Source: a bacterium (GTDB taxonomy: Bacteria; Patescibacteriota; Minisyncoccia; Phycocordibacterales; UBA6899). Taken from it: 64,000 nucleotides of DNA. The notes beneath the pieces are model-generated. The model was given only the letters and a program-made list of their open reading frames with translations. It ran no database searches and was not told the DNA's origin. Both the position numbers and the translations under genes were made by a program. This document shows, piece by piece, positions 1 through 64,000 of this stretch (positions are counted from its first letter, which is position 1; each line of letters starts with the position of its first letter). The stretch lies in contig JAJZQJ010000005.1 of the NCBI GenBank assembly GCA_021851895.1, positions 14,572-78,571 of the forward strand, given 5' to 3'.

Positions 1-180
1 CTCGTGCGCGCTCGATTGCCGCACGCGGTAGTCTATGGTGCATTACGCATAGAGATTCACTATGAAGAATCAGTGTACAAAACGCCGGAATGCTCCGTCG
101 AGCGCATGCGCAAGATCATCGATGACATCGCAAACATCGAGATGAAACCGGATGATGAGAAGCCCTTTTCGATCGAATAG
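1..180 (+). CDS. 3' end of an upstream CDS of unknown function. The protein ends ...MKPDDEKPFSIE, the gene is cut by the window edge, and the stop codon is at 178-180.
   Basis: Open frame runs from the window edge to TAG at 178-180 and is followed immediately by a hairpin terminator. Confidence 0.3.
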   Translation, partial: LVRARLPHAVVYGALRIEIHYEESVYKTPECSVERMRKIIDDIANIEMKPDDEKPFSIE

Positions 181-181
181 C

Positions 182-206
182 AAAGCCCGCTTGCGGGCTT
201 TTCTTC
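182..206 (+). terminator. Rho-independent terminator
   Basis: Hairpin aagcccgc-ttgc-gggctt followed by a T-rich tract. Confidence 0.55.
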
Positions 207-241
207 ATCCCACAAAGTGTGTTTGTGTTATACTACGAAAC

Positions 242-988
242 ATGGAAATATCCCCTCGAGACGCCCACTGGCTGCTGACAGAAAAATACTTCGGAATAAA
301 GACACCAGACTACTTTCATGACCTCGAGAGGCTTACGCGAGGCGAACCCATCGCATACGTTATCGGATGGATCCCCTTCCTTCGTGCACGTATAAAACTT
401 GACCACCGTCCGCTTATACCGAGACCGGAAACAGAATACTGGAGTGAAGTTGCATTCAAACTACTCACCCAGAAACATGGACATATCGCAAATCTATCGT
501 TTGCCGACTGCTATGCGGGAAGCGGCTGCATCGGCGTAGCAGCACTGCTCTATTTCCCTAAAGCGCGCTGCACATTCATTGATATCGGATCCGATGAATG
601 CGCACAAATCGAGGAAAACATCAAAATAAATATCACCCACGCTGAGCGTGCGACAGTACTCCTTGGTGACTCGTGCTCCATGCTCGCAGGCCCCTATGAT
701 GCGATTTTCGCAAATCCTCCATACATCGCTGAAAATGACACTACCGTTGAGAAGAGCGTGCGAGACTGGGAACCACAACGTGCACTCTTTGCATCACAAG
801 ATGGACTCGAAGAAATACGGAAGCTCCTTGGCTGTGCGAAAGACCACCTCCGACCAGGTGGTAGCCTCTTCTGTGAATTCGGGCTTGGTCAAGAAACTCA
901 CATTCGAGAACTCCCCGAAGCTGCACAATGGAACATTGAATTCCTTCCCGATCAATATGGCGTCATTCGCTGGTTCCACGCAAACTAA
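242..988 (+). CDS. prmC: Release-factor glutamine N5-methyltransferase (PrmC/HemK)
   Basis: Contains the N5-glutamine methyltransferase motif IFANPPYI and a SAM-binding fold. The start is placed at MEISPRD (242) because the 152-241 extension crosses the upstream terminator. Confidence 0.8.
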   Translation: MEISPRDAHWLLTEKYFGIKTPDYFHDLERLTRGEPIAYVIGWIPFLRARIKLDHRPLIPRPETEYWSEVAFKLLTQKHGHIANLSFADCYAGSGCIGVAALLYFPKARCTFIDIGSDECAQIEENIKINITHAERATVLLGDSCSMLAGPYDAIFANPPYIAENDTTVEKSVRDWEPQRALFASQDGLEEIRKLLGCAKDHLRPGGSLFCEFGLGQETHIRELPEAAQWNIEFLPDQYGVIRWFHAN

Positions 989-999
989 ACATCTCCCAT

Positions 1000-2295
1000 A
1001 TGAACAATAAAGTGATCACCGCAACAAGCACTGGAATCGCGCACAACGGCGCGGCGCGCTGTGATATCGGCGGAATTCCGCTCTATGTGCACGGCATGCT
1101 CCCTAATGAGACTGCGGTTATTGATATGACCCGAAAACACGGGGTCATGATCGGCGAGATCAAAGAGTTCATCGAGATATCGCCACATCGTAAAGCACCG
1201 GAAGAATTGCATTATCTCTCTTGTAGCCCCTGGCAGGTCGTGCAATATCCGACCCAAGCGGCATTGAAACAAGAGATATTGAATGACCTCTATGCTTATT
1301 ATGACGATGCACCTAAGGTCGCTTTTACACCAGCTGAACAATATTACGGATATCGTACAAAGGCGGAATTCTCCTTCACCGACAGAGACGGAATCGGCGG
1401 AGACACACCACTCGCGCTCGCATACCACATACGTAATGCAGGCAAGTCACGAGTACCCCTCCCCGAAGGTTGTGCACTGCTCTCTGACAACATGAACAGA
1501 ATAGCGCTCGCGATCTGCGGTAAATTACGCGACCTCAAGCTCACTGCATATGAACTTAAAGCGCTAACAGTAAGAGAAAGCAAGACAACGAATTCCTGTA
1601 TTGCCATCCTCTATGTGAAAGAAAAAGATATACCAAGATTCTCAATAGATGATATTCCTGGTCTCGATGGTATAGAGATATGGTATTCGACGCATCGTTC
1701 ACCCGCAGCCGTAAAGACTGAACTGCTCTTCGAAAGTGGATCGCATACGCTGACTGAGGTCATCGACGATGTTGCATTACACTACCCTTCAGATGGGTTC
1801 TTTCAGAACAACATCCCTGTGTTCAAAAAGGCTGCGCAACGTATGCTTGAGTTCTTACCCGAAGGGACCGACTTGCTCGAACTCTATTCTGGAGTCGGAA
1901 CCATAGGGCTCCTACTTGCAAAAAAAGCAAAGAAAGTTCATGGCGTAGAGATCAACGCATCTTCAGTCGCGCTTGCAGAAGAAAATGCTCAAGTGAATAA
2001 TATTACGAACTACACAGCGGAGTGCTTACCTGCAGAGAAGATAAACACCGAGCTCATCGCCGCTCACGAGACACTCCTCCTTGACCCCCCGCGCGCGGGA
2101 CTCCACCCTAAACTCATCAAGCACATAAAGGAGGCTGGCCCAGACACCATCATTTACCTCTCTTGCAATCCAGAAACGCAAGCACGCGATGTAGCAGACC
2201 TTAAGGAGTCTTATAAAATTACTCATATTGAAGGATTCGACTTCTACCCGCAAACACCACACTGTGAATCTCTGGTCGTCTTGAAAAAGCGATGA
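1000..2295 (+). CDS. RNA (uracil-5)-methyltransferase, TrmA/RlmD family
   Basis: 431 aa with SAM-binding ELYSGVGTIGL, the LLDPPRAGL motif and a C-terminal catalytic Cys region typical of m5U methyltransferases. No Fe-S Cys cluster seen. Confidence 0.7.
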   Translation: MNNKVITATSTGIAHNGAARCDIGGIPLYVHGMLPNETAVIDMTRKHGVMIGEIKEFIEISPHRKAPEELHYLSCSPWQVVQYPTQAALKQEILNDLYAYYDDAPKVAFTPAEQYYGYRTKAEFSFTDRDGIGGDTPLALAYHIRNAGKSRVPLPEGCALLSDNMNRIALAICGKLRDLKLTAYELKALTVRESKTTNSCIAILYVKEKDIPRFSIDDIPGLDGIEIWYSTHRSPAAVKTELLFESGSHTLTEVIDDVALHYPSDGFFQNNIPVFKKAAQRMLEFLPEGTDLLELYSGVGTIGLLLAKKAKKVHGVEINASSVALAEENAQVNNITNYTAECLPAEKINTELIAAHETLLLDPPRAGLHPKLIKHIKEAGPDTIIYLSCNPETQARDVADLKESYKITHIEGFDFYPQTPHCESLVVLKKR

Positions 2296-2319
2296 TCCTG
2301 TGCTAATCTACATTCAATT

Positions 2320-2400
2320 ATGGCAAACAAGAAAGAAAAGCAGGCACAGCGCCAAAAGGCAAAGCGTGCAGGCAAGACCCCAAATACACGTATGCGTTAA
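2320..2400 (+). CDS. Tiny, highly basic 26-aa ORF (MANKKEKQAQRQKAKRAGKTPNTRMR)
   Basis: ATG at 2320 to TAA at 2398, below the ORF-track threshold. It fills the gap between the methyltransferase and gmk and is followed directly by its own terminator. Confidence 0.3.
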   Translation: MANKKEKQAQRQKAKRAGKTPNTRMR

Positions 2401-2403
2401 AAT

Positions 2404-2430
2404 AAAACTCCCCTAAGGGAGTTTTATTTT
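2404..2430 (+). terminator. Rho-independent terminator
   Basis: aaaactccc-ctaa-gggagtttt followed by atttt. Confidence 0.6.
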
Positions 2431-2506
2431 AAGAAGCATTCGCTTGCATGTTTCAAGAATTGCTTTAATATCACGTTCAGAAAGCACTTCAACGAAAGGA
2501 GCCATC

Positions 2507-3088
2507 GTGGAAAAGGCCGGAAAACAACTTTACCCCCTTTTCGTCGTTTCGGGCCCGGCAGCTGCGGGAAAATCAAAATTGGTCATCGAGCATGTCCTCG
2601 CTGATTTCCCCCAGATCTCTCGCGTCGTCACCTGTACGACCCGGAAGCGCAGGATTGAAGAAAAGGATGGTATCGACTATCACTTCCTCTCGGATAAGCA
2701 ATTCAATAAGGCTCTCAAGGAGAACGAATTCATCGAGCATGCCGATGTGCATGGCAAACTCTACGGAGTTCGCGCTCAGGATATTCGCGAAGCGCATGCG
2801 AAGGGACCAGCGATCGTCATCATCGACCCTCAAGGCGTCGAAAAGCTCGTGGAGCTCTTCCGCGATGCGTACTGTATCTTCATCATGGCCCCAGACGATG
2901 ACCTGCGCATGCGCCTGACCGCACGGAGTACCAGCGATACCGACTTCGCGCGGCGCATGGAGGATGCTGAACATGAGCTTCGCCAGGCCAATCGTTGGTA
3001 TTACGGCTGCATCATCAACAATGCCAATGGCCACCTCGAACGATCACTCCGACAGCTCTATTTCTTCATCAAAGAGAACCTCGACTAG
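2507..3088 (+). CDS. gmk: Guanylate kinase
   Basis: P-loop SGPAAAGKS and GMP-binding TTRKRR...YHFLSDKQF. A GTG start at 2507 is preferred because of the aaaggag RBS 7 nt upstream; the ORF track begins at ATG 2444. Confidence 0.7.
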   Translation: MEKAGKQLYPLFVVSGPAAAGKSKLVIEHVLADFPQISRVVTCTTRKRRIEEKDGIDYHFLSDKQFNKALKENEFIEHADVHGKLYGVRAQDIREAHAKGPAIVIIDPQGVEKLVELFRDAYCIFIMAPDDDLRMRLTARSTSDTDFARRMEDAEHELRQANRWYYGCIINNANGHLERSLRQLYFFIKENLD

Positions 3089-3174
3089 ACGAACAAGCGC
3101 CCATGAGGCGCTTTTTGTTGCATGGAATGTAATACGCGCTACTATTAGGTATAGATGTACAGAAAGGAGGCCCC

Positions 3175-3735
3175 ATGCGTCACCCGCTATTCGTGGTCGC
3201 AGGACCACCTGCGTGCGGTAAGATCGAACTCGTCACACGTATCCTGGAGATCTTCCCTGAAATGAAACGGATAACGACGCACACAACGCGAAAACCGCGT
3301 AAAGGCGAAACGCCTGACCGTGCGTACACCTTCATTTCCGACGAAGAATTCACCTGCTCCAAGCAGAAGGGTCTCATCGCGGAGTACTCGCTGACACATG
3401 GACACTACCATGGAACGTTCAAAGAACAGCTCTATGGCGCACTGGAACATGGTCCATCTATCATCATCAGAGACCCCGAGGGTGCAGATAAGCTCTTTGC
3501 GCTGATTCCCGATGCGACATTCATCTTCATACTTGCTCCAGAAAACGAAATCTCGGAGCGCCTTCGTGGACGCTGTCACACCAAGGAAGAGCTGAATGCA
3601 CGCATGCAGGATGTCCGCAACGAAGCACTTTGCGCGATGCACGCGCAATACGGCTGTATCCTCAACAATGCCGAGCATCGCAAAGACAAAGCATTGCGTA
3701 CATTAGTAAGGTTCATTATGGAAATTTTAGGTTGA
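3175..3735 (+). CDS. Guanylate-kinase-like paralog with a degenerate Walker A motif
   Basis: Has TTHTTRKPRKGE...YTFISDEEF (GMP site) but the P-loop reads AGPPACGKI, with Ile where Ser/Thr is expected. Strong RBS aaaggagg. Confidence 0.6.
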   Translation: MRHPLFVVAGPPACGKIELVTRILEIFPEMKRITTHTTRKPRKGETPDRAYTFISDEEFTCSKQKGLIAEYSLTHGHYHGTFKEQLYGALEHGPSIIIRDPEGADKLFALIPDATFIFILAPENEISERLRGRCHTKEELNARMQDVRNEALCAMHAQYGCILNNAEHRKDKALRTLVRFIMEILG

Positions 3736-3778
3736 AAAAACCGCACACTGTGGCGGTTTTTCTCAACCTTAAAGAGTA

Positions 3779-3806
3779 TTGACAAAATAAATATTTATGA
3801 TATAAT
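3779..3806 (+). promoter_or_regulatory. Sigma70-like promoter TTGACA-16-TATAAT
   Basis: ttgaca at 3779-3784 and tataat at 3801-3806, upstream of the 3860 gene, which has a ggagg RBS. Confidence 0.5.
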
Positions 3807-3859
3807 ATAACCCTCAAAGATCAGTTCTTTCCTTTTCCTACATCGTCCTGGAGGACATC

Positions 3860-4168
3860 ATGCGCAAGCTCTTCATCGTCTTTGGTTTCATCATGCTCAT
3901 CGGCGTCATCTTCGTCGGGCACACCTCCGAGGGTCGTCTCGCGCTCTGTCCCGCCCCTGTCCAGCAGCTGGTCAAGAGTGAAGCCAAGCGCGCAAATGCG
4001 ACCATCGCGAACATCGAGTTCGTCAAAGAAGAGATTTCCATCACCGGCCACATCGTTCGCAAGTACTGGAACGTCACCTACCGCGTCGGAAATCGCGAGG
4101 TCACAAAGCGCGTCTGCCAGCCCATCGAGGATGGCAAGCTCTGCACGGCCTCCACGTACAACATCTAG
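3860..4168 (+). CDS. Small membrane-anchored hypothetical protein (102 aa)
   Basis: N-terminal hydrophobic helix, own promoter, RBS and terminator. Confidence 0.5.
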   Translation: MRKLFIVFGFIMLIGVIFVGHTSEGRLALCPAPVQQLVKSEAKRANATIANIEFVKEEISITGHIVRKYWNVTYRVGNREVTKRVCQPIEDGKLCTASTYNI

Positions 4169-4187
4169 CGCTCGTACTGAGCGCCCC

Positions 4188-4220
4188 AACCGCACCCACA
4201 AGGTGCGGTTAAGTTTTTTA
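4188..4220 (+). terminator. Rho-independent terminator
   Basis: aaccgcacc-caca-aggtgcggtt followed by aagtttttt. Confidence 0.6.
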
Positions 4221-4261
4221 TCTTTCGCATTTTTACGAATTTTACACAACAAAAAACCGCA

Positions 4262-4520
4262 GAATTTGGGATACAGGTTGCCATGCTGGAGGCATGCGCC
4301 GTCAGCTCACATCAATATTTTCATTCGCAAAGCTCTGAAAATATTGTGTGGCTCCTGGCCGGGCTCGTCGGTCCTCGCATGAGTACTGCTGCGGGCCTGA
4401 CTCCGCCTTGCTCAGCGGAAAATGTTACACATTTTCTTTATCGCTTCGCACTCAAACAAGGCGTACTTGAAGTACGTTGAGTGAGTCGCATGTCGAAGCA
4501 TGGCAAGATGTGCCAAAATA
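4262..4520. repeat. Structured intergenic repeat family, copy 1 (long variant, ~260 nt)
   Basis: Terminal inverted arms caggttgccatgct (4275-4288) and agcatggcaagatg (4498-4511), with outer atttgg/ccaaaat. Shares the conserved 3' core cgtac-loop-gtacg + gagtcgcatg + gaagcatgg with copies at 26.0, 26.3, 58.2 and 59.0 kb. Several internal perfect hairpins. Confidence 0.5.
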
Positions 4521-4529
4521 TGAGGTTTA

Positions 4530-4754
4530 TTAGATATCGCGCACTTCGTGATCCGGATGCTTCTTCATCATCAACATCGCCGCAAGATACAACAACACCC
4601 CCGGAATGATGCCACTAAAGATCGCAAGCACGATATACCCCACGCGAAGGATGCCAGGATTCACTTCGAGCCAATCACCGAGGCCGGCAAAGACACCACC
4701 AGCAACATGTCGTTCGCCTTTCGTATGCCTATATAGCTTTCTCATAACATACAT
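4530..4754 (-). CDS. PspC-domain protein (74 aa)
   Basis: ...RHVAGGVFAGLGDWLEVNPGILRVGYIVLAI... matches the PspC domain pattern and is followed by a TM helix. Confidence 0.55.
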   Translation of the reverse strand: MYVMRKLYRHTKGERHVAGGVFAGLGDWLEVNPGILRVGYIVLAIFSGIIPGVLLYLAAMLMMKKHPDHEVRDI

Positions 4755-4790
4755 TATAGCACAAAACGGGCATGTGCCCGTTTCTGTACG

Positions 4791-5417
4791 TTACTTCACC
4801 TCAACACCAGTAATCGTGACCGGAACGATCGGTCGATCGCCAGGTGCGGTCTGTACGTTATTGATCGCTATCGCAACATCCATACCTGCGACAACACGAC
4901 CGAATACGGTGTGCTTACCATCGAGCCATGGTGTCGATTCTGCCGTGACAATAAAGAACTGGCTACCGTTCGTATTCGGCCCTGCATTTGCCATTGCGAT
5001 CACACCTTTTACGAGCTTATTACCATTGATCTCATCATCAAACTTATAACCGGGACCGCCAGTACCCCACAAAGCACTCTTCGTATCATCCTTCGAAAGT
5101 GGATCTCCACCCTGAATCATGAAATCTTTGATCACGCGATGGAAACGCGTCCCCGTATAGAAACCCTCCTTCGCGAGCTTTACGAAGTTCTCAACGGTCT
5201 TTGGTGCGTCCTTACCAAAAAGCTCGAGCGTGATGTCCCCCATCGATGTCTTTAGGGTCACCGTATTTGTCACTTCTCTTGTAGCTTCAGTTGTTGGCAT
5301 AGTGTTATTTGTTATAGGTTTCGCCGCTTTTGGAGGCTCACCCATGAAGAATAATATGAGAGAAATCACGACGACGATCGCGCCCCCTCCGACGATCCAC
5401 AATGTTTGCTTATCCAT
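4791..5417 (-). CDS. Peptidyl-prolyl cis-trans isomerase, cyclophilin type, with N-terminal membrane anchor
   Basis: Cyclophilin signature [22 protein letters not shown] with an N-terminal TM segment. Confidence 0.8.
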
Positions 5418-5430
5418 ATGAATTCAATTG

Positions 5431-6207
5431 TTACTTTTTCTTCGCGAGAAACTTTTTGGCATGAGTCCAAACCTCTTTATCAAGAATGCTACTTGCACTA
5501 AAGTGTCCACCCTCTTCAAGGTATACAGGCTTTAGCTTTGCGCGTTTCGCGAATACCCGCAAAGGAGCGAGTGGTATTACTTTATCATCGCGAGCATGAA
5601 GTATCAACAACTTCGAGGAATCCATGCGTTCTGCACCAAGAAGGGGCTGATAGAACATACCACTCTTCAATTTCTCATAGGCATTTTTTACTGGACGGTA
5701 CGCACTCCCAAACCCTTCAACAAGCATATGGACGAAGTAACCAAAGGGCTCTGACTTTGATTCGACAGTCCAATCAATGACTGGAGCGAGCGCGATAGCC
5801 TTATCGATCTCGGGATATGTCGATGCGATCACCGCAGCAGCACCACCAAACGATGCGCCGATCACTATACACTCGCGCACATCGAGTACGTAGCGCATCC
5901 CATCATAGACATTCACAAAACCCTCACGGACACCCGTTGCCACAAGTCGAACGTCCTCAGCGGGCGAATATTTCAGAAATTGCCCTCTCGACTCCCAGCT
6001 TCCTCTATAGCGCATATGAAATACCCAATACCCCTTCTTTGCGAGTGCCTCTGCAGTACGCTTCTTGCTTGGCACTGAGGGGCATCCATCACAAAGAATA
6101 ATGACCTTTCCCGATGGCTTTGCAGGCCCCCAGAATTCAGTGAGCACGTCGCCAAACCACGATCTCCCCGAAAGCAGTCGCTGCTCAGTCTTTATACTTT
6201 TTTGCAT
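5431..6207 (-). CDS. Alpha/beta-hydrolase-fold protein (dienelactone hydrolase / S9-like)
   Basis: Nucleophile elbow GASFGG. Start moved to MQKSIK (6207) because the longer ORF would run through the terminator of the upstream gene. Confidence 0.55.
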   Translation of the reverse strand: MQKSIKTEQRLLSGRSWFGDVLTEFWGPAKPSGKVIILCDGCPSVPSKKRTAEALAKKGYWVFHMRYRGSWESRGQFLKYSPAEDVRLVATGVREGFVNVYDGMRYVLDVRECIVIGASFGGAAAVIASTYPEIDKAIALAPVIDWTVESKSEPFGYFVHMLVEGFGSAYRPVKNAYEKLKSGMFYQPLLGAERMDSSKLLILHARDDKVIPLAPLRVFAKRAKLKPVYLEEGGHFSASSILDKEVWTHAKKFLAKKK

Positions 6208-6240
6208 TCTCGCAGTATAGCAAAAAGCGATGAAAACAAA

Positions 6241-6262
6241 AACAGGCATATGCCTGTTTAGT
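6241..6262 (-). terminator. Rho-independent terminator of the DsbB-like gene
   Basis: aaacaggcatatgcctgttt hairpin overlapping the stop codon, followed by a U-run on the minus-strand transcript. Confidence 0.5.
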
Positions 6263-6821
6263 TCTTGATAGTACCATTTCGCTTCAAGACTGCGATACAG
6301 CCGACGATGATGAGCAAAAACGCATTCAGCGAAAGCATCGCGATGGTGACATAGCCGAACTCCAATGTATAGATACGATCACACGATGGCAACCCTGCCA
6401 CATATGGACACCCAAGCTTCACGAAATTGGGAGCATAGAGCGCCGCCATATCTTTGATCCACTGATAGAGCGCGACACCGCCACCAAGACTCGCAAATGA
6501 CAGTGACGTCCAAATAAGCGCCTTACTCTTCTTCCATACTGCGAAACCGAGCATAGGGACAAGTGGGTACATGAAACCGCGCTGGATCCAACAAAGTATA
6601 CATGCGGGGTAACCGACGACCTCAGAGTAGGTCAGACTCCCGACCATAGAAATGGTCGCGAGCCCGAATGCGAACAAGAGCGCATTGTCGATGAGAAACA
6701 CTCTTGCCCGAGGGAACGGATCCTTATGCATCACCCAAAAGACCATCGTCAAAACGAGGAAGATATTTCCGAGAAGTGTCGCCACCGCAAATGCGATGGT
6801 CATAAGTCCACCGAGATCCAT
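6258..6821 (-). CDS. DsbB-family disulfide oxidoreductase (membrane protein)
   Basis: Polytopic membrane protein with PACILCWIQRG (compare E. coli DsbB PCVLCIYER) and a second Cys pair CPYVAGLPSC. Lies immediately upstream of a thioredoxin-fold partner. Confidence 0.6.
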   Translation of the reverse strand: MDLGGLMTIAFAVATLLGNIFLVLTMVFWVMHKDPFPRARVFLIDNALLFAFGLATISMVGSLTYSEVVGYPACILCWIQRGFMYPLVPMLGFAVWKKSKALIWTSLSFASLGGGVALYQWIKDMAALYAPNFVKLGCPYVAGLPSCDRIYTLEFGYVTIAMLSLNAFLLIIVGCIAVLKRNGTIKN

Positions 6822-6823
6822 GG

Positions 6824-7243
6824 TTATTTCGTACTCGTCGCCATGTAACCGGCACGCTTTGCTATTTCGTCCCTGGTCATCTCACCCTCCTGGCGAGAAC
6901 CATCCTTGAATACGAATGTTGGGAACGATTCGATCTTCGCATCCTTACATACCTGAGTCTCATCTCTACCATCCGGCGTAGAACATTCGACATAAATAGG
7001 CTTCCAAACTGCCTCGCCAAGCTCTTTCTTTACACGCTGACAATGTGGACACCAAAATGCTCCATAGAAGGTGACTCCGTTATCCTTTAGGAACTGACCA
7101 AATGCCACATCCTGCGCGCTTGCGACGACCCCCTGTTCTGTCGGAGCAATTGCTTTTTTCGAAAGTGAGAAAAAGATGCCCGTAGCAGCAAGCAATCCGA
7201 CGACAATTCCGATGACCCATTTTTGTTCTTTCATATTGCTCAT
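6824..7243 (-). CDS. Thioredoxin-fold protein (DsbA/Bdb-like) with N-terminal TM anchor
   Basis: WCPHCQ active site. Separated by 2 nt from the DsbB-like gene. Confidence 0.65.
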   Translation of the reverse strand: MSNMKEQKWVIGIVVGLLAATGIFFSLSKKAIAPTEQGVVASAQDVAFGQFLKDNGVTFYGAFWCPHCQRVKKELGEAVWKPIYVECSTPDGRDETQVCKDAKIESFPTFVFKDGSRQEGEMTRDEIAKRAGYMATSTK

Positions 7244-7336
7244 TACGTATTATATGTATAGGTCATAGCATAGCACAAAACGCCCTAAAGTCTAAAAGCC
7301 TCAAAACAAGGGAATGAGGGCAAACTGTGTTATAAT

Positions 7337-7723
7337 GTGCTACATATGGAGTCTCCTAAGATACTCATTCTCGAAGACGAAGGGCCAGTGAGGGAGCTGC
7401 TGGTGAGCAAATTCTCCGCTGCGGGATTTCAAACACTCGACGCAGCAACAGGCGAACAAGCTATCGAAATAGCCCTCAAAGAAAGACCTGATGTCATCAT
7501 AACCGATATAGTCATGTATCCGATGGATGGAACGACCTTCCTCGAAAAGATCCGCGAAAGCGGCGTATGGGGAGCACACATCCCCTGCTATGTCTTTTCG
7601 AACCAGAATGACCCAGAGATCATCCGTCGCTTGAAAACGATAGGAATCCAGCGCTATATCAGCAAGTCCGAGACCCCGATGGATAAAGTCGCTGCGATGA
7701 TCAAGGAAGATCTCGCAAAATAA
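7337..7723 (+). CDS. Stand-alone response-regulator receiver (REC) domain protein
   Basis: ILILEDE...DVIITDIVMYPMDG...K: CheY-like acidic pocket and a conserved Lys. Confidence 0.7.
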   Translation: MLHMESPKILILEDEGPVRELLVSKFSAAGFQTLDAATGEQAIEIALKERPDVIITDIVMYPMDGTTFLEKIRESGVWGAHIPCYVFSNQNDPEIIRRLKTIGIQRYISKSETPMDKVAAMIKEDLAK

Positions 7724-7735
7724 CCGTTACTCTAT

Positions 7736-8119
7736 ATGGAAACACGAAAACAAAAAATACTCGTTGTCGAGGATGATCACGCGCTAAGACAGGTGCTCAC
7801 CGACCGACTCACTGAAGAGGGTTTCGAGGTGCTCGCCGCAGAAGATGGCGAAAAAGGCCTTAGCCTCGCGCAACTCCATCACCCGGCACTCATACTACTT
7901 GATATTTTTATGCCTCGCATGGATGGCATCACAATGCTCGGCAAGCTACGACAGTCCGACGAATGGGGGCAAAAAGTTTTCGTCATGGCGGTTACGAATT
8001 CCGCTGACGCAACGACCATTGCAACCATCGCGGGCTTTGGGTCAACGGAGTTCCTCATTAAGAGCGACTGGGGACTTGAAGACATCATTGCACGCATAAA
8101 AACACACCTTCGGCGTTAA
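7736..8119 (+). CDS. Second stand-alone REC domain protein
   Basis: ILVVEDD...ILLDIFMPRMDG. Tandem paralog of the preceding gene. Confidence 0.7.
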   Translation: METRKQKILVVEDDHALRQVLTDRLTEEGFEVLAAEDGEKGLSLAQLHHPALILLDIFMPRMDGITMLGKLRQSDEWGQKVFVMAVTNSADATTIATIAGFGSTEFLIKSDWGLEDIIARIKTHLRR

Positions 8120-8155
8120 TACATCTTCGGAGAAGGATCAGAATCAATAGAGCTC

Positions 8156-8839
8156 ATGTTTTCGATCGTAAAAAAACATCACAGAAAGGCAATTCTATCG
8201 GTACCAATACTTTTTCTCTTGATCTCACAAGGAGAGGTTCCTCCAGGAAACAGCCTATATCTTAAACCCGTCACCTACTTCCCTGAAGTCGGTACGCCTT
8301 TTTCTGTTGAGCTCAATTTTCGAAGTATCGCACCTGTAAATGCAACAGATGGGACGATACATTTTCCACCGCAATATCTCAGCGTCGATCGCATTGATAC
8401 AGAAAAATCTGCAATAGATCTATGGGGCGCTACACCTGAATGGAGTAATGGAAGCGGCGCAATCACGTGGAGTGGTGGGATCATTCACCCTCAACTTACT
8501 AGTGGCCACCAAGACGGAAATGTGCTTCGCGCAGTGTTCGTTGCAAAACAGGCCGTACCAATGACGCTTTCTGTTGGTGAGGCGACACTTCTTGCCAATG
8601 ATGGCAAGGGTGACAATATAATCGGTAGTATTGGTAACGTAAAGATATTCCCTCGCCCCAAGGGCTTCCCCACCCCCGACATCGATGCAGATCGTAATAT
8701 CTCTGCACGCGATGTAGCACAGGTCGTCATGGCCATAGGCAAGAAATACGACCCTCGCTTCGATCTCAATGGTGATCACATCGTAAATTTCGGCGACGTG
8801 TCATTTATGCTCGATTATTATGATGCGCTGCGATCATAA
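8156..8839 (+). CDS. Secreted protein with a C-terminal dockerin-like module
   Basis: Signal-like N-terminus and a C-terminal pair of Ca-binding dockerin repeats, DIDADRNISARDVAQVV and DLNGDHIVNFGDVSFMLDY. Confidence 0.5.
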   Translation: MFSIVKKHHRKAILSVPILFLLISQGEVPPGNSLYLKPVTYFPEVGTPFSVELNFRSIAPVNATDGTIHFPPQYLSVDRIDTEKSAIDLWGATPEWSNGSGAITWSGGIIHPQLTSGHQDGNVLRAVFVAKQAVPMTLSVGEATLLANDGKGDNIIGSIGNVKIFPRPKGFPTPDIDADRNISARDVAQVVMAIGKKYDPRFDLNGDHIVNFGDVSFMLDYYDALRS

Positions 8840-8866
8840 GCAGCAAGAATAACAAAGATAAACAAT

Positions 8867-9796
8867 ATGTCTTTTGATGAACTCAAAAACTATGTAAGCA
8901 GCCAGCGACTCAGTGGCAAAAACGATACTGAGATAAAAGCGGCACTCGACGAGAAGCACTGGCACAAAGATCTCATCGAAAAAGCACTTAAGGAGAGCGC
9001 AATTCCCCCTGAACCGAAGCTGAGTGAGGAAAGACTTGATACTCGCCTACTCTCGATGAGCGAGCTATTCAGAGCGGCATGGGAAGCACTCACAAAACAC
9101 CTCTCTCTTTACGTCCTCGCGGCAACGACCACGCTACTCGCACCAATGCTCGCACTTATCGTCTTCCTTGCTCCTATAATCTATGATATCCGCATACTCC
9201 ATTTCACCACGGCGGACTTCTTTAGCAGGAGCATGCTTCCGATCGTAGTTCTCCATGCGGCGATTGGAATCCTCACCATCGCCCTCATCGCATTCTGGAG
9301 CTCGCTCGCACTCTACACCATAGCGGTGCACGATGGCATGATCACCCTGCGACATGCTTTTGCGCGATCGTGGGAAAGACTTCCAGGATTCGCTTGGATC
9401 GGTGTGCTCTCAGGTATCATCGTCATACTCGGCCTCTTCGTCTTTATCATCCCCGGCATCATCTTCTCCATTTACCTCACCTTCGCATCTCTCGCATATG
9501 TCGTTCATGGAGCACGAGGAAGATCAGCACTTCTCCAAAGCGTAACCCTGGTCCATGGTAAATGGTGGAGAACATTCCTTATGGTGCTCCTTCCATCCTT
9601 TGTCACCGCGCTTATCATTAGCTTCGCAGGATCGATACTTCCTGGAATAGGCAACTTCATCGCACAGGTGATCGTCACCCCGTTCATGACGATCTATGCG
9701 TTGATCCTCTATAAAAACTACTTCGCATTCAAAAAAGCTCACGAAGTCGAAGCAGAAGAGGATCTCTCAGCGCTCACAAAAGCACTTGATAAATAA
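8867..9796 (+). CDS. Polytopic membrane protein, function unknown
   Basis: Soluble N-terminal ~80 aa followed by at least 6 predicted TM helices. Confidence 0.5.
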   Translation: MSFDELKNYVSSQRLSGKNDTEIKAALDEKHWHKDLIEKALKESAIPPEPKLSEERLDTRLLSMSELFRAAWEALTKHLSLYVLAATTTLLAPMLALIVFLAPIIYDIRILHFTTADFFSRSMLPIVVLHAAIGILTIALIAFWSSLALYTIAVHDGMITLRHAFARSWERLPGFAWIGVLSGIIVILGLFVFIIPGIIFSIYLTFASLAYVVHGARGRSALLQSVTLVHGKWWRTFLMVLLPSFVTALIISFAGSILPGIGNFIAQVIVTPFMTIYALILYKNYFAFKKAHEVEAEEDLSALTKALDK

Positions 9797-9826
9797 AAAA
9801 ACCGCTCATCATAAGCGGTTTTTATT
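9796..9826. terminator. Bidirectional Rho-independent terminator
   Basis: aaccgct-catcataa-gcggtt flanked by A-runs and T-runs, between convergent genes. Confidence 0.6.
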
Positions 9827-11495
9827 AACGACGACGTAAGTCGATCACTGCGCCTGGTGCTTGCACGCGAACCACTCTACGTAATTCAAGCGGTGCAGTC
9901 TGTACTGGTCGAACACTATTCGCGCGCACCTCGTTTCGATCAGCACGCGGTGGAGGTAAGGCCAGTGTCGGAGCCCCTCCTTGAGCACCTCTCATTTGAT
10001 AGGAAAGATATGACTTTCCTATGCGCCAGCCACCAATGACAAGCAATAGTATGAACAGCGGAAGCAAAGCGATCGAGAGTGCAGGATTTCTGCCGAGGAA
10101 GCCGAGTATGGATGGAGAAACCTCGACATCGACATGGACAGGAACGTCAGACGAAGCGCCATTCGACTTCGACTGAGTAACCGACAACATATAGTTTCCG
10201 GGAAGCACACTCTCGGTGAGTGTATATGTACCCTTTCCATCACTATCAAGCTGTACGTCATCGACGTGATGTACGGAACCCCCCTCAAAAACGACCTTCG
10301 CAGTCGCACCAGGGATTCCTTTGACATGCGCGACGATAGGACTTGCCTCCCTGAACTTCTCCTGATCAAGCGTAACGATAGGCTGATCAAGCGAAAGTAC
10401 TTCATATTTCACCTTCGACTCACTCCTATTCCCTGCCTTATCGACTGCCGCGATCGTCAGATCATGAGCTCCAAAAACTGTAGAGCGGAAATGATATATA
10501 CCCGAACCATCATCAGTCCAATTCGTTGGTGCCCCTTTGTCGATAGTGAACTCATAATGGTCGAGACCAGAAATCGTATCCGTTGCACTCACACTGAATG
10601 CAATATTTGGATCGTGCTTATCTATGCGTTCAACTTCAGTTGTCGTCCCCAGTAACGGAGCGCTATGATCGATCGCAATTCGAAAGTGTGCGGAGTCCTT
10701 TAATGCACCGCCCGCAGGCGTAACATGAAAGAACCATTCCCCCTCATCAAGATCAGTGATCGTGCGCGTCGTTGTACCTGACGGGATACTCTTATAACCA
10801 AGATCATCCCTATTATGGGAAAGTCCAACAAGTACGTCCTGCACTGCATGTGGGAGCGTCCAAGACATCGTCACTTCACGTAGCGGATACCACAATGATT
10901 CGTCGGGAATCTCCTTTGCGGTGACAGTTAATGCAACCGAGTCTGAAGCCCCGAGCACTTCACCAGAATTCGGTGTTGTCGTCGCATCAGTTGTCGTCGC
11001 ATCAGAATTATTTTCAAATCCTTCTTTTGGAGACACGTCAAAGCTTGCTTGGATGATGCGACCAAGTGTATTACCTCCCGTACCATCCGCCGCTACCGTC
11101 GACGCACCAGAAGTAAATCGTAACTCAGGCTTACCTGGTCGTAGTGCATGTACTTGCAACGTGAGCAGTTCGAGTGTTGATGGAGCACCGCTCTTGATCA
11201 TTCCTGAATAACGCAATACGCCATCCGCAATGCTCGGCGTCACCACCCAAGAGACATCTTGTGAAGTAGAGACGATATCAATGCTTACCAACTTTGGATC
11301 GAATTCAAGCGTCGCCTCGACCGCTGCCAACTTTTCTGGAGATTCAACCATGACACGTACAGGAATCGTCTCATCGACAGCATAACTCCCTGAGGCAGGA
11401 GAGAGCGATAAGGTACTTGATGCGAAAGCAAAGGACGGAAAAAGCGCTATTGAAAAAAGCGCTGCGAGGATCGTTTTCCGTGCACGTGTGTACAT
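9825..11495 (-). CDS. Cell-surface protein with C-terminal TM anchor and Arg-rich tail
   Basis: Signal peptide, Ig-like and Thr-rich beta-rich body, then TM LLPLFILLLVIGGW and a basic cytoplasmic tail. Confidence 0.55.
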   Translation of the reverse strand: MYTRARKTILAALFSIALFPSFAFASSTLSLSPASGSYAVDETIPVRVMVESPEKLAAVEATLEFDPKLVSIDIVSTSQDVSWVVTPSIADGVLRYSGMIKSGAPSTLELLTLQVHALRPGKPELRFTSGASTVAADGTGGNTLGRIIQASFDVSPKEGFENNSDATTTDATTTPNSGEVLGASDSVALTVTAKEIPDESLWYPLREVTMSWTLPHAVQDVLVGLSHNRDDLGYKSIPSGTTTRTITDLDEGEWFFHVTPAGGALKDSAHFRIAIDHSAPLLGTTTEVERIDKHDPNIAFSVSATDTISGLDHYEFTIDKGAPTNWTDDGSGIYHFRSTVFGAHDLTIAAVDKAGNRSESKVKYEVLSLDQPIVTLDQEKFREASPIVAHVKGIPGATAKVVFEGGSVHHVDDVQLDSDGKGTYTLTESVLPGNYMLSVTQSKSNGASSDVPVHVDVEVSPSILGFLGRNPALSIALLPLFILLLVIGGWRIGKSYLSYQMRGAQGGAPTLALPPPRADRNEVRANSVRPVQTAPLELRRVVRVQAPGAVIDLRRR

Positions 11496-11580
11496 GCTTG
11501 TATTATATCATGCTCAATCGTCACACATCGCAAGATATTCTATTTGGTGTGCATAAAAACCGCCTTATGTTGAGCGGTTT

Positions 11581-12576
11581 TTATGGCATATCAGACTCTT
11601 CGTCTTCTCGATCATGAAGTGCATCATCTCTATGATGATAATGTTTGAAACTCATGAATACAGCGATCGATGAAACGATGAGCAATATGAGTGGGAGTAT
11701 GTAGTCACTGAATGAGAACGTGTCGAGTAACGATCGATAATTTTTTGGTGGAATGATCTCCTCCTGCATGTTACCCGCATTGTCATATGCGCGAACGACG
11801 ATGCGACTACTGAGCGTCTGATCCTGGAGTAAGTAAGGACTCGTCGCCGGTGCTGGCTTCGCCTTTATGCGACTCCCAAGTCTGAAACCGAAACTATTTG
11901 GATCCTCTTCAAGTACCTCATAATGCTCGACCCCGCTTTGCTTATCCGTCGTGTCGAAGACGAGATAATACGGCGACTTCGGATTGTTCACATCCTTGAT
12001 GATCTCCGGTACGAACTCCTCAGGTGGGAAAGTATCATCGTTCACGACACCGATCCATTCATTCCGTGAAGTCGACGTAGCGGCATAAGTGACGGTCATC
12101 GGAAGCGTCGTGAGTGCAGCTCTACCGCCGTGACCATCATTGAGATCGACTTCCGTATCGGGAAGCATCGCTATCGTTGCAGGAGAACTTGCTTGATTTC
12201 CCTTGTACTGGAAAATGACCTTCGCAACGATGTTCGACTGCCCTGGATCCCCTACCGCCTTACCGCAGTAGCCTCCAGGTATACCGCCTATGAAATGTAT
12301 CTGACCAGCCGACTTGTCAATGACTTGGTCGAGCCAAAGTGAAAAGATAGATTCTCCACGGGAGACCGTTTCGAGCGAAAAGAGGTCAGCGGGATACGCG
12401 ATTCCGACGCTCACGGCATTGATGCACTCACCGGGAGACACATCGATACGCAACGTCGAAACGAACACATCTCCAGGCACCGAAGCACGGAGCGGTGGAT
12501 CGAAACGCAAAGTTGCCGCCTGAGCAAATACAGGAAGAAGGATCGATGAAAGAAATATTGGGAGTGTTTTTTTCAT
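11581..12576 (-). CDS. Cell-surface protein with C-terminal TM anchor
   Basis: Signal peptide MKKTLPIFLSSILLPVFAQA, C-terminal TM, and an acidic tail. Confidence 0.5.
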   Translation of the reverse strand: MKKTLPIFLSSILLPVFAQAATLRFDPPLRASVPGDVFVSTLRIDVSPGECINAVSVGIAYPADLFSLETVSRGESIFSLWLDQVIDKSAGQIHFIGGIPGGYCGKAVGDPGQSNIVAKVIFQYKGNQASSPATIAMLPDTEVDLNDGHGGRAALTTLPMTVTYAATSTSRNEWIGVVNDDTFPPEEFVPEIIKDVNNPKSPYYLVFDTTDKQSGVEHYEVLEEDPNSFGFRLGSRIKAKPAPATSPYLLQDQTLSSRIVVRAYDNAGNMQEEIIPPKNYRSLLDTFSFSDYILPLILLIVSSIAVFMSFKHYHHRDDALHDREDEESDMP

Positions 12577-12578
12577 GA

Positions 12579-13721
12579 TTATGAGGTCCAGTTATAAAGC
12601 ATGATCGAAAGATCGGCGATGTTCACTTTTCCATCGTGATTAAGATCACCGACGGGATCGGACTTACCGAACCGGAAGAGCAACATCGAAAAGTCTATCA
12701 TGTTCACCTTACCATCGCCGTTGATATCTCCATTACTCGTTTGATCAGTCACATTACTATTTCCGACGAAGATGTTGAGCGCGGTACCATTTCCACTCTT
12801 TTGAGGAACCGTACCAGTCGCTGCGATCAGCTCGAGATATGGGAGGATCTGATGATAGATCTCTGGCGTCATTGCTCCCGTCGAAAGCTTTGCGTCCCAA
12901 CTTCCATCATCCTTCGAAGTAGCTGTTTCGACTGGCGCACTCGACCTATCGAGAAGCAATTGCACATGCGCGCGCGGCGCGGTCGTACCATCAAGCATGA
13001 TATCGGATCCAGGTGAAACCTTCTGAAGGAGTGCTCTGATGGTCGGAGGAAGGAAGACATTACCAACATTCGTAACGGCGTTCTGAGTGACCTGAAAAGT
13101 CGTCGTATAGGTGATCGATCTTATCTTCTTTGCATCCTCTGCCCAAAATCCGAATGTCGTCGGACCAGGCGTTGCATTGGCGACGTTATAAGTGAAATCA
13201 GCATTCGAATCTGACTGTGCGATACCGAGGAGCTGTCCATCCTTCAAGATCTGCACACGTGCATTCGGATAGGCCTTTCCCGCAAAGATCACCTGCGTCT
13301 GCGCGCGCATCGGAACACCGCCCGATCCCCCACCACTACCGGAAGGTGTCGGCGGAGGCTGCGGCGGTGTTGTCGATGAAATAGGTGCTTCTTTCTGTTT
13401 ACATGCGTCTGTGCAAAAATTATTACCATCGGGGACGCACTCTTCTCCGTAATACGGTTTCAAAACGCCATCTCCGCAGTATGGTCCCCAAGAGCGACAG
13501 TTCGTCGCGCAATGACGAGAATCACTACTCGTCGCATATGCCCCATCGTTAAAACCAAGACCGAAGTCACACACCTCACCACTATCGACGATACCGTTAT
13601 TACAAATAGAAACAGCAACCGTTGATGTCGCGATCACCATATTGAGCTCAGCGGAAGCATTATACGCACTTGATAATAACACAAACACAAGTAGAGCAAC
13701 GAAAAACGCGACACGCTCCAT
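12579..13721 (-). CDS. Secreted Cys-rich protein with a Pro-rich linker and C-terminal double dockerin
   Basis: Start chosen at MERVAFFVALL (signal peptide); the ORF track starts 17 codons earlier. C-terminus has DINGDGKVNMIDFSMLL and DLNHDGKVNIADLSIMLY, classic dockerin type I repeats. Confidence 0.5.
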   Translation of the reverse strand: MERVAFFVALLVFVLLSSAYNASAELNMVIATSTVAVSICNNGIVDSGEVCDFGLGFNDGAYATSSDSRHCATNCRSWGPYCGDGVLKPYYGEECVPDGNNFCTDACKQKEAPISSTTPPQPPPTPSGSGGGSGGVPMRAQTQVIFAGKAYPNARVQILKDGQLLGIAQSDSNADFTYNVANATPGPTTFGFWAEDAKKIRSITYTTTFQVTQNAVTNVGNVFLPPTIRALLQKVSPGSDIMLDGTTAPRAHVQLLLDRSSAPVETATSKDDGSWDAKLSTGAMTPEIYHQILPYLELIAATGTVPQKSGNGTALNIFVGNSNVTDQTSNGDINGDGKVNMIDFSMLLFRFGKSDPVGDLNHDGKVNIADLSIMLYNWTS

Positions 13722-13781
13722 GGTGCGTATCAGGAAAGGAGCGTGTCGCGTTTTTGTGTTCCATCCGTACATCTTTGTCGT

Positions 13782-14873
13782 TTATCGCTTCTTGAGGTTG
13801 ACGACGTCACCACCCGAAGATGCTGCCGAGCGTCGCACGCTTGGCGCAGAAGGCGCTTGAGAGCGCATACGTGCCGTACTTGAAGTCACTCCCATGCCAC
13901 CACGTGACGGGGTCGCGGATTCAGAAGCTTCTCTGCGTGCACGTCGTGCGCGACGCTTCTTGCGTCCTAAGACTGGGGTGACGATCGCAAGACTTACCGT
14001 CACAACAGGCAAGATGAGCGTCAGCTTATCAGGCAAAGAAAGCCCTTCGAAACCATATGGCTTATAACCTGCGATCGTTCCACGTGGGAAAATCGATAGC
14101 GTCAATTCCCCGACCTGTGCCGAAGAATCCTTTTCCTTCATGACGTTATATTTCACTCTATACGAACCTGTCGGCAAGAAAGTCGGAAGGTAGGCTTCAA
14201 CACGTTGGGAGGCAAATGGCAGGATCTCTTTGATGCTATTGGTATTTTCAGAGGTTTCAAGCAACTGCCTGCCCGTGATGTCGTAAGTTTCAAAGCGGAT
14301 CTTGTATGGAGCCGCGGGGACGTTACCCGTGTTCTCGAGCTGCATCGCAAAAGTCATCTTTCCAGGATAGTTGAGCCATAACACCTTATGGCCCTCCTCG
14401 GCATCGAAGAGCTCGACACGCCGTACTTCGAAATCGAATATCTGATCACGCACGCGCAAGAAGACATCTATTTGTGCTCCGAGAACGAGTGATATTCCTG
14501 AACCTTGTTCTCCAGTTCCCGAAGTTCTTATACGAATACTTCCTCTATAATCTCCAAGCTTTGCATTGTCGGGGACGTGCACTGCGATCTTAAGTCGCAC
14601 CTGACTCTCTCCTTTAGGGAGAAGGAACTTCAGACCACGATCACTTGAGATCCAAGATTCGAACCCTGGAGTATTGATCGTGAGTTCTGCGTTCAGGTCA
14701 TCTGTGGGATCAGAACGCACGATGATGATCTCTTGTGTAAAATCACTACCTGGACGCAGTGTTTCATTATGCACATATGGTGGAGTGATACCAAAACCGG
14801 CTAACGCGACATTCGTCTGCATCAGCCAAGATAACAAAGCTCCTGCAATAAAAAAGATTGCTCGGCGTTGCAT
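13782..14873 (-). CDS. Surface protein with TM anchor and a basic Ser-rich C-terminal tail
   Basis: Signal peptide, beta-rich ectodomain, TM, then RKKRRARRARRE... Confidence 0.5.
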   Translation of the reverse strand: MQRRAIFFIAGALLSWLMQTNVALAGFGITPPYVHNETLRPGSDFTQEIIIVRSDPTDDLNAELTINTPGFESWISSDRGLKFLLPKGESQVRLKIAVHVPDNAKLGDYRGSIRIRTSGTGEQGSGISLVLGAQIDVFLRVRDQIFDFEVRRVELFDAEEGHKVLWLNYPGKMTFAMQLENTGNVPAAPYKIRFETYDITGRQLLETSENTNSIKEILPFASQRVEAYLPTFLPTGSYRVKYNVMKEKDSSAQVGELTLSIFPRGTIAGYKPYGFEGLSLPDKLTLILPVVTVSLAIVTPVLGRKKRRARRARREASESATPSRGGMGVTSSTARMRSQAPSAPSVRRSAASSGGDVVNLKKR

Positions 14874-14954
14874 GTGTGTGCTTCACTGTATTTTATCATC
14901 CTTTAGAACACGGCGCCACTCTCAGAATGTGTATAAGATGTGCTTTCAAAATAG

Positions 14955-14974
14955 CAATTACAACTGCAACTAGA
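14955..14974. promoter_or_regulatory. Conserved motif CAATTACAACTGCAACTAGA (direct repeat CAACT-G-CAACT)
   Basis: The same 15-16-mer recurs at 16938-16953, upstream of the next surface-protein gene, and at 49612-49626 between DnaA boxes. Both surface-gene copies sit 10 nt before a TA-rich hexamer on the minus strand. Confidence 0.3.
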
Positions 14975-14986
14975 GCCCGTGAACAG

Positions 14987-15008
14987 AAAAACCGCCAGAG
15001 GCGGTTTT
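14987..15008 (-). terminator. Rho-independent terminator of the 15007-16905 gene
   Basis: aaaaccgcc-agag-gcggtttt overlapping the stop codon. Confidence 0.6.
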
Positions 15009-16905
15009 ACCATGTTGCTGACGAGTTAATGACAGCATCAATTGCATTTTGACCCTTATAGTCACCCGAAACGGTAATCGTTGCCGGAACAGTGATACCC
15101 CAATAGAGTGTTCCTGTATTTGGCGTCGAGGTCGACGTAGACTTCAAGATGTTAAAATCAAAGAATTTAGGAGTCGTCGATGCGAGAGAGACGCCGGATG
15201 CATACGCGATAGTACTCGTCGCATAGTGCTCTGCACTTGCAGGAATCGTATCGGTCGGACTTCCTGAACACGAACCAGGAGTCGTACACATATCTGTTCC
15301 AGAGATGTTTGCATCGAGTGACGCATTTCCCGTAGCTTCGATTGCGAGCAATGAGCTTGTTGCCCCCTGATCGTCAACACCGATCGTCGTATTTCCTTGT
15401 CCCGGCTCCCAGCCACCGAAGCTGAACGTATTTGCAGTGAGACCAAGCGCGGAGAGGATATTCATCTCAGAGCCGGTAAGCTTAAGATTCGACGAGGTGG
15501 CACCGGCATGATCCATCGGTGTGATATTCACCTTCATCTGCTCGCTCGCCCAAGGTGATCCGAAATCAGTCGGGTCTGTCGTATACCACAGTGGGAACGT
15601 ACAAGACCAACCGACGGTCATATCCGATGGCCCAGTACAAGAATCGCTCATGTACGTAGGGTCTGGTGCGCAAACAACATTCCAACTTGCGGTCTTATCT
15701 CCGCTCGAGTAGCAGCTGTTGTAGTTTTGCTGGCCGTCCGAGAGTCCATTACATGAAGCATCTGGGTAGCCACTGCGATAGAGCGTGATGATCGTGCTTG
15801 ATGCTTGTGGTGTCCCCGCTGCAGTTGTACACGAATTATAATCAGAAACCTGGAATGAAAGCTTGAAATTTGGAGTCTCACCCTTCTCTACAACCAATTT
15901 CATCGACGTGCTTGCATATTGGTCAACGAGAGAAATTGTTCCAGGAACGATCGTTGGAGCAACATTGTTTACAGTAAACGTCGATGCAGTACCCTGCTGA
16001 GGTCCGATAGCTTGCGCACCACGACTGTCAACGATATACGGATATGTCGTTGTCGTTCCGTCGAGTGTTGGGATCGGGAATGTCCACGATGCTACAGGAT
16101 TCGTCTGTACTGCAGAAGTTGAGCTCGCCCATGTACCGCCAGATCCACAATTAGTTCCGGTGAAATCTGCGGCCTTACAGAGAAAGAGTGTTGCGAGATC
16201 AGGACCATTGATCGTATCTTGATGAGTGACCTCAGTAGAAGATGCGGTGAAAGTGATCAACTGACCTGGATCCTTTGGACCATCATTGGTTAGCGAACTG
16301 AAGGTATGCGGGTGATTGATGACAAGCGGTGATGCTTCAGGTGCACCTGGAGTACCCTGCACGAGAGGATCTGTCGTCTTCGAGCACTTTGGAAGACCAA
16401 CGACATCGTCACAGACGAATGCATACCACTGTATGGTCTCGTTCACGTTGTCGATAATAGGACTCGAAGTTGCATAAACGATCGCCGTTGCTGGGTAGAT
16501 CGGTGCTGGAGGAGTACCACTCGTTACCGCAAGCTGGTTTGAAATACCACCAGCACAGGATGGCTGTGCAGAAGTCGTAGCGGTTGGCGCTCCACCAGTC
16601 TTACAGATAAGGAGATAGATGTTATTACTCGAGCTATCGTATGCGTCTGCTGACCACACGACTACCGAACCATTTACGGTTGGCGTCGTTGTCGCTGAGA
16701 CGACGACCTCACGAGGTGCGGCGTTGAATCGCGGCGGCGTGTTGAGCACCTTCACCGTTGAAGTCGCAGCTCCGGAGCCTCCTGCAAGTGCTTGAGTACT
16801 AAAAACACCGATCGTCGACACGCCGATGAGAGTGACCAAAGCGAAAATTCCGGTCGCAACCGTAATTTTTCCTGCGGTCTTCCAATAAGTGAATTTGCCG
16901 TCCAT
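15007..16905 (-). CDS. Large Thr/Ser/Gly-rich secreted protein (633 aa)
   Basis: Start set at MDGKFTYWKTAGKITVATGIFALVTLIGV (signal or anchor). The longer ORF-track start runs through the conserved upstream motif and a TATAAT hexamer. Confidence 0.55.
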   Translation of the reverse strand: MDGKFTYWKTAGKITVATGIFALVTLIGVSTIGVFSTQALAGGSGAATSTVKVLNTPPRFNAAPREVVVSATTTPTVNGSVVVWSADAYDSSSNNIYLLICKTGGAPTATTSAQPSCAGGISNQLAVTSGTPPAPIYPATAIVYATSSPIIDNVNETIQWYAFVCDDVVGLPKCSKTTDPLVQGTPGAPEASPLVINHPHTFSSLTNDGPKDPGQLITFTASSTEVTHQDTINGPDLATLFLCKAADFTGTNCGSGGTWASSTSAVQTNPVASWTFPIPTLDGTTTTYPYIVDSRGAQAIGPQQGTASTFTVNNVAPTIVPGTISLVDQYASTSMKLVVEKGETPNFKLSFQVSDYNSCTTAAGTPQASSTIITLYRSGYPDASCNGLSDGQQNYNSCYSSGDKTASWNVVCAPDPTYMSDSCTGPSDMTVGWSCTFPLWYTTDPTDFGSPWASEQMKVNITPMDHAGATSSNLKLTGSEMNILSALGLTANTFSFGGWEPGQGNTTIGVDDQGATSSLLAIEATGNASLDANISGTDMCTTPGSCSGSPTDTIPASAEHYATSTIAYASGVSLASTTPKFFDFNILKSTSTSTPNTGTLYWGITVPATITVSGDYKGQNAIDAVINSSATW

Positions 16906-17252
16906 GGTATGCAGTTTGTTAACAATATTATACACCATACAACTGCAACTAGATTGCATCTTATCCACAGTTATAGTAAAGAAAATCCTTTTCCTTACTT
17001 GCTTTTTTCTTAGCATGCCCCCTTCCCATTTCCTATCACGCCAAAATCAACTTCTTCACACCTCTTTCATAAGCACATATCTCGATGCCCCACTACGAAC
17101 TTCGGAACCCTTCACTTCGATATATGAAACCGCGAGGAATGTTGTCTGCACCGCTCAGCTTTGGAGTCCGACAACGTACAGTGGTACGGCGAGGACGAAA
17201 AGCGAGTGATCCTCGCAAAATAACCGCAGCTCACATCACGCTGGAGTAAACA

Positions 17253-17278
17253 AAAAACGGCAGAGCCGTTTTTTTTGT
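17253..17278 (-). terminator. Rho-independent terminator of the ABC permease operon
   Basis: aaaacggc-aga-gccgtttt with flanking A-run and T-run. Confidence 0.6.
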
Positions 17279-18487
17279 TTACCCATAACGCATAGCATCC
17301 AATGGCGAGAGTTTTGAAGCACGCACTGCAGGGAAAACTCCCGTGAGGAACCCAACCACGGCGGAAAATGCCGCAATGAAGAGCAAGAACGTGATCGGGA
17401 ACGAGAAGAGTGTCATCGCTTTTCCACCGAAATTCGCCGCAGCGAGATTCACAAGACCGTTGAGTGTTCCACCGATGATGAGCCCAAAAGTGATACCCAT
17501 GACACCCCCCAGGAATCCTACGATAACAGACTCCGAAAGGAAGAGGATCTTGATATCTTGAGATGAGGCACCCAGCGTGCGCATGATACCGATCTCCTTC
17601 GTGCGTTCGAGCAATGTGACGGTCATCGTATTGAACATACCGATCGCGGACACTGCGAGCGCGATACTTCCGAAGACCGCGAGCACGACCTGTATTCCAC
17701 TAAAGATCTTATTTGCTTGATCGACGGTCTTACTGAGCGCGGTGACAATATACCCCTTCCCAATGATGAGCGCCGTATCTGGGGCGAGAAACTCACTTGC
17801 AGTCACACGCACCTGCGCTTTTTCATACTGTGTTATCTGAATGTAATTACGCAACTCCGAGAGCTGCATGAATGCGGAAATGAATGCATCGTCGTTCGAG
17901 ACTCCAATGACACGGTAATTCCTGTCTATCGGAACCTCTTGTACATCATCTTTACCTTCGACAGGCACAAGCACCCTAAATGTGACCGTCTGACCAATCG
18001 CGTCCTTCGGGTCGGCGATATCAAAGAGCTTCAATAATGCTTTCGTAAGTACAACTCCGTCAGTGGTCGTATTTTTGTTTTTCTCTGTATGTAATTCACC
18101 GGCGACAGCACTCGCTCCAATGTAACGATAATATGCGGGATCAACTCCCTGCACAAATGCATTTCCAGTCAAACCCTTCATTGTGATGAGTGTTGGAAAC
18201 TGGGCCATCGCAGCGACATCCTTCACGTTAGGCATCGCACGGAAATCCGCTATCGCGGCGTCATTGAGCTGCACTCCTCGCGTAAGTGGCGAAGACACCG
18301 AAAGCGAAAGCAGCGTCTCTCCGAAGACGATCTGCTCGAGAATGATATTCTGTAAACCGAATCCGAGCGCGACGAGCGTAACTACGGCACCGGTACCGAT
18401 GCCCATACCTGCGATGGTAAGCCAAGTACGCGCGGGGTTCGTTTTGAACATACGCGTCGAAAGTTTTCCGATATCGTGAAGTCTCAT
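17279..18487 (-). CDS. ABC transporter permease, MacB/FtsX family
   Basis: N-terminal TM, large periplasmic domain and a C-terminal FtsX-type 3-TM bundle. Confidence 0.7.
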   Translation of the reverse strand: MRLHDIGKLSTRMFKTNPARTWLTIAGMGIGTGAVVTLVALGFGLQNIILEQIVFGETLLSLSVSSPLTRGVQLNDAAIADFRAMPNVKDVAAMAQFPTLITMKGLTGNAFVQGVDPAYYRYIGASAVAGELHTEKNKNTTTDGVVLTKALLKLFDIADPKDAIGQTVTFRVLVPVEGKDDVQEVPIDRNYRVIGVSNDDAFISAFMQLSELRNYIQITQYEKAQVRVTASEFLAPDTALIIGKGYIVTALSKTVDQANKIFSGIQVVLAVFGSIALAVSAIGMFNTMTVTLLERTKEIGIMRTLGASSQDIKILFLSESVIVGFLGGVMGITFGLIIGGTLNGLVNLAAANFGGKAMTLFSFPITFLLFIAAFSAVVGFLTGVFPAVRASKLSPLDAMRYG

Positions 18488-18521
18488 GATTGTATTACTA
18501 TTCGTTCAAATATAATTCGAC

Positions 18522-19856
18522 CTAGTGATTTGCGGTACGCTGAATACCGAGTGCGATCAGTTTTTCGATCAAGCGAGTAACATCAAATGCCTGCTTTGCA
18601 TGAAGGCCGACTCCACCATCGTCACTCTTTAACTGTATCTGCTCGAGAAAATCCTCCTTGCGTGTAAAACCACCGATGCGCTGCTTAATGATATCTTCGA
18701 AAAATATCTTCTCTTTTTCTCCGAGTGTGAGCGCACACTGCGTTGAAAGGAATTCAGCAATGCGATTGACATACTCCGTATTGCGAATATACGTTTCCCC
18801 TCCCTCTTTCGCAGTCGCACGCCTATAGCGCTCGACATCATGTGCATGTTCAATGATGAGCTTCAATCGATCGACCATGATACCCGCACGCGCGACCGGA
18901 ATACCAATTCCGCCTTCGTGCTCACTGCGCATGAGAATCTGCATGTATTGAGGATAATCGATTCGGCCCTCAATGACCTGCTCAGTGAGTTTTTGCAACT
19001 TTGATATTTGATCAAACGAAAGCTCTTCGGTAAGGAAATTGATCAAACTTTTCGCCTGCAACTCCTTTGGACTGTCGTATGGATATATACGTGCGACCTG
19101 CTCGATCTCAGTGACGATCGTCGAACCCGCTTCAAGTTTGATGATCTGATCCTTTTCTGGATTCGGGACAACGCGAAGCACGCGCCCATCATTCATATAG
19201 ACGACGCGATGCGCTCGAGGAAGAAGTTTTGCATCGTGCGTGACGAGGAAGATCGTCTTCTTGTCACGCTGATTGATCTCGTCGAGGGTTGCCATGACGG
19301 CAGCTGCGGTAACTGAGTCGAGGTTTCCAACCGGCTCATCGGCGATGAGGATCTGCGGGTCATTGACGAGCGATCGCGCAGCAGAGACACGCTGCTGCTG
19401 ACCTCCAGAAAGATGCGTCGGCAGTTTCTGCACAACCTTATCAACTGAAAAACGCTTACAAAGTTCCATGGCCCTGATCTCACGCTCTCTCGGACCGATA
19501 CCATCGAAGATGAGCGGAAGCGCCACATTATCAAGCACGGTGATCGACGGTATCAGGTTGAACTGCTGGTACATGATTCCCATCGTCTTACGCTGGAAGA
19601 ACACCATGTCCATGGGAGCATAATCGTAGATCGATTCTCCATTCACATACATCTTTCCCGCTGACGGAGGGAGGACTCCAAAAATAGAGTAGAGCAAGGT
19701 CGACTTGCCGCAGCCCGATGGACCAAAGAGAATGATGTACTCCTGATCGAAAACCTCGAGCGTCGTTCCCTTGTTCGCCTTGAATTCATTCTCTTGTCCG
19801 AGATTATAAGTGATCTCGACATGATCGATGTAAACGATCGGTTTTGCCATGCGCAC
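18522..19856 (-). CDS. ABC transporter ATP-binding protein with ~200-aa C-terminal extension
   Basis: Walker A GPSGCGKST, signature LSGGQQQRVSAARSL and Walker B ILIADEP. Residues ~235-444 form an extra helical domain of unknown function. Confidence 0.75.
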   Translation of the reverse strand: MRMAKPIVYIDHVEITYNLGQENEFKANKGTTLEVFDQEYIILFGPSGCGKSTLLYSIFGVLPPSAGKMYVNGESIYDYAPMDMVFFQRKTMGIMYQQFNLIPSITVLDNVALPLIFDGIGPREREIRAMELCKRFSVDKVVQKLPTHLSGGQQQRVSAARSLVNDPQILIADEPVGNLDSVTAAAVMATLDEINQRDKKTIFLVTHDAKLLPRAHRVVYMNDGRVLRVVPNPEKDQIIKLEAGSTIVTEIEQVARIYPYDSPKELQAKSLINFLTEELSFDQISKLQKLTEQVIEGRIDYPQYMQILMRSEHEGGIGIPVARAGIMVDRLKLIIEHAHDVERYRRATAKEGGETYIRNTEYVNRIAEFLSTQCALTLGEKEKIFFEDIIKQRIGGFTRKEDFLEQIQLKSDDGGVGLHAKQAFDVTRLIEKLIALGIQRTANH

Positions 19857-19917
19857 ATTGTACCAAGAGTCTCCTTTACGGTACCAGCATGAAGTAAGTA
19901 ACTAATAGATGTTCTAC

Positions 19918-19946
19918 TTGTACCACATTCGAGAAAGACGTATAAT
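19918..19946 (+). promoter_or_regulatory. Promoter TTGTAC-17-TATAAT ending 7 nt before the ATG (leaderless configuration)
   Basis: ttgtac at 19918-23 and tataat at 19941-46, with the ATG at 19954. Confidence 0.4.
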
Positions 19947-19953
19947 ATACACA

Positions 19954-20934
19954 ATGAAACCAACGAAGCACTCCGCTTTTTCCTCATGCAAGCGCCTCAA
20001 TATCCCCTTCTATCGCTGTCCGCCGATAGCGAGCGTCTTTTTAGGCGCACTCACTGTCGCTATCATACTTGTGACTCAGCGCTTCACAGACAACATGCAC
20101 GACTCTTATGTCGCGCTTGTTGTACAGATCAGTATCGCAGCATCGCTCCTACTCATCTTCTTCCTGATCATCAATCGCCTTCAGCGCAATATTGAACGCA
20201 TCGAGGAAGAAAAGGAACATCAACATGAGATCGAAGAGATGCGAAACGAGTACACACATATCGCATCGAGAGACATCGCCGAAGCAAGCACTGCGATCAA
20301 GTGGGGCATTCGCACGCTCGAACCATCGCTTGATCAACTTGGCAAAATAGAACAACAGACGCTCATGCGTATCAGGGATCGTAATGATCACGTACTCGAC
20401 ATCGTCCGAAATCTTACACTACTCGCACGCATCGAACGAAAGGAGATCGTTATCTCTCGGGCGCAAACCGATATCAACGCTGTAGTCAATAATCTCCTCA
20501 CGATAACCGCACGTCGCACGAAAGCGCATGGCGCTCAAGTCGTCTACGTCCCACCACCAGAGCCCATCTTCGTAGACACTGACCACATCATCCTTGCAGA
20601 CATTCTTCAGTCGCTCTATACATATGCGCTTGAGCGTACTCGGGGTGTATCTGATGCGATCAGCCTACGTGCATTCACGATCAATGCAGGAGATGCTGTC
20701 ATGGCACGTATCATCATCGCTGACAACGCACCTCCGATTCCCGAATACATGCGAAAAGATATCTTTGCTCGAGTGAGTCGCGATCCAAATACCGGAGAGA
20801 TGACCAGCACGTCACTCGGACCACATGTCGCACATGCGCTCTCAGAACTCCTCGGCGTTGAATTGATCGCAACGACGACAGATGAGCAAACTTCTTTCTC
20901 GATAACTTTCCCTTCGAATACGAAGAAAAAATGA
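19954..20934 (+). CDS. Sensor histidine-kinase-like membrane protein (atypical)
   Basis: Two N-terminal TM helices, a coiled linker, an H-box-like YTHIASRDIAEASTAIKW and a C-terminal ATPase-like region (IIADNAPPIP, LGVELIATTT). Divergent from the ABC operon. Confidence 0.5.
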   Translation: MKPTKHSAFSSCKRLNIPFYRCPPIASVFLGALTVAIILVTQRFTDNMHDSYVALVVQISIAASLLLIFFLIINRLQRNIERIEEEKEHQHEIEEMRNEYTHIASRDIAEASTAIKWGIRTLEPSLDQLGKIEQQTLMRIRDRNDHVLDIVRNLTLLARIERKEIVISRAQTDINAVVNNLLTITARRTKAHGAQVVYVPPPEPIFVDTDHIILADILQSLYTYALERTRGVSDAISLRAFTINAGDAVMARIIIADNAPPIPEYMRKDIFARVSRDPNTGEMTSTSLGPHVAHALSELLGVELIATTTDEQTSFSITFPSNTKKK

Positions 20935-20965
20935 AGCCGCCATGCGTGCTTCATTTTCTATACAA

Positions 20966-20994
20966 AAAGCACGCCGAAGCGTGCGTGGTTTTTC
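20966..20994 (+). terminator. Rho-independent terminator
   Basis: gcacgc-cgaa-gcgtgc followed by gtggttttt. Confidence 0.5.
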
Positions 20995-21417
20995 ATCTGC
21001 GTCTTCCGTACGGAGAGCGCATCGGTGGTGGAGGCGGACTTTGCCTTCCCCTGCCTCCCCCTCCGGAGTAACCCGGACGGTAAGATGGTTGCCCCCCTTG
21101 CATGGACGGAGGATCGGTATGCACCGACCTGTCTGGAGGTGGACTGTATCGCCACGGAGGCGTGAGTGGACGAGGCTGGTATCTTGGATGCCGTGGCGGC
21201 GCTGGTCTCTGGTAGTAATGTCCCCCATACGGGACACCGGGATAATAGTAGGGATAATATCCATAGGAATAATATCCATACGGGTAATACGGACTGACCT
21301 GTCCAGGACAGGCCGGTCTTGCATGGTATACCGGCGGCCGGCATCCGACGAATGCGAACAGACCGATGATGACCAGCATCAGAACGAAAAGCGAAGAGCA
21401 GGCTCGGCGGAACATAG
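20993..21417 (-). CDS. Membrane-anchored Tyr/Pro/Gly-rich low-complexity protein
   Basis: Start at MFRRACSSLFVLMLVIIGLFAFVG, which is TM and preceded by a GGGGG RBS. Followed by YYPYGYYSYGYYPYYYPGVPYGGHYY and a PPPP/RGR tail. Confidence 0.45.
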
Positions 21418-21495
21418 GACCCCCTTGTCTTTGAAGAGCTTCTCTATACATGAGTATAGCACTATGGGATGCGTACGCAAGGAGCACAAAGAAAA

Positions 21496-21520
21496 CCGTA
21501 CATATCTGTACGGTTTTCTT
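21496..21520. terminator. Hairpin terminator between convergent or tandem genes
   Basis: aaaaccgtaca-tatc-tgtacggtttt. Confidence 0.4.
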
Positions 21521-21555
21521 TTCACTCCCAACCTATGGGTGCTAGATCTCTAGGA

Positions 21556-23028
21556 TCACTTTCCAATGTTCTTAACCCAACCGAATGCGCCTTGGAAGTT
21601 CTCGAGGATGATATCGATGATGCTCTTCTCCTTATTTGGAGTGAACAAGACGAATTTCTCGGACTCAGAAGCGTTACGCGACGGATCACGACAAGTCATC
21701 CAGAATTGATACACGGTCGACGGCGCGAATTCAAGAACGACCTCAACATGACTCGTTCTCGGCTCTTTCTCCTCTTCGAAATTCGTCGGCTCGATACTTG
21801 GGTTCAATCCTGCACGATAATGGAATGTACAATAAGCGGGTTCATCCGTCGACCAAGAGACAATGGTCTGCACCTTTGCCTCGGCTGTCGGATAGAGCGT
21901 TGACTCGTTCGATACCTTGGAAATTACCGGTGGCGTCGTATCCTTTATCGTCGAGAAGTACAGTGGCTCACTCGTCACCTTCTCGCCCGCGGCATTCTCT
22001 GCTTTCACAACTGCCATATAGCGAGCTCCGAGCACGAGACCTGCGATCTTCACCGCCTGCGTCGATGCGAATACCGGTGATCCCGCTGAGCGTACTTGCT
22101 TTGTACGAATATCGGTATACTCAACCACGCCCGATGCGGGCACGGATGTCTTCCAGCCAAGTGTCGCACTATCTGCTTCTGCCTTAATCACACGGAAGCT
22201 CTGCACCGTTGGTATCGGTGATTTCGTCATGAACGAAACATCGCGGGAATATCCAGTGAGATTCAATGCATTCTTTGAGCCAGCGCGCAGGTGATAATTC
22301 GTTCCCGAAACAAGTCCTACGATTCTCACCGTATGCTCTTTCACCATATCCCCTTCTTCCGTCGATGCACTATAGTTATCAGGGTTTGCGACATCATATT
22401 CACTCTCACGCGCGTACTGCACGATCGAAGAAGCTGGATCATCCGTCTCCCACACGATAATCGCATAATCCATACCGATCTCCGCTATACGTGGCGGCCC
22501 CATGATGTATGGTGGCCTACTCACCTGCTTCGTCACCTTCGTTATCGCATCTTGCACGACCTGTAGCGCTTCTGTTGTTTGGATCTGCTGTATCTGCTGA
22601 ACGGCTTTCTCAACATGTGCCTGCTCTTCAGGAGAGAGTCTCTGTTCTGTCTTCAGGGTAAGCGCACCCTTGGTGATCAATGTATAGTCTCCCGAAAGTG
22701 CCTGATTACCATAAACATCCTGCGAACCAACGCGCAAGTGATATAACGTCGACGGATCGAGATCGGTCAATGTCAACGTATGCTGCGTCTTATCAGAGCC
22801 CGGATCTCTCGCAATACCATAATCCTTCGTCAGACAATAATTTATCTGCGAATCAGACGGCTTATCCGTATCCCAAGACACGACCGCACTGGTCGCAGTG
22901 AGTCCACCGATCTGTATGTTCGAAATCTGTGGAGGGGTCGTATCTTGCGCAAACGCGTGCACCCCAAAAAATAGTGCCAAAGCACCCACAACAAAAAATA
23001 GTTTGTGGTGCGTGATGTGTGCTTTCAC
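21556..23028 (-). CDS. Secreted protein with several fibronectin-III-like domains
   Basis: GTG start giving MKAHITHHKLFFVVGALALFFGVHAFA|QDT, a signal peptide with an AFA cleavage site. Repeated FN3-like segments such as TATSAVVSWDTD. A TATAAT hexamer lies 6 nt upstream of the GTG. Confidence 0.55.
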   Translation of the reverse strand: MKAHITHHKLFFVVGALALFFGVHAFAQDTTPPQISNIQIGGLTATSAVVSWDTDKPSDSQINYCLTKDYGIARDPGSDKTQHTLTLTDLDPSTLYHLRVGSQDVYGNQALSGDYTLITKGALTLKTEQRLSPEEQAHVEKAVQQIQQIQTTEALQVVQDAITKVTKQVSRPPYIMGPPRIAEIGMDYAIIVWETDDPASSIVQYARESEYDVANPDNYSASTEEGDMVKEHTVRIVGLVSGTNYHLRAGSKNALNLTGYSRDVSFMTKSPIPTVQSFRVIKAEADSATLGWKTSVPASGVVEYTDIRTKQVRSAGSPVFASTQAVKIAGLVLGARYMAVVKAENAAGEKVTSEPLYFSTIKDTTPPVISKVSNESTLYPTAEAKVQTIVSWSTDEPAYCTFHYRAGLNPSIEPTNFEEEKEPRTSHVEVVLEFAPSTVYQFWMTCRDPSRNASESEKFVLFTPNKEKSIIDIILENFQGAFGWVKNIGK

Positions 23029-23144
23029 ATGAACATTATAACACAGGAAACACACCTGGTTTCCTCGCCTCACGGATAAAAATATCCGCAAAAAGGCACG
23101 AACGAGAGGAGTGCAAAAATGAAATGCTGTGCTAAGATGAATGC

Positions 23145-23588
23145 ATGATTCACATAGCGGGAGGTGTCGTCTATAACCCGACACATGGCGTTGCGGTCGT
23201 CAATCAAAACAACAATTCCTGGTCCCTTCCTAAGGGGCATGTTGAACATGGCGAAGAGCCCAAAGACACTGCGATCAGGGAGATCTGGGAGGAAACGGGA
23301 ATACCTATCGAGAAGCTTGACTTCATCGCACCGCTCGGTTTTTATGAGCGCATGCGCATCAAACTGAATCATGATGACCCCGATGAGCTCCGCACGATAA
23401 CCATGTATCTCTTCCGAACCGAACACGAGGTGCTCAACCCACATGACTCTACAAACCCAGAAGCACGTTGGGTTCCAATACATGAAGTGAGTGCACTGCT
23501 TACGCATCCGAAAGATCGGGAATTTTTCACGAAGAGCATTCCGACAATAGAGAAATATGCTGCACGAACGTCCGACAACGAACGCTAA
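23145..23588 (+). CDS. Nudix hydrolase
   Basis: Nudix box GHVEHGEEPKDTAIREIWEETGI. Confidence 0.75.
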   Translation: MIHIAGGVVYNPTHGVAVVNQNNNSWSLPKGHVEHGEEPKDTAIREIWEETGIPIEKLDFIAPLGFYERMRIKLNHDDPDELRTITMYLFRTEHEVLNPHDSTNPEARWVPIHEVSALLTHPKDREFFTKSIPTIEKYAARTSDNER

Positions 23589-23979
23589 TGAACGTTATCA
23601 TGGACTGCGCTCTATGATCTTCGCATCTGAGACGCGCGATCTCCGACCGGAGCACGCTGCGATGTTTTCAGCTGAGAACGATGCGAACTTCGTCCACTTC
23701 ATCGACTCGCTATCTCCGGAAATGCATGAGCAGATCATGCGTGCTGAAGGCGGCGATACAGACGCGGCACAGGCCATAGCACTCGCCTATCAGGAATTCC
23801 GTGATCTTTTTGAAAGCGGTCTCGCAGAAAGAGACCCTGAAGTATACAATGCGTTCATCGATGCGGTTGCGCGCGGAGATGCAGATACTGCCTCAATGAT
23901 CGTCGATGAATTCTACAGACAGAGCGAGCTCGTAGACCAGCCGGTCATCGACGACGAACTCGATGCACAGTTCACATAA
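23557..23979 (+). CDS. Small acidic hypothetical protein
   Basis: Open frame with codon-like composition. Start uncertain (23557 overlaps the nudix gene; alternative at 23617). Confidence 0.4.
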   Translation: MLHERPTTNANERYHGLRSMIFASETRDLRPEHAAMFSAENDANFVHFIDSLSPEMHEQIMRAEGGDTDAAQAIALAYQEFRDLFESGLAERDPEVYNAFIDAVARGDADTASMIVDEFYRQSELVDQPVIDDELDAQFT

Positions 23980-24002
23980 AAACTCCCCTTGGGGAGTTTT
24001 TA
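23978..24002. terminator. Bidirectional Rho-independent terminator
   Basis: aaaactcccc-tt-ggggagtttt. Confidence 0.6.
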
Positions 24003-25220
24003 TGTGAACATCGAAAGAATACTGACAACAAACAAGGAGATCGTTATGGTCAACAGAAATCGAAGGAATAGCGCACGCTCCTCAAGGCGCTGTGTCAGCT
24101 TCGAGCGAAGTACTTCGTCATACGCATGACGTGACGCGCTCTCCAAGATGTTTCTCTTTTTTTCGAGAACATCGATCTTATGCTCAATGTCTGAGAGTTG
24201 CTCTCCACGATATCCTTCATGGAATCGCAACGAGCGCACAATGATACGTCGCTCTCGCTCAGCGCGATATAAGACGCGTTCAACCCTCTTAAGTTCGTGC
24301 AATGGACCACCATAAACCCGCCTCGACTCCATGATGTATAGCGCCCATAACGGCACAAGGAGAAGTGTGGCAAGGAGGAAGTGATTTGAGAGAAGACCGA
24401 AGATCGCTCCGTGACGGAGATACCCAACCCAAAAGACCAGAGCAGCATTGATCAATATACTTCCAAGAATGAGCATCATCCAGCCGAGAGAAAGTCGTAT
24501 GCGCTCTTTACGCTCTGCTATCCAGGAAGATACATCATGGCCGAGTGCTGCGAAAGCCACAGCCATTAGGAGCGGCATGATGCGACCCACTCCATGCATG
24601 AGCATAAGCCCTGCACCCCATAGCGGTTCAGCCTTTACCATCGCACCACCAAAGAGCGCAAGTGTCACGGGATGCACATCGACGACAGAGAGAAGCATGC
24701 CGAGCAAAAATGCACCGAATATACTTTTACCACGAGATAACCGCTCGATGAGTATTTCTCCACCAGACTGCGTGACGATCGAGATCAAATCCACCTCAGA
24801 CAGTGCGAGCGTATAGACGATCGCACCCAGGAACAGCATCCCGAAAGCAGTCCACCCCTCGACGCTATTAGAGAAAAATTCAAAGCCCATGAATCCCGCA
24901 AATCCACCAAAGAAACCAAGTAAGGCGAGTGGAAGTAGTGTCCCCACACTAAACGCAAATGACATTCCGACGAGATTCAGGACGTTTCTCCCCCGCGCAA
25001 ACGAAACGAAAGCAAGTATCGCCGGAAAAACCGCAGTTGAACCGACCAAAAAGATTCCTGATGAGAATGAGAAGAGATACCAGCCGAAATCATATACGTG
25101 CACCACACCAGCGAAATAGGTTTGGGAGAAAATCCCCCATGAAATGATGGCGAGTGTAAATATGAAAATGAAGAGCACACTAAGCGCTGTTCCAGTGCGC
25201 ATGGAAAGATGTGATTGCAT
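24000..25220 (-). CDS. Polytopic membrane protein with C-terminal coiled-coil region
   Basis: About 8 TM helices without Cys, then a charged helical region (ELKRVERVLYRAERERR...) and a final TM. Confidence 0.5.
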   Translation of the reverse strand: MQSHLSMRTGTALSVLFIFIFTLAIISWGIFSQTYFAGVVHVYDFGWYLFSFSSGIFLVGSTAVFPAILAFVSFARGRNVLNLVGMSFAFSVGTLLPLALLGFFGGFAGFMGFEFFSNSVEGWTAFGMLFLGAIVYTLALSEVDLISIVTQSGGEILIERLSRGKSIFGAFLLGMLLSVVDVHPVTLALFGGAMVKAEPLWGAGLMLMHGVGRIMPLLMAVAFAALGHDVSSWIAERKERIRLSLGWMMLILGSILINAALVFWVGYLRHGAIFGLLSNHFLLATLLLVPLWALYIMESRRVYGGPLHELKRVERVLYRAERERRIIVRSLRFHEGYRGEQLSDIEHKIDVLEKKRNILESASRHAYDEVLRSKLTQRLEERALFLRFLLTITISLFVVSILSMFT

Positions 25221-25332
25221 GATGATGAATGTACGAGGTCCTGAAAGTCATACGGTGGTGATCATCCCATCACCCCAAATGACGTGTTGGGTATATTATA
25301 ACATCCCGAATTGAACGAGCACTAAGTTTCTA

Positions 25333-25554
25333 TTATTTATTCACGCGAACGCTCTTGGTTGGACTCGTATGACCCGATATGAGTGAAACCGCATCAATCG
25401 AAACACCGAAATGCGTAGCGAGTAGAGAACGCATGCGCGCATTTGCGAGACCACCTTTTCGATCCTCACGTACAGATACGTGAAAACGACCGTCAGGAAG
25501 GACTTCGACGGACTCTTCGCGCGCATGTGGCGTTATCTTTACCCTGATATCCAT
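25333..25554 (-). CDS. DUF167 (YggU-like) protein
   Basis: 73 aa; the pattern I.V.P.A....V......V.V...P..G.AN..L...LA..LGV matches the YggU family. Confidence 0.5.
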   Translation of the reverse strand: MDIRVKITPHAREESVEVLPDGRFHVSVREDRKGGLANARMRSLLATHFGVSIDAVSLISGHTSPTKSVRVNK

Positions 25555-25721
25555 GAACGATATTATAACAGAAACAATTCGACGAAGAATGCGCCGTGGG
25601 TTGCTATTCCTGCTGGATAGTGTACTATGGTGATGTTCGTGTAATTCTCGTGCGTATAGGATACTTATCCTATGTATCTCGGGAAGGTCGTCACGATTTT
25701 TAGTGTAAATTCCCGAGTATT

Positions 25722-26012
25722 ATGGCAATAAAGCTTTACGTCGGTGGTCTCCCATATTCTACAACAGATACGGAGCTCAAGGACGCGTTTGCTGCTGCTG
25801 GTACTGTAACGTCAGCTTCGATCGTCACTGATCGCGAGACCCGCCGCTCACGCGGATTTGGTTTCGTCGAGATGGACACCGAGGAGATGGCAAATGCAGC
25901 TATCGAGATGTTTCATGACAAGGAGTTCGGTGGTCGCCGCCTTACGGTGAACATCGCTCGCCCAAAGGAAGATCGCCCACAGCGCGAGTTCCGTCCACGT
26001 CAGCAGTGGTAA
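25722..26012 (+). CDS. RRM-type RNA-binding protein
   Basis: RNP-2 KLYVGGL and RNP-1 RGFGFVEM. Confidence 0.75.
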   Translation: MAIKLYVGGLPYSTTDTELKDAFAAAGTVTSASIVTDRETRRSRGFGFVEMDTEEMANAAIEMFHDKEFGGRRLTVNIARPKEDRPQREFRPRQQW

Positions 26013-26013
26013 T

Positions 26014-26040
26014 TAAATTTCCCCCCTCGGGGGATTTTTA
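26014..26040 (+). terminator. Rho-independent terminator
   Basis: aaatttcccccc-tc-gggggattttt. Confidence 0.6.
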
Positions 26041-26046
26041 ATTGTC

Positions 26047-26167
26047 GGTTGGTAATTTTGGCGCGGCTTGCCGCGCTTCAACATACGCCTCACTCGCCGT
26101 ATCAGCATATGGCTCATTAGAGTTCGCATGTCTCCAGCGCGACAATCGGCATCCAAAATAACCAACC
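26047..26167. repeat. Structured intergenic repeat family, copy 4
   Basis: Perfect 15-bp terminal inverted repeat ggttggtaattttgg ... ccaaaataaccaacc. The interior contains gagttcgcatgtc (compare gagtcgcatgtc in copy 1). Confidence 0.45.
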
Positions 26168-26239
26168 TCTGAGCTTTGGTTCTTGCCACGTTATTTTGTA
26201 TTTCGAAAAACTCGCCAATTTAAGTTTCCTAAAATCAAA

Positions 26240-26345
26240 AAGACTTCAGAATTTAGATGAAATCATGCCGGTTGGAACCCAGCAAACTCTAGCAAGGCGT
26301 ATAGGTTATACGGCGAACGAGTCATGTGGTGAAATAAGTCAAAGT
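26240..26345. repeat. Structured intergenic repeat family, copy 5
   Basis: gaatttagatgaaatcatgccggttgg ... caaactctagcaaggcgtataggttatacggcgaacgagtcatgtggtgaaataag. Collinear with copy 3; the hairpin cgtata/tatacg versus ccgtac/gtacgg shows compensatory change. Confidence 0.45.
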
Positions 26346-26353
26346 TCGCCAAA

Positions 26354-26878
26354 TCATGAAGTCTTGAATTGTTTCGCGATCGCAGCGCCAAAAGCAGCTG
26401 CCGATGCTGGACCATCGGCAGTGATGACCCTCCCATCGATCACGACGCTTTCGGCAACATAAGTTGCTCCATTTCCTGACAAGATATCCCCAAGCTGCCG
26501 ATCGCCGTTCCACCCCGTCGCACGCACGCCTTCGAGCACATGTGATTTTGCAAGGACTCTGGTAGAGATACAAATGGACCCGTAGGCCATATTCGGAAGT
26601 GCTTTGACCTCAGCAAGGAAACGATACATCGTTGTATTATCCAAAGACCTCAACGCACCCGGTCCTCCGATTAGATAGATGCCATCGACTGCACTCGGTG
26701 AAAGTTCATCGATACTCATATCGACGACCACATGCTCGTTGATATTTGAAATCGCTCCACCACGATGCATAGAGAGCGTGATGACCTTATGACCCGCACT
26801 CTCGAGCACGTGTTTCGTATCGTTGTATTCCTTGCTTTGAAAACCTTCCTCAGCGATGATCAATGCTATGGTTGCCAT
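26354..26878 (-). CDS. DJ-1/PfpI-family protein
   Basis: Start at MATIALIIAEEGF. Class-I glutamine amidotransferase-like fold motifs with the nucleophile-region Cys AYGSICIS. A TATACT hexamer lies just upstream of the ATG. Confidence 0.6.
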   Translation of the reverse strand: MATIALIIAEEGFQSKEYNDTKHVLESAGHKVITLSMHRGGAISNINEHVVVDMSIDELSPSAVDGIYLIGGPGALRSLDNTTMYRFLAEVKALPNMAYGSICISTRVLAKSHVLEGVRATGWNGDRQLGDILSGNGATYVAESVVIDGRVITADGPASAAAFGAAIAKQFKTS

Positions 26879-26946
26879 GAGTATAGTATAACATATGATC
26901 CAAAAGAAAAGTGCCCTCTTTTTCGGAGGGCACGGAATGAACTTCT

Positions 26947-29721
26947 TTACATCGGTTCCGGCAAAATGCTCCGGAAATCGACGTGACGATCCTTTTCGAT
27001 CTGATCCTTCAACCACGACGTAGGGCAATACGTGAGGATGGTGGGACCGTAGTCACACCCCGCCGCAGAAAGCGACGTGAAGACACCAGCATTATGCACA
27101 CGAGCGAAACCGTGGATACTGAACGGATCCTCTGTCGCTGCGGTACCCGACATCACGCCGAGATAACCCGGAGCGAAGATCGCAGCCGCTTTGTGCTTAT
27201 CGCCATAGAACTCGACGATCGATTGCACGCCACGGAAGATTCCGTTGTAATTCCCACGCTGGAGCGCATTGTTCGCGGCCTCAGCGAGACCGAAACCATT
27301 CGCTGCACCATAGCGCGCCGGGCTTCCCCGGAGCGCTATTCCGAACTCGACATCATTGCCCATATCGAGTCGAGCGAGACCGAGTGCGTCCTGGCCATGA
27401 ATCGGTGCTCCGACGAGCGGAGAGCATTCAGCAAGAAGCTCAGGACGATACGCGACGGAAACATACTGCAAAAGATGCGGCTTCATGATCTCGGAGGCAA
27501 TGAAGCCCTCGGAGATGATGCTCTCACCACGAATACCCGAATTCTTCCAGTGATTGCCGTTACCGAAAGCGATCACGGTGAGATCACGAGAATCCTTTAT
27601 GGTACCGAGCACCTCGCTCGCAGGAACGAATCTTGCCGAAGAGTTACAATACGCCTCCACAACACTACCGAGCACATCAGCGTTCGGAATGAGCGTCATG
27701 TAGAGCAACTTCTTGATCTGCTCTTCGGGACGATAGCTCGCCCCCTTCTGCACCTGATCGATGAGAAGATCCCACTGCTCCTTATTCTGCTTCCGCAACT
27801 CCCGAACACTGCTCGAAGTGGACGCCTCCTCGACCTTCTCCTTTCGGATACGCTCGAGGGCGGGCACGGAGAGCTTGTGCTCGTGCGGCTGCAAATAATA
27901 GGGATGATTTGCGCCGTGGCTCAAATCATCAGGGATGAAGTACGCATGCACACGTCCCTTCCCATGATGCTCACGCATGATGTGGAAAATAGCTCCTGTG
28001 AGGTCGAAGAGACCATACTTCGGGGAGCGCACATGCCACTCCCAAGCGTGCCCCACATGGAGGTCACTGGTCAGCATGATCGTGAAATACTTCTCACGAA
28101 TCGACTCGATCTCCTTGCGGCGGGCGCTCAGCATGCCGCCGAGATACCGGAGCGTACTGATCCGATACGACGACACGCGGACGAGACCCTCGCGCAAACT
28201 GAGCGCGAACATGCCGGGCTCAAGAAGTGACTCGCGGAAGAACTGCTCCACCGGAGTACGTTTTTCGAGCATGGCTTCTCGCTCGAGATGTGCGCGCACG
28301 TGCTGTACGTCACAAGTCGGTGGCGGAGTGCACACATAGACGAAACGCGGCTTGTCCGCACACGTGTCATTGAGCAGCGTCACCGCCCCATAGAGAGACC
28401 AGCGGTTTGCAAGGATCTCGACATCCGCAAGCTCACCAGAAAGCGTCAGCTTTTGAAGGTGATTGCGCATTTCGGAATCAAGGAGTTTCGCACTCCTCTT
28501 ATCCCAACCTGCCTCACTCACACGCCAAGTCTTCTTTTTGTGGCCGAAGACCGCCTGTCCACTCCCGACATAGAGTGCTCCGGGAATGGCATCGAGCAGT
28601 TTCTGCACGATGTAATCGTGCAGTCGCTTGTACGCCCGACGGCGATTATCCTTGGAGACGTAAGTCTGCAACGTACGTGCGATCTGATCATCGATCGCAG
28701 CCAACTGGTCCTTGAAGTCGCGGTTCTCGGGATCGGCCTTGATCAACGCGTTCTTTCGAGCACGTTCATCATTAAGACGCTTCACCTCTCGCAGTACGTT
28801 GTACCTGATCTCATAATGCGCACATCGATCGATGAGCTCGCGCTCGCCAGAGGTGAGCATGAGGTAGATCGGCGTGCTGAAACGAGGGGTGACCCCAGAC
28901 TTGCTCGTATCCCTGAAGACCTTCTTGATCCCCGAAAGGAGATTCTCGAGATCCTCGGCGAAGGTCGTGAAAATGGGCGTATCCGGCTCATCCTTCATCA
29001 GAGACTCGACGCGACGACGATAGGCCATCGGAAAGACCTGGGGGTCGATGTCGAGCGAGCTCATACGAGCGATGCTGTTTGCCGTCGCGGCACTTGCCTG
29101 ACGAACGTCCAGGTGGAGCAAGCCACCACAGATGACGACGGCGTATTTGCCGCGGCTTGCGACCTCCATCGCGCAACGCGGAACGAGCTGTGTCATTCGC
29201 GCGTCATAAGGAAGACCGAACATCAGCGACTGCAGAGGGACGATACCCTCGAGCGAGTCAGGAATGACGATCGGTTTCTCGAGCGACGACGAGAGCACGG
29301 GCACTTCAGGAACGGACTGACCGTCCGGAATGACCCGAAAAAGTCCATGCACATGTGCGGGTGGGTTCTTCGGAAGTCCCCTTCCGCGCATCCACCGCAT
29401 CTTCGCCCGAAGGAGCGACAACGGCAGAGTACTGAAATACTTCGCGATGTTCTCCTCGGGCTCTTCGTTTTTGTAGTGCGCCTCGAGCAATTTCGTGCGC
29501 TCCTTCGTCCACACGAGCGCGCCGAGGTGTTCTTGTACGGCAGACTTCGTGAAAGGAAATTCCTTCGAGAAGAGACGTACAAGATCAGGGCGACTCGCGA
29601 TGGCCGCATGCAACGCATTGGCAGGATGATCGTCCCTCAACGTACCGACCGAAATCGCACGCTGAATGAACGAGAGCAGCTTCTTCGACTTCCAGGGATC
29701 GACTGGCTTCTTCGTAGACAT
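26947..29721 (-). CDS. Large hypothetical protein (924 aa) with possible degenerate metallophosphoesterase motifs
   Basis: Long uninterrupted ORF. The C-terminal half has D-x-H (TSDLHVGH), FIPDDLSHG and GNGNHW, reminiscent of calcineurin-like phosphoesterase motifs I-III. The N-terminal ~550 aa has no recognisable family. Confidence 0.5.
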   Translation of the reverse strand: MSTKKPVDPWKSKKLLSFIQRAISVGTLRDDHPANALHAAIASRPDLVRLFSKEFPFTKSAVQEHLGALVWTKERTKLLEAHYKNEEPEENIAKYFSTLPLSLLRAKMRWMRGRGLPKNPPAHVHGLFRVIPDGQSVPEVPVLSSSLEKPIVIPDSLEGIVPLQSLMFGLPYDARMTQLVPRCAMEVASRGKYAVVICGGLLHLDVRQASAATANSIARMSSLDIDPQVFPMAYRRRVESLMKDEPDTPIFTTFAEDLENLLSGIKKVFRDTSKSGVTPRFSTPIYLMLTSGERELIDRCAHYEIRYNVLREVKRLNDERARKNALIKADPENRDFKDQLAAIDDQIARTLQTYVSKDNRRRAYKRLHDYIVQKLLDAIPGALYVGSGQAVFGHKKKTWRVSEAGWDKRSAKLLDSEMRNHLQKLTLSGELADVEILANRWSLYGAVTLLNDTCADKPRFVYVCTPPPTCDVQHVRAHLEREAMLEKRTPVEQFFRESLLEPGMFALSLREGLVRVSSYRISTLRYLGGMLSARRKEIESIREKYFTIMLTSDLHVGHAWEWHVRSPKYGLFDLTGAIFHIMREHHGKGRVHAYFIPDDLSHGANHPYYLQPHEHKLSVPALERIRKEKVEEASTSSSVRELRKQNKEQWDLLIDQVQKGASYRPEEQIKKLLYMTLIPNADVLGSVVEAYCNSSARFVPASEVLGTIKDSRDLTVIAFGNGNHWKNSGIRGESIISEGFIASEIMKPHLLQYVSVAYRPELLAECSPLVGAPIHGQDALGLARLDMGNDVEFGIALRGSPARYGAANGFGLAEAANNALQRGNYNGIFRGVQSIVEFYGDKHKAAAIFAPGYLGVMSGTAATEDPFSIHGFARVHNAGVFTSLSAAGCDYGPTILTYCPTSWLKDQIEKDRHVDFRSILPEPM

Positions 29722-29806
29722 GTTGTCCTCTCTAAAAGAACCTCATCTACAATAAGCATACACTTCCCCTCAGGGCTTGCCATGTTGACAGTGCCCATAT
29801 TTTGTA

Positions 29807-29832
29807 ACTTCCATCGAAAAAACGACACCGAT
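29807..29832. terminator. Hairpin plus T-run terminator downstream of engB
   Basis: gacaccgatggtgcc followed by gtttttt. Confidence 0.4.
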
Positions 29833-29850
29833 GGTGCCGTTTTTTCAATT

Positions 29851-30522
29851 CTACTTTTTTAGTGCGAGTCTATCAAAAAGTAAAGGAATATTATACTTCT
29901 TCTCTGCTGAAGCGGGTATGACCTCGATATCAGGATATGCATTCTTAAAATCTCGCAGTGCATGAACTGCCTCCGACTGATTCAGCTTATCCCACTTATT
30001 GAGCACTACAAGCAATGGGTGCCCCTCGTTACGAACAACGTCGATGAGCTCACGATCCTGATCGGTCACTCCAACGCGTGCATCGAGTATGAGCAAAACG
30101 ATCTTCGGACGCACCTCACCACCACCGAGATACCATAAGATATGCTTTCGAATCTTCTCAGCGATAGGAATCGGTAACTTCGCATATCCATACCCAGGAA
30201 GATCGACGACGAATAGTCGATCATCAACGGTATAGAAGTTGATCTCTTGTGTCTTTCCCGGTGTCGCTGAGACGCGCGCAAAAACACCTCCGAGCAGTGC
30301 ATTGATGATCGAAGATTTACCAACATTTGAACGTCCCACAAATGCGATCTGAGGGTACGGCATTCCAAGTATTGGATCAGAGCCGTGAATCCCACGCGTG
30401 AATTGCACACGTAATCCCTCCCTTCCTCCGCCTGCTTTCATCGAACCAGAGGGTCCGATCTTTCCAAAATTACGTGGAGCAACACTTCCTGAATTCTTCG
30501 CATGTCCGCGCTGTGCTTTCAT
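29851..30522 (-). CDS. engB: Ribosome-biogenesis GTPase EngB (YihA/YsxC)
   Basis: Start at MKAQRGHAKNSG (30522). G1 motif VGRSNVGKSSIINAL, G3 DLPGYG and G4 NKWD. Confidence 0.7.
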   Translation of the reverse strand: MKAQRGHAKNSGSVAPRNFGKIGPSGSMKAGGGREGLRVQFTRGIHGSDPILGMPYPQIAFVGRSNVGKSSIINALLGGVFARVSATPGKTQEINFYTVDDRLFVVDLPGYGYAKLPIPIAEKIRKHILWYLGGGEVRPKIVLLILDARVGVTDQDRELIDVVRNEGHPLLVVLNKWDKLNQSEAVHALRDFKNAYPDIEVIPASAEKKYNIPLLFDRLALKK

Positions 30523-30545
30523 CGCTGCACCATAACACAAGATGA

Positions 30546-30580
30546 GGGAATAGGGAATAGGGTATAGGGAATAGGGAAAT
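30546..30580. repeat. Heptamer tandem array (GGGAATA)x5, family A
   Basis: gggaata gggaata gggtata gggaata gggaaat. Exact inverted partner at 30679-30713. Confidence 0.85.
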
Positions 30581-30678
30581 TCAAAGAATGTTACAGAACT
30601 ATAATTTTTCACTAATGAACTCCAAAGAAGTCAATGATAGTGTTTCCTCACGACACCTGCACTTTCAAGCATTTTCAG

Positions 30679-30713
30679 CCCTATACCCTATTCCCTATTC
30701 CCTATTCCCTGGT
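30679..30713. repeat. Heptamer tandem array (CCCTATT)x5, complement of family A
   Basis: ccctata ccctatt ccctatt ccctatt ccctggt. Ends at a TATTAT hexamer 6 nt before the hisS ATG. Confidence 0.85.
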
Positions 30714-30724
30714 ATTATGATTGC

Positions 30725-32092
30725 ATGTCTGATTTTCCAAAAAATCTCCTCCAGAGTCCGAGCGGATTCCCTGAACTCCTCCCAAACGAGGCGATCGCAC
30801 AGCAAAAGGTCATCGACGTGATCCGTAAGCACTATGAGCGCGCCGGCTTCGTACCCATCGAAACCCCTCTCGTTGAACGAGAAGAGGTACTTACCGCGAA
30901 ATCAGAGGGTGAGATCGGTACGCAGATGTACGGCTTGCGCCTCATGAATCCGGCGAAGGACTCACCGACCGACACAAAGGATCTCGTACTTCGCTATGAC
31001 CACACCGTACCTATGGCACGATTCGTCGCAGCTCACCAAAGAGAGATCACTTTCCCATTTCGACGCTTTGCGATCGGCCCTGTATTTCGCGGAGAGCGCC
31101 CTCGAGAAGGTCGTTATCGTCAATTCATCCAAGCAGATATTGATGTCATTGGTGATGGCATCCTCGACAACCTTCACGATGCAGAGATTGTGAGTGTGAT
31201 CGCGAATATCTTCACAGAACTTTCGATCGGCGACTTCACCATCCGCATCGGCAACCGAAAACTGTTGCAAGGCATACTCTCCTCAACAGGCATCAACGAT
31301 AGCCAGATCGCCGAAGCACTTCTCGTAATCGATCACATGGAGAAAGTGAGCGCGGAAGACACCATACATGCACTTGTCCGCTGTGGCATGACCGAAACAA
31401 CCGCAAAAGATGTCATTACCACACTCTCGGACAGTAGAGACTCCGATGAACAACTTGCCTCACTGAAAGAGCGATCTCTCGATGAACTTTACAAGCAAGG
31501 AGTCGGCGAGATCGAGGCTCTCATTAATGGCCTTCGCGCACTCGGTGTGTCAGAGCGTCATTTCACTATCGACCTTTCGATAGCTCGCGGTCTCGCATAT
31601 TACACAGGAAATGTCTTTGAAACGAGACTCGATAACCATGCCGATATTGGCAGTATCGCATCGGGTGGCCGCTATGACGATCTGGCGAGTACGTTCATCG
31701 ACAAGCGACTGCCTGGAGTCGGTATCTCTATCGGCGTATCACGTATATTGCCGAGACTCATCAAAACAGGATTGCTCAGTGCAGACATTTCGACAACGGC
31801 TCCCGTCATCATTACGACTGCATTACCGCTTGAAGCGCATGGCGCTATCTACCTCAGACAAGCCGCACTATTACGAGCTGCTGAAATTTCAACCGAAGTC
31901 TACTTAACAGACAGAGCACTCGGAAAAGAGCTCGAATATGCGAACAAGCGAGGATTCATCATCGCGCTCATCACGGGTGAGCAAGAACTCGCAAAAGGAA
32001 CGATCATCGTCAGAGACCTTCGCTCGGGAAACCAAGTTGAAGTGCATGAACAAGCACTTGTCGAAACAGTGCGATCGATGATGGGTGCATGA
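30725..32092 (+). CDS. hisS: Histidyl-tRNA synthetase
   Basis: Class II aaRS motifs (RYDHTVPMARF, GGRYD) and an anticodon-binding C-terminal domain. Confidence 0.8.
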   Translation: MSDFPKNLLQSPSGFPELLPNEAIAQQKVIDVIRKHYERAGFVPIETPLVEREEVLTAKSEGEIGTQMYGLRLMNPAKDSPTDTKDLVLRYDHTVPMARFVAAHQREITFPFRRFAIGPVFRGERPREGRYRQFIQADIDVIGDGILDNLHDAEIVSVIANIFTELSIGDFTIRIGNRKLLQGILSSTGINDSQIAEALLVIDHMEKVSAEDTIHALVRCGMTETTAKDVITTLSDSRDSDEQLASLKERSLDELYKQGVGEIEALINGLRALGVSERHFTIDLSIARGLAYYTGNVFETRLDNHADIGSIASGGRYDDLASTFIDKRLPGVGISIGVSRILPRLIKTGLLSADISTTAPVIITTALPLEAHGAIYLRQAALLRAAEISTEVYLTDRALGKELEYANKRGFIIALITGEQELAKGTIIVRDLRSGNQVEVHEQALVETVRSMMGA

Positions 32093-32865
32093 TTAGAATT
32101 ATGTTATACTCACAAAATATGAATAACGAACAAAACGCGCAAAACACAGCAGCCACAACTGCAGCGAAGTCGAACCCCTTCGCAATACCTGCTGCGATCA
32201 TCATCGCAGGAGGACTTATCGCAACTGCAGTGCTCATTTCGGGTTCCAAGGGTCCTTCGCCCGCAGCAGCTGCGAACGCAGGTGCACCGCAGCCAAGTGC
32301 AACAGTGAGTGCAGCTGAGCTCGCATTGCGCCCAGATGACCACACCCTTGGCAATCCAAAAGCTGATATCGTTCTCGTGGAGTGGTCTGACCTCGAATGC
32401 CCATTCTGTAAGCGCCATCATGATACGATGAATCAGCTTGTCAAAGAGTTCAACGGAAAGGTTGAGTGGGTTTACCGCCACTACCCTCTTGATTTCCATA
32501 CCTATGCAAAGAAGGAGGCAGAAGGAGCAGAATGTGCGAATGCGATCGCAGGACCGACTGGTTTCTGGAATTTCGTTGACACCCTCTACTCAGTGACGAA
32601 CGGAAACAACTCTCTTGATCGTTCAAAGCTCGACGCGATCGCAAAGACCGCGAACATCGACGCTGCTCAGTTCTCCGCTTGTCTCGATAGCGGCAAGATG
32701 GCTGATCGCGTGAAGGAAGATATCGACAACGGCGTACGCGCTGGAGTCCAGGGTACTCCATTCACTGTCGCATACAATAGAAAGACAGGAAAGCAGACGA
32801 GCATAAATGGAGCGCTTCCACTCGAAGCAGTGAAAGCACAGCTCGCTCAGATCGGACTCGAATGA
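32089..32865 (+). CDS. DsbA-like thiol:disulfide oxidoreductase with N-terminal TM anchor
   Basis: CPFC active site in a thioredoxin fold. The ATGA start/stop overlaps hisS. Confidence 0.6.
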   Translation: MIRIMLYSQNMNNEQNAQNTAATTAAKSNPFAIPAAIIIAGGLIATAVLISGSKGPSPAAAANAGAPQPSATVSAAELALRPDDHTLGNPKADIVLVEWSDLECPFCKRHHDTMNQLVKEFNGKVEWVYRHYPLDFHTYAKKEAEGAECANAIAGPTGFWNFVDTLYSVTNGNNSLDRSKLDAIAKTANIDAAQFSACLDSGKMADRVKEDIDNGVRAGVQGTPFTVAYNRKTGKQTSINGALPLEAVKAQLAQIGLE

Positions 32866-32872
32866 TCCGATA

Positions 32873-32898
32873 TAAAAAATGGACCTAGGTCCATTTTT
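32873..32898. terminator. Bidirectional Rho-independent terminator
   Basis: aaaaatggacc-tag-ggtccatttttt. Confidence 0.6.
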
Positions 32899-33194
32899 TA
32901 TAACCCCAAGATGGCACGCAGATCTTGCGGAGGATTCCACGGTGGATCGAAGGTAACGGTAATGCAGACTGGTAATCCAGATAGCGCACCCGCTTTACGT
33001 ACTGCATCCTCGATTTCGCGAGCATACGGACAGAGGGGCGTGGTTAGTGTCATAAGTATAGATACGCCATCCTCCTCAACCCGAACGTCATATATCAATC
33101 CAAGCGTATAAATGTCGATATGCAACTCAGGGTCCTCGACATGCCGCAATGCTTCGATCACGAGTTTCTTCAGTCCCTCTTCATTCATACGCAT
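32898..33194 (-). CDS. DUF59 (MIP18/SufT-like) Fe-S assembly protein
   Basis: Start at MRMNEEG. VEDPELHIDIYTLGLIYDV...LTTPLCP matches DUF59. Last gene of the suf operon. Confidence 0.6.
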   Translation of the reverse strand: MRMNEEGLKKLVIEALRHVEDPELHIDIYTLGLIYDVRVEEDGVSILMTLTTPLCPYAREIEDAVRKAGALSGLPVCITVTFDPPWNPPQDLRAILGL

Positions 33195-33939
33195 TTTTTG
33201 ATATTCCGGAAAAACCGTTCTTTTCGATCTCATGAACCAGAGAGAGGTCTCCCCTCTCGACGATGTGACCTGATTCCATAACAAGCACACGATGAGGGGC
33301 GAGGTCTTTCACCGCCCCTATATGATGCGAGATGAGTATGATACCGACACCTCGCCCAAGGAGATGCTGGATGATGTGTCGCAACTTCCGCTGCATATCG
33401 ATATCCATCCCCGCATCGATCTCATCAAGAAAAACATAACGCGGAGACAGTGCAAGGATCTGCAGTAGCTCCGACTGCTTCCGTTCGCCACCCGAGATCC
33501 CTCTATTCACCTCACCGAGAAGCAACTCCTTTTTAAGCTCAAATTGCTCAGCAAGGACCACCATGCGCTGATGGAACTCCACAGGAGTCTCGGTGTCCTT
33601 TCCAAAGAGCTCGATACGCGCACGATAGAGCAAATTTGTGAGTGTCACACCAGGAATCTCTGGAAGCTGTTGCATCGAAAGGAAGAGACCCTTTCTCGCC
33701 TTCTCCTCCGTTTTCAATGAAGTTATATCCTCTCCGTCGAGGACGATTTCCCCACTTGTGAGTGCATAATCGGGATGCCCGAAAAGTCCATTCAAAAGCG
33801 TCGACTTCCCTGAACCATTTGCTCCAAGCAAAACAGTAAGTTCTCCTTTAGCGAACTCAATATCAATATCATGAACTACTGCCTTTCCCGCTACGGCGAT
33901 CGTGACCCCAAGAAGTCGCAATGATGCTGCCTCATTCAT
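33181..33939 (-). CDS. sufC: Fe-S cluster assembly ATPase SufC
   Basis: Walker A GANGSGKST, signature ISGGERKQ, and the SufC-specific C-terminus. Confidence 0.8.
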   Translation of the reverse strand: MNEAASLRLLGVTIAVAGKAVVHDIDIEFAKGELTVLLGANGSGKSTLLNGLFGHPDYALTSGEIVLDGEDITSLKTEEKARKGLFLSMQQLPEIPGVTLTNLLYRARIELFGKDTETPVEFHQRMVVLAEQFELKKELLLGEVNRGISGGERKQSELLQILALSPRYVFLDEIDAGMDIDMQRKLRHIIQHLLGRGVGIILISHHIGAVKDLAPHRVLVMESGHIVERGDLSLVHEIEKNGFSGISKNAYE

Positions 33940-35023
33940 ATGCTTTCAAACATTTATGTAGCCGCCCCAAAAAGCCTTTCGATAAATTTCGCGGAGAAAA
34001 GAATCCTTCAAGTGCTAATAAACGCGCTTCAGGAAGCGGTATGCCCTTTGTTTGCGCATAGAAAAGCTCTTCGTCTTTTATATGTGTGATCGACAACTCA
34101 TGTGCGACATTCGTATGTCGGTCAAGCACGTCAATAGCAGGAGTCGCTTCGACGCCTGCAGAGTCATTAAGGAGCAAGAAGCGTGCACTTTCCCTTGCGC
34201 TAACCGCGATATCTCCTTCTTTGGTTGCCGTATGCCCTGAGTATGTGATATGAGCACTTCCCGCTATGGCACCTGCGACGGAAATATTTCCTTCCGCCTC
34301 TTTGCTACGTACATCGATGCGGTCAGCGATCGTGAAGCGACCAGTAGCGTCCGCGAGCAATGCATGATCGATCACGGATCGCGACCCATCTCCAATCAAC
34401 ATACTTGCGGTCTCGATGCGACAATCAGAAGAGCTGGCTACTTCATCGAGAAAACGCACCTGTGCCATTGCACCCACAAGACCATAGCGCTGAAAGTCGA
34501 CAGACAGGCCTTTAACATCGACCACATTTGCGAGCTCCACAGAACTTCCCTCTTCAGTAAGAACGACACACAATCGCGAAAAACGCGCACCTCTGTCTCG
34601 CTCGATAACCTTATCGACAACACGAACATGCGCACCAGTCTTTGCGATAATAATGAGCAGGTCTGCACCCATATGACCAGAAACAGTAGTCTCAATAACA
34701 GCATGCTGTTCGATTGCAATGCCAGTATCATCGATCTTCGGTTGTGCATAAAAGACAAGACCACTCGAGATAGAGCTCCGTGCATGTGCAGCCGCTTCAT
34801 CCACAGGGTTTGGGAGCAATGCGCTCGAGAGCAATCCTTCGACGAGCTCTCGTATACCTTCGGTCTCGAATGCTTCTTTCAATGTATAGAGCTCAAGTTC
34901 TTTATCTATCTGTTCGATGCGATACTCTGGAAGATGGGCGACATCAGTGTTCGGTACGTATGTTTTATCCATGCTCTTCTTCCATGCAATGAACCAACTC
35001 GGCTCTCGTAAAATATTTTCCAT
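33932..35023 (-). CDS. sufD: Fe-S cluster assembly protein SufD (SufB/SufD family)
   Basis: Lies between sufB and sufC and has the beta-helix-type SufBD repeat region. Confidence 0.55.
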   Translation of the reverse strand: MENILREPSWFIAWKKSMDKTYVPNTDVAHLPEYRIEQIDKELELYTLKEAFETEGIRELVEGLLSSALLPNPVDEAAAHARSSISSGLVFYAQPKIDDTGIAIEQHAVIETTVSGHMGADLLIIIAKTGAHVRVVDKVIERDRGARFSRLCVVLTEEGSSVELANVVDVKGLSVDFQRYGLVGAMAQVRFLDEVASSSDCRIETASMLIGDGSRSVIDHALLADATGRFTIADRIDVRSKEAEGNISVAGAIAGSAHITYSGHTATKEGDIAVSARESARFLLLNDSAGVEATPAIDVLDRHTNVAHELSITHIKDEELFYAQTKGIPLPEARLLALEGFFSPRNLSKGFLGRLHKCLKAYE

Positions 35024-35034
35024 ATGTTATCTCA

Positions 35035-36450
35035 TTATGATAATGCCTTGTGCGGCGAACGTCGAGACTCGCCCTCAAGAAACTCGATATCGATGAGTCT
35101 ATTGAATTCAACTGCATATTCGAGCGGCAACTCCTTTATGATCGGATGAAGAAAGCCTCCGATGAGCACTCGCATCGCTTCACGCTCACTGAAACCGAGA
35201 TGCTTCAGATAGAACAATGCGTCATCATTCACTCTCCCAACTCGAGCCTCATGAGAGACCGAGGATGTGCTCCCGCACACGCGGGTAACAGGAAACGCAT
35301 AGGACCGAGACTCACCATCAAGTAGCAGCGTATCGCAGACCACATGCGCAAGCGCATGTCGCGCAGAACCATGCACGTCGACCAAGCCGCGATATCCCAC
35401 CACACTACCTCCGCTCGCGATCGATCTCGAAATGATCGATGCGCTTGTATCCGCACCAAGAAGTATTGCTTTCGCGCCAACATCTTGCACCTGACCATCA
35501 CCTCCAACAACGATACTCAGTGATTCGCTATGGGAACGATCACCGAGAAGTATAGAGGAAGGATAGAGCATGCTCACCTTTGCACCCATATTGCCGCTGA
35601 CCCACATCATGTTCCCATCTTCTGCAACGATAGATTTCTTCGTATTAAGATTATAGGTATTCTTTGACCAGTTCTCGATAGAGATGTAACGCATCTCCGC
35701 GGACTTACCGACGAATATCTCCACACAACCCGCATGGAGCGATGCGGCGACATACTGCGGAGCGGAACACCCCTCGATATAGGTAAGACGCGCAGCCTCT
35801 TCAACGATGATAAGCGTATGCTCAAACTGTGCAGATCGCATCTTATTCATGCGAAAATATGCCTGTAGCGGAAGTTCAACAGCAACCCCATTTGGCACAT
35901 AGATGAATGTCCCACCACTCCAACATGCCGCGTGGAGCATGGAGAACTTATGCTCCTCAATACGCACGCATGAAGTCATAAAATGCTTCCGCACGATATC
36001 GGGATATTTTTTCACTGCTACATCCATGTCTTCGAAGATGACTCCCTTTGCTTCAAGAGATGCTTTGAGACGATGATACACTGCCCCAGAGTCGAACTGG
36101 GCCCCAACACCACCAAGGTATTCTCTTTCTGCCTTCGGTATGCCAAGTGCAACGAAGGTGTCGCGAATCTCATCCGGAACTTCTCCCCAATCTTCCGAAG
36201 CTCCATGAAGTGGCTCTGAATAATATGAGATATTCGCGAGATCGAGCCCCGAGAGATCAGGGCCCCACTTTGGCATTTCAGTCTCTTGCCATAATGCAAA
36301 TGCGCGAAGCCTCAGTTCGAGCATCCATTCAGGCTCCCCCTTACTACTTGAGATTTGGCGTACAGTATCCTCAACCAAACCGATATTGTGCTCATGAGGC
36401 CGATCCATGCATCGCACTATAGCAGATGCATAAAAAAATACACCCCCCAT
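35035..36450 (-). CDS. sufB: Fe-S cluster assembly protein SufB
   Basis: 471 aa. The conserved SufB C-terminal region and operon position support the call; the start may be at M15 (36408). Confidence 0.8.
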   Translation of the reverse strand: MGGVFFYASAIVRCMDRPHEHNIGLVEDTVRQISSSKGEPEWMLELRLRAFALWQETEMPKWGPDLSGLDLANISYYSEPLHGASEDWGEVPDEIRDTFVALGIPKAEREYLGGVGAQFDSGAVYHRLKASLEAKGVIFEDMDVAVKKYPDIVRKHFMTSCVRIEEHKFSMLHAACWSGGTFIYVPNGVAVELPLQAYFRMNKMRSAQFEHTLIIVEEAARLTYIEGCSAPQYVAASLHAGCVEIFVGKSAEMRYISIENWSKNTYNLNTKKSIVAEDGNMMWVSGNMGAKVSMLYPSSILLGDRSHSESLSIVVGGDGQVQDVGAKAILLGADTSASIISRSIASGGSVVGYRGLVDVHGSARHALAHVVCDTLLLDGESRSYAFPVTRVCGSTSSVSHEARVGRVNDDALFYLKHLGFSEREAMRVLIGGFLHPIIKELPLEYAVEFNRLIDIEFLEGESRRSPHKALS

Positions 36451-36482
36451 AAAGGGATGTATTTTCTTGCTTTCTTCAGTTA

Positions 36483-37646
36483 TTAGAACGTTGGGGTTGC
36501 CACGTAAATGAGATTCGTGTGGTAATCCGTCGCTGCCTCCTGGAGTGGGCTGATCTCAGTCTTGTAGTAGACAGTTGTCGTACCAAAGCCCTGACCGATA
36601 CCCGCTGTCGAAGATGCATTTCCGAACACAGATACTGGCGTTCCGCGAACGAAATCACCGGTATAGAGCTGTCCGCCAAATGAGTAGATACCACCCTGTG
36701 GGATCGCAGCGTCATCAGATGACACACCGATATGGCCCCATGTCGTATCATCGTTCACATTAGCGAGCGGTGCTGCCCATGCAGCTGGAGCTGATGCTGA
36801 GAATCCATCGATGATCGCACCATTCTGTGACTGGAATGGCTGATCAGAGACGACCGTAACATTGAAGCCCTGACGAGCATTGGTCTTCACCTGGAGTTCC
36901 TGTGCAGCAGTTTGTGCAACATTCACTGGGAGAATACCGTAATTGATTGTCGTAGTGCTCGAGTCTGTCGTGATCGCACCATACGTCGTTGGTGTCGTAC
37001 TTGCAACACCCGAGATAGTGAAATCAAAGATTGGATCAACCTGTGCGATAACATCAACATTCTCGACCAATGCAACGCGAATACGTGTCGACTGATTCGA
37101 TGTTATGTTGAAGAGCTCGATCATGTAATTCGCAGCCGTAGGTGTCGATGGCTGTGGATTCAAGATCATGTTGCCTGCAGTGTTACCGAGAGTGACCGTA
37201 TACACCGTAGAGGATGACATGACGCCATGACCTGCACACGGAGTAAGATCAACTTGGTCTGCAACCGCGACCGCAGAGAAATCGTCGGTTCCACAAGTTG
37301 CACCTACTGTCTTTCCAGCAACCGTGATGTCCGCAGCAGTCAATGTACTTGCGTCAAAGTTTGATGCATCCGGATTCGGATAGAACTTGAAGCTGAGTGC
37401 AGTACCTTCTGGAATATCGACCTTCGGCTGGAATACGAACTTGTGCGTAGAATACTGATTCAATGCACCAGTAGTGATACGCGCGTTGTTCAACGTATCG
37501 CTAACGTTTTGGATTGCGATTGTCATCGCAGATGCAGTGTGTGCTGCAAAGATCGCAGAAACCGTACTGATAACCATGAGAACACTGAGGAAAGCAGTGA
37601 ATGCCTTCTGTTCTCTGAAGTAAGCAAACAAATTTTTGTAATTCAT
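36483..37646 (-). CDS. Secreted Ig-like surface protein, paralog A, with C-terminal ...NLIYVATPTF domain
   Basis: Start at MNYKNLFAYFREQKAF plus a signal peptide. 55-60% identical to the 38026 gene. The C-terminal ~200 aa is homologous to the C-terminus of the 1788-aa protein. Confidence 0.55.
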   Translation of the reverse strand: MNYKNLFAYFREQKAFTAFLSVLMVISTVSAIFAAHTASAMTIAIQNVSDTLNNARITTGALNQYSTHKFVFQPKVDIPEGTALSFKFYPNPDASNFDASTLTAADITVAGKTVGATCGTDDFSAVAVADQVDLTPCAGHGVMSSSTVYTVTLGNTAGNMILNPQPSTPTAANYMIELFNITSNQSTRIRVALVENVDVIAQVDPIFDFTISGVASTTPTTYGAITTDSSTTTINYGILPVNVAQTAAQELQVKTNARQGFNVTVVSDQPFQSQNGAIIDGFSASAPAAWAAPLANVNDDTTWGHIGVSSDDAAIPQGGIYSFGGQLYTGDFVRGTPVSVFGNASSTAGIGQGFGTTTVYYKTEISPLQEAATDYHTNLIYVATPTF

Positions 37647-38025
37647 AAGAACTATACAAGCAGCGTTATGGGACACTGCTTAGGCGAATAAGCGTGGGCG
37701 CAAAAGTGTAATCGCAAATGCAAATACACCAGTGCTTTGGCGTTTTTCGACGACGCCATGGAAAGTGGAAAACCCGCAAACCTATGCGCCCCAGCGGATA
37801 CATACATCTACTGGCGGAGGATTTCCTCCTACTTGTAATTATACTACATATGTGAACAACTTACTGATAAACCTGTGGACAAGTACTAAAAGTGAATGCA
37901 TAGCATGGGGATAACACCTGCTCATCTACGTTGACGATCGGAAATAAGATGAAACCTCCCCCACCTGAACGGGAAAAACGCCCCCGTAGGGACGTTTTCT
38001 CCGTTTGCTTTCTTTAGGATTATGA

Positions 38026-39210
38026 TCAGAACGTCGGTGTAGCGACGTAGATGAGATTCGTGTGATAATCGGTTGCAGCCTCCTGAAGTGGAGTGACTTC
38101 CGATCGGTAGAAGACCGTAGTCGTACCAAGACCAACACCGAAACCTGCGGTCGACGACGCATTACCGAAGACAGACACAGGGATTCCCCGGACGAAGTCT
38201 CCGGTCCAATGGTCGCCACTAAGCGCCGCAGATCCAGGAATGTCCGCGTCATCACTCGAAACTGCGATGTGCCCCCAAGTCGTATCATCGCCAAGCAATG
38301 CTGCTGGTGCTGCATATGCCGTCGGTGCCCCTACAGTTGCAGGGAAACCATCGATGATCGCGCCGTTTGAAGACTGGAATGGCTGATCCGCAACGACGGT
38401 GACATTAAAGCCCGTCTTTGCATTCGTAATGACACGAAGTTCCTGCGCAGCAGTCTCCGGTGTGTTCACTGGGAATGCACCATAGGCGATGGTCGAGGTG
38501 GATGAGTCGATCGTAATCGGCTTACCATCGATCGTCGTACTACTTGCAACCCCTGATACTGTGAAATCAAATGCGGGATCAACAGATGCAGAAACCAAGA
38601 CACTGCTCACCAGTGCGACCAGGGTCGATGTGAACTGATTCGATGGACCAGCGATGTCTACCTGATAGGTGTATGCATCATACTGAGCTCCAGGTGCCGG
38701 GTTCGCGACCAGATGACGAGTCGAACTGCCGAACGTTACCGAAAATGGCGACGTCGAAGCGATCGTATTTCCTGGGCAGACTGAAAGTGCAAGCACGGAT
38801 GCACCTGGCGTGAAAGAGTAGTTCTCGCTGCCCGTACAGCTTGCGCCAACGATCTTGCCAGGAACATTCACGTCGAGCGCATCGATACCCGATGCATCGA
38901 AATTCGTTCCCGTATTCCCTCTTCCCATGCTTGCGTCATCAGCACGGAAAGTGAACGTGAGCGACTGACCCGCAGTGACATCGACCTTTGGCGTCAAGAC
39001 AAAGGTGTGTGCAGACGAATAGGTCGTCCCCGCCGTAGATAAACGCGCATTACTCAATGTGTCCGTCACATTGCCAAATGCGAGATATGCAGCCGAAGCG
39101 ACATGCGCCTCAAACGCAGCTGCAGATGAACCTATGATCACAATAATAGACAGAAAAGCGGAAAACGCCTTCTGCTCCCTAAAGAAAGCAAGGGATTGTG
39201 AATATTTCAT
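38026..39210 (-). CDS. Secreted Ig-like surface protein, paralog B
   Basis: Start at MKYSQSLAFFREQKAF. Tandem duplicate of the 36483 gene including a ~350-nt upstream region. Confidence 0.55.
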   Translation of the reverse strand: MKYSQSLAFFREQKAFSAFLSIIVIIGSSAAAFEAHVASAAYLAFGNVTDTLSNARLSTAGTTYSSAHTFVLTPKVDVTAGQSLTFTFRADDASMGRGNTGTNFDASGIDALDVNVPGKIVGASCTGSENYSFTPGASVLALSVCPGNTIASTSPFSVTFGSSTRHLVANPAPGAQYDAYTYQVDIAGPSNQFTSTLVALVSSVLVSASVDPAFDFTVSGVASSTTIDGKPITIDSSTSTIAYGAFPVNTPETAAQELRVITNAKTGFNVTVVADQPFQSSNGAIIDGFPATVGAPTAYAAPAALLGDDTTWGHIAVSSDDADIPGSAALSGDHWTGDFVRGIPVSVFGNASSTAGFGVGLGTTTVFYRSEVTPLQEAATDYHTNLIYVATPTF

Positions 39211-39471
39211 TAAAAACAAGTTAAACAGCGTTATGGGACACTGTTTAAACGTATAAGTGGGCGCAAAAGTGTGCCGAGTGGCACGCTGCGAGGCATCGAC
39301 AGATGCCGAAAGTGGAAAACCCGCTGCTTATGCGCACAAGAAGATCATTCGATCGACTTGTGGAGGACGGCCTCCTACATGCAATTATACTACAGATGTG
39401 AATAAATATGTGTATAAATATGTGGACAACACACAAAAAAACTGCACAACCTGTGGATAGGTCGCGCAGTA

Positions 39472-40590
39472 TCATCTTGATATCTTTTGAATGCGCACAA
39501 ATGATCCATCATGGGAGCTCGAGAGTACAGAAATAAGCGTCCCTACGGTGACGATGAGCAGAAGCAGTCCTGCGATAAATGGAATGATGAGCAAACGTGC
39601 GCTCATAACTCGTAGTGCGACTTGCCCATCGAACTCCCCTCCCACTTTCTCTAAATCATCACGCAATTTCCTCACTGCATACGCAAAGAACTTGATCGCA
39701 CCGCCCAATATGATGATCATAAGCACGATGGCCCGCCAAGGCAGCACAAGAAAGAATGTGCGGTCCGCAACAAGATGTGCATTATTCTCGCCGTAATTCA
39801 ATTCAACATGGGCATTCCAAAGACCAAAGTCAAATATTCCGAGTGACCCCTTCCAGTCATACTCAACATTCCTCTTTGATCCTGGAATGATCGTTCCCGG
39901 TGCAAGCGTATTATCAAGTACATAGCGCCCACGCTCGACACCGAACATATTTCGTATGACCACTGACCCCTCTGGACGAAGGTGCGTATCTCCATCATTT
40001 TTTAATTCAAGAGAGAACGTCCCCTGTGCACCTGCAGAGATCAGCGCCTCCCTTGTGAAGGAGAGAATGGTCAACTGCTCTTTCGTCTCACCAGGCACGG
40101 TGAGAAAATTGAGCATATTCAGTCGTTCTCTCGCAGAACCGCTACTCGACTCGAGCTCAAAGACCACCGATCGTCCGCCAGGATTTGCATCACTTGGCAC
40201 TGATATCGAAAAAGGAACGCGAAGTGATTTGTGCGCGGGAACGATCAACGGACCATCAGGTAATGAGAACCAACCCGATGCTCGAACAGGGTCATCTTTA
40301 TCTGGAACGCCCTCCATTTCGCGCACACCACCCGCACCATCTACGGGAACAAAATCGGCCACAAGCACATCGAGTGCTATCGACTCTTCACCTGTATTTT
40401 TTAGTGTAAAAAATGATTTGAATTGGCCGCCACGCTCAACTGAGATACGAAGGATCGCCGGCTCAACTGAAAAGCCTTCCAAAGGCACCGCAGCCGACGC
40501 TTCGATCGACAACGGGAGAAAAAGCCAAAAGACCATTGCGATAAGCATGGTCTTCTCGTATCTCTTTAGTTGCTCGAAAATATACAGCAT
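39472..40590 (-). CDS. Secreted beta-rich protein with C-terminal TM anchors
   Basis: Signal peptide, ~250-aa ectodomain and two C-terminal TM helices. Confidence 0.45.
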   Translation of the reverse strand: MLYIFEQLKRYEKTMLIAMVFWLFLPLSIEASAAVPLEGFSVEPAILRISVERGGQFKSFFTLKNTGEESIALDVLVADFVPVDGAGGVREMEGVPDKDDPVRASGWFSLPDGPLIVPAHKSLRVPFSISVPSDANPGGRSVVFELESSSGSARERLNMLNFLTVPGETKEQLTILSFTREALISAGAQGTFSLELKNDGDTHLRPEGSVVIRNMFGVERGRYVLDNTLAPGTIIPGSKRNVEYDWKGSLGIFDFGLWNAHVELNYGENNAHLVADRTFFLVLPWRAIVLMIIILGGAIKFFAYAVRKLRDDLEKVGGEFDGQVALRVMSARLLIIPFIAGLLLLIVTVGTLISVLSSSHDGSFVRIQKISR

Positions 40591-40596
40591 GCCGAA

Positions 40597-41874
40597 TTAA
40601 CGCAATCGAATGATGTGTTCTTCGGGAACAACGCGAACCTTCTGCTCGAGTTGCACTGCATAATGAGCAGGAGGAACAGTACGCACGCGGGGAGGAATGT
40701 TCACCTCAGTCAAGCCACTGATGACACTCTCTTCAAGCACATCTTCGAGGCGGTGTCGCTTACCCCTAAATAGGTGGCCGAGTCTCTTGAACATACTCTC
40801 GTCATCCACGTCCTTTTCATCGACATGTCGTTCATGCGGTTCTTCGTCTTCTTCGGCGACTTCAGCATAAGCATACGATGGACGCGCGAGGTCACGGCCG
40901 CGAGCGAGCATCGCGAACAGCACGATAAGCACCACGAACACCGAACCGAAACCGATCATCTTTGACCATGGTATGACCCAAAAATAAACGACATCTTGCA
41001 TCGTACCGCGCTGCCCATAGCTCATATCGAGCATGGCTTTATATTTCCCGAAATGCCCCCCTGCTGCCCAAGTAGCAGCAAGCAACGCTTTCCCTTTTGG
41101 CTCGACTTCTTTGCCATCAGTGTTCACGTCGACCATACCAACTTCCTTGCCCGTATTGTCGAATATTCTTATCTTTCCATTCGGAGTCAATGCACGATTA
41201 CCTGTATTCTCTACAGAAAAACTGAAGTTCGCTTGTGGATTTATGAATATATTCTTCGCAGCAGCAAAAGAAAATAATTGCAACTTCTCGCGAATGTCTT
41301 CAGTTACCTCGATATTCATCAGCACTTCTTGTGTACATGCTGTACACTTCTGCGCGTCAAACTGCGTCGGACCAGATGCGAATTTTATGGCAACATGATA
41401 ATTCCCCGGCTTTGCCCGGGCAGGTATCTGCATCTGAAATGGAATGGTTTGTTCTTCTTTCGGAAGAAGATTAATAGAGCGAGGTATCTCGATCCAGCGT
41501 GATGGGCTTGAGTCTAATGGGTTAGCATTCAAGCCACTCATATCGCGATTCGAGAGGTCGCCTTTCATGTCATCAACATCGACAACCCAAACGAAAAGCG
41601 TCGACACACCCTGACCAGTGGTCTGTACTGTTATATTATGATGACTTATCTCACGAACTTTTCCTTTCGTATCAATGACCTTCGGAGTCACCTCAAAGTT
41701 CGCAGCATAGACAGAGAATGGTAATACAAAACACCCAAAAAACAGGGCAATAACAGGCCAAACTGCTTTGCGTGTGTGTATGTTCACTACATATATAGTA
41801 TACACTGGAAATAGTCGAATTATGCTTACTTTTCCACAGAAAATCATGATTTTCGGGCGACAAAAGAACGACAC
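40597..41874 (-). CDS. Secreted beta-rich protein with TM anchor and acidic tail
   Basis: Same architecture as the preceding gene. Start uncertain. Confidence 0.45.
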   Translation of the reverse strand: MSFFCRPKIMIFCGKVSIIRLFPVYTIYVVNIHTRKAVWPVIALFFGCFVLPFSVYAANFEVTPKVIDTKGKVREISHHNITVQTTGQGVSTLFVWVVDVDDMKGDLSNRDMSGLNANPLDSSPSRWIEIPRSINLLPKEEQTIPFQMQIPARAKPGNYHVAIKFASGPTQFDAQKCTACTQEVLMNIEVTEDIREKLQLFSFAAAKNIFINPQANFSFSVENTGNRALTPNGKIRIFDNTGKEVGMVDVNTDGKEVEPKGKALLAATWAAGGHFGKYKAMLDMSYGQRGTMQDVVYFWVIPWSKMIGFGSVFVVLIVLFAMLARGRDLARPSYAYAEVAEEDEEPHERHVDEKDVDDESMFKRLGHLFRGKRHRLEDVLEESVISGLTEVNIPPRVRTVPPAHYAVQLEQKVRVVPEEHIIRLR

Positions 41875-41908
41875 TCATTGGTGTCGCTCTTTTGATCAAA
41901 ACACTCTA

Positions 41909-44900
41909 TTAATAGACAGGGGTGATCACGTAGATAATGTTCGTACTATATGTGCCAGGCGGAGTGCCTGCATGCGGCTCTATCTTATAGACGACATCAA
42001 CAGTCTCACTCCCCGTTGTTGGGAGATCTGAATAACCAACTTCCGATGGAGTGCTCGTCGCGAATTCAGCCCAAGAATCATTCGGGGCGAATCTGTCTGG
42101 TATCCCCGTCGGACTCAACGTATGATCAGATGTGTGATAACCGATACAACCTGCACTCGCTGCAGGACACCCCGTAGACCAAGGTACCGGTGCGGAATTT
42201 GGTGCACCAATGATCGATGGCAGCTTATCTCCATAAGCGTCGAGCAAATCCCCTTCTGCCTGCATCGTCACCTGATACCCCATCATAGCATTCGTCGTTA
42301 TGTGCAATTGATGCGCAAGCACGGCGACCGAATCCATCGTGAGCATGCCAAATGGAGTTGTTGTTGCCGTTGTTGTACCTGTCGTTACTGAGCCATCGAT
42401 GGTGACGCCTGCATTTACTCCACTAACGAGGCCGTCGACAGTCGCTCCCTCCGCAACGACTGACGGATAAGACGCGGCACTCTTCTCGAGCGGTACATTC
42501 CGATTCACGTCATAGAGGCGGAAAAAATACGTCTGACCGGTGCGTTCTCGCATCGAGGTTATTGTATACTCCATTTCAGTATTACTACCCGCTGCAGGAG
42601 AGAATGTCGACGTACTCGTTGCTTCATTGTGCCTTCCCAGTGTTGTGCCTGTGAGGGTTTGAACCGAAAGATTCGTATCATCAGGTCCTACTCCATACGC
42701 ATAGCAAAACGTACTTGTCGCCATACAATCATTCTGCAGATCAGCGAAATGCACCCCTGAACTGAACGTTGGGTCCTCCGACCACTGCACTGCGAAGCGT
42801 TCATTCGATCCCGATTCATTTGCAACATCTTGAAGCGCGGCACGCAGCTTGAATATAGTCTTATTCGCCACACCTGATGGTGCAATCTCTACACCTGCCC
42901 CCAAGAATGGTTGCCAATTGACCTCATTTGCGTAATCATCAACGAAACGCCAAGATGATATCTCTGGTGTATACCCTGCAGTACGTATGACCGGATAGAA
43001 GTCGTAACCAAACAATGGTTTGCCGCCATCCTCTACTACACGAAAACAGTAATCAGAATCCTTAAGCGCATTATTTCGTTTCAATGCCCAATCATATTCG
43101 ATATAATCACCCGTCTCACTCGTATTCGCCGGATTCGGATTCAACGCGGTGAGTCCATCTTCCGAATAGAGCTCGGGAACATGCCCGATTGCGACCGCAA
43201 CGAGCGCAGAAGGAATGCTTGTTCCGCTTGATAGGCCAGCATTGTGATATCCCGACCAATCGCCACTTGCATTCACATCCATCCAGCTTGCAGATGGGAT
43301 GGCGCTACAAGAACCAGAAGTGCGTAATGCGGACTGCAATTGAAAGGCGCGATCGGCTATTGGCATCGTTGAAGTGCTTACTGCAAGTGCGATACGCAAA
43401 CGCACGCTATCACTCTTACGCACAGGGCGATTAAGCGCGGTCATCTCCTGATCATCTCCGAGTGGATTTGGCGACCCAAGATACCAAGAATCCGTAGGAG
43501 TTAGTGCGCCGTTATCGGTATAGATACGGAAACCGGCTTGCGTGAACGTCGCGCGACGCACCTGCTGATGCTCTTCGTAAGTGATCGTAAACACATTACT
43601 GAAATTGGTATAATCGACCGCGGTCGACTTTGCATTACGCACAAGCATCGAGATCGTACTGCTTGGCATCGTCCCACTCCCCCAAAGATCAGTCGCGAGC
43701 ACAGGCTGCAACATGGTTGTATTGTATGGATACGAAGTCGCAGGACCCGCCTCGGTAGTTACGGTCCCCGCACCGCCCACTGCAGAAATAAATGCACCTC
43801 TTGTGATCGTTGTTGCCGCACCGTGTGCGATATACGTCTCAAGTTCTGCGGCACGAAAAGTCGTATCGACATCACGAGCGAGATCGATCGAAAACGGATA
43901 TGTTGTTGTCGCTATCGCCGTACTCGGAGCATATTGCTGTGGTGCCACATACGAGAGACTTCTCGCTTGTGTACCCCCATGACTTCCATCCCAAACGTAC
44001 GTGATAAGTAATTCTGCGGTTGCAGGGACCGAAGCCGTGACGAAATTGATGTTCGCGCTGATCGCAGTCCCTGAGGTCGCGTAAGATCCAACAAGCGAAG
44101 AGAGATCATGGATGATATACGTCTCTCCTCCACCACGATTGGTCATCGTTCCTGTCGTGTATGTTTGACTCAAACTTGATGCCCCTACGGTTCCTCCAAT
44201 TTGTGCCGAAAGCGAACTATGCGGTGAGTAGCGCACACGCAACCACATATTCTGTACTTGCGCTGACTGCATAGGAAGTATTGGTGTAAATGTACCAATA
44301 GTTGTTGCAACTCCAACAGTAGGCGCGGTCGCGAGCTGTCCGAGCGGATAGGACAACGTCTCCGATTGCTGATTCGAACGACTTGAATACGCGTAGGTTA
44401 CGACGATCTCTCCACCCGTCTGCGCCAAAATGACTTTGTTGTTGCTCGATGATACTGCGATAGTATTCGGCGTATTGATCTGAAAATCATTCACCCCAAT
44501 GGGCATACCCCAGAACAACCGAAGACCAGTAGAATCCAATGAGGTTTCCGTTGGACTAAATGTCACACTCGAACCTGCAGTATGACCTACGGTGACCGTA
44601 TATGCACGCTGGTTCGCACTTCCCGCGGAATTTGCGAGCGTCGTGATCTCTGCATGCACATCAAGAATATTCGCAGTGTCGTTATTCAAAAGATCCGCAA
44701 TCGTCGCGTTGTAATTAAAATCACAACCCTTCACCGCACAAACCGAAGTGATCGATCCTGAGTCACCTGCGACCGTAGAATCGAGCGGAAACCGCACCGT
44801 CTTGACTCCAACCATCGGATTCAAAGAATATGAGGTCTCATACGTAACAACCAATTTCGCGGTTGTGAGTGCACGTGTTGGACCTGTCGAGGAAAGAGCG

Positions 44901-47275
44901 ACACCCACGTTCACACCATTATTGAGCGCCGCACTCGACTGACCGATGAACAAACGTGTTGCATCGATTTGCGAGTGATAATAGTTCGTGACCGTACTTC
45001 CACCACCGGCGATCTGATTCATCGGCGCAACGTAAAGTTGAATGCCTTGAGCGTCACCAGAGAGTGAACCAGTGATATCACCAGTCACGGTGAGGCCCGT
45101 AAGTGCAACGACATTTGTCGAAGAAAATGAGAGGTCGACATATGCATTAACGACCTTTGCATCATCACCGAGCAATTTCACGAGCATGCCTGCCGGCTTC
45201 GCTGTCCCCCAAGTTGCGCCAGCGTACGAATACACTCCACTCGCTGCAGTCGCTTGATAGGTTCCGCCGCCGAGCATGAACTCCGCAGTACGCATTTGCT
45301 TTGGTTTTGGCACGAATGCGACAGGCGCGGCGGCCGAATAGGTGAGCACAACGACATTCGCGAAATACGTATAGTTCGCGGACACATCGACACTCTCTTC
45401 GATCGCAAATGGATAACGTTCACCCGAAAGATCGGATGTCGCACCGATATCGCTCGGCGTAAATCTTGCATAGAAACGTTCCGCGAATGGATACGTACCG
45501 CCCGTACCACCAACTTCCGCGATCGAAAGTGCATTTGCTGTCGTCGATGTGCCGAAGCCGATGTGTACTCCAGAAGAGATGGTGATCGCTGCAGTGTTCG
45601 AATGACCGAAATGCACTTCAAGAAAACCATCTTCAAATGTTTTTTGCGCACGCTCAGGGAGAAAGAGTATCGCATGGCGCACCTTATCCACCGTACCCAC
45701 ATTTCGACCAACCGCAGGCAAAGAGGCGGCATATGTCGCGGTCTTCGTCTGTGCGCTCGTCGGAGAATAGGTCCAGGAGAACGTCGTTACCACCTCAATA
45801 GCGACAGGAGATCCCCCTGCCCCACTGAATGCGAATGTTCCCCCAACAGGAGTCGATGCTGAAAACGAGAGACTCTCTGGAGTCAAACTGTGAATGACGA
45901 CCGGTGAATTCGCTGAACGTCGCGCGGTCGACGGAGCAGGAAATTGGTAGACCTGACTTGTACCACTTGTACCGTTCACACTATGGGTCACCGTCAAATT
46001 CGTCGCTGCAGTAAACACCGGAGCAAGGCTCATACGATACCAAGCCTTCTCAACGACAGGAGCATCGTTCGCTATGGCGATATTCGTCGTTGAGATTGGA
46101 ACACTCGCACCAGCTGCAGGAGATGCGGTCTCTTGATCAGAAAAATATCTTATCGTCTCTGTTTGCGTCGTTGCTGTTGGGTTGAATTTATACGTGATCA
46201 CCACCTCACCACCAGTTGCATAAAGTGCCGCACCTCCAGCGGTGTTCACAAGATTCAGTGTATGTAGCGTGTTCGCGCGAAGGTCAGAACCACCGATAGG
46301 TAGCGCACCCCAAAGCACGCGAGTCTCATGTGTATCGGCGACCGCTTCGTTCCATGCATAAAGTGGAGAAGCGGTTCCCCCAGAGAACTGGAGGCGAAAT
46401 GTTGAATTCACCGTGCCTGCGTGATATGCATAGAACTCGATGTGTGCATCGAGGATGTTCGCATCCGCCGAAAGATCGCGGATAACATTCGTGTCGAAGG
46501 TGAAAGGACATGTTGCACCAGCAGCACAAACCGTTGTACGCGTACCAGTATTTCCTGCAACTCCAGTTGATGCGAGTGGAAGATGCACAGACTTCACGAG
46601 ATACGGCAAGGTTCGATCGATATCCACCTCATAGGTGATCGACAATTTTGCAGTAGTCAACGCCCTGTTTCCCGCGCTCAATGTTGGAGCAACTCCAACA
46701 AGCACATGAACACCCGAATTGAAGGCGGAGTCTGATTGCGTAGCAAAGAAACTCGTGACGTCATTCACCGTCCTCAAGTAACCCGTACCGCCCGCCATGA
46801 TCGCAAGAGGGATAGTACCATTTGCACCGTTCACGGGCACATCAGTACCCTGAGTGCCCGAACCTTCGACATCCATGAAAATCCTATTCTCTGTAACTGA
46901 GGCAGCTGCGGTATATGGATACTCATACGAGACATCAAGCTGTGCGCTGAGCACATGGACGCCAGTCCCAAGCAAGGTGACCACGTCGCCACCTGTTGTA
47001 AGCGTCGGCTTTGTCGTCGACCATGCAGTCGCGCCCGCATAAGCCATTACCCCACTCGCACGCACGGTATTGTCCGACCCACCGCCGAGCACGAATTCCG
47101 CCGTACGCAATTCTTTGCCGAATGCCGTCGCAGAAGCCTCTGCATGACGGACACCAAACGTTCCAAGCATGAGGAAGAAAGCATCGACGCCACCCATGCT
47201 GACCAAAAACAACGCGACGAGAAGTGTCGTCGTGAGTATTTTCATAGAAAAAGTTCTCGCGTTGTTTATGGTCAT
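41909..47275 (-). CDS. Giant (1788 aa) Thr/Ser/Gly-rich cell-surface protein
   Basis: Signal peptide (possibly from M11, 47245). Internal ~600-aa repeat (TAEFVLGGGS.../TAEFMLGGGT...). C-terminal domain shared with the 36483/38026 proteins, ending NIIYVITPVY. Confidence 0.6.
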   Translation of the reverse strand: MTINNARTFSMKILTTTLLVALFLVSMGGVDAFFLMLGTFGVRHAEASATAFGKELRTAEFVLGGGSDNTVRASGVMAYAGATAWSTTKPTLTTGGDVVTLLGTGVHVLSAQLDVSYEYPYTAAASVTENRIFMDVEGSGTQGTDVPVNGANGTIPLAIMAGGTGYLRTVNDVTSFFATQSDSAFNSGVHVLVGVAPTLSAGNRALTTAKLSITYEVDIDRTLPYLVKSVHLPLASTGVAGNTGTRTTVCAAGATCPFTFDTNVIRDLSADANILDAHIEFYAYHAGTVNSTFRLQFSGGTASPLYAWNEAVADTHETRVLWGALPIGGSDLRANTLHTLNLVNTAGGAALYATGGEVVITYKFNPTATTQTETIRYFSDQETASPAAGASVPISTTNIAIANDAPVVEKAWYRMSLAPVFTAATNLTVTHSVNGTSGTSQVYQFPAPSTARRSANSPVVIHSLTPESLSFSASTPVGGTFAFSGAGGSPVAIEVVTTFSWTYSPTSAQTKTATYAASLPAVGRNVGTVDKVRHAILFLPERAQKTFEDGFLEVHFGHSNTAAITISSGVHIGFGTSTTANALSIAEVGGTGGTYPFAERFYARFTPSDIGATSDLSGERYPFAIEESVDVSANYTYFANVVVLTYSAAAPVAFVPKPKQMRTAEFMLGGGTYQATAASGVYSYAGATWGTAKPAGMLVKLLGDDAKVVNAYVDLSFSSTNVVALTGLTVTGDITGSLSGDAQGIQLYVAPMNQIAGGGSTVTNYYHSQIDATRLFIGQSSAALNNGVNVGVALSSTGPTRALTTAKLVVTYETSYSLNPMVGVKTVRFPLDSTVAGDSGSITSVCAVKGCDFNYNATIADLLNNDTANILDVHAEITTLANSAGSANQRAYTVTVGHTAGSSVTFSPTETSLDSTGLRLFWGMPIGVNDFQINTPNTIAVSSSNNKVILAQTGGEIVVTYAYSSRSNQQSETLSYPLGQLATAPTVGVATTIGTFTPILPMQSAQVQNMWLRVRYSPHSSLSAQIGGTVGASSLSQTYTTGTMTNRGGGETYIIHDLSSLVGSYATSGTAISANINFVTASVPATAELLITYVWDGSHGGTQARSLSYVAPQQYAPSTAIATTTYPFSIDLARDVDTTFRAAELETYIAHGAATTITRGAFISAVGGAGTVTTEAGPATSYPYNTTMLQPVLATDLWGSGTMPSSTISMLVRNAKSTAVDYTNFSNVFTITYEEHQQVRRATFTQAGFRIYTDNGALTPTDSWYLGSPNPLGDDQEMTALNRPVRKSDSVRLRIALAVSTSTMPIADRAFQLQSALRTSGSCSAIPSASWMDVNASGDWSGYHNAGLSSGTSIPSALVAVAIGHVPELYSEDGLTALNPNPANTSETGDYIEYDWALKRNNALKDSDYCFRVVEDGGKPLFGYDFYPVIRTAGYTPEISSWRFVDDYANEVNWQPFLGAGVEIAPSGVANKTIFKLRAALQDVANESGSNERFAVQWSEDPTFSSGVHFADLQNDCMATSTFCYAYGVGPDDTNLSVQTLTGTTLGRHNEATSTSTFSPAAGSNTEMEYTITSMRERTGQTYFFRLYDVNRNVPLEKSAASYPSVVAEGATVDGLVSGVNAGVTIDGSVTTGTTTATTTPFGMLTMDSVAVLAHQLHITTNAMMGYQVTMQAEGDLLDAYGDKLPSIIGAPNSAPVPWSTGCPAASAGCIGYHTSDHTLSPTGIPDRFAPNDSWAEFATSTPSEVGYSDLPTTGSETVDVVYKIEPHAGTPPGTYSTNIIYVITPVY

Positions 47276-47279
47276 TTTT

Positions 47280-49472
47280 TTAATTAACTACAGGGGTCGA
47301 AGTTGCGTCAGACTCAGTGCGTATGACGGGCGGAGTTGCGACGACGATCTCAGTGTTCGATACCGGCGTCTTTGGTTGGTTACGTGTATTGTCAACGAGT
47401 CTACGCGCAAGTGCAGTGAGGTCGAAGGTTTGTGCACCATCGACGCTACTGCCCACCATACGCATTTGCCCATTGGCATCCTCTTCATTCCACACGAGTG
47501 CAACTCTTGGAGATTCGCTCTTCACTCCTGGTTTCGAAACGCGATGAGCGACACCTGTTGTGATGTCGTATGCGAAGACCTGCCACACACCATCTTCGAT
47601 CGCCTGCCACGTGATCGTATCACCAGAGACATTCGGGAACATATCCGGTGCGTTATTCGCAGTAATGCGCTTCACCAACCAGTCACCGTTCACTCCTACT
47701 GCACGATGATCAGCAGACAACGCATCATCAGGTATTTTCTCTGGAGATGGAGCAGCAGTGAATATTTCCCAATTTCCATCTACCCATGCTTGCCATGCGA
47801 TTCTTCCGCCGTACACTTTGGGATTGAAATTATTATCTCCGCTAGTGAGATACTTCACCTTTGGTACTCCAACATCATTCACGTGCGCATATGCGATTTG
47901 CCACTTACCATTCTGCATTGATTGCCATACGAGCGTATCGCCAGATGGATCAAGAACAGGGAAAACGTTGTCATCCGTTCCATGCGTAAGCTGTATGGTG
48001 CTTGCGCCACGCACAAGGAAAATCTGTTTATTTCCCGTCGACGGATCCGGCTGGACAACCACGGAAATCGAGCGCTCGTTCGCGATCACTGGCGAACCGA
48101 ACGACTGTGCATCAGGGATACAGTAATAACCCGTTCCATCGAGATTCTTACAACCCCGATAGACCTCTTGCTCCACTTCCCTACGCACCTCTTGTTTCAC
48201 CTCATCACGTACTTCATTACGTAACTCACCGCGCATCTCGTTGCGCAACCGCGCACGAATCGCATCGATGTTACCGATGACCTCATCAGGTGCGACATCG
48301 AGGATCGGCGTCTCCCCGTCGGCTGTTGTTGATGCAACAGTCTCTGTTTGCATGGTCTCATCAACGACGATCGTCGTAGATGCAGTACTTGACGATGCGG
48401 TGTCGATGATCACAGGAGGTGGCGTCTCGATAGCGCCCTCTGACGATGAGGTCGAAGAATCTGATGATGAGGTATCCGACAGTGCCGCACCGCCACCCGA
48501 TGAGACAGGTTGAGTAACCGGCGCTGGATCAGCGACTTCCTGGGTTGTACCCGAAGCGTCACTCGAAGAAGCGGGGGTCTCTGTGGTTGGCGTATCCGAA
48601 GCGAGCTTGTCTGTTGTACTTCCAGAATCTACGACCGGAAGCGAATCGGTTGCCGAGCTCGCTACTGGTGCAGGTGTCGGATCGGATTGCGTAATCGCTG
48701 CAACGTCGTTGCCACCACCCTGCGCTACCGACTGCGGAGCACCAGCATTTGCGTCTGCAGTCGGTGCAGTCTGGACATCTTGCGATGTTGGAGAATCTGC
48801 AGCATTAACGGTTTGAGTATCTTGCGCTGCCGCTGCATCAGCAGAAGATGGCGCAGCTGATTGACTTACGTCAGAGGACACAGAAGGAGCCGCAACGGCA
48901 GCAACATTCGAACTTACGTCAGATTCTGGTGCAGAAGCTGGCTGAGTGTTGTCTGCAACGGAAGTGCTCGGTGCATCACTGGATCCAACGATCGCTGCGA
49001 CATCACTTGCGACACGATCAGCAAGTGGCGCCTCATCTGCGTATGCAGGAGCGAGCGGAGCAATGAGCATTGCAGGTATGAGTAACCATGCGAAGAAACG
49101 CGCAAGAGGAGATGCGGGTTTGACTGCTGCAACACGAACATCACTACCCGAGAGAGCTGCGTCGATAACTCTTCGCAGAGCGCCTTCATCTTTTCGCGCG
49201 TGCGCGTATGCGTGCGCGCTCGCGCGCGCCTGCGCGTGCGCACGCGCGCGCGTAACAGAAAAACTTCGAACGGTCAAATCAGCGGATTTTGCATCACGCG
49301 AAAGGTTTGTCCCCCCACCTGTTACTGCAGTTACAGACGCTTTTCTTTGGGAAAGCAGAATAGCCCCACCCGTCTTCGGGGAGGAGGTGTGCTGCACAAG
49401 CCTTGTTGGTGGCGGTTTTATACCACTACGCGGCAAGTGAACAATACTGTTTTCCGGTTCGTATTTCATCAT
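47280..49472 (-). CDS. Membrane-anchored protein with a low-complexity stalk and C-terminal TolB/WD40-like beta-propeller
   Basis: Repeated DxxPxxSGDxxxWQ blades at the C-terminus; one TM after a ~130-aa cytoplasmic N-terminus. An alternating-CG tract at 49196-49260 lies inside the coding sequence. Confidence 0.55.
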   Translation of the reverse strand: MMKYEPENSIVHLPRSGIKPPPTRLVQHTSSPKTGGAILLSQRKASVTAVTGGGTNLSRDAKSADLTVRSFSVTRARAHAQARASAHAYAHARKDEGALRRVIDAALSGSDVRVAAVKPASPLARFFAWLLIPAMLIAPLAPAYADEAPLADRVASDVAAIVGSSDAPSTSVADNTQPASAPESDVSSNVAAVAAPSVSSDVSQSAAPSSADAAAAQDTQTVNAADSPTSQDVQTAPTADANAGAPQSVAQGGGNDVAAITQSDPTPAPVASSATDSLPVVDSGSTTDKLASDTPTTETPASSSDASGTTQEVADPAPVTQPVSSGGGAALSDTSSSDSSTSSSEGAIETPPPVIIDTASSSTASTTIVVDETMQTETVASTTADGETPILDVAPDEVIGNIDAIRARLRNEMRGELRNEVRDEVKQEVRREVEQEVYRGCKNLDGTGYYCIPDAQSFGSPVIANERSISVVVQPDPSTGNKQIFLVRGASTIQLTHGTDDNVFPVLDPSGDTLVWQSMQNGKWQIAYAHVNDVGVPKVKYLTSGDNNFNPKVYGGRIAWQAWVDGNWEIFTAAPSPEKIPDDALSADHRAVGVNGDWLVKRITANNAPDMFPNVSGDTITWQAIEDGVWQVFAYDITTGVAHRVSKPGVKSESPRVALVWNEEDANGQMRMVGSSVDGAQTFDLTALARRLVDNTRNQPKTPVSNTEIVVATPPVIRTESDATSTPVVN

Positions 49473-49531
49473 TACGGACCACGATGGGCAGCCACCCATC
49501 AATGATCACCATAAGGACGATTGCATATGGG

Positions 49532-49638
49532 TGTGGATAACTCCTGCAAACGTCTTAACTATATTTTACCGCGGAACAGAGCGCTTTTTTGGTTTTTATC
49601 CACATGTTATTCAATTACAACTGCAAAAGTTATCCACA
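49532..49638. promoter_or_regulatory. Cluster of three perfect DnaA boxes (TTATCCACA) with an adjacent AT-rich tract: candidate oriC or DnaA-regulated site
   Basis: tgtggataa at 49532-40 (reverse), ttatccaca at 49596-604 and 49630-38, AT-rich DUE-like tract at 49696-49740. Located next to gyrB. Confidence 0.5.
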
Positions 49639-49873
49639 GTTTTTCACCAGAACACCTTGTCATTGGTACTAACATATTTGATGGCTCAACAAACAAATAT
49701 ATATATTTATATAGTATACTTAGTGTGATATTGACGAGCTTACAAATGAGTGTCATGAAAAATTCCTCACCACTCATTGAGATACCCGTGCGAGGCAAAA
49801 ACGTTCAACTATACAAGCACTGATTACACCCCCATATGCTTGCAATTTTCAAGAAACATGTATGGAAATTCAA

Positions 49874-49904
49874 CAAAAAAAACAACTGACCTTGTCAGTT
49901 GTTT

Positions 49905-49906
<2 letters not shown>
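49874..49906 (-). terminator. Rho-independent terminator of gyrB
   Basis: aacaactgac-ctt-gtcagttgtt with a U-run on the minus transcript. Confidence 0.6.
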
Positions 49907-52169
<2,263 letters not shown>

Positions 52170-52173
52170 TCAT

Positions 52174-52494
52174 ATGCGACCAGAGAATGCCACCGGCTGG
52201 GTCGGCAGGAAATTCCTGTTCGTCGCCCTCCTGCACAATGTTCCAGGGCAGATGCCCAAAGAGATTCCCAAAATATTGATCGAAGGGACGATCACCGGAG
52301 TGCTTGTTGATGACAAGACTGGTGCGACACACATCGAGGTGTCAAATCGCTTCGTCTACATACACAACCGTTCATTCCCAATCGTGCGACAAGTGATCGT
52401 CATGGAAAAAAACAAGAAGCCGTATCTCCACTTCGATGCACAGCGGGACACGGGAAGCGAACGCTTCACTGGCGAGTTTATGCTCGCTGAATGA
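52174..52494 (+). CDS. Hypothetical protein (106 aa)
   Basis: Strong RBS aaaaggag...ggaggtcatATG and its own terminator. Confidence 0.45.
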   Translation: MRPENATGWVGRKFLFVALLHNVPGQMPKEIPKILIEGTITGVLVDDKTGATHIEVSNRFVYIHNRSFPIVRQVIVMEKNKKPYLHFDAQRDTGSERFTGEFMLAE

Positions 52495-52495
52495 C

Positions 52496-52519
52496 AAAAC
52501 CAGCCAAGGGCTGGTTTTT
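52496..52519. terminator. Bidirectional Rho-independent terminator
   Basis: aaaaccagcc-aag-ggctggtttt. Confidence 0.6.
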
Positions 52520-52525
52520 CACTTA

Positions 52526-54487
52526 CTACGAACGCACATCAAATCGAGCATCTGCTGCGCGAAGCGCTGCGACCACCTTCTCAGCTACGGTATTCGCCTC
52601 ATCATCAGAAAGTGTTCTCTCATTACTTTGCAGCGTCATACGAAATGCAAAGCTCTTCTTCCCCTCCTCAGGTTTCTCGAAAACATCAAAGAGTGCAAGA
52701 TCGATGACAAGCGGCCCCATAACAGAGCGAATGATCTCATCGATAGCTCCGACACGAATCTCCATCGGAACCCAGAGGGCAACATCGCGCACTACCTTTG
52801 GATACTTGCTTGGAGCCACATAGCGATACTGCTCCTCTTTGGAGACAAGCTGCACTAGTACATCAAAGTCGATCTCAAAACCCTGCACGTGGAGCACACC
52901 GATCAAAGTTTTGCCTACGTAGATCTCTGCTGCAACATCACCGCCGCATTCCTTATACGTGAACCCCTTGAGGCCACATGCTCTTGCGAGCGCGTCGAGT
53001 ACACCTTTAAGTTGCACGAAATCATTCTTCACTTCTGCTTGCTTGCGCTTTTGGAATCCGATAGCGGCCGCGAATGAACGATTCTCGGAAACCTTTCCAT
53101 CGTTCTTGCCAAAGACCGATCCAAATTCAAAGATGCGTACTACATCCTTGTATTTTAAATTCTCTGCCAACGATTCACGAAGTCCATGCGATAGATTATT
53201 GCGGAGAGCCTTGCGATCCGAGGCCATCGGATTGCGGAGCTCCACTTCCCCGAGATTGTTGAACGAATAAGTATACACCTCAGAAAATCCTGAAGCGAGC
53301 ATGACCTCGCGAGCTTTATCACGAAGTGTCCAAAAAAGATTCTGCGTAGGAGCAATAAGTGGCTCCAAAGGAAGTGTACCAACAAGTCCTTCAAGACCGA
53401 CAAGACGACAGACTTCCTCGGCGAGATCTTCCTTGATTGTGATATCCAAACGCTCATGCGGAACAACGATCGTCCAAACACTGTCCTCCCCCTTGCCCTT
53501 CACCTTCGAAGAGAATCCGAGACGCTTCCAGATACGAGATACCTCTGCAGCATCATAATGTGCACCGACGATACGTTCGATCTGTGCGAGTGAAACCGAG
53601 ACCGTACGCTGCTTTGGAAGCGCAGCCCCTTTTATCACAGGAATACCAGGAATGACTTCTTTACCTCCTGCGATGTCGATGATGATACCTGCAACCATAG
53701 CGAGCGCCTCATCGACGTAATATGGCGTCATGCCCTGCTCAAAGCGCTTCGCTGCATCGGTGCGGAGGTTGTAGCGCTGCGCAGCTTTACGCACCGTCGC
53801 ACCATCGAAGTTTGCAGACTCAAGGACTATAGTCTTTGTATCTTTATTGACCTCTGCTATCGTTCCCCCTTTCACACCTGCGACCGCAAGCGGTGACTGC
53901 TTATCTGCAATGACAAGCGTGCCAACATCGAGAGCTATCTGCTTCCCGTCAAGCGTTGTGATCTGCTCGCCCTCCTTTGATGCGCGGACGACGATCTTCT
54001 TTCCGGAGATCTTCGCATAGTCAAATGCGTGCAGCGGTTGCCCCATCATGTAAAGCACATAATTGGTCGCGTCAACGACATTATTGATCGAGCGCGCCCC
54101 AAGTGTCTCCAAAGCATCCTTTAACCATTTTGGTGAAGGACCTACAGAGATATTATCGAGAACGAGTGCAGCATAGCGTACAGCTCGTTTGTCTGCAATT
54201 TGTACATCGATCTTATGAGCTTTTGCGCTACCCTTTTGGAGCTTTACGGCAGGAGTCTTCTTAAGCGGGATATTTAGCACAGCGGAAACCTCCTTCGCCA
54301 CACCCCGATGTGAAAGACAATCATGTGCACGGTTGGGAAGCACTTTCACATCAATGAGCGTATCGCCCTTTTTCGCTTCGATCCCTTCAATTTCAAAACT
54401 ATGCGCCGTAAGCTTCGCCGCAATGATGTCCGCCTTTGGAAGCGGCTTATCGAAATATGTTTGGAGTAATTTTCGAGAGATAAGCAT
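52526..54487 (-). CDS. pheT: Phenylalanyl-tRNA synthetase beta subunit (short form)
   Basis: B3/B4, FDX-ACB and C-terminal anticodon-binding-like domains. 653 aa, shorter than the canonical ~800 aa. Confidence 0.85.
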   Translation of the reverse strand: MLISRKLLQTYFDKPLPKADIIAAKLTAHSFEIEGIEAKKGDTLIDVKVLPNRAHDCLSHRGVAKEVSAVLNIPLKKTPAVKLQKGSAKAHKIDVQIADKRAVRYAALVLDNISVGPSPKWLKDALETLGARSINNVVDATNYVLYMMGQPLHAFDYAKISGKKIVVRASKEGEQITTLDGKQIALDVGTLVIADKQSPLAVAGVKGGTIAEVNKDTKTIVLESANFDGATVRKAAQRYNLRTDAAKRFEQGMTPYYVDEALAMVAGIIIDIAGGKEVIPGIPVIKGAALPKQRTVSVSLAQIERIVGAHYDAAEVSRIWKRLGFSSKVKGKGEDSVWTIVVPHERLDITIKEDLAEEVCRLVGLEGLVGTLPLEPLIAPTQNLFWTLRDKAREVMLASGFSEVYTYSFNNLGEVELRNPMASDRKALRNNLSHGLRESLAENLKYKDVVRIFEFGSVFGKNDGKVSENRSFAAAIGFQKRKQAEVKNDFVQLKGVLDALARACGLKGFTYKECGGDVAAEIYVGKTLIGVLHVQGFEIDFDVLVQLVSKEEQYRYVAPSKYPKVVRDVALWVPMEIRVGAIDEIIRSVMGPLVIDLALFDVFEKPEEGKKSFAFRMTLQSNERTLSDDEANTVAEKVVAALRAADARFDVRS

Positions 54488-54489
54488 AA

Positions 54490-54517
54490 GTAAGAAGTAA
54501 GAAGTAAGAAGTAAGAA
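54490..54517. repeat. Heptamer tandem array (GTAAGAA)x4, family B, abutting the pheT ATG
   Basis: cat-aa-gtaagaa gtaagaa gtaagaa gtaagaa ggttgaa. Inverted partner at 54926-54957. Confidence 0.85.
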
Positions 54518-54537
54518 GGTTGAAATACCTATCTTTC

Positions 54538-54888
54538 TTACTCATTCGGATAAGTTCCACAAAGCGAATAAAGCATTTTGGCGAGCTCGCCAAGAAGGGA
54601 TTCTAGTTCTGAAATATTCTCAACATAGCCTAGGCGATGGGCAATCTCGAGCTGAGTTTCAACTTCAGCCACCGACCCAAGCGCAATCGAATAAAATCTC
54701 TGTCTATCTTTTTGAGTATTTCGCCTATAGCCTTCTGCAATATTTGATGGCGCTGAAATCGCAGCTCTCTGAATTTGAGAACTCAAAGCATATTGCTCAT
54801 TTTTTGGAAATGTACTTGTCAGTTTATACACAAGCACAACCATATTCATGGACTTCTGCCACACGATCAAATCTTTATAACCATTCAT
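54538..54888 (-). CDS. Four-helix-bundle protein of the 23S rRNA intervening-sequence protein family (PF05635/TIGR02436-like)
   Basis: DLIVWQKSMNMVVLVYKLTSTFPKNEQYALSSQIQRAAISAPSNIAEGYRR...FYSIALGSVAEVETQLEIAHRLGY matches the hallmark pattern of this family. Flanked by inverted heptamer arrays. Confidence 0.75.
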   Translation of the reverse strand: MNGYKDLIVWQKSMNMVVLVYKLTSTFPKNEQYALSSQIQRAAISAPSNIAEGYRRNTQKDRQRFYSIALGSVAEVETQLEIAHRLGYVENISELESLLGELAKMLYSLCGTYPNE

Positions 54889-54902
54889 AATATTGCTTTT
54901 GA

Positions 54903-54957
54903 GAGTGAAGTAGTTGTGAGAATTTCCTTCCCACTTCTCACTTCTTACTTCTCACTA
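54903..54957. repeat. Heptamer array (ACTTCTC/ACTTCTT)x3-4 plus inward GTGAGAA units, complement of family B, beginning at the pheS stop codon
   Basis: gtgaagtagttgtgagaa-tttccttccc-acttctc acttctt acttctc act. On the minus transcript this reads TAG-TGAGAAG-TAAGAAG-TGAGAAG-TGGGAAG. Confidence 0.8.
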
Positions 54958-55773
54958 TATTGTATCGAACTGATCCACGAGGCGAAGGTCGCCATTGTAA
55001 AGTGTGCGAATGTCGGGAATTCCCCACTTCAACATGACGAAACGATCGACACCGCCACCGAAAGCAAAGCCCTGGTACTTATTCGGATCAATACCGCCAG
55101 CGCGAAGCACGTCAGGATGCACCATACCCGCACCCATCACTTCGATCCACTTTTCCACCTTTCCCTTATCATCTGTCCAGCCGATGTCGATTTCAACTGA
55201 TGGCTCGGTGAATGGGAAATATGATGGGCGAAAACGCACCATCATCGGTCGTCCGAAGAGGCGTGCAAAAAAGAGTTCGAGCATACCTTTCAAGTTCGCA
55301 AGCGAAACATCTTTACCGATCATGAGACCTTCGAACTGATGGAATTGCGCCTCGTGGGTGGCATCTGTTGCTTCATAGCGAAACACCTTACCCGGTGCAA
55401 TGATGCGGATCGGCGCACCCTGCTTCTCCATATGACGTATCTGGACCGGTGATGTATGCGTACGCAAAAGAAGACGCTCGAGTCCGCGAGTATCTTTCAA
55501 CCAGAACGTATCCCACATATCACGTGCGGGGTGATCTTTCGGAATATTGAGCGCATCAAAGTTGTAGTGTTCGGTCTCGATCTCTGGGCCATCTGCGATA
55601 CTGAAGCCCATAGAGCCGAATATGCTGTTGATGTCGCGCATCATGATCGAGACAGGATGCATATGCCCGCGCTCTCCCCCCTTTCCAGGGAGCGTTGCGT
55701 CAAGGCCAATTTGCTCTCGTGAATACATAGTGAATTCATCATAGCACACGGAGAAACATGCGTAAAATGGCAT
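54955..55773 (-). CDS. pheS: Phenylalanyl-tRNA synthetase alpha subunit (short form, 272 aa)
   Basis: Class II core (FRPSYFPFTEPS, GAGMVHP) is present. Start set at MPFYACF (55773) because the upstream extension overlaps a conserved plus-strand paralog gene. The N-terminal coiled-coil extension is absent. Confidence 0.75.
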   Translation of the reverse strand: MPFYACFSVCYDEFTMYSREQIGLDATLPGKGGERGHMHPVSIMMRDINSIFGSMGFSIADGPEIETEHYNFDALNIPKDHPARDMWDTFWLKDTRGLERLLLRTHTSPVQIRHMEKQGAPIRIIAPGKVFRYEATDATHEAQFHQFEGLMIGKDVSLANLKGMLELFFARLFGRPMMVRFRPSYFPFTEPSVEIDIGWTDDKGKVEKWIEVMGAGMVHPDVLRAGGIDPNKYQGFAFGGGVDRFVMLKWGIPDIRTLYNGDLRLVDQFDTI

Positions 55774-55848
55774 TTTTTCAACGTTTCCTTGATGTGCAAG
55801 ACTTACCATGCTAGCCTGACTGTAGAGAAAGTTCACCAGAAAGGACCC

Positions 55849-56403
55849 ATGATCAGCACCCCTTCCCCGCGCCGCATTGTCAAAGTCTCCCTCGACTCGA
55901 TCGTCAGTTTCGACAACGAGGCAATACTCGCTGCGAAGAATAGCGACGAAGCGTGTCGCATCGCGGAACACCTCCTCGCTCGCCTCGAAAAGATACGAGC
56001 ACCAAGACGTTACTTCGAGCTCGCACTCAAGAACAGCCTGATGAAGAGACCGGAAATGCAGAAGCGCCACTACTTCATCATGCATGACCGAAGCGTACTC
56101 AAGGTCGCAGTCCGGTTCGGGAGGCACGCCACCACGAAAACGCGCGAGAAGCTGATCACTATCGCAGGCTACTTCGGGATGTATCGTCTTCTTAAAGAGG
56201 TCATCTCTGATTTGCGTAATACCGTGATGACGAAGCAGGAATTCCTTGCAATGACCGTCCATTTCAGCGTGTCGAGCGAAACGATGGATGAGCACGCGCT
56301 CGGAATGATTCGCGATGCTGAAATCGCACACGGTGAAGCATTCGCTAAAACGATCGAGGACGCTCTCGCTACTCGATACCAAGAATGGAACGAACTTCCA
56401 TGA
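55849..56403 (+). CDS. Hypothetical helical protein, paralog 1 of a tandem pair
   Basis: RBS agaaagga. 184 aa, alignable with the next gene (GRHATTKTREKLITIAGYFGMYRLLKEV versus GKHANMEIKERIVLVARRFRDYKLLKLTV). Confidence 0.45.
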   Translation: MISTPSPRRIVKVSLDSIVSFDNEAILAAKNSDEACRIAEHLLARLEKIRAPRRYFELALKNSLMKRPEMQKRHYFIMHDRSVLKVAVRFGRHATTKTREKLITIAGYFGMYRLLKEVISDLRNTVMTKQEFLAMTVHFSVSSETMDEHALGMIRDAEIAHGEAFAKTIEDALATRYQEWNELP

Positions 56404-56413
56404 CATGTCCTTG

Positions 56414-56436
56414 CCGCACGATCGTGCGGTTTTTTC
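56414..56436 (+). terminator. Rho-independent terminator
   Basis: ccgcacgatcgtgcgg followed by tttttt. A TTGCAA-17-TATGGT promoter follows. Confidence 0.55.
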
Positions 56437-56509
56437 TTGCAAAGTTTTATGTCTCATGTTATGGTATCCCTCCCGAGATAGTTCTTTAACCACCACAAGG
56501 AGCCCATAC

Positions 56510-57079
56510 ATGGGAAGCTCTCTTCGCGCCAATAGAAGCGGCCTTATGCCGCTACGCACACACCTCGACTTCGACATGAAGTCGATTCTCGAGATGAGTC
56601 CGAGGATCGGACTCGCCCTCGCTCAGCACACCATGCGAAAGCTCGAGATCATGGAGGCGCCCGACTGGGCCTTCGAACGATTCGCAGAGCACTGCCTCCT
56701 TGAGCTCCCGGAGTTCCAATCCGGCTGGATCATGCAGGCACAATCCAAGGACTTCTTCATGCTTCTCCTTTCGTGTGGAAAACATGCGAATATGGAGATC
56801 AAGGAGAGGATCGTCCTCGTCGCGCGCAGGTTCCGAGACTACAAGCTGCTCAAGCTGACCGTGGGAACACTGCTCGTAAGGCCGCTCTCCCCTTTCGAAT
56901 TCGAAGAGGCGGCTGAGCTTCTCCATATCACGAGCCGTGATTTCAGTGAGACCGCGAGCCTCATCACGATCGATGCGTTCAAGACACATGGCCTTGAGCT
57001 CCGATCGAAGATCAAGGAGATCCTCAAGAAAAAGGCCGACGTCGAACTCCTCGAGGAAACCGCCATTGCGGCGGTGTGA
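56510..57079 (+). CDS. Hypothetical helical protein, paralog 2
   Basis: Perfect RBS aaggag 7 nt upstream, own promoter and terminator. Confidence 0.5.
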   Translation: MGSSLRANRSGLMPLRTHLDFDMKSILEMSPRIGLALAQHTMRKLEIMEAPDWAFERFAEHCLLELPEFQSGWIMQAQSKDFFMLLLSCGKHANMEIKERIVLVARRFRDYKLLKLTVGTLLVRPLSPFEFEEAAELLHITSRDFSETASLITIDAFKTHGLELRSKIKEILKKKADVELLEETAIAAV

Positions 57080-57083
57080 AATG

Positions 57084-57108
57084 CAGCACCCTAAGGGGTG
57101 CTTTTTGT
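57084..57108 (+). terminator. Rho-independent terminator
   Basis: agcaccc-taa-ggggtgct followed by ttttg. Confidence 0.55.
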
Positions 57109-57141
57109 TATTAGGTGAGATAAGGTGTCGCATTCCGAGAT

Positions 57142-57163
57142 GAGCCACCTGCAGGACTTGAAC
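57142..57163 (-). repeat. Partial copy of the tRNA-Thr 3' end (att-like scar)
   Basis: gagccacctgcaggacttgaac versus the tRNA gagccacctgtcaggcttgaac. Confidence 0.5.
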
Positions 57164-57192
57164 AAAACTCGGCTCGCGCACCTGGGGGGGTG

Positions 57193-57209
57193 TGGAGCCA
57201 CCTGTAGGC
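57193..57209 (-). repeat. Second partial copy of the tRNA-Thr 3' end (CCA + acceptor, 17 nt)
   Basis: tggagccacctgtaggc, identical to the tRNA 3' terminus over 13 nt. Confidence 0.5.
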
Positions 57210-57467
57210 TTTCATGTCGCGATGCCGCGCACCCCAGAGGGGCCCCGCACGGCCCTGCTCCTCGATCTCCTTACAGGAGCTGTACACCTTTTGGATCTTT
57301 TGTTTCGAAGACTCACAAAAGTTCTCAAAAGGTCTTGCGCTCTCGCTCCCATAAGAATAGGGCCCATGAGCGAGAGCTCACCCACAGTGCTCGACGGAAT
57401 CCTTTTGCGGCAAAAGGATTCCTGCTCTCCTAGACGGGGAAGGTACCCCTTCCCCGACCCCCTTCCA

Positions 57468-57486
57468 TTCAAGCCTGACAGGTGGC
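57468..57486 (+). repeat. Inverted 19-nt copy of the tRNA-Thr T-arm and acceptor 3' strand
   Basis: ttcaagcctgacaggtggc is the exact reverse complement of 57529-57547. The two copies flank the tRNA terminator hairpin. Confidence 0.6.
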
Positions 57487-57493
57487 CCAAAAA

Positions 57494-57523
57494 CAAAAAC
57501 CCCCTTGCGGGGGTTTTATGTTT
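57494..57523 (-). terminator. Rho-independent terminator of tRNA-Thr
   Basis: aaaaccccc-ttgc-gggggtttt followed by atgttttt. The hairpin is symmetric. Confidence 0.6.
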
Positions 57524-57524
57524 T

Positions 57525-57600
57525 TGGAGCCACCTGTCAGGCTTGAACTGACGACCTACGGTTTACAAAACCGTTGCTCTACCAACTGAGCTAAGGTGGC
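57525..57600 (-). tRNA. tRNA-Thr (anticodon UGU), CCA encoded
   Basis: Reverse complement reads GCCACCTTAGCTCAGTTGGTAGAGCAACGGTTTTGTAAACCGTAGGTCGTCAGTTCAAGCCTGACAGGTGGCTCCA. 7-bp acceptor, D-arm GCTC/GAGC, anticodon loop TTTGTAA, T-loop TTCAAGC. Confidence 0.85.
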
Positions 57601-57649
57601 AGGTGTACGAGCAATCATTCGATTGCCCGTACAATATAACCGAAAATGA

Positions 57650-58111
57650 TTACATTGTCGATCCATCCTCGATCTTGTGATCGGGGCGTAATTCCGCAAA
57701 AGATGCCCTTTGCTTCTTCTCGACGAGTGGTTCATGGACTGCTCGACGGTGTGCAACCTTCTGACGAAATTCCTCTTTGTGCTCTACGATACGCTTGAGG
57801 AAAAACGACACTGCACCACCATGCGGAACCGCCGGATAACCGAAGAGTCGCGCATACGTCCTATCTCGCATAGCGAGCATTCGAGCGAGGACATGCGTCG
57901 TTGCGTTATGGACATAAGGCATGAAATCATGCCACAGGTCTACAAGCGCGTGGATGATATCCTGATAGGTCAAGATATAGAGATCCCACCAAGATGCAGG
58001 AATTCCACGCGAAGATGACACGCGTGACGAGCGTACTCCGAAAAGCGCCGCAACGAGAGTGCTGAGCACAAGGAGCAAGCCGACGACCCAAATTGTGATG
58101 AGAGATGTCAT
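57650..58111 (-). CDS. Membrane-anchored hypothetical protein (153 aa)
   Basis: N-terminal TM helix then a soluble domain. Preceded by structured-repeat copy 2. Confidence 0.45.
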   Translation of the reverse strand: MTSLITIWVVGLLLVLSTLVAALFGVRSSRVSSSRGIPASWWDLYILTYQDIIHALVDLWHDFMPYVHNATTHVLARMLAMRDRTYARLFGYPAVPHGGAVSFFLKRIVEHKEEFRQKVAHRRAVHEPLVEKKQRASFAELRPDHKIEDGSTM

Positions 58112-58152
58112 ATTTTTTTCCCCTCTTAGATGTGCAACACACTAAGAATGAG

Positions 58153-58262
58153 GATTTTTGGACGCAGGTTGCCATGCTAGAGACTCACGAACGCTAGCGA
58201 GATGGGCTCGGTGCCCATTGAGCGAGTCGTGAGTTGAAGCATGGTAAGATGCACCAAAAAGA
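58153..58262. repeat. Structured intergenic repeat family, copy 2
   Basis: ttttggacgc-caggttgccatgct ... agcatggtaagatg-gcaccaaaaa, with core cgaacgctagcgag-[atgggc..gcccat]-tgagcgagtcgtgag. A G.U wobble only makes sense on the plus strand. Confidence 0.5.
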
Positions 58263-58270
58263 CCATTCAG

Positions 58271-58870
58271 TTACTTGCCAACGACGAAGCGAGAAAAACG
58301 TGCGAGCTCAGTCTTTTCTCCGAACTTCTGTACTGCACCCTCGATGAGCTGCGCGATCGTAATGTCCGGATTTTTTACATAAGGCTGCTTCATAAGCACC
58401 TGCTCTGCAAAGTATGCTGAGATCTTTCCATCGAGAGCCTTCTGCTTGATCTCCTCTGGCTTCCCTGCCATCTGCTTATCTACCTCCTCCTTGAAGAATT
58501 CGATAGCCTTTGCGCGCTCTACCTCCTGGATATCTTCCTCAACGCGGTACTTCGGAGCGACTGCTGCGACATGCATAGCAATATCATATGCGAGCTGCTT
58601 GAAATCCTCGTTCTTCGCGACGAAATCCGTCTCACAATTGAGCTCTACCATCGCACCGACGGTGGAATTGCCGTGAATATATGCTGCGACGACACCTGAA
58701 CCAAGCGTACGGTCCGCCTTCTTCGTAGCGATCTCCGCAGACTTCTTGCGAAGTGCGATGCGTGCCTTCTCCATATCACCGCCCGCGTCCTCAAGTGCCT
58801 TCTTGCACTGCATGATCGCGACATTCGTCTCGTCACGCAACTGCTTCACCATGTCCATGCTGATTTCCAT
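58271..58870 (-). CDS. tsf: Elongation factor Ts
   Basis: N-terminal UBA-like MVKQLRDETNVAIMQCKKALEDAGGDMEKA plus the dimerisation core. Confidence 0.85.
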   Translation of the reverse strand: MEISMDMVKQLRDETNVAIMQCKKALEDAGGDMEKARIALRKKSAEIATKKADRTLGSGVVAAYIHGNSTVGAMVELNCETDFVAKNEDFKQLAYDIAMHVAAVAPKYRVEEDIQEVERAKAIEFFKEEVDKQMAGKPEEIKQKALDGKISAYFAEQVLMKQPYVKNPDITIAQLIEGAVQKFGEKTELARFSRFVVGK

Positions 58871-58924
58871 AGAAATTTAATTTAATGGCAAAAACGGCAA
58901 CGCCATTTTCACCGAAGATCTAAT

Positions 58925-59074
58925 TTTTTGGAGTTACTCTTTGCAACTCTTTTTTAGCGAGGATTTCGGGATGAGATTTGCCGTGCCGGAGGTGTGCGAA
59001 CTCTAGTGAGCCGTACGGGTTGTACGGTGAACGAGTCGCATGCCGAAGCACGGTAAAGATCGCCCGAAATAACG
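58925..59074. repeat. Structured intergenic repeat family, copy 3 (in the rpsB-tsf spacer)
   Basis: gatttcggg-atgagatttgccgtgcc ... gcacggtaaagatc-gcccgaaat. The arm gccgtgc/gcacggt carries compensatory changes relative to gccatgc/gcatggc in copies 1 and 2. Core gcgaactctagtgagc-[ccgtac..gtacgg]-tgaacgagtcgcatg. Confidence 0.5.
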
Positions 59075-59081
59075 CTAAAAA

Positions 59082-59774
59082 CTACTTCTGGGCGATACCA
59101 GCCTTCAACGATGTGGCTACAGTATCAAGGAAATACTTCACGCTCTCACGTGCTGAATCATTTGCAAGCACTGGGAATGCGATCTTTGAGATATCGTTAT
59201 CTGTGTTCGCGAGTGCGATCACTGGGATGCGAAGCTTTATCGCCTCAGTGACAGCGATCTCCTCTGCACGTGCGTCAACGACGACAACAGCTGCAGGAAG
59301 AGACTCGAGTGCTGCGATGCCACCGAAGTCTGCTTTCAGGCGAGTAAGCTCGCGCTCAAGCATGAGTCGCTCTTTCTTCGTATACTTTTGCACGAGATCA
59401 CCCTTAGCAAACTGCTCAGTGAGATTCTTCATGCGTGCGATACGCTTCTTGATCTCTACGAAATTCGTAAGCGTACCTCCGAGCCAACGGCTTGCGACGT
59501 ATGGCATCGAGACGATCGTTGCTGCATCGACAACGAGATCTGCGATCTCCTTCTTTGCACCTACGAAGAGCACGGTCTTGCCCTGCTTTCCGAGTTCACG
59601 AACGGCTGCGCTCGCAGCTTCGAGCTGCTTTGCGGTCTTTGTAAGATCGATGATGTCTACGCCATTCTTTGCGCCAAACAATTGTGAGCGCACAGAGGCA
59701 TGGCGGCGAGGGCGCCCATATCCAATGTGCGCACCGGCATTAAACAAAGCATCAATTACGGTATTTTCTGACAT
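59082..59774 (-). CDS. rpsB: 30S ribosomal protein S2
   Basis: Start at MSENTVIDALFNAGAHIGY with RBS agaggaaag. S2 family throughout. Confidence 0.85.
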   Translation of the reverse strand: MSENTVIDALFNAGAHIGYGRPRRHASVRSQLFGAKNGVDIIDLTKTAKQLEAASAAVRELGKQGKTVLFVGAKKEIADLVVDAATIVSMPYVASRWLGGTLTNFVEIKKRIARMKNLTEQFAKGDLVQKYTKKERLMLERELTRLKADFGGIAALESLPAAVVVVDARAEEIAVTEAIKLRIPVIALANTDNDISKIAFPVLANDSARESVKYFLDTVATSLKAGIAQK

Positions 59775-59905
59775 ATTCTTTCCTCTATTGTTTTTTTGAT
59801 AATGGAGTAAGACTAACACATTTATCCAGACTTTGCAACATTTTTTGACCAACAGCCAAAGACGAAAAAGCGCTCGAATGAGCGCTTTTTCCGAGTGACA
59901 CCCAA

Positions 59906-61087
59906 TTAAAGATTCGAGACGCGTTCCCCGAATTTAAGACTGTATTTCTTGTTTTGGGACTGTTTCTTGAGCAATTTATCCATCGCCCACGTCAGCGTGA
60001 ACAATATAAGGAAATATATCGCTCCCGAGCGGCTGATTGAGGGCAACTTATTCGCAGAAAGGTAACCAAGAACACCTGAGATCACACCAATACTCGTGAT
60101 CGTCTGCAGTGACTTGAGATTATTGCTCGTACTCTGACTCTTGATCTCAACGAGGTTGCCGATCGCTGAAGACAGGTAGTCCTTGGTCATCTTCCAGATC
60201 TCTTTGATATACGCGAGCGTATCCGTAAGTGTCTCAAACTTGTACTCAAAGAGAGAAACGAGGTCTTTCTCTATATCGAGGTGTTTTGCGATCGACGACC
60301 GTGTATTCACATATGAACCCATCTGATTGATACGATTCTCGATGAGGCTAATGGTCTTCTGATACCCATCAAGCCTCCCACGAATCCCCTCGACGTCCTT
60401 CCCTTTTACCGTCTGTGCCTCTTTGACCTCAGAGATCTCCTCCCAAATAGAGCGATGGATCGCGAGGTACTTTTCGAGTTGATCCTTGAACTCCCTGAAG
60501 AAGATCTGCGTTTCGATCAGATTGGTCATTGACTCGTTCTTTTTACCTCCCACGCTAACGAAGATATATTTCGGAGTCTTGAAGACAGTGATACTACTGC
60601 TCGAGAACTTTGCATACACTTTACCGAATATGGACTCGTCAGGCGCAAACTGCTTTATTTTATTCTCATAAGTACTTACCACAATAGGATGGATGGTCTT
60701 GATGTTTGCCAACACCTTCGGAGTCGGAGCGCCCAAAGAGAAAATATAAGATATTGCTGGATTGAACTTCAGATCGAGATAATCTTTGAGCTCATGTTCT
60801 GTTTCCGCGATATCATCTGTACTTTTCTCCAAAATATAGAGCCCATCCTCATAGTAACGGATCTCGATACCCGTAGATGTTATCGCCTTTACGTATTCAA
60901 GAGAGCTCGATTCCCTCGTCACCTGTACGAGATCGAGATCGGTTTGCAACCGCTTCAACTCATCTTTCGACAGTTCAAGGTGCGAATATCCGTTTGCGAA
61001 AAGATTATAGACCTCGCTCATGTGCAACGTCGTACGCTGGTACCACCCCCCATAAGTGATTGTGTATTTATTTTCTGGAATTGACAT
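59906..61087 (-). CDS. Hypothetical protein, AT-rich gene with two C-terminal TM helices
   Basis: 393 aa. Markedly lower GC than its neighbours. Helical N-terminal region and a C-terminal TM hairpin. No family recognised. Confidence 0.5.
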   Translation of the reverse strand: MSIPENKYTITYGGWYQRTTLHMSEVYNLFANGYSHLELSKDELKRLQTDLDLVQVTRESSSLEYVKAITSTGIEIRYYEDGLYILEKSTDDIAETEHELKDYLDLKFNPAISYIFSLGAPTPKVLANIKTIHPIVVSTYENKIKQFAPDESIFGKVYAKFSSSSITVFKTPKYIFVSVGGKKNESMTNLIETQIFFREFKDQLEKYLAIHRSIWEEISEVKEAQTVKGKDVEGIRGRLDGYQKTISLIENRINQMGSYVNTRSSIAKHLDIEKDLVSLFEYKFETLTDTLAYIKEIWKMTKDYLSSAIGNLVEIKSQSTSNNLKSLQTITSIGVISGVLGYLSANKLPSISRSGAIYFLILFTLTWAMDKLLKKQSQNKKYSLKFGERVSNL

Positions 61088-61214
61088 TTAAATCAATTAT
61101 ATGACAGAAAGAACTAAATGCAATTTTTTTTCATTTACATCTGAGTACCAAAAAATCAGAAATGAAGAATGTCATTCTGCCTAAGGTGCTCCATAAGAGC
61201 GAGTGCTTCTCATC

Positions 61215-61460
61215 TCAAGCTCTATTCGCCCTTCTTCTCTCGCTGATGATGGCATAGGCGTAAAGATCCTCTACCTTTTGACGCGCCCAAGGGGTCCTCC
61301 GAAGAAAAGTAAGGCTTGATTTGACGCTCGGATCATTCGCGAAACAGTTGATACGAATACGTTTTGCGAGCTCTTCCCACCCATAGCGTGCCACCAAAAA
61401 CTCCAGGACATCCTGGAGTGTGACACCTTGAAATATGTCGTTTTGGTTTTTTCTGCTCAT
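61215..61460 (-). CDS. DUF2132 (VF530-like) small protein
   Basis: GVTLQDVLEFLVARYGWEELAKRIRINCFANDPSVKSSLTFLRRTPWARQKVEDLY resembles the VF530/DUF2132 family. Confidence 0.45.
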   Translation of the reverse strand: MSRKNQNDIFQGVTLQDVLEFLVARYGWEELAKRIRINCFANDPSVKSSLTFLRRTPWARQKVEDLYAYAIISERRRANRA

Positions 61461-61463
61461 AGA

Positions 61464-62450
61464 TCAATCCCCATCATCATCAGCACTCCCAAGGTTTCCC
61501 GAAAGAGCACGATCGCGAACGGTTTCGGCGATACGGCCGAAATCGCCCGCAAGAATGGACTCGATTCCATGCCATGATTCCTTAATGCGATGATCAGTGA
61601 CACGATCCTGGAGAACATTATACGTACGGATCTTTTCCGAACGATCTCCAGTACCTACCGCGGAGCGAATCTCTGCATTCTTCGCAGCATTCTTCTCCTC
61701 TTCGAGCTGCTCCACCTTCGCAGCGAGAATCGTGAATGCCTTCTCGCGATTCTTGAGCTGTGAGCGCTCCACTGCACAGTGGACATGTATACCCGTCGGC
61801 TTATGGAAGAGGTGCACTGCAGTCTCAACCTTATTCACATTCTGACCTCCTGCACCGCCCGCACGTGCGAACTGCATCTCGACGTCAGCGGGATTGATGA
61901 CGACCTTCGCCTTTTTGCGAATAGGCAAGACGAGCACAGAAGCCGTTGAAGTATGCACCCTACCCTGCTTCTCTGTTGCTGGTATGCGCTGCACACGATG
62001 CACACCCGTCTCGTAACGAAGGAGATCGAATGCATCACTTCCCGTGATCTCAAAGCTTGCCTCCTTATATCCGCCCATCTCTGCCCTACTCTCATCGACG
62101 ACCTCAAAACGCCATCCGCGCTGTTTTGCAAATGCTTGATACATGAGTGCGAGATCCTCCGCGAAGATCGCAGCCTCTTCGCCGCCAACGCCTGCACGAA
62201 CCTCAAGCACAAGCTCTCGAGGCTTTTCTTCTTCTGCTTCTGCGTCCTTTTGTATCTTTACAAGCCTCTCATAGAGCTCAGACATCGCAGCATCGAGCGC
62301 ACTCGCATCCTCTCGGGCCATATCAGCCATCTCGGGATCAGAAAGCAACGCATCGAGTTCGGTGCGCTCCTTCTGCATGCGCTCAAAGTCCTCTGCGAGA
62401 TACTTCGTGCGGTAATCGTCTTTGAATGGGGTGAGGTCGTAGTCTTGCAT
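61464..62450 (-). CDS. prfA: Peptide chain release factor 1
   Basis: GGQ motif ([12 protein letters not shown]) and RF1-type PAT tripeptide. Start at MQDYDL; the longer ORF only reads through the heptamer array. Confidence 0.85.
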
Positions 62451-62451
62451 A

Positions 62452-62493
62452 GTGAGAAGTGAGAAGTGAGAAGTGAGAAGTGAGAAGTAAGCC
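62452..62493. repeat. Heptamer tandem array (GTGAGAA)x5 + GTAAGCC, family B, abutting the prfA ATG
   Basis: On the minus transcript this reads (TTCTCAC)x5 followed by T and the ATG. Confidence 0.85.
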
Positions 62494-62562
62494 CACACCG
62501 CACTTATCACTTTATTCTGTCACAATTGAGTGAAAAATAAAAAGGAACAGAAAATAAGTTCC

Positions 62563-62621
62563 GGGTATTGGGTATTTCCCTATTCCCTATTCCCTATTCC
62601 CTATTCCCTTCTTATTACTTC
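62563..62621. repeat. Composite heptamer array (GGGTATT)x2 + (TATTCCC)x5 + TTCTTAT-TACTTCT, covering the rpmE stop codon
   Basis: On the minus transcript: AAG-AAG-TAA-TAAGAAG-(GGAATAG)x4-GGAAATACCCAATACCC. A-family and B-family units are adjacent. Confidence 0.8.
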
Positions 62622-62854
62622 TTTGCTGTCTTCTTTGCTGCAGTCTTTGCTGCGGTAGCGGCAACACGTGCCTTGAACTTCTCCATGCGGCCTGCGGTGT
62701 CCATCACCTTCTCCTGGCCGGTGAAAAGTGGATGGCACTGCGAACAGATCTCAATGTTGAGCTCCTGTGAAGGAGAACCAACGGTGAACTCTGCACCACA
62801 AGCACAAGTTACCTTTGCCTGCTCGAAGTACTTTGGGTGGATATCCGTCTTCAT
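62615..62854 (-). CDS. rpmE: 50S ribosomal protein L31 (Zn-ribbon type)
   Basis: MKTDIHPKY...CACGAEF...CSQCHPLFTG. Confidence 0.8.
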   Translation of the reverse strand: MKTDIHPKYFEQAKVTCACGAEFTVGSPSQELNIEICSQCHPLFTGQEKVMDTAGRMEKFKARVAATAAKTAAKKTAKK

Positions 62855-62923
62855 AGTGTGGCTACTTTAACATAATGCTCATAAAATAGCAAGAAGTGGC
62901 ATACCCAAAAGGAGTAGAAAGTA

Positions 62924-62954
62924 TTGACATTTCAATAAAATATTGTATTATAAT
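62924..62954 (+). promoter_or_regulatory. Sigma70-like promoter (TTGACA ... extended -10 tgtATTATAAT)
   Basis: ttgaca at 62924-29 and attataat at 62947-54. The downstream gene has a ggagg RBS. Confidence 0.45.
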
Positions 62955-62985
62955 TACAGTTGCACTTTCGCAACATGGAGGTTCC

Positions 62986-63720
62986 ATGCGTCTCGTTCTG
63001 CTTCTGCTTTTCGTCGTGCCAACCCTGCTCCACGCGGATGACCACGACCTCAACATCACCACAAGTGGTGCCAAGACCAAGGTGACCACGATCGACGGCC
63101 CCGCGACCGAAGCGCAGTCCTCATCGAACTTCAGCATCTCCTACAAGGGCTTCTCCGCGAAATACGAGAAGACACTCTTCGAGCGGAACTACGCCGAGAT
63201 CGGCCTCGTACATGAGTACGGGTTCAGCATTTCGGGGTATTCCTACACCGAGCTGCGCACGAACGGCGTGCGCATCGGCTACAAGTACGATGATGGGCAG
63301 ACCCAATGGTCACCGTTCATCATCGCCTCCGTGCAGCGCGCGAGCAGCGAATACGTGAGCGGCATCCAGCCGCGCAATGACTTCGGCGGCACGATCGGTC
63401 TCGCGTTCTCGTTCACCCACGAGAACGTGCTCACCCTCTCCCTCTTCCGGGAGTTCGTGAAGAATCCCGTCTCGCTGACAACACTCGAATATACGTTCGA
63501 GAGCTCGCAAATCTACGGTGAGGCAAAAGTCGGCCTCGCCGTCGGAAACGCGGCCCGAAGTCAGCAGGACACGCGCCGATACGTCAACTGGAAGGGGTTG
63601 ATCGGATACCATCTGAACGACCACTTCTCCGCGTTCGCCTATTCGGAGTCGACCCGCTACCGAGACTTCCTGCTCCTCGAACAGGAACAAACGGGGATCG
63701 GCGTCAAAACGACCTTCTAA
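62986..63720 (+). CDS. Secreted hypothetical protein, GC-rich gene
   Basis: Signal peptide MRLVLLLLFVVPTLLHA. Beta-rich, with noticeably higher GC than its neighbours. Confidence 0.5.
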   Translation: MRLVLLLLFVVPTLLHADDHDLNITTSGAKTKVTTIDGPATEAQSSSNFSISYKGFSAKYEKTLFERNYAEIGLVHEYGFSISGYSYTELRTNGVRIGYKYDDGQTQWSPFIIASVQRASSEYVSGIQPRNDFGGTIGLAFSFTHENVLTLSLFREFVKNPVSLTTLEYTFESSQIYGEAKVGLAVGNAARSQQDTRRYVNWKGLIGYHLNDHFSAFAYSESTRYRDFLLLEQEQTGIGVKTTF

Positions 63721-63754
63721 ATCCCCCGCCACAATAGTGGCGGGTTTTCATATA

Positions 63755-63781
63755 AAAAAACGACCATTGGTCGTTTTTTTA
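63755..63781. terminator. Bidirectional Rho-independent terminator
   Basis: aaaaacgacc-att-ggtcgttttt. Confidence 0.6.
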
Positions 63782-64000
63782 TTCAAGTATTGCCTTGATG
63801 CGGCGAATACCACTCGACGAAGCTTCTTCCTTCGTGATCTTGAAATGCCCAAGGACTCCGGTGTGCTCCACGTGTGGACCGCCACAGAATTCTATAGAGA
63901 AACGCTCATCGCCCTTCCCTATTTCATACACGCGCACGATGTCGCCATATTTATCCCCAAAGAGACCACGTGCGCCACGCGCCTCTGCCTCTTCCTTCGG
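63779..64000 (-). CDS. C-terminal part of an AlaX/AlaRS editing-domain-like protein (5' end outside window)
   Basis: Minus-strand translation ...[37 protein letters not shown] has the CGG(T/P)HV Zn motif and SGIRRI(E/K)A of the alanyl-tRNA editing and second additional domain. Confidence 0.45.

Follow-up and report, generated by a model that had tools for sequence, protein, structure and literature searches.

Five copies and their neighbouring genes

The window, by which we mean the whole 64,000-nucleotide stretch of DNA analysed here, holds exactly five copies (c1 to c5) of one family of structured intergenic element; an unfiltered search of both strands with a covariance model made from c2, c4 and c5 (R1) returned no further member. 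In each copy the 3' end faces the stop codon of a gene encoded on the other strand; Pfam recognises RRM_1 in the gene beside c2 and Ribosomal_S2 in the gene beside c5. The copies and adjoining genes are listed below, with scores for each copy under R1 and under another covariance model, R2.

4255-4527, plus strand: c1, with closing stem P0 AACCGCA (4255-4261) / TGAGGTT (4521-4527); R1 24.0 bits and R2 33.4 bits, in both cases for the 3' half only
4262-4298 and 4449-4520, plus strand: 5' and 3' halves of c1, sequence read directly
4299-4448, plus strand: insertion of ~150 nt, splitting c1 between stem P3 (GGCATGCG) and the conserved (A)ACUC box
4530-4754, minus strand: PspC gene; the 3' end of c1 lies 2 nt before its stop codon
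25722-26012, plus strand: RRM-protein gene, faced by the 3' end of c2
26015-26037: small terminator of the RRM-protein gene, between that gene and c2
26040-26174 (core 26052-26162), minus strand: c2, closing stem GGTTGGT/ACCAACC; R1 108.6 bits, R2 110.0 bits
26235-26370 (core 26248-26357), plus strand: c3, degenerate, closing stem GACTTC/GAAGTC; R1 31.1 bits, R2 64.7 bits
26354-27028, minus strand: DJ-1/PfpI gene; the 3' end of c3 overlaps its stop codon (26354-26356)
57650-58111, minus strand: next minus-strand gene; its start codon is 41 nt from the 5' end of c4
58140-58274 (core 58152-58263), plus strand: c4; R1 117.9 bits, R2 115.0 bits
58271-58870, minus strand: tsf; stop codon 8 nt from the 3' end of c4
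58948-59084 (core 58961-59072), plus strand: c5, within the rpsB-tsf spacer, closing stem TAGCG/CGCTA; R1 120.5 bits, R2 117.7 bits
59082-59852, minus strand: rpsB; stop codon 10 nt from the 3' end of c5

The original prediction had listed five places for a repeat family. All five are family copies and they are the only ones in the window, although the place at 26047-26167 had been left without its strand, which is minus, and c3 is degenerate. Repeat finding linked 4447-4506, 26283-26342, 58188-58247 and 58997-59056 as direct copies and 26108-26154 as an inverted copy of 58969-59015, and this inverted link sets c2 on the minus strand. Furthermore, a gapped core pattern of 21 bases matched three times in the window against 0.00 matches expected. 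The strings that had been quoted are present at the places given, namely CAGGTTGCCATGCT at 4274-4287, AGCATGGCAAGATG at 4497-4510, the caatattttca/tgaaaatattg hairpin, the cgtacttgaagtacg hairpin, GAGTCGCATG and GAAGCATGG. The paired changes reported between arms are likewise real, both that from gccatgc/gcatggc in c1 and c4 to gccgtgc/gcacggt in c5 and that from cgtata/tatacg in c3 to ccgtac/gtacgg in c5. The paralogues of the window are 62-73% identical to one another, and paralogues overall ~60-75%, with stems that are fully compensated. The degenerate c3 keeps the conserved AACUCUAGC..GAACGAGUC box while its stems P2 and P3 are broken.

Copy c1 had been described as a long variant of the family, with arms enclosing a block of local hairpins. 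The PspC site that it occupies is filled in four genomes, and in three of them (L036, L039 and L040) the copy has the plain 112-nt form without the insertion. Once 4299-4448 is removed, c1 aligns end to end with these three copies, and it has site-specific signatures in common with those of L039 and L040. Thus, as judged by these alignments, c1 is an ordinary copy interrupted by a private, lineage-specific insertion of 150 nt; it is no structural variant, and the block of local hairpins is foreign to the family. The insertion is hairpin-rich on both strands (fold z = -4.7 on plus and -4.4 on minus), found no blastn match elsewhere among all the sequences that we collected and has no match in Rfam. 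Additionally, the tandem G.A box of c1 is partly lost, and this copy may be undergoing decay.

The fold and the strand that adopts it

The unit is an unbranched rod of 112 nt, or ~136 nt including its closing stem, in which three purine-rich internal loops are conserved while the stems covary freely. The closing stem (P0) comprises 5-9 pairs, lies outside the core in every copy and shows no sequence conservation. Within it, P1 pairs AUUUUGG with CCAAAAU (variants CCCAAAU, CCAAAAA and CCCGAAA) and is followed by a short stem of three pairs, U.G-G-C, whose U.G is fixed and which adjoins a G.A-containing loop. P2 then forms ~10 pairs of free sequence and leads through an asymmetric GGA/GA loop to P3, which has 8-9 pairs, again of free sequence. 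Next comes a conserved box, CGAACUCUA-RY-GA...GA-RY-GAGUCG, made up of a UA bulge, two covarying pairs and tandem G.A, and the rod is capped by P4, a variable hairpin of 7 pairs with a 5-nt loop.

This fold was tested with a structure of 49 pairs on 22 copies, aligned by MAFFT together with 12-nt flanks. In all, 92.1% of the alignment cells pair; sliding the partners by 1-3 columns lowers this to 34-43%, and shuffles give 72%. Double-sided changes occur at 40 of the 49 pairs, and none of 500 shuffles reached any of five measures. Two wobbles are fixed, U.G at columns 25/116 and G.U at columns 64/82. At the first of these c4 has C.A, which we judge to be isosteric with U.G. Invariant columns of the 22-copy alignment fall mainly in the internal loops and not at the termini. 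Outside the conserved ends, 7.85 of 14 flanking positions pair, against 5.47 in shuffles, while in 20 copies the mean length of the longest direct repeat shared by the two 14-nt flanks is 3.15 nt, with 3.33 nt (sd 1.06) in shuffles; the flanks are therefore inverted complements of one another and not target-site duplications. The proposal that base pairing is under selection is thus borne out by covariation among paralogues and among orthologues, and the structural alignment and covariance model suggested as a check support a single fold.

With Rfam 15 at gathering thresholds, the sole match in the window was a tRNA-Thr. Relaxing the search to E values up to 10 gave nothing over c1 and, over c4 and c5, only an overlap of 10 nt at the 5' edge of c4, which is a chance match to mir-320 (E 2.9; 15.1 bits against a gathering score of 55.5). 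The earlier statement that no known RNA family fits holds at both settings, and Rfam 15 likewise gave no match to the hammerhead, twister-sister, hatchet, pistol or hairpin ribozymes or to 5S, SRP or 6S RNA. Several local resemblances were considered and set aside. The CUAGUGAG segment recalls a hammerhead but differs from the CUGAUGA core, and the rod has no branches; GAGCCGUAC..GUACGGU is like domain V of group II introns, but the stem is not conserved (AUGGGC/GCCCAU in c4); CGAACUC is reminiscent of a 5S rRNA segment, but 5S gave no match; and a k-turn is excluded by the two covarying pairs that stand between the UA bulge and the tandem G.A.

One defined strand is selected to fold, and it is the strand antisense to the neighbouring genes. 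Across the core stems there are 84 G:U against 6 A:C combinations (~48 against 6 when the two fixed wobbles are left aside), as expected if the original prediction of a structured RNA, which implies a defined folding strand, was correct. Unpaired positions are 77% purine. The four intact copies of the window fold 8-19 kcal/mol better than their reverse complements, on whichever genomic strand they lie (c2, -61.8 against -47.6 kcal/mol; c4, -58.6 against -49.2; c5, -69.0 against -49.9), and model scores reach 110-142 bits on the folded strand against 29-40 bits on the other. Substitutions between orthologues tell the same way, with ~9 exchanges between G:U and Watson-Crick pairs and 2 double changes against a single A:C/Watson-Crick change; c5 and its L034 orthologue alone differ by 5 exchanges of the G:U type and 2 double compensatory changes. 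The plus strand of the window is rich in C and A, and the coding strand in G and T. Since mutation bias would, as we reason, give the opposite asymmetry on such a coding strand, the asymmetry argues for selection on one strand to fold. Of the earlier claim of a structured RNA, then, the selected pairing, the defined folding strand and the lack of an Rfam family all stand.

Placement, conservation and history

With orthologous sites counted once, the element is antisense to the gene that it follows at 16-17 independent sites and sense at one (binomial estimate ~1e-4), a count that also takes in ORFs that we called ourselves in unannotated contigs. At the antisense sites 0-15 nt separate the element's 3' end from the convergent gene's stop codon, and 30-90 nt separate its 5' end from the start codon of the divergent gene that comes next. 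Occupied sites follow the genes for L31 and RF-1, rpsB, tsf, gyrB, an SLT-domain gene and PspC. The sole sense-oriented copy (L036, 13070-13181) is intact and sits between a tRNA methyltransferase gene and a conserved ORF of 26 codons. This antisense stop-codon rule had formed no part of the original prediction.

Some 30 more copies were gathered from related Paceibacteria and contigs of the candidate phyla radiation (CPR), by way of loci of EF-Ts/cyclophilin homologues, one scan of a genome collection and one metagenome scan. A 22-base pattern matched a single contig in a collection of 185,579 species (L006, titled Saccharibacteria, with two copies), and a looser 21-base pattern picked out 25 metagenome contigs, among them 8 that truly belong to the family. 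One match in a viral collection is a chance match, and phage and plasmid collections gave none. Weaker, divergent relatives lie at the same kinds of sites in Lloydbacteria-like contigs (L004 and L041) and in L042. The EF-Ts encoded in the window shares 97% identity with a protein listed under a Candidatus Paceibacterota MAG (GCA_035583355.1) and 73% with one of Candidatus Lloydbacteria, which marks the source as a CPR bacterium. Relatives whose EF-Ts is as little as 73-77% identical still carry elements at these same sites, after tsf in L003 and, as weaker matches, after rpsB and L31 (L041) and gyrB (L042). Among the loci collected, copy density ranges from ~1 per 5 kb to 1 per 13 kb, or ~1-2% of the sequence examined, which by extrapolation suggests tens of copies per genome.

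Orthologous elements are as well conserved as first and second codon positions. Between the window, L033, L034 and L001, four-fold sites are 39-58% identical in tsf and 60-70% in rpsB, whereas identity between orthologous elements reaches 96.4%, 94.6% and 98.2% for the tsf site, 99.1% for that after L31 and 96.4% for that after RF-1. The orthologues of c4 itself, in L033 (96.4%) and L034 (94.6%), stand beside tsf genes whose four-fold sites are 39-45% identical; the orthologue of c5 in L034 is 88% identical. Identity so far above that of four-fold sites does not fit a decaying selfish repeat. By this comparison the elements are under strong purifying selection and are functional rather than junk.

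Occupancy differs among relatives at four sites, and at a fifth, after trmA, between the window and L036. Spacers that are without the element hold unrelated sequence, often with an ordinary small terminator, and no insertion boundaries or footprints could be defined in them, so that precise empty sites were not found. At one and the same site the copies may carry different stem sets, as in L036 against the window, L039 and L040, or in L027 against L001; furthermore, the rpsB-site copy of L033, orthologous to c5, carries the P3-P4 portion of the neighbouring tsf-site copy, that is, of c4. This pattern suggests loss and gene conversion between copies rather than transposition, and the history that best explains it is that of an old family, mostly vertically inherited, in Paceibacteria. 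Our search of the literature found no described CPR repeat or small RNA of this kind. The family is previously uncatalogued; we rate it as a structured intergenic repeat that is unusual for its antisense stop-codon rule and its tRNA-like conservation.

Possible functions of the element

The family, its fold and covariation, the strand asymmetry, the rule of position and orientation and the purifying selection have direct support. The account that we favour, with confidence a little short of even, is that the element encodes a small RNA that converges on the upstream gene and whose hairpin doubles as a transcription stop. On this account each copy would be transcribed as a small non-coding RNA, starting in the short spacer that it has in common, back to back, with the downstream gene. 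The RNA would fold into the rod, its three conserved purine-rich loops would dock one common protein partner, and the long hairpin would halt the polymerases that converge on it from either side, as an insulator or a terminator working in both directions. Such a reading draws on the fixed wobbles, the free acceptance of G:U, the purine-rich loops, the closing stem that pairs both ends, as is seen in many stable RNAs, and the T-runs found at several sites.

Several observations weaken this account. No sigma-70-like promoter was found upstream of any copy in the window; TANNNT, sought upstream of 24 copies, showed no positional enrichment and a frequency not above a rough chance estimate made by hand; and 30-90 nt leaves little room for a promoter. 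The T-runs are inconsistent. Read on the mRNA strand, the PspC, L31 and RF-1 sites have 5-6 consecutive T after the closing stem, and read on the element strand several sites have a T-rich tail there; the 10 nt beyond that stem contain on average 4.0 T (mRNA strand) and 3.2 T (element strand). There is no T-run at c2, c4, c5, L014 or L017, and a scan for consensus terminators reported none at the window copies. Given c2, c4 and c5, termination cannot be a universal role. The one intact sense-oriented copy in L036 also counts against the account, as does the fact that tolerance of G.T and purine-rich unpaired parts have been reported for the bottom strands of attC sites as well (PMC5027507). 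No partner protein is recognisable in the window.

The likeness to attC leads to the main alternative, one that we consider fairly unlikely, in which the element would be a structure-specific site in single-stranded DNA: the gene-antisense (bottom) strand would fold and be recognised by a recombinase or HUH/Y1 enzyme encoded elsewhere, by analogy with integron attC sites, REP/RAYT systems and IS200/IS605 ends. Of known systems attC is the closest in geometry. It is ~57-141 nt in length, and in both cases a hairpin of similar size comes directly after an ORF with its functional fold antisense to that ORF, here at 16-17 of 17-18 independent sites. The arms of the element covary with little sequence conserved between sites, and its unpaired parts are purine-skewed, in keeping with attC, where unpaired features and nucleotide skew tell the strands apart and the terminal structure is variable (PMC5027507). 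Presence and absence differ among close relatives at four sites, the differing stem sets per site and the exchange of inner helices in L033 would fit recombination between copies, and the lack of target-site duplications is shared with HUH and tyrosine-recombinase systems. Conversely, attC is defined by the AAC of 5'-RYYYAAC-3' paired with 5'-GTTRRRY-3' (PMC5027507), whereas the basal stem here is AUUUUGG/CCAAAAU, and in 22 of 22 aligned copies the AAC/GTT triplet is absent from that position and the RYYYAAC/GTTRRRY (R) boxes are absent. The internal loops are strongly conserved in sequence, another difference from attC. The flanking genes (L31, RF-1, rpsB, tsf, gyrB, PspC) are not cassettes: they include core genes in conserved order, and it is the elements and not the genes that come and go. 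Pfam revealed no recognisable integrase, HUH protein, Y1 transposase or other transposase, or reverse transcriptase in the 64-kb window. Unlike recombining sites, the copies stay put, 95-99% conserved where silent sites are near saturation. Moreover, the folded strand of c1, c3, c4 and c5 is, from GC/AT skew, probably the leading-strand template, which is rarely single-stranded, and ~9% of core stem cells are G.T, a share that we regard as typical of RNA helices.

REP elements, BIMEs and REPINs resemble the family in being palindromes that lie outside genes, at their 3' ends. Their recognition takes place on a folded single strand, their hairpins are compensated, and they play roles in termination and mRNA stability; REPIN populations form near-identical swarms around a master copy, whereas the paralogues of the present family are old and divergent. 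REPs measure 20-40 bp and have a GTAG or CGTC head (PMC3733652), whereas our elements measure 112-136 nt and, in the 22-copy alignment, conserve neither motif at either end. An IS200/IS605-derived element (PATE) would be expected to have a conserved tetra- or pentanucleotide target directly 5' of its left end and a TnpA (Y1) gene in the same genome; here the bases before GAUUUUGG vary (CA, UA, AA, AG) and sequence farther out is free, so that the target feature is lacking.

A hairpin of the sense strand, in the 3'-UTR or between cistrons, is in our estimate an unlikely explanation. The functional molecule would then be the mRNA, carrying the reverse complement of the element after its stop codon, and it might, like REP and ERIC, act as an intrinsic terminator, block 3'-exonucleases, offer a site for RNase processing or stall ribosomes. 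Any read-through of the gene certainly transcribes the reverse complement, which starts 0-15 nt past the stop codon. The T5-6 of the mRNA strand at the PspC, L31 and RF-1 sites would fit a terminator, small ordinary terminators take the place of a missing element (L033 at site A, L001 and L035 at site D), and repeats at gene 3' ends that alter mRNA stability are well documented (PMC3184786). Position and T-runs are thus explained, but the strand asymmetry contradicts this reading: read as mRNA, the stems would hold 84 A.C mismatches against 6 G.U pairs, orthologue substitutions would break pairs ~9 times for each break in the antisense strand, the fold would be weaker by 8-19 kcal/mol and the conserved loops would be pyrimidine-rich. 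Deamination of cytosine on the coding strand would, by our reasoning, predict the opposite asymmetry, and the observed G/T excess agrees. The T-run is, moreover, missing from c2, c4 and c5.

That the family is a recently spread non-autonomous DNA transposon (a MITE) whose palindrome represents terminal inverted repeats, an alternative entertained in the original prediction, is highly improbable and largely refuted: several dispersed copies of ~110-135 bp with inverted ends, presence and absence that differ among related genomes and 5'-end remnants adjoining some copies are what a MITE would leave, but target-site duplications are lacking, beyond the conserved ends the flanks are inverted complements and not direct repeats, no two copies from different sites are near-identical over their whole length, the paralogues are old and divergent, orthologues under purifying selection are far more conserved than silent sites, conservation peaks in internal loops and not at termini, empty sites have no footprint and wholly different spacers, and Pfam found no transposase in the window (~60 ORFs, many without any match).

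The closest functional analogues, ERIC and bcr1, are palindromes between genes that show compensatory changes at the level of RNA (PMC3184786). ERIC (or IRU) elements of Enterobacteriaceae, ~127 bp long, resemble the family in being imperfect palindromes of similar size that are intergenic and often lie just past a gene 3' end. Different species retain orthologous ERIC copies, and there are also longer forms that carry internal insertions, to which c1 may be likened. ERIC is reported to fold as RNA and to change the fate of mRNA, and it is classed as a MITE with terminal inverted repeats and TA flanks (PMC3184786). The present family is without duplications, has no sequence similarity to ERIC and belongs to another phylum; its stems are free and its loops fixed, and a near-absolute antisense rule next to stop codons is not reported for ERIC. 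The second analogue, bcr1 of the Bacillus cereus group (~155 bp), is dispersed, intergenic and transcribed, with compensatory changes that keep the RNA double-stranded; its flanking 5-bp direct repeats and non-conserved genomic distribution mark it as mobile (PMC3184786). Our elements have no direct repeats, occupy conserved orthologous sites and are under strong purifying selection.

Returning to the convergent small RNA, it is tempting to speculate more broadly that the elements are a new class of abundant CPR small-RNA genes, with what would be tens of paralogues per ~1-Mb genome, evolving like tRNAs, always antisense against the preceding stop codon and served by a dedicated protein, or alternatively that they are the sites of a new folded-ssDNA recombination system unrelated to integrons. 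We put this forward tentatively, with more doubt than belief. The likeness to tRNAs is an analogy only: tens of dispersed paralogues (itself an extrapolation), invariant loop nucleotides, stems that covary between paralogues and near-invariant orthologues are common to both, whereas the family forms an unbranched rod and no cloverleaf and matches neither tRNA nor any other Rfam model.

CPR genomes are tiny and densely packed and, to our knowledge, almost no non-coding RNAs have been characterised in these bacteria. Conservation like that of the codon positions that determine amino acids, together with a near-absolute placement rule, points to a function that is hard for the organisms to lose. 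Were the elements RNA, they would be among the most abundant RNA families in CPR cells and would point to an RNA-binding partner; were they folded-DNA sites, they would extend structure-specific recombination beyond integrons. Either way, the covariance model can be used for annotating CPR genomes. As a separate observation, L001 and L034 both keep a TATAAA box upstream of the copy at the L31 site, which is no more than a lead.

Remnants of the hairpin family and a small basic reading frame

Some intact copies of the hairpin element in related contigs have, immediately upstream, a degenerate second copy or pieces of an element 5' end (for example, CAGAATTTTG and CAAAATCTGG), which suggests that tandem copies once stood here or that the element was partially duplicated. 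These remnants occur at the following positions:

L036, 11040-11130
L027, about 420-470
L034, 5547-5655

L036 also holds the only sense-oriented copy of the family, located 18 nt upstream of a conserved 26-codon open reading frame that is found at two places:

Window 2320-2400, plus strand
L036 12972-13052, minus strand

The encoded product is strongly basic (MANKKEKQAQRQKAKRAGKTPNTRMR), and Pfam gives no match to it. The reading frame has a tRNA U5-methyltransferase-like gene on one side and a gene for guanylate kinase on the other, with a terminator hairpin on its 3' side.

Heptamer arrays and an inverted repeat at tRNA-Thr

Tandem heptamer arrays occur in the window as three pairs:

54488-54518 and 54927-54956, (AAGTAAG)n with (CTTCTCA)n, inverted complements
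30545-30578 and 30679-30710, (AGGGAAT)n with (CCCTATT)n, inverted complements
62451-62488 and 62576-62609, (AGTGAGA)n beside (TTCCCTA)n

The first pair encloses a minus-strand gene (54538-54888) of the '23S rRNA-intervening sequence protein'/bAvd-like family (PF05635, 1.3e-38), and the second encloses the spacer that separates hisS from a GTPase gene. Both motif families are mixed in the third pair, and each of its two members has complementary arrays at other places in the window.

A further inverted repeat, within 57464-57600, involves the final 23 nt of a tRNA gene:

57525-57600, minus strand, tRNA-Thr(UGU)

The 37-nt arms of this repeat (57468-57504 and 57511-57547) are 81% complementary and surround a GC hairpin bordered by runs of A and T, AAAACCCCCTTGCGGGGGTTTT (57496-57517).

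Tandem duplication and large genes

A 397-codon gene for which a Pfam search gave no match lies within a tandem duplication that has a period of 1543 nt and also takes in portions of the downstream spacers, nucleotide identity between the two copies being 70-76%:

36483-37676, first copy
38026-39219, second copy

Large genes of 1788, 740, 425 and 372 codons form a run that occupies 41909-47275 on the minus strand and its neighbourhood, 39472-49502 in all. Pfam searches of these genes gave nearly no matches, the sole one being a sub-threshold PD40 repeat in the following gene:

47280-49502, minus strand, 740 codons

The 3' part of this gene contains 58 nt of alternating GCGCGT-type repeats (49195-49252), a tract with 79% G+C.

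Follow-up and report, generated by a model that had tools for sequence, protein, structure and literature searches.

The window, by which we mean the whole 64-kb stretch of DNA analysed, contains the divergent genes ysxC/engB (TIGR03598, E = 2e-47) and hisS (PF13393), and the spacer between them holds two tandem heptamer arrays in inverted orientation (site A, Table 1). The order is CAT (the engB start, on the minus strand)-CGCTGCACCATAACACAAGATGA-left array-100 nt-right array-GGTATTATGATTGC-ATG (hisS). These gene identities confirm the initial annotation, which had placed the arrays within the divergent engB/hisS promoter region. It also had the right array run into the hisS -10 element, and the last base of that array, T30710, is indeed the first base of TGG-TATTAT. 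The left arm reads GGGAATA GGGAATA GGGTATA GGGAATA GGGAA(AT), and the right arm, written as its reverse complement, is (ACCA)GGGAATA GGGAATA GGGAATA GGGTATA GGG. The arms had been described as exact reverse complements of 35 bp and five units each, with one GGGTATA variant at the mirrored position. They are inverted copies of each other and both carry the variant, but the longest perfect complement is only 25 bp (30545-30569 with 30679-30703) and lies one unit out of register, while the fullest register gives approximately 32 bp with 2 mismatches, or 41 nt at 85%. Likewise, the variant is unit 3 of the left arm but unit 4 of the mirrored right arm, an offset of one unit, and the five units per arm are 4.9 and 4.6 copies according to TRF, the fifth being incomplete on both sides (GGGAAAT and CCCTGGT).

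Table 1. Features of the heptamer-array sites in the window (window coordinates) and of the orthologous engB/hisS spacers in relatives
Feature	Position	Strand	Description
Site A, left (G-rich) array	30545..30578	+	A GGGAATA GGGAATA GGGTATA GGGAATA GGGAA; 4.9 units; TRF consensus AGGGAAT; period-7 scan
Site A, loop (core)	30579..30678	.	AT-rich, 100 nt, between the two arms
Site A, right (C-rich) array	30679..30710	+	CCCTATA CCCTATT CCCTATT CCCTATT CCCT; 4.6 units; TRF consensus CCCTATT
Putative hisS leaderless promoter	30710-30718	+	Extended -10 TGG-TATTAT, ~6 nt, ATG 30725-30727; from sequence only
Putative engB (ysxC) leaderless promoter	30537-30529	-	TGT-TATGGT, 6 nt, ATG 30522-30520; sequence-based
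Site B, left array	54486..54518	+	(AAGTAAG)4.4; on the minus strand (CTTACTT)n ends exactly at the pheT ATG (54487)
Site B, IVP gene in the loop	54538..54888	-	116 aa; PF05635, E 1.3e-38; TIGR02436 "four helix bundle protein", E 3e-37
Site B, right array	54927..54956	+	CTTCTCA/CTTCTTA/CTTCCCA; on the minus strand begins at the pheS stop TAG
Site C, first array	62451..62491	+	(AGTGAGA)5.4 plus AGTAAG; on the minus strand (TCTCACT)n ends exactly at the prfA ATG (62450)
Site C, partner of the first array	62492-62513		Degenerate
Site C, partner of the second array	62563-62576		Short, degenerate, (GGGTATT)2
Site C, second array	62576..62609	+	(TTCCCTA)4.9, same unit as site A; starts 6 nt past the rpmE stop, minus strand
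engB/hisS spacer, L127			Between the -10 elements: (CAGTAAA)2, 32 nt, (TTTACTG)4
engB/hisS spacer, L124			CAGTAAA unit, single inverted copies
engB/hisS spacer, L126			ATGGGAA ... TTCCCAT TCCCCAT
engB/hisS spacer, L236			HisS 63% identical; 76 nt, both -10 elements, no arrays

The arrays of site A are real and far beyond chance expectation. The sequence is the same in the NCBI MAG contig and in an independent Logan assembly. In 200 shuffled versions of the window, exact period-7 runs reached at most 10 matches, and the runs of the window itself (11, 18, 24, 31 and 27) all fall within six arrays. TRF and a period-7 scan of the 64-kb window, with caller thresholds that are arbitrary, identified exactly these six strong period-7 arrays, which form three pairs and have 4.3-5.4 units each.

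We next consider transcription at site A. Both flanking genes have a putative leaderless promoter facing outward. The hisS arrangement TATTAT-N6-ATG is kept in five genomes (the window, L124, L126, L127 and L236), and engB TGTTATGGTGCA-N3-ATG is kept in the window, L124, L126 and L127, with the same layout in L236 as TGTTATTGTGTTTGA-ATG. A -10 hexamer 6 nt ahead of the ATG also occurs at many genes across the window. We infer that the engB and hisS mRNAs are leaderless, start at or beside their ATG and run outward. The arrays would then occupy positions of approximately -14 to -46 relative to the putative hisS start and -24 to -57 relative to that of engB. Since both arms are located upstream of both putative start sites, one RNA spanning the two arms is not expected, and a single transcript containing both of them at site A appears unlikely.

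This bears directly on the suggestion that the arrays, if transcribed, would form a 35-bp perfect stem and an RNase III substrate. According to this explanation both arms would be carried on one RNA as a stem of 25-32 bp, and its cleavage would control engB and/or hisS. Site A does fold into a long hairpin (predicted -65.5 kcal/mol, z = -6.2), but its stem falls short of a perfect 35 bp, and the conserved -10 elements 6 nt before each ATG imply leaderless mRNAs that would start downstream of the arms and run away from them. No sigma-70-type promoter match was found inside the element and no terminator-like site anywhere in 30400-30850, and the region has no Rfam family at gathering thresholds. 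As no RNA across both arms is expected, the RNase III explanation is weakened for site A, and we regard it as distinctly unlikely there.

The loop of site A holds no credible ORF. A lone TATAAT at 30600-30605 is present in it, without a usable -35 element or TG. An intrinsic terminator was rejected because of the missing terminator-like site and the location between divergent gene starts. In Rfam searches at E <= 1, the only matches of site A were plant miRNA hairpin models, far below threshold, because the region is a long hairpin. A stretch of the loop matches the site B IVP gene (see below) at 18 of 21 nt, in the part that codes for the C-terminus, with a borderline score of 27 against a shuffle maximum of 25. 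At the protein level, a profile search in all six reading frames of the two loops at sites A and C detected no IVP remnant (best E 0.4), and a remnant of an IVP gene in the loop of site A is not supported despite the nucleotide match. The descent of site A from a gene-carrying cassette is therefore unsupported, which counts against the explanation favoured below.

The other two pairs of arrays are located between pheS and pheT (site B) and between rpmE and prfA (site C). The initial annotation had pointed to related arrays near these genes; they were recovered by TRF and belong with site A. All six arrays are intergenic and lie at gene boundaries, in a window that is approximately 10% non-coding by a crude gene map. 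With G for GGGAATA and K for AAGTGAG/AAGTAAG, the unit types are G/G at site A, K/K at site B and K/G at site C, where the loop is approximately 85 nt long and the unit of site A recurs at a distance of 32 kb. On the plus strand of all three sites, the purine- and G-rich arm is on the left and the pyrimidine- and C-rich arm on the right, and by symmetry the same order holds on the minus strand. The initial annotation had also linked the arrays to translation genes. Arrays at pheS/pheT and rpmE/prfA do exist, and all three sites of the window adjoin such genes, but a specific link was not established, the window being rich in such genes and comparable sites elsewhere adjoining genes without a role in translation (PMC2700814, PMC3936711).

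Site B differs from the other two in that a gene is located between its arms. This gene codes for a protein of the PF05635 family (23S rRNA intervening-sequence protein, IVP or S23p), whose closest solved structures are 2GSC (E 5e-24) and 2RLD, with five chains each, and which matches the DGR protein Avd more weakly. The gap between pheS and pheT is 2-11 nt in four relatives (L208, L209, L210 and L211; PheT 70-83% identical), in which the array-gene-array arrangement is absent. Therefore, the segment 54488-54954 (467 nt) is an insertion, which fills the interval from the pheS TAG to the pheT ATG exactly. No target-site duplication was found at site B, the flanks TAG|...|ATG being without a direct repeat, and no transposase, recombinase or reverse transcriptase is encoded within the 64-kb window. 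The lack of a mobility enzyme in the window and of a target-site duplication at site B likewise speaks against the explanation we favour. The window contains no rRNA.

One arm of site B is homogeneous and the other mixed, and together they are predicted to form a stem of approximately 31 bp around the IVP ORF, in which 27 pairs are Watson-Crick and 4 are G-U. This is comparable to the Coxiella IVS, in which an S23p ORF lies inside a 28-bp terminal stem that is cut by RNase III (PMC4990558), and this resemblance of the sister element speaks in favour of the RNase III explanation. In the sense RNA, each of the four mismatches between the arms of site B is a G-U pair, and RNA-level selection is possible at this site. 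The genes on either side of sites B and C are co-directional, and the co-transcribed arms at pheS/pheT and rpmE/prfA should form a long stem of the type cut by RNase III, as in rRNA intervening sequences, and it seems reasonable to say that the RNase III idea would fit these two sites much better than site A.

The spacers of relatives show how such sites change. In three relatives with HisS approximately 80% identical (L124, L126 and L127), engB and hisS are again divergent and the sequence beside both ATGs is conserved, and the spacer of each contains inverted heptamers of a unit that differs from that of the window (Table 1). The more distant L236 has a short spacer without arrays. At the second location, the rpmE/prfA spacer of L211 (a 70% relative) carries (AGTCATG)n as an inverted pair; this unit is also found after alaS and near pheT in the genome of L211. 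Architecture and location thus persist while the unit turns over; units are common to different sites within one genome and differ between related genomes. Both checks proposed with the initial annotation, orthologous loci and a bias toward gene boundaries, came out in its favour, with inverted heptamers in the spacer of three relatives and six of six window arrays at gene boundaries. That inverted heptamers stay at the same two spacers in several relatives could also be due to functional selection instead of a hotspot.

To look beyond close relatives, five IVPs were aligned and the alignment was used to fetch at least 80 IVP loci from metagenomes; all counts that follow refer to the best or first matches listed, which are not a random sample. 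Among the matches listed, a period-7 array was located within 300 nt of the gene in 36 of 80 IVP loci, and on both sides of it in 15. The density of period-7 arrays was 1.39 per kb near the IVP gene and 0.16 per kb far from it, a difference of approximately 9-fold among these matches. Period 8 came second at 0.45 per kb, while periods 4-6 and 9-12 remained near background at approximately 0.1 per kb (IVP loci among the matches listed). Inverted repeats flanked the IVP gene in 35 of the 65 listed loci with enough flanking sequence, compared to 4 in the direct-repeat control and 3 in shuffles.

The arrays at the listed IVP loci also have a constant polarity. Among the matches listed, upstream arrays with unequal G and C contained more G than C in 33 of 34 cases, and downstream arrays more C than G in 31 of 37. 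The units themselves are diverse (AGGAAGG, ACTAGGG, TTTAGGG, ATTAGGG, GGATAGT, AGTGGCT and others), and array lengths range from 2.7 to more than 15 units among the matches listed. TAG-containing, telomere-like units (TTTAGGG, ATTAGGG, AATAGGG) account for 20 of 35, against 6 expected, among the matches listed. The layout of stop codon-array ... array-ATG recurs at further loci, for example L145, L155 and L140. Stop codons are enriched in both arms, and a barrier of stops in all three frames may be the cause of period 7, but periods 4, 5 and 10 would do as well and are rare.

If the stems were selected at the RNA level, G-U pairs might be expected to accumulate in them. In 70 related cassettes among the matches listed, the arm mismatches comprised 97 G-U and 119 A-C. 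This lack of a G-U excess argues for maintenance at the DNA level over selection at the RNA level, for which no signal was obtained across these cassettes, and it is a further point against an RNase III-processed hairpin. Phages were considered as a vector, but a search of 2.9 million viral contigs returned only 10 IVP loci and 14 array stretches, with several of the IVPs flanked by inverted heptamers, and phages are not a major reservoir.

The unit of site A is itself widespread. Three consecutive copies of GGGWATA were found in more than 120 stretches of reference genomes, a lower bound from a scan that returned best or first matches and not a random sample. Most of the matches listed are from cyanobacteria, and others are from Bacteroidota, Gemmatimonadota, Acidobacteriota, Planctomycetota, Chloroflexota and further groups. 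Four IVP genes occur in these listed loci, and all four directly adjoin arrays. The order of neighbouring arrays was G-then-C 57 times, with at most 200 nt between the arrays in 44 of these, while the order C-then-G was found in 24 cases, all with gaps of at least 229 nt (GGGWATA loci among the matches listed). The close pairing of G-then-C arrays and the distance between C-then-G arrays indicate that a gene-less foldback with a short loop is the commonest form. Site A is exactly this form, with a G-array, a short loop, a C-array and no gene. Larger loops (>400 nt) between cyanobacterial G-then-C arrays were rejected as cassettes, as they contain ordinary genes, for example a HypA-like ORF in L047, and represent adjacent elements instead. 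Taken together, the foldback family is present across phyla and has a fixed polarity, with the G-rich arm 5' and the C-rich arm 3'.

These observations also bear on the idea that site A is a local microsatellite, that is, a short palindrome already present that expanded twice independently by slippage and is unrelated to other elements. Copy numbers at the orthologous spacer range from 1 unit (L124, L126) to 2-5 units (L127 and the window), the arms of a pair differ in copy number and variant position, and one arm of site B is more homogeneous than the other, all of them signs of slippage. However, the unit of site A recurs at site C and in many phyla, the GGGTATA variant is common to both arms, and period 7 is strongly favoured over periods 4-6 and 9-12. 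Moreover, hundreds of arrays follow the polarity rule, and the arrays of site B came in with a gene as one unit. The local explanation is largely refuted by these findings, and we give it hardly any credence.

A second possibility is that the arrays bind a protein. Each arm would then offer about five 7-bp sites for a nucleoid-associated protein, a global regulator or the pentameric IVP, which would act on both divergent promoters. The positions of the arms relative to the putative start sites would suit such a role, as would the 4.3-5.4 units in six of six window arrays. The IVP family is homopentameric, as the five chains each of 2GSC and 2RLD show and as stated in PMC4990558, which cites Lin et al. 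(2006). Pairs of five heptanucleotides in Geobacter metallireducens have been annotated as putative sites of a global regulator (PMC2700814). However, the units change from GGGAATA to CAGTAAA and GGGAATG among genomes whose HisS is 80% identical, different units enclose IVPs that share 72-76% identity, array lengths elsewhere are far more variable than in the window (among the matches listed), and the same arrays adjoin stop and start codons inside operons, where a promoter is unexpected. The regulator proposed in Geobacter is an annotation only. A protein-binding role thus seems rather unlikely to us. The more specific idea that the IVP is a sequence-specific reader that co-evolves with the unit is not supported, given the similar IVPs between different units.

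The closest described counterpart in architecture and kind of location is found in G. metallireducens, where eight pairs of "class 3 predicted global regulator binding sites" consist of five tandem heptanucleotides each, on opposite strands and at variable distance (Aklujkar et al., 2009, PMC2700814). The pairs at moaA/mosC and proB/proA are approximately 100 bp apart (PMC2700814). Site A has the same approximately five paired heptamers on opposite strands, but its unit GGGAATA does not follow the Geobacter consensus MTYCTGA, the regulatory role of the Geobacter sites was guessed, and no connection to PF05635 or across phyla was drawn (PMC2700814).

A second counterpart is the intervening sequence of 23S rRNA genes in Coxiella and Leptospira. 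Like the elements described here, it contains a PF05635 gene or none inside terminal inverted repeats, with a stem of approximately 28 bp compared to the predicted 31 bp of site B. It is regarded as selfish and is sporadically distributed (PMC4990558, PMC11270868), and insertions with and without an ORF coexist in the rRNA genes of CPR bacteria (PMC11270868). In contrast, sites A-C are located outside rRNA, in a divergent promoter region and in the intercistronic spacers of protein-coding operons. Their stems are 7-nt tandem arrays with G-then-C polarity, features that are absent from PMC4990558 and PMC11270868. Of the properties of an intervening sequence, site A therefore has the long-stem termini, but neither the insertion into an rRNA helix nor a PF05635 ORF, which is present at site B. 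An intrusion of the same kind may have been noticed elsewhere, as IVP genes between cmr3 and cmr2 were interpreted as cas-associated (PMC3936711); to us they look like another operon invasion.

The units themselves recall the STRR heptanucleotide sequences of heterocystous cyanobacteria, reportedly described by Mazel et al. in 1990. Both are 7-nt tandem units in intergenic DNA, STRR occur in many copies per genome, and GGGWATA forms arrays in many cyanobacterial genomes, beside other heptamers (among the matches listed). The window, in contrast, is from a host of the CPR/Patescibacteria, a placement that rests on the closest named relatives of its HisS (Parcubacteria, Kaiserbacteria and Paceibacterota). 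Its arrays are short (approximately 5 units), occur in inverted G/C pairs and show a link to PF05635 genes. They share with STRR the 7-nt non-coding tandem repeat, but instead of an abundance across a heterocystous cyanobacterial genome we found three sites in 64 kb. STRR have been used as markers for fingerprinting (PMC5088731). Pairing, polarity or a link to PF05635 was not found for STRR in the searchable literature, which left out the STRR papers of the 1990s. Similarly, no description of an association between heptamer arrays and PF05635, S23p or Avd-like genes was found in the literature that could be searched, an incomplete set, and the link between IVP and heptamers appears to be undescribed.

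Mobile elements of comparable build are known from other organisms. The FB elements of Drosophila have terminal inverted repeats made of short tandem subrepeats, with variable arms and loops that are empty or carry genes, and the bacterial REP/BIME palindromes are intergenic, occur in many copies and have a genome-specific consensus. Unlike these, the window elements have no transposase or RAYT-like gene and no target-site duplication, and the only gene product they carry is a small four-helix-bundle protein, for which no catalytic activity is known. As for a foldback element or MITE, presence/absence polymorphism was found, site B being absent from L208-L211 and the spacer of site A being without arrays in L236, while a target-site duplication at site B and a transposase in the 64-kb window were not.

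We consider it probable, with some reserve, that site A belongs to this foldback family as a member with an empty loop, and that it occupies the spacer as a selfish or near-neutral element. Membership in the family has much better support than the absence of a function. An element consists of a G-rich 7-nt tandem array, a loop and a complementary C-rich array, and in the gene-carrying form the loop holds a PF05635 gene. The pheS/pheT element represents this second form, which resembles in its build the protein-coding intervening sequences found in 23S rRNA. The elements would spread and be homogenised as DNA, by copying between sites, slippage within arms and copying between arms. At site A, the arms would accordingly lengthen and shorten by slippage and be kept alike by copying; lying in untranscribed DNA upstream of two leaderless promoters, they probably have little or no role as RNA.

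A different origin would be that the arrays were made in place, by a templated addition of 7 nt to both 3' ends of a broken or nicked spacer. The reaction could be telomerase-like or a target-primed reverse transcription, with an Avd-like IVP pentamer as cofactor, and would be followed by capture of a loop, either filler DNA or an IVP gene. Such an addition would explain why the polarity is invariant and the G-rich strand enters the element 5'->3' at either end, and it would account for complementary arms of unequal copy number, genome-specific units that are common to different sites, and the turnover of units at fixed sites. It would also explain the preference for 7 and then 8 nt and the excess of TAG-containing telomere-like units. 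Avd is the cofactor of the DGR reverse transcriptase, and the kinship of the IVP with it would fit. However, the 64-kb window encodes no enzyme for a templated 7-nt addition, and we consider this origin very unlikely.

For the engB/hisS region, the practical conclusion from the favoured explanation of an empty-loop foldback element is modest, as this site most likely represents a copy with an empty loop that has little part in regulation. For annotators, it means that IVP genes inside cas, phe and other operons are probably invaders and not functional partners of their neighbours. The grammar that we propose for these elements comprises a G-rich 7-mer array, a loop with or without an IVP gene and a C-rich array, insertion from stop to start codon, and units that are specific to the genome. 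To our knowledge, the cyanobacterial STRR heptamers, although known since 1990, have no known function, and we know of none for the PF05635 "four helix bundle / S23p" proteins, although these are very common. Our findings suggest that the STRR heptamers, the protein-coding intervening sequences of 23S rRNA and the PF05635 proteins may be facets of one kind of element.

The foldback between pheS and pheT consists of a heptamer array, a gene for a 23S rRNA intervening-sequence protein (IVP, PF05635) and the inverted array, and this cassette is an insertion whose exact borders are the stop codon of pheS and the ATG of pheT. The pheS-pheT spacer measures just 2 to 11 nt in four relatives, compared with 467 nt in the window. 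Upstream of pheT in the window, (CTTACTT)n is the only element; a Shine-Dalgarno sequence and a -10 hexamer are both lacking. The family match of the pheS frame is confined to residues 292 to 537 of its 540 codons, and PheS in relatives is 257 aa long; the long N-terminal stretch of the frame is probably not translated.

Several elements make up the rpmE/prfA spacer. The first, a (GGGAATA)4.9 arm, is paired with a short degenerate (GGGTATT)2 and followed by a hairpin with a T run that weakly resembles a terminator, after which come a degenerate partner (AAGTGAT AAGTGCG) and (CTCACTT)5, the latter ending at the prfA ATG. This arrangement looks like two adjoining, half-decayed foldbacks of different unit types.

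Repeats were also observed in the spacers of relatives. In a relative with ~70% identity (GCA_964386905.1), the pheT/gyrB spacer contains two copies of TTGTCATTGCGACGGCCCCGA, an (ATGATTT)n inverted pair whose members lie ~290 nt from each other, and an internal GGGTATA-like array; a degenerate foldback is located upstream of a tRNA gene. The engB/hisS spacer of L124, one of the relatives with ~80% identical HisS, carries GAGCGATCGC, which contains a single occurrence of the octamer GCGATCGC, the HIP1 palindrome of cyanobacteria.

Among the metagenome (L128-L207) and viral (L212-L221) IVP loci, TAG is enriched in the repeat units adjoining the gene (20 of 35, with 6 expected), telomere-like units (TTTAGGG, ATTAGGG, ACTAGGG, AGTAGGG) are common, and period 8 is the second commonest array class. 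A 1250-nt Logan contig from an independent short-read assembly breaks within the heptamer array adjoining the IVP gene. Assembly fragmentation at heptamer arrays is likely, as is their under-representation at contig ends.

Positions of features in the window and in two relatives
Feature	Position	Strand	Remark
CAGTGTCCCATAACGCTG, 18 nt, two copies	37661-37678; 39226-39243	minus	
Genes preceded by CAGTGTCCCATAACGCTG	36483-37646; 38026-39210		similar length
924-aa ORF	26947-29721		
1788-aa ORF	41909-47275		
739-aa ORF	47280-49499		
GCGCGT-rich repeat	49195-49252		periods 6, 22 and 24; inside 739-aa ORF
pheS/pheT cassette	54488-54954		
pheS open reading frame	54955-56577		
rpmE/prfA spacer	62451-62609		
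Hairpin with T run	62533-62562	minus	rpmE/prfA spacer
Gene starts with TATAAT-like hexamer (examples)	7243, 11495, 19850, 23145, 26878, 30522, 30725		
Nested repeats, pheT/gyrB spacer	11950-12540		GCA_964386905.1
Degenerate G-rich/C-rich heptamer foldback	8900-8990		GCA_964386905.1
engB/hisS spacer with GAGCGATCGC	9800-9960		L124, ~80% identical HisS

Elsewhere in the window, CAGTGTCCCATAACGCTG precedes two adjacent genes, neither of which has a match in the precomputed Pfam table; its two copies are located 15 to 27 nt ahead of the respective ATG. Short complementary bases lie on both sides of the motif, a candidate that could be a shared operator or an RNA hairpin. The three large ORFs lack a Pfam match, and the 924-aa ORF also lacks an NCBIfam match; this gene adjoins engB, where two other genes are found instead in L124.

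Clear GGAGG sites precede a minority of the window genes. At many genes, a TATAAT-like hexamer is located 5 to 9 nt (mostly 6) ahead of the ATG and no Shine-Dalgarno sequence is present, which suggests that leaderless mRNAs are widespread in this CPR bacterium.

Follow-up and report, generated by a model that had tools for sequence, protein, structure and literature searches.

Three DnaA-type boxes behind gyrB flank a conserved promoter-like element of a surface-protein operon in a Patescibacteria lineage and are unlikely to mark a replication origin

The 64-kb window studied here, that is the whole stretch of 64,000 nucleotides presented above, carries three perfect DnaA boxes in the spacer behind gyrB. 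In our reading, which has a rough probability of 0.58 and is drawn from sequence comparison, these boxes are the operator sites of the conserved promoter of a surface-protein operon, controlled by DnaA or a DnaA-like protein, and not a chromosomal origin (oriC). The boxes flank a conserved promoter-like element inside what appears to be a single replication arm and are therefore best read as a DnaA-type control region. The sequence-only reading had put forward a candidate oriC with, as a fallback, a non-origin site of DnaA binding; its observation of the boxes stands and its fallback is compatible with our results, but its headline does not hold. The main practical result is thus that the candidate site is very probably not an origin, at a place where box-counting tools would call an oriC, with a misplaced origin in the metagenome-assembled genome and skewed growth-rate estimates as the consequence.

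The exact 9-mer TTATCCACA was found four times in the 64-kb window, the sole copy outside the spacer being located at 16961. Dinucleotide shuffles gave an expectation of 0.34 copies per window and none of 100 shuffles reached four. For the spacer, the expectation calculated from its own composition was 0.0054 copies, with a probability of ~3e-8 for three or more, and the cluster is therefore not due to chance. The sequence-only reading had described three exact boxes within 107 bp in a non-coding region bounded by gyrB, and both descriptions were confirmed, including the coordinates and strands of the boxes:

49630-49638, plus strand: box 3, exact TTATCCACA, read as TGTGGATAA in the direction of transcription (minus strand)
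49596-49604, plus strand: box 2, exact TTATCCACA, also read as TGTGGATAA in the direction of transcription (minus strand)
49532-49540, minus strand: box 1, exact TTATCCACA, inverted with respect to boxes 2 and 3

The start-to-start spacing of the boxes is 34 and 64 bp, with gaps of 25 and 55 bp, and a distance of 64 bp, or ~6.1 helical turns, separates the centre of box 2 from that of box 1. Box 1 is flanked by a conserved inverted repeat, TTGCA (49545-49549) ... TGCAA (49521-49525). A search of the spacer with up to two mismatches revealed no box beyond these three.

The non-coding spacer extends from 49473 to 49904 (432 bp), between the stop codon and terminator of gyrB on one side and, on the other, the start codon (ATG) of the minus-strand gene that comes next. 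In the direction of transcription it thus follows gyrB and precedes another gene of the same orientation, a point absent from the sequence-only reading. The surrounding features are:

49905-51968, minus strand: gyrB, 687 aa, ATG at 51968, assigned by the Pfam domains DNA_gyraseB, Toprim and HATPase_c and by synteny
49878-49906, minus strand: intrinsic terminator of gyrB, a hairpin with a 13-bp stem and a T-run behind it, overlapping the gyrB stop codon
47280-49472, minus strand: gene of a 730-aa protein, annotated ATG at 49472, target of the candidate promoter
41909-47275: gene of a 1778-aa protein, next after the 730-aa gene and followed by further genes without assigned function

gyrB is the final gene of a conserved pheS-pheT-gyrB block and is ended by a strong terminator, so that the downstream operon needs its own promoter in the spacer. 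The 730-aa protein comprises an N-terminal region, a TM/signal-like segment, a linker rich in S, T, A and P, and a beta-propeller with PD40/TolB-like repeats. Its start (ATGAAA at 49469) and N-terminus are conserved in the relatives, and its homologues were found only in close relatives, which form a narrow lineage. The gene cluster headed by the promoter contains lineage-specific giant surface-protein genes and pilin-like genes. No candidate regulator is encoded by the genes adjoining the cluster. A plasmid, phage or mobile origin was also considered and rejected, the neighbouring proteins having given no match to a replication or phage family.

The window was found to be identical, without a mismatch, to contigs of the metagenome-assembled genome GCA_027330905.1, of ENA ERZ27237050 and of Logan SRR13189623, and by its GyrB it is closest to Patescibacteria from the Paceibacteria/Parcubacteria group. 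The contigs of close relatives were fetched through homologues of the lineage-specific 730-aa downstream protein, and five genomes were compared: the window, L171, L173, L174 and L175. All four relatives possess the three boxes, in the same orientation and with the same 34- and 64-bp spacing as in the window, and throughout the five genomes the boxes are perfect or deviate from the consensus by at most one mismatch. In each relative the boxes are located upstream of the orthologous operon, so the cluster always travels with the operon, the downstream protein being only 44-79% identical among the five genomes. The groundwater genome L171, with a GyrB identity of 94.6% in amino acids and 82% in nucleotides, exhibits the same gene order as the window (pheS-pheT-gyrB-spacer-operon). 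L175 is far more divergent, with an AT-rich genome and a downstream protein of 44% identity; there the sequence between the boxes has diverged, but the boxes, the -10 hexamer and the distances persist.

The alignment of the five spacers delimited a conserved block that extends well beyond the 9-mers:

49521-49700, minus strand: conserved regulatory block of ~180 bp with the three boxes, the -10 element and GTT(G/A)AGCCAT
49564-49569, minus strand: candidate -10 hexamer TAAAAT within GGTAAAATATAG, invariant as GGTA(A/T)AATATA in the five genomes

The fraction of invariant columns is 0.60-0.90 in 49521-49700, as compared with 0.10-0.35 in 49701-49920 and 0.00 in 49501-49520; gyrB, as a yardstick, shares no more than 82% of its nucleotides with L171. 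Read in the direction of transcription, the block consists of GTT(G/A)AGCCAT (49681-49690, the invariant upstream element), box 3, 25 nt, box 2, 26-27 nt and GGTA(A/T)AATATA, then 22-23 nt, TTGCA..AG-TTATCCACA-..CA..TGCAA (box 1), a non-conserved stretch, GTGGCTGC and ATGAAA. Box 3 with its flank, AAAAACTGTGGATAACTTT, is invariant in the five genomes and box 2 is kept in all of them as TGTGGATA(A/G/T). The gaps from box 2 to the -10 hexamer (26-27 nt) and from the hexamer to box 1 (22-23 nt) hold in 5/5 genomes. Four genomes carry TAAAAT as the hexamer and L175, the most distant one, a perfect TATAAT. No TTGACA-like -35 was found at this candidate promoter; a conserved A-tract occupies that position, in the interval between box 2 and the hexamer, which also contains a conserved CGCT. 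These features suggest that the hexamer at 49564-49569 is the -10 element of an active promoter. As the conservation exceeds the 9-mers, an RNA element or further factors may play a part too. Another promoter candidate, TCCACA-18-TATGGT, was rejected since its -10 falls in a stretch with 0% invariant columns.

The arrangement of a box and a -10 hexamer, written as TGTGGAWAN-N26-28-TAWAAT, is found again at two further promoters (16969 and 41838); in the window the regular expression had 2 matches against 0.003 expected from 300 local shuffles:

41798-41838, minus strand: second occurrence of the module, at gene three of the cluster, with TGTGGAAAA (41830-41838), N26 and TATACT (41798-41803)
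16927-16969, minus strand: third copy, with the fourth exact box (16961-16969), N28, TATAAT (16927-16932) and an ATG near 16906

The orthologous third-gene promoters of L171, L173, L174, L175 and L176 all read TGTGGAAAA-N26/27-TATAAT.

Relative to the start site predicted from the hexamer, box 3 would be located at ~-82 to -74 (centre ~-78), box 2 at ~-48 to -40 (centre ~-44) and box 1 at ~+16 to +24 (centre ~+20). We propose that transcription of gyrB stops at its terminator and that the operon (the 730-aa gene, the 1778-aa gene and further genes) starts from the TAAAAT promoter at 49569-49564. At this promoter, which has no -35 consensus, box 2 would occupy the position of a class-II-type activator, with box 3 as a second site farther upstream, while a protein bound to the inverted box 1, past the start site, would block RNA polymerase. 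By this geometry, a protein at -44 would activate and one at +20 would repress, and cooperative contacts would be possible; the sign of the regulation is deduced from these positions. The expression of the operon would in this way be coupled to the DnaA level or to the replication status, and the site would also sequester some DnaA. A bolder version, which we hold to be possible but rather doubtful, is that DnaA has been recruited in this lineage as a general promoter factor, acting at promoters devoid of a -35 through a box fixed at ~-44, 26-28 nt before the -10, and forming, at the head of the surface-protein cluster, with the upstream and +20 boxes a switch that first activates and then represses. 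If true, the production of a cell-surface or attachment apparatus would be tied directly to the replication cycle in an ultra-small, regulator-poor and probably host-attached bacterium.

Non-origin DnaA-box clusters and DnaA-regulated promoters are already well known in model bacteria. In B. subtilis, intergenic clusters of DnaA boxes control the genes beside them (Ishikawa et al. 2007, PMC2533591), and the sda, ywlC, yydA and dnaA clusters likewise consist of intergenic consensus TTATCCACA boxes placed by promoters and outside the unwinding origin. There DnaA activates or represses the adjoining genes, and relatives retain the clusters along with the neighbouring gene, as observed here. However, stable DnaA binding in B. 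subtilis involves clusters of at least four boxes (4-10) with a mean spacing of 4-21 bp (PMC2533591), whereas the present site has exactly three boxes, 34 and 64 bp apart and bracketing a -10, which is below that density; the host and the target differ too, being here an uncultured member of the Patescibacteria and a surface-protein operon. In P. aeruginosa, the oriCII boxes regulate gidA (PMC13438810), so that an origin-like DnaA-box cluster with demonstrated transcriptional control of an adjacent operon is known, but oriCII is located in the origin region by gidAB-parAB, in contrast to the present site, which is inside a replichore and has no origin-proximal marker genes. What is new here is the Patescibacteria host, the module of fixed geometry and the lineage-specific surface-protein operon. 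To our knowledge, almost nothing is known of transcription control in Patescibacteria, and DnaA-type boxes at fixed positions before a defined operon, available in several orthologous versions, offer a testable handle on it.

DnaA is most likely the protein that binds the boxes, as it is the only protein family that we know to read exactly TTATCCACA. The alternative that best survives, although we judge it unlikely, is a different factor that recognises TGTGGA(T/A)AA, such as a clade-specific regulator, in which case the promoter module would hold and DnaA would be uninvolved. Several promoters carry the module with a relaxed box, for instance TGTGGAAAA, which is consistent with such a factor, and 12-bp tandem arrays at the two pilin-like paralogues, a further setting in which the motif is employed, resemble the direct repeats of response regulators. 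This alternative also draws on distant relatives, for which we collected 160 gyrB loci from GTDB genomes and JGI metagenomes (57-75% GyrB identity, 2.2 Mb). The pheT-gyrB synteny is common among these loci, and no comparable box cluster was found after gyrB, none of the 160 containing more than one exact box in a 300-bp stretch. Single exact boxes are nevertheless ~9-fold more frequent than expected in the 250 bp that follow gyrB (6 as compared with ~0.7), and three of the six belong to 11-bp tandem GTGGATAA repeats placed before mraZ (Pfam MraZ, 3e-31) in L157, L159 and L160. These repeats, which look like MraZ operators, score as DnaA boxes just downstream of gyrB, and the 9-mer is therefore not exclusive to DnaA in this clade. 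By inspection, an exact or one-mismatch box after gyrB adjoins a terminator or a promoter-like element in L014, L046, L069 and L140.

The boxes of the window are of another kind. Sites of the MraZ and OmpR types consist of direct repeats in tandem, and the MraZ operators of these relatives are tandem direct GTGG-containing repeats with a 10-11 bp period before mraZ, whereas the present boxes are neither tandem nor periodic, lie 34 and 64 bp apart with one of them inverted, and have no mraZ in the window; they thus do not conform to MraZ operators. The perfect match of the three boxes to the 9-mer DnaA consensus, kept to within one mismatch in the five genomes, and the lack of a candidate regulator gene beside the cluster argue further for DnaA as the binder.

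That the site is a locus of DnaA titration or of the DnaA cycle, of the datA, DARS or Streptomyces type, which would sequester DnaA or alter its nucleotide state with the promoter being incidental, appears quite improbable. The cluster is non-coding and outside the origin, and its three perfect, high-affinity boxes of conserved geometry, one of them inverted, recall the three-box DARS core (PMC4585315). E. coli datA, DARS1 and DARS2 are indeed non-origin DnaA-box clusters with conserved box spacing, like the present site. However, datA is defined by no fewer than 4-5 boxes, the essential ones standing at a fixed spacing on either side of an IHF site (PMC4585315), and in E. coli it needs five boxes together with the IHF site, so the three boxes found here fall short of that number. 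As regards DARS, the number of boxes and the inverted box match. The three boxes extend here over 107 bp, DARS cores being as a rule far more compact, and DARS needs a compact core with flanking elements. Neither datA nor DARS is a promoter, while here a conserved -10 stands at a fixed distance between the boxes; the module moreover occurs with a single box at other promoters, and the cluster always accompanies the operon behind it. The titration site envisaged by the sequence-only reading is hence compatible with our results as far as DnaA binding outside the origin is concerned, but the conserved -10 favours promoter control over pure titration.

We regard as very unlikely a chromosomal oriC, or one half of a bipartite one, in which DnaA would bind the boxes and melt the AT-rich tract. 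The site shares with E. coli oriC (R1/R2/R4 and DUE) the mixed-orientation TTATCCACA boxes over ~100-200 bp with an AT-rich stretch nearby, and its three perfect, widely spaced boxes, one inverted, in a long spacer are superficially like the R1/R2/R4 scaffold. gyrB is also an origin neighbour in many phyla. Unlike oriC, the present site has no switch of skew or gene orientation, no conserved AT-rich element, no low-affinity boxes, no DnaA-trios and no dnaA or dnaN within ~89 kb, and it contains a conserved -10 between the boxes.

The skew inflection is used to place origins in complete bacterial genomes, and CPR genomes account for the majority of the complete metagenome-assembled genomes listed in the same work (PMC7111523). 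Neighbouring contig pieces were added to the window, giving a composite of ~89 kb (-9 kb to +80 kb). Between -6 kb and +75 kb, all 3-kb bins of the composite had a negative GC skew; a dip to ~0 at 75-78 kb corresponds to two membrane-protein genes, past which, in secA, the skew is negative again. There is consequently no polarity switch at the site, and the proposal of an oriC fails the skew test. Within the window, the plus-strand skew was negative in all 2-kb windows but two, slightly positive ones near 15-17 kb and 37-39 kb, and every one of those in 49-64 kb was negative; it amounted to -0.064 left of the spacer and -0.090 right of it. Plus-strand genes showed a skew of -0.083 (third codon positions -0.247) and minus-strand genes one of -0.070 (third codon positions -0.099). 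Being negative for genes on both strands, the skew reflects the replication strand and not the coding strand. The switch is absent in L171 as well, where the skew does not change sign across the spacer (+0.112 and +0.057 on its two sides, in gene orientation).

The orientation of the genes gave the same picture. Both genes flanking the spacer are on the minus strand, as are six of the six cluster genes to the left and, over ~30 kb to the right, 28 of the 31 called genes, including rpsB, tsf, pheS, pheT, alaS, prfA, rpmE, rplY, mnmA and secA. An origin at 49.5 kb would therefore place these minus-strand genes, and gyrB with them, head-on to the fork. We infer that the whole region belongs to one replichore, in which the forks run from high to low coordinates and the origin is located beyond +80 kb.

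The absence of dnaA and dnaN from the window, already stated by the sequence-only reading, was borne out by Pfam scans of the window ORFs and by tblastn. With B. subtilis DnaA as query (validated by Pfam, Bac_DnaA 7e-81), no dnaA was detected in the window and its extensions (~89 kb in total) or in the 160 related gyrB loci, the best E-value being 0.1. dnaA was found within 6-10 kb of gyrB in 0/160 of these loci, so that the adjacency of gyrB, which had been taken in support of an origin, carries no such meaning in this clade. A bipartite origin is likewise unsupported since there is no dnaA between sub-regions. As for the tract that had been proposed for unwinding, its composition was confirmed:

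49688-49732: AT-rich tract, 84% AT, the joint highest value among the 45-mers of the window

It is separated from the nearest box by 49 bp and contains no DnaA-trio-like run. The tract is however specific to this genome and absent as an AT-rich element in the four relatives: positions 49701-49720 are 90% AT here compared with 60-65% AT in the relatives, with 25% invariant columns. It is thus not a conserved unwinding element.

A structured 5'-leader RNA, with boxes 3 and 1 as the arms of a long hairpin and the DnaA-box match as an incidental feature, is likewise most improbable: a 17-nt inverted repeat does span boxes 3 and 1, the minus-strand fold has a z of -2.1 and RNAalifold extends the hairpin with 2 compensatory pairs, but the covariation is not above that of shuffled controls (120/500 shuffles reach the observed value), the extended arms are lost in L175 where the 9-mers are kept, the third identical 9-mer is left unexplained by the hairpin, and a conserved -10 stands inside it. 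A known RNA family was excluded by an Rfam search, which gave no match at the gathering threshold or at E<=0.01.

Some minor elements of the spacer were also recorded. A 56-aa ORF called by the annotator (49607-49777) was treated as spurious, since it has no family match and crosses the non-conserved AT tract. Promoter-like matches on the plus strand within this tract are located in non-conserved sequence, and the remaining 45-mers with the highest AT content in the window are promoters of the TTGACA-16-TATAAT type.

Box-plus-TATAAT arrangements were found outside the spacer (the 432-bp non-coding stretch between gyrB and the 730-aa gene), both in the window and in relatives carrying the orthologous surface-protein gene cluster (L171 and L173 to L176); their positions are listed here, together with those of a motif that also occurs within the spacer.

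16927-16969, minus strand: fourth exact DnaA box of the window, with TATAAT
41798-41838 in the window, 13391-13445 in L171, 8312 in L173, 8139 in L174, 8434 in L175 and 7358 in L176: third-gene promoter in the cluster that the spacer heads
49612-49626, 16938-16948 and 14955-14969, minus strand: motif TTGCAGTTGTA(ATTG)

The fourth exact box is followed by a perfect TATAAT 28 nt downstream and by an ATG near 16906, about 55 nt downstream; the box is thus promoter-associated, and position 17016 is probably not the true start of the long ORF. The third-gene promoter reads TGTGGAAAA-N26/27-TATAAT, and only about 8 nt separate the -10 element from the annotated GTG start of this gene, after which the conserved AGTGAACACAC..GCAAAG appears; this implies a leaderless mRNA or a wrongly called start. 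The three copies of TTGCAGTTGTA(ATTG) in the window were all located in promoter-like regions near a DnaA-type box, with a 15-mer common to the spacer and to 14.96 kb detected by BLAST; the motif is not conserved in L175.

Box-like repeats ahead of a TATAAT were also observed at a tandem pair of paralogues of 397 aa each, which share 54% identity.

36483-37676 and 38026-39219, minus strand: the paralogous genes themselves
37677-38025 and 39220-39471, minus strand: their upstream regions, homologous to each other

Each upstream region contains three box-like 9-mers with a 12-bp spacing (TTGTCCACA, TTATACACA and TTATTCACA), and the arrays end 7-8 nt ahead of a perfect TATAAT. Downstream of the TATAAT, a GTAGGAGG..CCTCC hairpin lies at the predicted 5' end, after which comes a roughly 170-nt leader that carries the conserved blocks GGGTTTTCCACTTTC, CACTTTTGCGCCCA and CAGTGTCCCATAACGCTG; these upstream regions gave no Rfam match. 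The 12-bp arrays could be DnaA sites or response-regulator direct repeats. Since both paralogues show sub-threshold similarity to NCBIfam NF058581 ('CPR_Pam_pilin_C, Pam pilus system pilin subunit'), with E = 0.002 (18 bits, against a cutoff of 55) and E = 0.027, the cluster headed by the spacer may comprise CPR pilus or surface apparatus genes.

Repeats that score as DnaA boxes are present at the gyrB loci of three distant relatives, where mraZ (Pfam, 3e-31) comes after gyrB.

L157 6026-6100, L159 7200-7280 and L160 8094-8170: repeats upstream of mraZ

These repeats (tGTGtATAAat, tGTGGATAAaa, aGTGGATAAct and ..GTGG..) have an 11-bp period and are probably MraZ operators; they can mislead origin finders that count boxes.

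Further features were found in the spacer, in the neighbouring 730-aa gene, in relatives and elsewhere in this genome.

49607-49777, minus strand: 56-aa ORF of the public annotation, inside the spacer
49678-49715, plus strand: two weak promoter-like matches in the AT tract
49186-49262: alternating purine-pyrimidine, GC-rich tract within the 730-aa gene, in its 5' part
L171 5300-5480, L173 150-340, L174 45-185 and L169 4100-4330: GC-rich MITE-like repeat
L169 3881-4525 (about 75.7-76.3 kb, outside the window): 644-bp intergenic region upstream of rplY
57488-57539: contig junction, ends of DAHVZP010000007 and DAHVZP010000010 (GCA_027330905.1)

The 56-aa ORF spans non-conserved sequence and showed no family match. 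The plus-strand matches point toward the bidirectional gyrB terminator and could yield an RNA of about 190 nt, for which the fold z is -2.4, with the terminator contributing most. The alternating tract, gcgcgtgcgcgtatgcgtgcgcgc...gcgcgtgcgcacgcgcgcgcg, was read as RARAHAQARASAHAYAHAR, and a comparable tract at the start of L176 (about 110-150) indicates that it is conserved in the 730-aa gene family. The tract at 49186-49262 has Z-DNA-forming potential.

The GC-rich repeat, of about 200-300 bp with inverted ends (..GTCGGTCTTTTTGTCGGGA ... CTGCCGACAAAAATC.TCGACGTTTCATT), looks like a MITE. In three relatives its insertion separates the gyrB terminator from the conserved block (about 180 bp of the spacer, 49521-49700). 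The window's spacer lacks it, but the window's genome has a related copy at about 76 kb. The rplY-upstream region, with neither tRNA nor Rfam match, contains TGTGTATAAcgTGTGGAAAA, TATAAT, a GTAGGATAAAAACCTAC hairpin and catgactcatgac repeats. Finally, the ends of DAHVZP010000007 and DAHVZP010000010 overlap by about 52 nt beside tRNA-Thr (57525-57600); for the proteins of this region a 96.4-kb contig is recorded, and the window spans the junction, joining the two contigs.

Follow-up and report, generated by a model that had tools for sequence, protein, structure and literature searches.

An IVP gene flanked by inverted heptamer arrays between pheS and pheT of a CPR bacterium: a candidate operon-inserted cassette with likeness to rRNA intervening sequences

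We have found a four-helix-bundle gene of the PF05635 family, bracketed by inverted heptamer arrays, between pheS and pheT in a 64-kb stretch of CPR bacterial DNA (the window). We consider it somewhat probable that positions 54488-54954 form a self-contained, horizontally acquired element, here called an IVP cassette, which belongs to a widespread class and works at the RNA level as proposed below. Genes of this family carry flanking inverted arrays far more often than control genes do, and the usual habitat of the gene-plus-array package is the junction between co-directional protein genes, which are often essential and tightly coupled.

The pheS-pheT cassette and its predicted fold

All parts of the cassette lie on the minus strand. 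The pheS stop codon TAG (54957-54955; the gene matches the PF01409 class II core at E 3e-98) is followed at the very next base by the upstream (5') arm at 54926-54954, which reads TGAGAAG TAAGAAG TGAGAAG TGGGAAG plus a trailing G (TRF period 7, 4.3 copies). An earlier note on this DNA had placed an array directly after the pheS stop, and the four heptamers without the trailing G, at 54954-54927, confirm that placement. By sequence inspection, the 5' arm is purine-rich, contains no C and carries TGA, TAA and TGA across the three frames. A leader of 37 nt (54889-54925), in which inspection revealed no Shine-Dalgarno-like motif adjoining the ATG, leads from the 5' arm to the start codon of the IVP gene (54538-54888). 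A 19-nt spacer (54519-54537) separates the IVP stop codon from the downstream (3') arm. The 3' arm (54488-54518) consists of (CTTCTTA)x4 plus CTT (TRF period 7, 4.4 copies, 100% matches), contains no G, is free of stops in every frame and runs up to the pheT ATG (54487-54485), which opens a 653-aa PheT with B3_4, B5, CLM and FDX-ACB domains. The earlier note had correctly described stops in all three frames of the 5' array and an open 3' array, as can be read off the sequence. It had also put (CTTCTTA)x4 2 nt before the pheT ATG; the four units are present at 54518-54491, but the gap is 3 nt, filled by the partial fifth unit CTT, and becomes 2 nt only if the units are phased as TTCTTAC.

The 116-aa product had been assigned to the PF05635 type, and HMM matches uphold this assignment. 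PF05635 ('IVP', 'S23p') was matched at 131.9 bits (cutoff 33.8; E 1.3e-38) over positions 1-105 of the 106 in the HMM, TIGR02436 at 127.1 bits (cutoff 24), and XCC0516, a solved PF05635 structure (PDB 2GSC), at E 4.8e-24. The homologue structures 2GSC and 2RLD have five chains in each entry, from which we infer that IVP may assemble as a pentamer. PF05635/TIGR02436, a very large family, is not known to have a function outside DGRs. PADLOC gave zero matches to defence systems. Arrays of this kind may be mistaken for CRISPR arrays, a possible source of the reported 'CRISPR association' of the PF05635 family.

Each of the pairing arms (54926-54956 and 54489-54519) spans 31 nt; the two are 87% complementary and lie 406 nt apart. 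On the operon strand they give 27 Watson-Crick and four G.U pairs with zero other mismatches, in agreement with the earlier estimate of complementary arrays pairing over about 28 bp including G.U pairs. The minimum free energy (MFE) fold of 54470-54975 on the minus strand closes on this stem at -155.5 kcal/mol, compared with -119.8 +/- 6.1 for shuffled sequences (z -5.86), and the stem is seen in both the MFE and the centroid folds. Chance and assembly artefact were ruled out as sources of the arrays by the shuffles and by two independent assemblies. For 21-nt array patterns with at most three mismatches, 0.00 occurrences were expected in shuffles and 8 were found for each pattern, and the pheS-pheT junction with its cassette was recovered both in NCBI GCA_027330905.1 and in a Logan contig of SRR13189623. 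The Logan contig terminates inside a heptamer array, and heptamer arrays break short-read assemblies.

Insertion, census and ORF-less hairpins

The earlier note held that the cassette had been inserted between pheS and pheT, and this is borne out by the closest relatives, in which the junction is TAG-TT-ATG, has overlapping codons or has a spacer of 25 nt. The empty site of L006 reads ATCTAG-TT-ATGCTTATCTCT where the present genome reads ATATAG-[466 nt]-TTATGCTTATCTCT, and the TAG-TT-ATG junction of L006 thus indicates that a 2-nt spacer received an insertion of 466 nt. The site is also empty in L005 and L003, and that of L006 has no array at all; together with a cassette GC of 38.8% against a background of 49.8%, these sites point to a sporadic distribution and horizontal acquisition. 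The IVP gene itself has 40% GC, with a GC3 of 36% compared with 49-56% in pheT and pheS. When the filled site was compared with the empty one, TAG|TT, no target-site duplication was seen. The 116-aa gene is the sole ORF of the cassette, and neither within it nor beside it was a transposase, integrase or reverse transcriptase found. Neither a sigma-70-type promoter, scanned with a consensus that may not be that of CPR bacteria, nor a terminator consensus was found at the cassette or at the two ORF-less sites described below; a single, weak terminator-like hairpin lies within the IVP ORF.

A census of PF05635 gene flanks, which the earlier note had proposed as a check on its reading, covered 80 sampled IVP genes, with an inverted-repeat score of at least 14 and with 110 genes on the same contigs as controls. 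Inverted arrays flanked 44 of the 80 IVP genes (55%) compared with 2 of the 110 controls (2%), and arrays of some kind were present at 63/80. Periods of 7 and 14 predominated, 8 and 16 occurring less often, and median copy numbers were 4.4 and 4.1 units. The upstream arm held more G than C in 39 of the 44 cassettes, the upstream neighbour was co-directional with the IVP gene in 61/70 cases, and the left array lay a median of 3 nt from the upstream stop, with some arrays overlapping it. The architecture was present on phage/viral contigs (21/34), at a CPR gatC-gatA junction (L057), between tRNA genes (L023) and in the Xanthomonas accB-XCC0516-accC locus, where the arms are 30 nt long and 87% complementary and the fold has a z of -8.7. 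No rRNA context was seen in the 15 related metagenome loci scanned. Since protein-gene junctions are the usual habitat in the census, the earlier note, with its ribosomal architecture 'transplanted' to an mRNA, places the emphasis wrongly.

Arm sequence tracks the IVP phylogeny, with arms and protein co-diverging. Pairs of cassettes whose proteins are 66-83% identical and whose heptamers resemble each other are embedded among unrelated flanking genes (L100/L113, L106/L120, L097/L135 and L119/L158), a result that holds between genomes, the present genome being seen over 64 kb only; other cassettes are kept at orthologous sites. Arm mismatches over the 44 related cassettes numbered 31 of the sense-strand G.U type, 31 of the A.C type and 73 of other types, so no G.U excess was found. 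A G.U-versus-A.C asymmetry had been considered as a sign of RNA-level selection and was dropped on these family-wide counts. Given this balance, the four G.U pairs at pheS-pheT cannot serve either as a family-wide sign that pairing in the RNA is under selection. The Xanthomonas stem has a non-wobble mismatch at every seventh position which, taken with the lack of a G.U excess, argues that strict RNA pairing is not the property that is conserved.

The window also holds array hairpins that lack an ORF and were absent from the earlier note. The first, (AGGGAAT)x4.9 / (CCCTATT)x4.6 at 30545-30710, has arms of up to 32 nt that are 94% complementary (z -5.95), a 100-nt spacer and a mirrored variant unit within the arms, and it occupies the whole divergent intergenic region of engB and hisS; one arm only can enter each mRNA there, provided that the spacer holds the promoters. 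Two adjacent hairpins at 62451-62611 on the minus strand (z -5.34) follow the rpmE stop (62617-62615) and precede the prfA ATG (62450-62448). One comprises (GGGAAUA)x5 and a decayed U-rich partner; the other comprises a decayed AAGUGAU-type arm and (CUUCUCA)x5, the latter adjoining the prfA ATG. The AGGGAAT arrays at 30545 and 62576 have four or more G-tracts and could form G4 structures. The sole match in an Rfam search of the window was a tRNA, and the ORF-less spacers contained no known RNA family or tRNA. We rejected the idea that these spacers are decayed IVP genes or deletion derivatives of the pheS-pheT cassette, as comparisons at the protein and DNA levels gave no similarity; the sole sequence common to the two spacers is the 10-mer ATTTTTCACT. 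ORF-less hairpins have their heptamer family in common with the IVP cassette of the genome in which they occur, and those in the window are probably non-autonomous relatives of the cassette. In the sampled loci, the orientation of ORF-less hairpins relative to host genes was split 7 vs 4, in what is a small sample.

Comparison with rRNA intervening sequences and intergenic repeats

Intervening sequences (IVSs) of rRNA have been an unexplained oddity since 1990; they replace the tip of an rRNA gene helix (h9, h25 or h45 of 23S, or a site in 16S). The IVS of Coxiella is 428-444 nt long and has a 28-bp stem with tandem GACAGAT heptamers at the RNase III cut site, and RNase III cuts it mid-stem in vitro (PMC4990558). 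The earlier note had recognized 'exactly' the ribosomal IVS architecture at pheS-pheT, and most of that likeness holds. The ORF-bearing 23S rRNA IVSs of Coxiella burnetii and Leptospira have in common with the cassette a size of ~430-470 nt, a terminal stem of ~28-31 bp and a loop that carries a sense-oriented PF05635 ORF. The cassette and the Coxiella IVS both have tandem heptamers in the 5' stem (GACAGAT there, four units per side here), and both kinds of element combine a sporadic distribution with a GC content below that of the host (PMC4990558). What does not hold is the location, the host site being a 2-nt spacer between protein-coding genes here and an rRNA helix tip there. With two genes at the host site, excision would part the cistrons, whereas in rRNA it yields fragments that the ribosome keeps together. 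Cleavage by RNase III is demonstrated for the Coxiella IVS, and from that case we infer it for pheS-pheT.

Heptamer repeats have been described in other settings. Rehm et al. (2015) reported GGGNATC heptamers and convergent pairs of them between aligned ORFs in Xanthomonas and Nostoc (PMC4692102). These heptamers are located at most 50 bp after stops on the sense strand or before starts on the antisense strand, with four units preferred, and 70-75 convergent pairs can form stem-loops; they are treated as G-quadruplex elements, and the enclosed PF05635 gene goes unmentioned (PMC4692102). The arrays studied here have in common with them the period of 7, about four units, and a G-rich strand after the stop and a C-rich strand before the start. 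The AGGGAAT unit in the window is nearly identical to theirs, and it is exactly GGGNATC repeats that bracket the XCC0516 cassette at accB-accC. The pheS-pheT arms have GGG in one unit only, and this lack of G-tracts makes G4 formation impossible there. The STRR of cyanobacteria are also heptamer repeats. TAACTGA heptamers occur as intergenic direct repeats just upstream of start codons (MacGregor 2015, PMC4679880). With both STRR and TAACTGA, the present arrays have in common that tandem intergenic heptamers lie a few nucleotides from starts, that one orientation has stops in three frames, that Shine-Dalgarno motifs are rare nearby and that the host phyla are also rich in PF05635. However, the TAACTGA units are direct repeats whose stop-bearing orientation lies upstream of starts, whereas here the arrays are inverted pairs around a gene and the stop-free complement adjoins the downstream start.

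Inverted termini, an intergenic site, ORF-bearing and ORF-less versions within a genome, and families that differ between genomes are also typical of MITEs and REP-like palindromes. Here, related copies do occur at unrelated sites, but no transposase or target-site duplication was found, the termini consist of tandem arrays whose units evolve through slippage, and the ORF-less copies, unlike those of MITEs, have internal sequences unrelated to the cassette. A search of freely readable papers gave none that connects PF05635 genes, other than those in rRNA, with heptamer arrays at their flanks; subscription journals may hold an earlier description.

Proposed working, alternatives and significance

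We propose that a PF05635 gene, with an array of about four heptamers on one side and its inverted counterpart on the other, entered, in the sense orientation, the 2-nt spacer of the translationally coupled pheS-pheT pair. Members of the class would have a G/purine-rich, stop-bearing arm starting from the upstream stop, a leader of 10-60 nt, the IVP ORF and a C-rich arm before the next start, and the ORF-bearing rRNA IVSs would be its rRNA-resident members. The presence of the same gene-plus-repeat package in operons of many unrelated bacteria and in phages suggests that rRNA IVSs are only one habitat of a wider element. Having no promoter of its own, the cassette would be co-transcribed with pheST, and its arms are predicted to pair in the transcript into a helix of ~31 bp that loops the cassette out. 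By analogy with the Coxiella IVS, RNase III would probably accept this helix as a substrate, so that the cassette may be cut out without ligation and the pheS and pheT RNAs separated; if uncut, the helix would keep the pheS stop next to the pheT start. The 5' arm would end any reading frame running into the cassette, and the 3' arm could serve as a stop-free, G-free, unstructured leader for the downstream gene. The IVP protein is probably a trans-acting partner of the heptamer arrays; that it binds them is speculation. Five chains are present in the crystal entry of a solved homologue, and each array comprises 4-5 units.

Several observations weigh against this explanation. No recombinase, reverse transcriptase or target-site duplication accounts for mobility, the divergent engB/hisS site, should its spacer hold the promoters, would place a single arm in each mRNA, and the arm mismatches are neither enriched for G.U nor absent from Xanthomonas, where every seventh base is mismatched. 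The same mismatches would suit an element acting at the DNA level, in which the arrays are terminal inverted repeats or single-stranded DNA hairpins for some host or element recombination machinery and the RNA stem is incidental. The close relatives in unrelated contexts, the co-divergence of arms and ORF as a unit, the low GC and the cassettes on phage contigs agree with such an element as well. It would, however, equally lack a transposase, integrase, reverse transcriptase and target-site duplication, and it does not account for the strong preference for sense orientation within host operons or for the RNA-level processing of the homologous rRNA element in its heptamer stem (PMC4990558); we judge it unlikely, if worth keeping in view. 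The DNA-level and RNA-level explanations are mutually compatible.

The arrays might instead be pre-existing host repeats with roles in G-quadruplex formation or translational control, as in Xanthomonas, cyanobacteria and Beggiatoaceae, with the IVP gene as an unrelated passenger. ORF-less array pairs of the same units in the window would fit, as would the potential of the AGGGAAT arrays for G4, the published repeats after stops and before starts with four units preferred (PMC4692102) and the TAACTGA repeats just 5' of starts (PMC4679880). We regard this as improbable, given that the TGAGAAG/CTTCTTA arms cannot form G4, that the empty L006 site has no array at all, and that arrays are associated with IVP genes at 55% compared with 2% for controls and follow the IVP phylogeny in sequence. 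The last alternative is that the gene encodes Avd and that the repeats are debris of the template and variable regions of a DGR. The bAvd protein forms pentamers and binds both nucleic acid and reverse transcriptase, and IVP is a distant relative with the four-helix-bundle fold in common. Weak matches were obtained to bAvd (PF22296, 22.5 bits), NF033474 (23.7 bits) and the PHROG entry 'Avd protein of DGR' (E 9e-8), but the two bit scores fall well below their cutoffs of 40 and 80, no reverse transcriptase lies within 10 kb, and the repeats are 7-nt tandem arrays rather than a TR/VR pair. The Avd identity was thus rejected, and for practical purposes it is refuted.

Returning to the cassette explanation, a broader joint reading can be offered, although we hold it only tentatively and think it rather doubtful as a whole. 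IVP cassettes may be a large, unrecognised operon-invading class in bacteria and phages, the arms of which fold so that RNase III excises the cassette or it is bypassed, hence its harmlessness in operons that are essential and translationally coupled, such as pheST, accBC and gatCA, and in rRNA. A pentameric IVP would bind 4-5 heptamers and mediate processing and/or spread. The abundant ORF-less heptamer repeats (among them the window hairpins near 30.5 and 62.5 kb, the Xanthomonas 'G4' and TAACTGA repeats and possibly the STRR) would be non-autonomous progeny or cis-sites, and rRNA IVSs would be a special case instead of the prototype.

Intergenic heptamer repeats have so far been explained separately, as G-quadruplexes, translational control or phase variation. 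The census joins the PF05635 family, rRNA IVSs and these repeats through one repeatable architecture. The Xanthomonas accB-XCC0516-accC locus, for which a crystal structure and public RNA-seq exist, is a tractable test site. If the stem is processed, the cassette would be a bacterial mRNA insertion that is removed at the RNA level without ligation, which would provide a testable route to the neutrality of an element inside an operon.

Anatomy of the pheS-pheT cassette and its empty site

The pheS reading frame ends on the minus strand in a TAG stop codon (54957-54955), and its first following base opens a 5' heptamer array, TGAGAAG TAAGAAG TGAGAAG TGGGAAG (54954-54927, minus strand). A leader of 37 nt separates this array from the 116-codon IVP ORF (54888-54538, minus strand), whose product scores 131.9 bits against PF05635 ('23S rRNA-intervening sequence protein') and 127 bits against TIGR02436 ('four helix bundle protein'), and matches XCC0516 of Xanthomonas, a solved structure (2GSC), at E 5e-24. 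A 19-nt spacer leads from the IVP stop codon to the 3' array, (CTTCTTA)x4 + CTT (54518-54488, minus strand), and then comes the ATG of pheT, a complete gene. The earlier note had described this order correctly, from heptamers directly after the pheS stop to the 116-aa PF05635-type gene and the four CTTCTTA units, except that its 2-nt gap before pheT is a partial unit of three bases. PheS matched PF01409 in a profile search (E 3e-98). The pheS gene (54955-56577) is annotated with 518 aa and has a longest ORF of 540 aa, of which the last ~257 aa only are PheS-like; the remainder, upstream, shares its span with two plausible genes on the plus strand. The public annotation of the IVP gene starts at Met14 (103 aa; 54850-54888), and in the alignment of homologues the conserved N-terminus, MNGYKDLIVWQK, starts at the first ATG.

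The two mirror-image arrays, or arms, are 31 nt long, 87% complementary and 406 nt apart, and pair on the operon strand through 27 Watson-Crick and 4 G.U pairs with no other mismatch type; in shuffled sequence the chance expectation of such arrays is 0.00. The 5' array contributes the stop codons TGA, TAA and TGA, one per frame, and the 3' array has none in any frame read. In the predicted fold of the 506-nt transcript (-155.5 kcal/mol; z -5.9 vs shuffles), the arm helix is the closing stem in MFE and centroid alike. The complementarity with G.U pairs, the stop-bearing and open arrays and the long stem enclosing the gene thus all stand as first claimed. The pheS-array-gene junction was also recovered on an independently assembled Logan contig (L001, 1250 nt), which stops 44 nt past the IVP gene, within the 3' array. 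Heptamer arrays break assemblies, and metagenome bins may under-represent them.

The pheS neighbourhoods of 80 species were fetched, and pheS and pheT were located in each. The closest relative (locus L006; PheS identity 90%) reads ...GATACTATC TAG TT ATG CTTATCTCT... and has no cassette, vs ...GATACAATA TAG [466 nt] TT ATG CTTATCTCT... in the window. The pheS stop overlaps the pheT start in a second relative (L005), and a third (L003) has a 25-nt spacer. It follows that the cassette was inserted into a pheS-pheT spacer of 2 nt, which upholds the proposed insertion. No target-site duplication was found between filled and empty site, and in this lineage the two genes lack a Shine-Dalgarno sequence and are evidently translationally coupled. 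The cassette is foreign in composition: its GC content is 38.8% vs 49.8% for the window, and GC3 is 36% in the IVP gene vs 49-56% in pheT and pheS.

In Paceibacterota, insertions recur at the pheS-pheT junction, a hot spot where about a third of 78 species have more than 60 nt (for example L004 6724-7152, L012 2562-2996, L013 10720-10819, L057 10804-10989, L065 10723-12490 and L082 7281-8378). Its contents include HIT-like ORFs (with an HVHVHLMP motif in L012), small acidic ORFs and, within inserts of 1.1-1.8 kb, HExxH ORFs, that of L065 being bracketed by AAAGTCCAT-type arrays. Other junctions hold ORF-less long hairpins that touch the stop and start codons.

Association and divergence of gene and arms

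An alignment of homologues, used to scan metagenomes, yielded 80 loci at 45-58% identity. In a census of 80 IVP genes, the flanks carried an inverted repeat scoring >=14 (shuffle controls reach 8-14) in 44 cases, and an inverted repeat and/or tandem arrays in 63. Only 2/110 other genes on the same contigs reached this score, both being ordinary genes between ORF-less hairpins of their own contig's cassette heptamer family. Array periods were 7 (46 arrays), 14 (20), 8 (13) and 16 (6), with almost no others, and median lengths were 4.4 units on the left and 4.1 on the right. The upstream arm was G-rich and C-poor in 39/44 cassettes (left arrays 32% G and 12% C, mirrored on the right). Neighbors were co-directional upstream in 61/70 cases, downstream in 58/69 and on both sides in 44/60. 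Left arrays start a median 3 nt from the stop codon of the upstream gene and overlap it in a third of cases, so that the array itself supplies the stop; right arrays lie 0-6 nt past the IVP stop in half of cases. The gene-plus-array package occurs on 21/34 viral contigs, two of which carry the unit TGAGAAG/TGGGAAG of the window cassette. Three further PF05635 genes were found among the 80 Paceibacterota pheS neighbourhoods, all three beside inverted tandem-unit arms. One (L057) lies between gatC and gatA, bracketed by ATGAGACATGCGACATG and CATGTCTCATGTCTCAT; the others (L023 and L037) each separate two tRNA-Met genes, and their arm family recurs as ORF-less hairpins between neighboring tRNAs.

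XCC0516 provided the crystal structure by which the PF05635 family is defined. Its orthologue in Xanthomonas lies between accB and accC, where GGGAATC GGGAGTG GAGAATC GGGAATC starts 6 nt past the accB stop and a complementary array touches the ATG of accC; these arms, each of 30 nt, have 87% complementarity and form the closing stem of the RNA fold (z -8.7). At this locus (L197 1945-1990) the first 11 amino acids of XCC0516 (MENRESAKRPH, from a GTG start) are encoded within the heptamer array, so array slippage would alter or frameshift that N-terminus.

Heptamer units are wholly different between distant cassettes, and the complementarity of each cassette's arms is kept. Unit distance is 1.7-2.4 for pairs with at least 60% protein identity vs 3.3 for the rest, and protein identity correlates with unit similarity (Spearman p 1.5e-6). 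The close pairs L107/L161 and L086/L103 have orthologous flanking genes, themselves only 58-77% identical, which indicates long vertical retention; in L107/L161, changes in one arm's unit consensus are also compensated in that of the other. Flanking genes are unrelated in other close pairs (L100/L113, L106/L120, L097/L135 and L119/L158), indicative of relocation. Arm mismatches tend to recur at one unit position (2 in the window cassette, 7 in Xanthomonas), which implies within-array homogenization by slippage.

ORF-less arrays in the window and in L006

Period-7 arrays number exactly six in the 64-kb window, as three pairs, according to Tandem Repeats Finder and a period scan. At 30545-30710, (AGGGAAT)x4.9 and (CCCTATT)x4.6 with a 100-nt spacer fill the divergent engB/hisS intergenic region; these arms are up to 32 nt long and 94% complementary, and mirror a variant unit (AGGGTAT / CCCTATA). 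At 62451-62609, from the rpmE stop to the prfA start, (GGGAATA)x5 and (CTTCTCA)x5 are not mutually complementary, and the predicted fold is two adjacent hairpins, each of an intact array and a decayed partner. The genome thus carries ORF-less hairpins from the cassette's same two heptamer families. Neither spacer holds a tRNA, an Rfam family or an IVP gene relic. Their only likeness is the 10-mer ATTTTTCACT (30604-30613 and 62529-62538), oriented with hisS and prfA respectively, which could be part of a promoter.

L006 has arrays of both families at another locus than the window. Just downstream of its pheT, L006 12786-13125 is a composite of ATGATTT, AGGGTAT/GGGGTAA and AAGAA-type arrays with the GTCATTGCGACGGCCCCGA motif twice, enclosed by an inverted repeat of 25 nt and period 7. 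Two other repeats were seen in the window. An intergenic, GC-rich alternating purine-pyrimidine repeat (CGCGCGTGCGCGTATGCGTGCGCGC...) at 49195-49252, close to the region's gyrB end, is internally palindromic and Z-DNA-like, unlike the remaining window. The right arm of a 37-nt inverted repeat at 57468-57547 (81% complementary, 6-nt loop) overlaps the 3' portion of the minus-strand tRNA-Thr (57525-57600); the repeat could be a terminator that makes use of the tRNA, or else a partial copy of it, as at an attachment site.

Possible mechanism and relation to intervening sequences

The Coxiella 23S intervening sequence (IVS) is 428-444 nt long, with a 28-bp terminal stem, an S23p (PF05635) ORF in the loop and, in the 5' stem, a degenerate heptamer beside two or three copies of GACAGAT, the number varying by strain (PMC4990558). 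It shares with the window cassette a stem of ~28-31 bp, tandem heptamers and the PF05635 ORF in the loop. Insertions in CPR rRNA also contain PF05635 ORFs (PMC11270868). The architecture claimed for the element was that of a ribosomal IVS, and the comparison is apt. The defining IVS feature, residence in rRNA, is absent; the other structural ones tested are present.

The cassette would depend on read-through transcription of the host operon, given that cassettes favor the sense orientation and that a sigma-70-type scan found no promoter consensus at this one (CPR promoters may differ). The arms may pair in the transcript into a ~28-31-bp helix that RNase III would cut, as in the homologous rRNA element. 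The stop-bearing 5' arm and stop-free 3' arm would limit harm to flanking reading frames, and the IVP protein may act on the arrays. The modeled stem is thermodynamically plausible, and the proposed processing and coupling are plausible. A serious alternative, compatible with RNA processing, is that the arms serve in spread at the DNA level. Family-wide arm mismatches are balanced (31 of sense G.U type, 31 of A.C type and 73 others), the Xanthomonas stem has a non-wobble mismatch at every seventh base, and each mRNA of the divergent engB/hisS site probably carries one arm only; all three weaken strict RNA pairing and so lend weight to this alternative. That the gene instead landed between pre-existing host repeats is disfavored on four counts: the empty site has no arrays, the association is 55% vs 2%, arm and protein diverge together, and the TGAGAAG/CTTCTTA arms cannot form G4.

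Rehm et al. reported GGGAATC repeats in Xanthomonas, preferentially of four units, between aligned ORFs, with the G-rich strand <=50 bp after stop codons and the C-rich strand before start codons; 70-75 convergent pairs are potential stem-loops, and most repeats are transcribed (PMC4692102). To these authors the repeats are G-quadruplex elements, and the PF05635 gene goes unmentioned in their paper (PMC4692102). In Beggiatoaceae, cyanobacteria and Bacteroidetes, TAACTGA heptamer repeats with stops in all frames lie just 5' of start codons; MacGregor, who described them, sought a protein that binds them (PMC4679880). Zhang and Ye noted that cmr3 and cmr2 enclose a 23S_rRNA_IVP gene, and regarded its family as CRISPR-associated (PMC3936711). 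In literature readable without subscription, we found no paper linking a PF05635 gene to flanking inverted heptamer arrays outside rRNA. The window cassette is best classed as a variant of the IVS/PF05635 element that resides in a protein operon. It is a member of a widespread gene-plus-heptamer-arm package that, as far as we have found, is undescribed as such.
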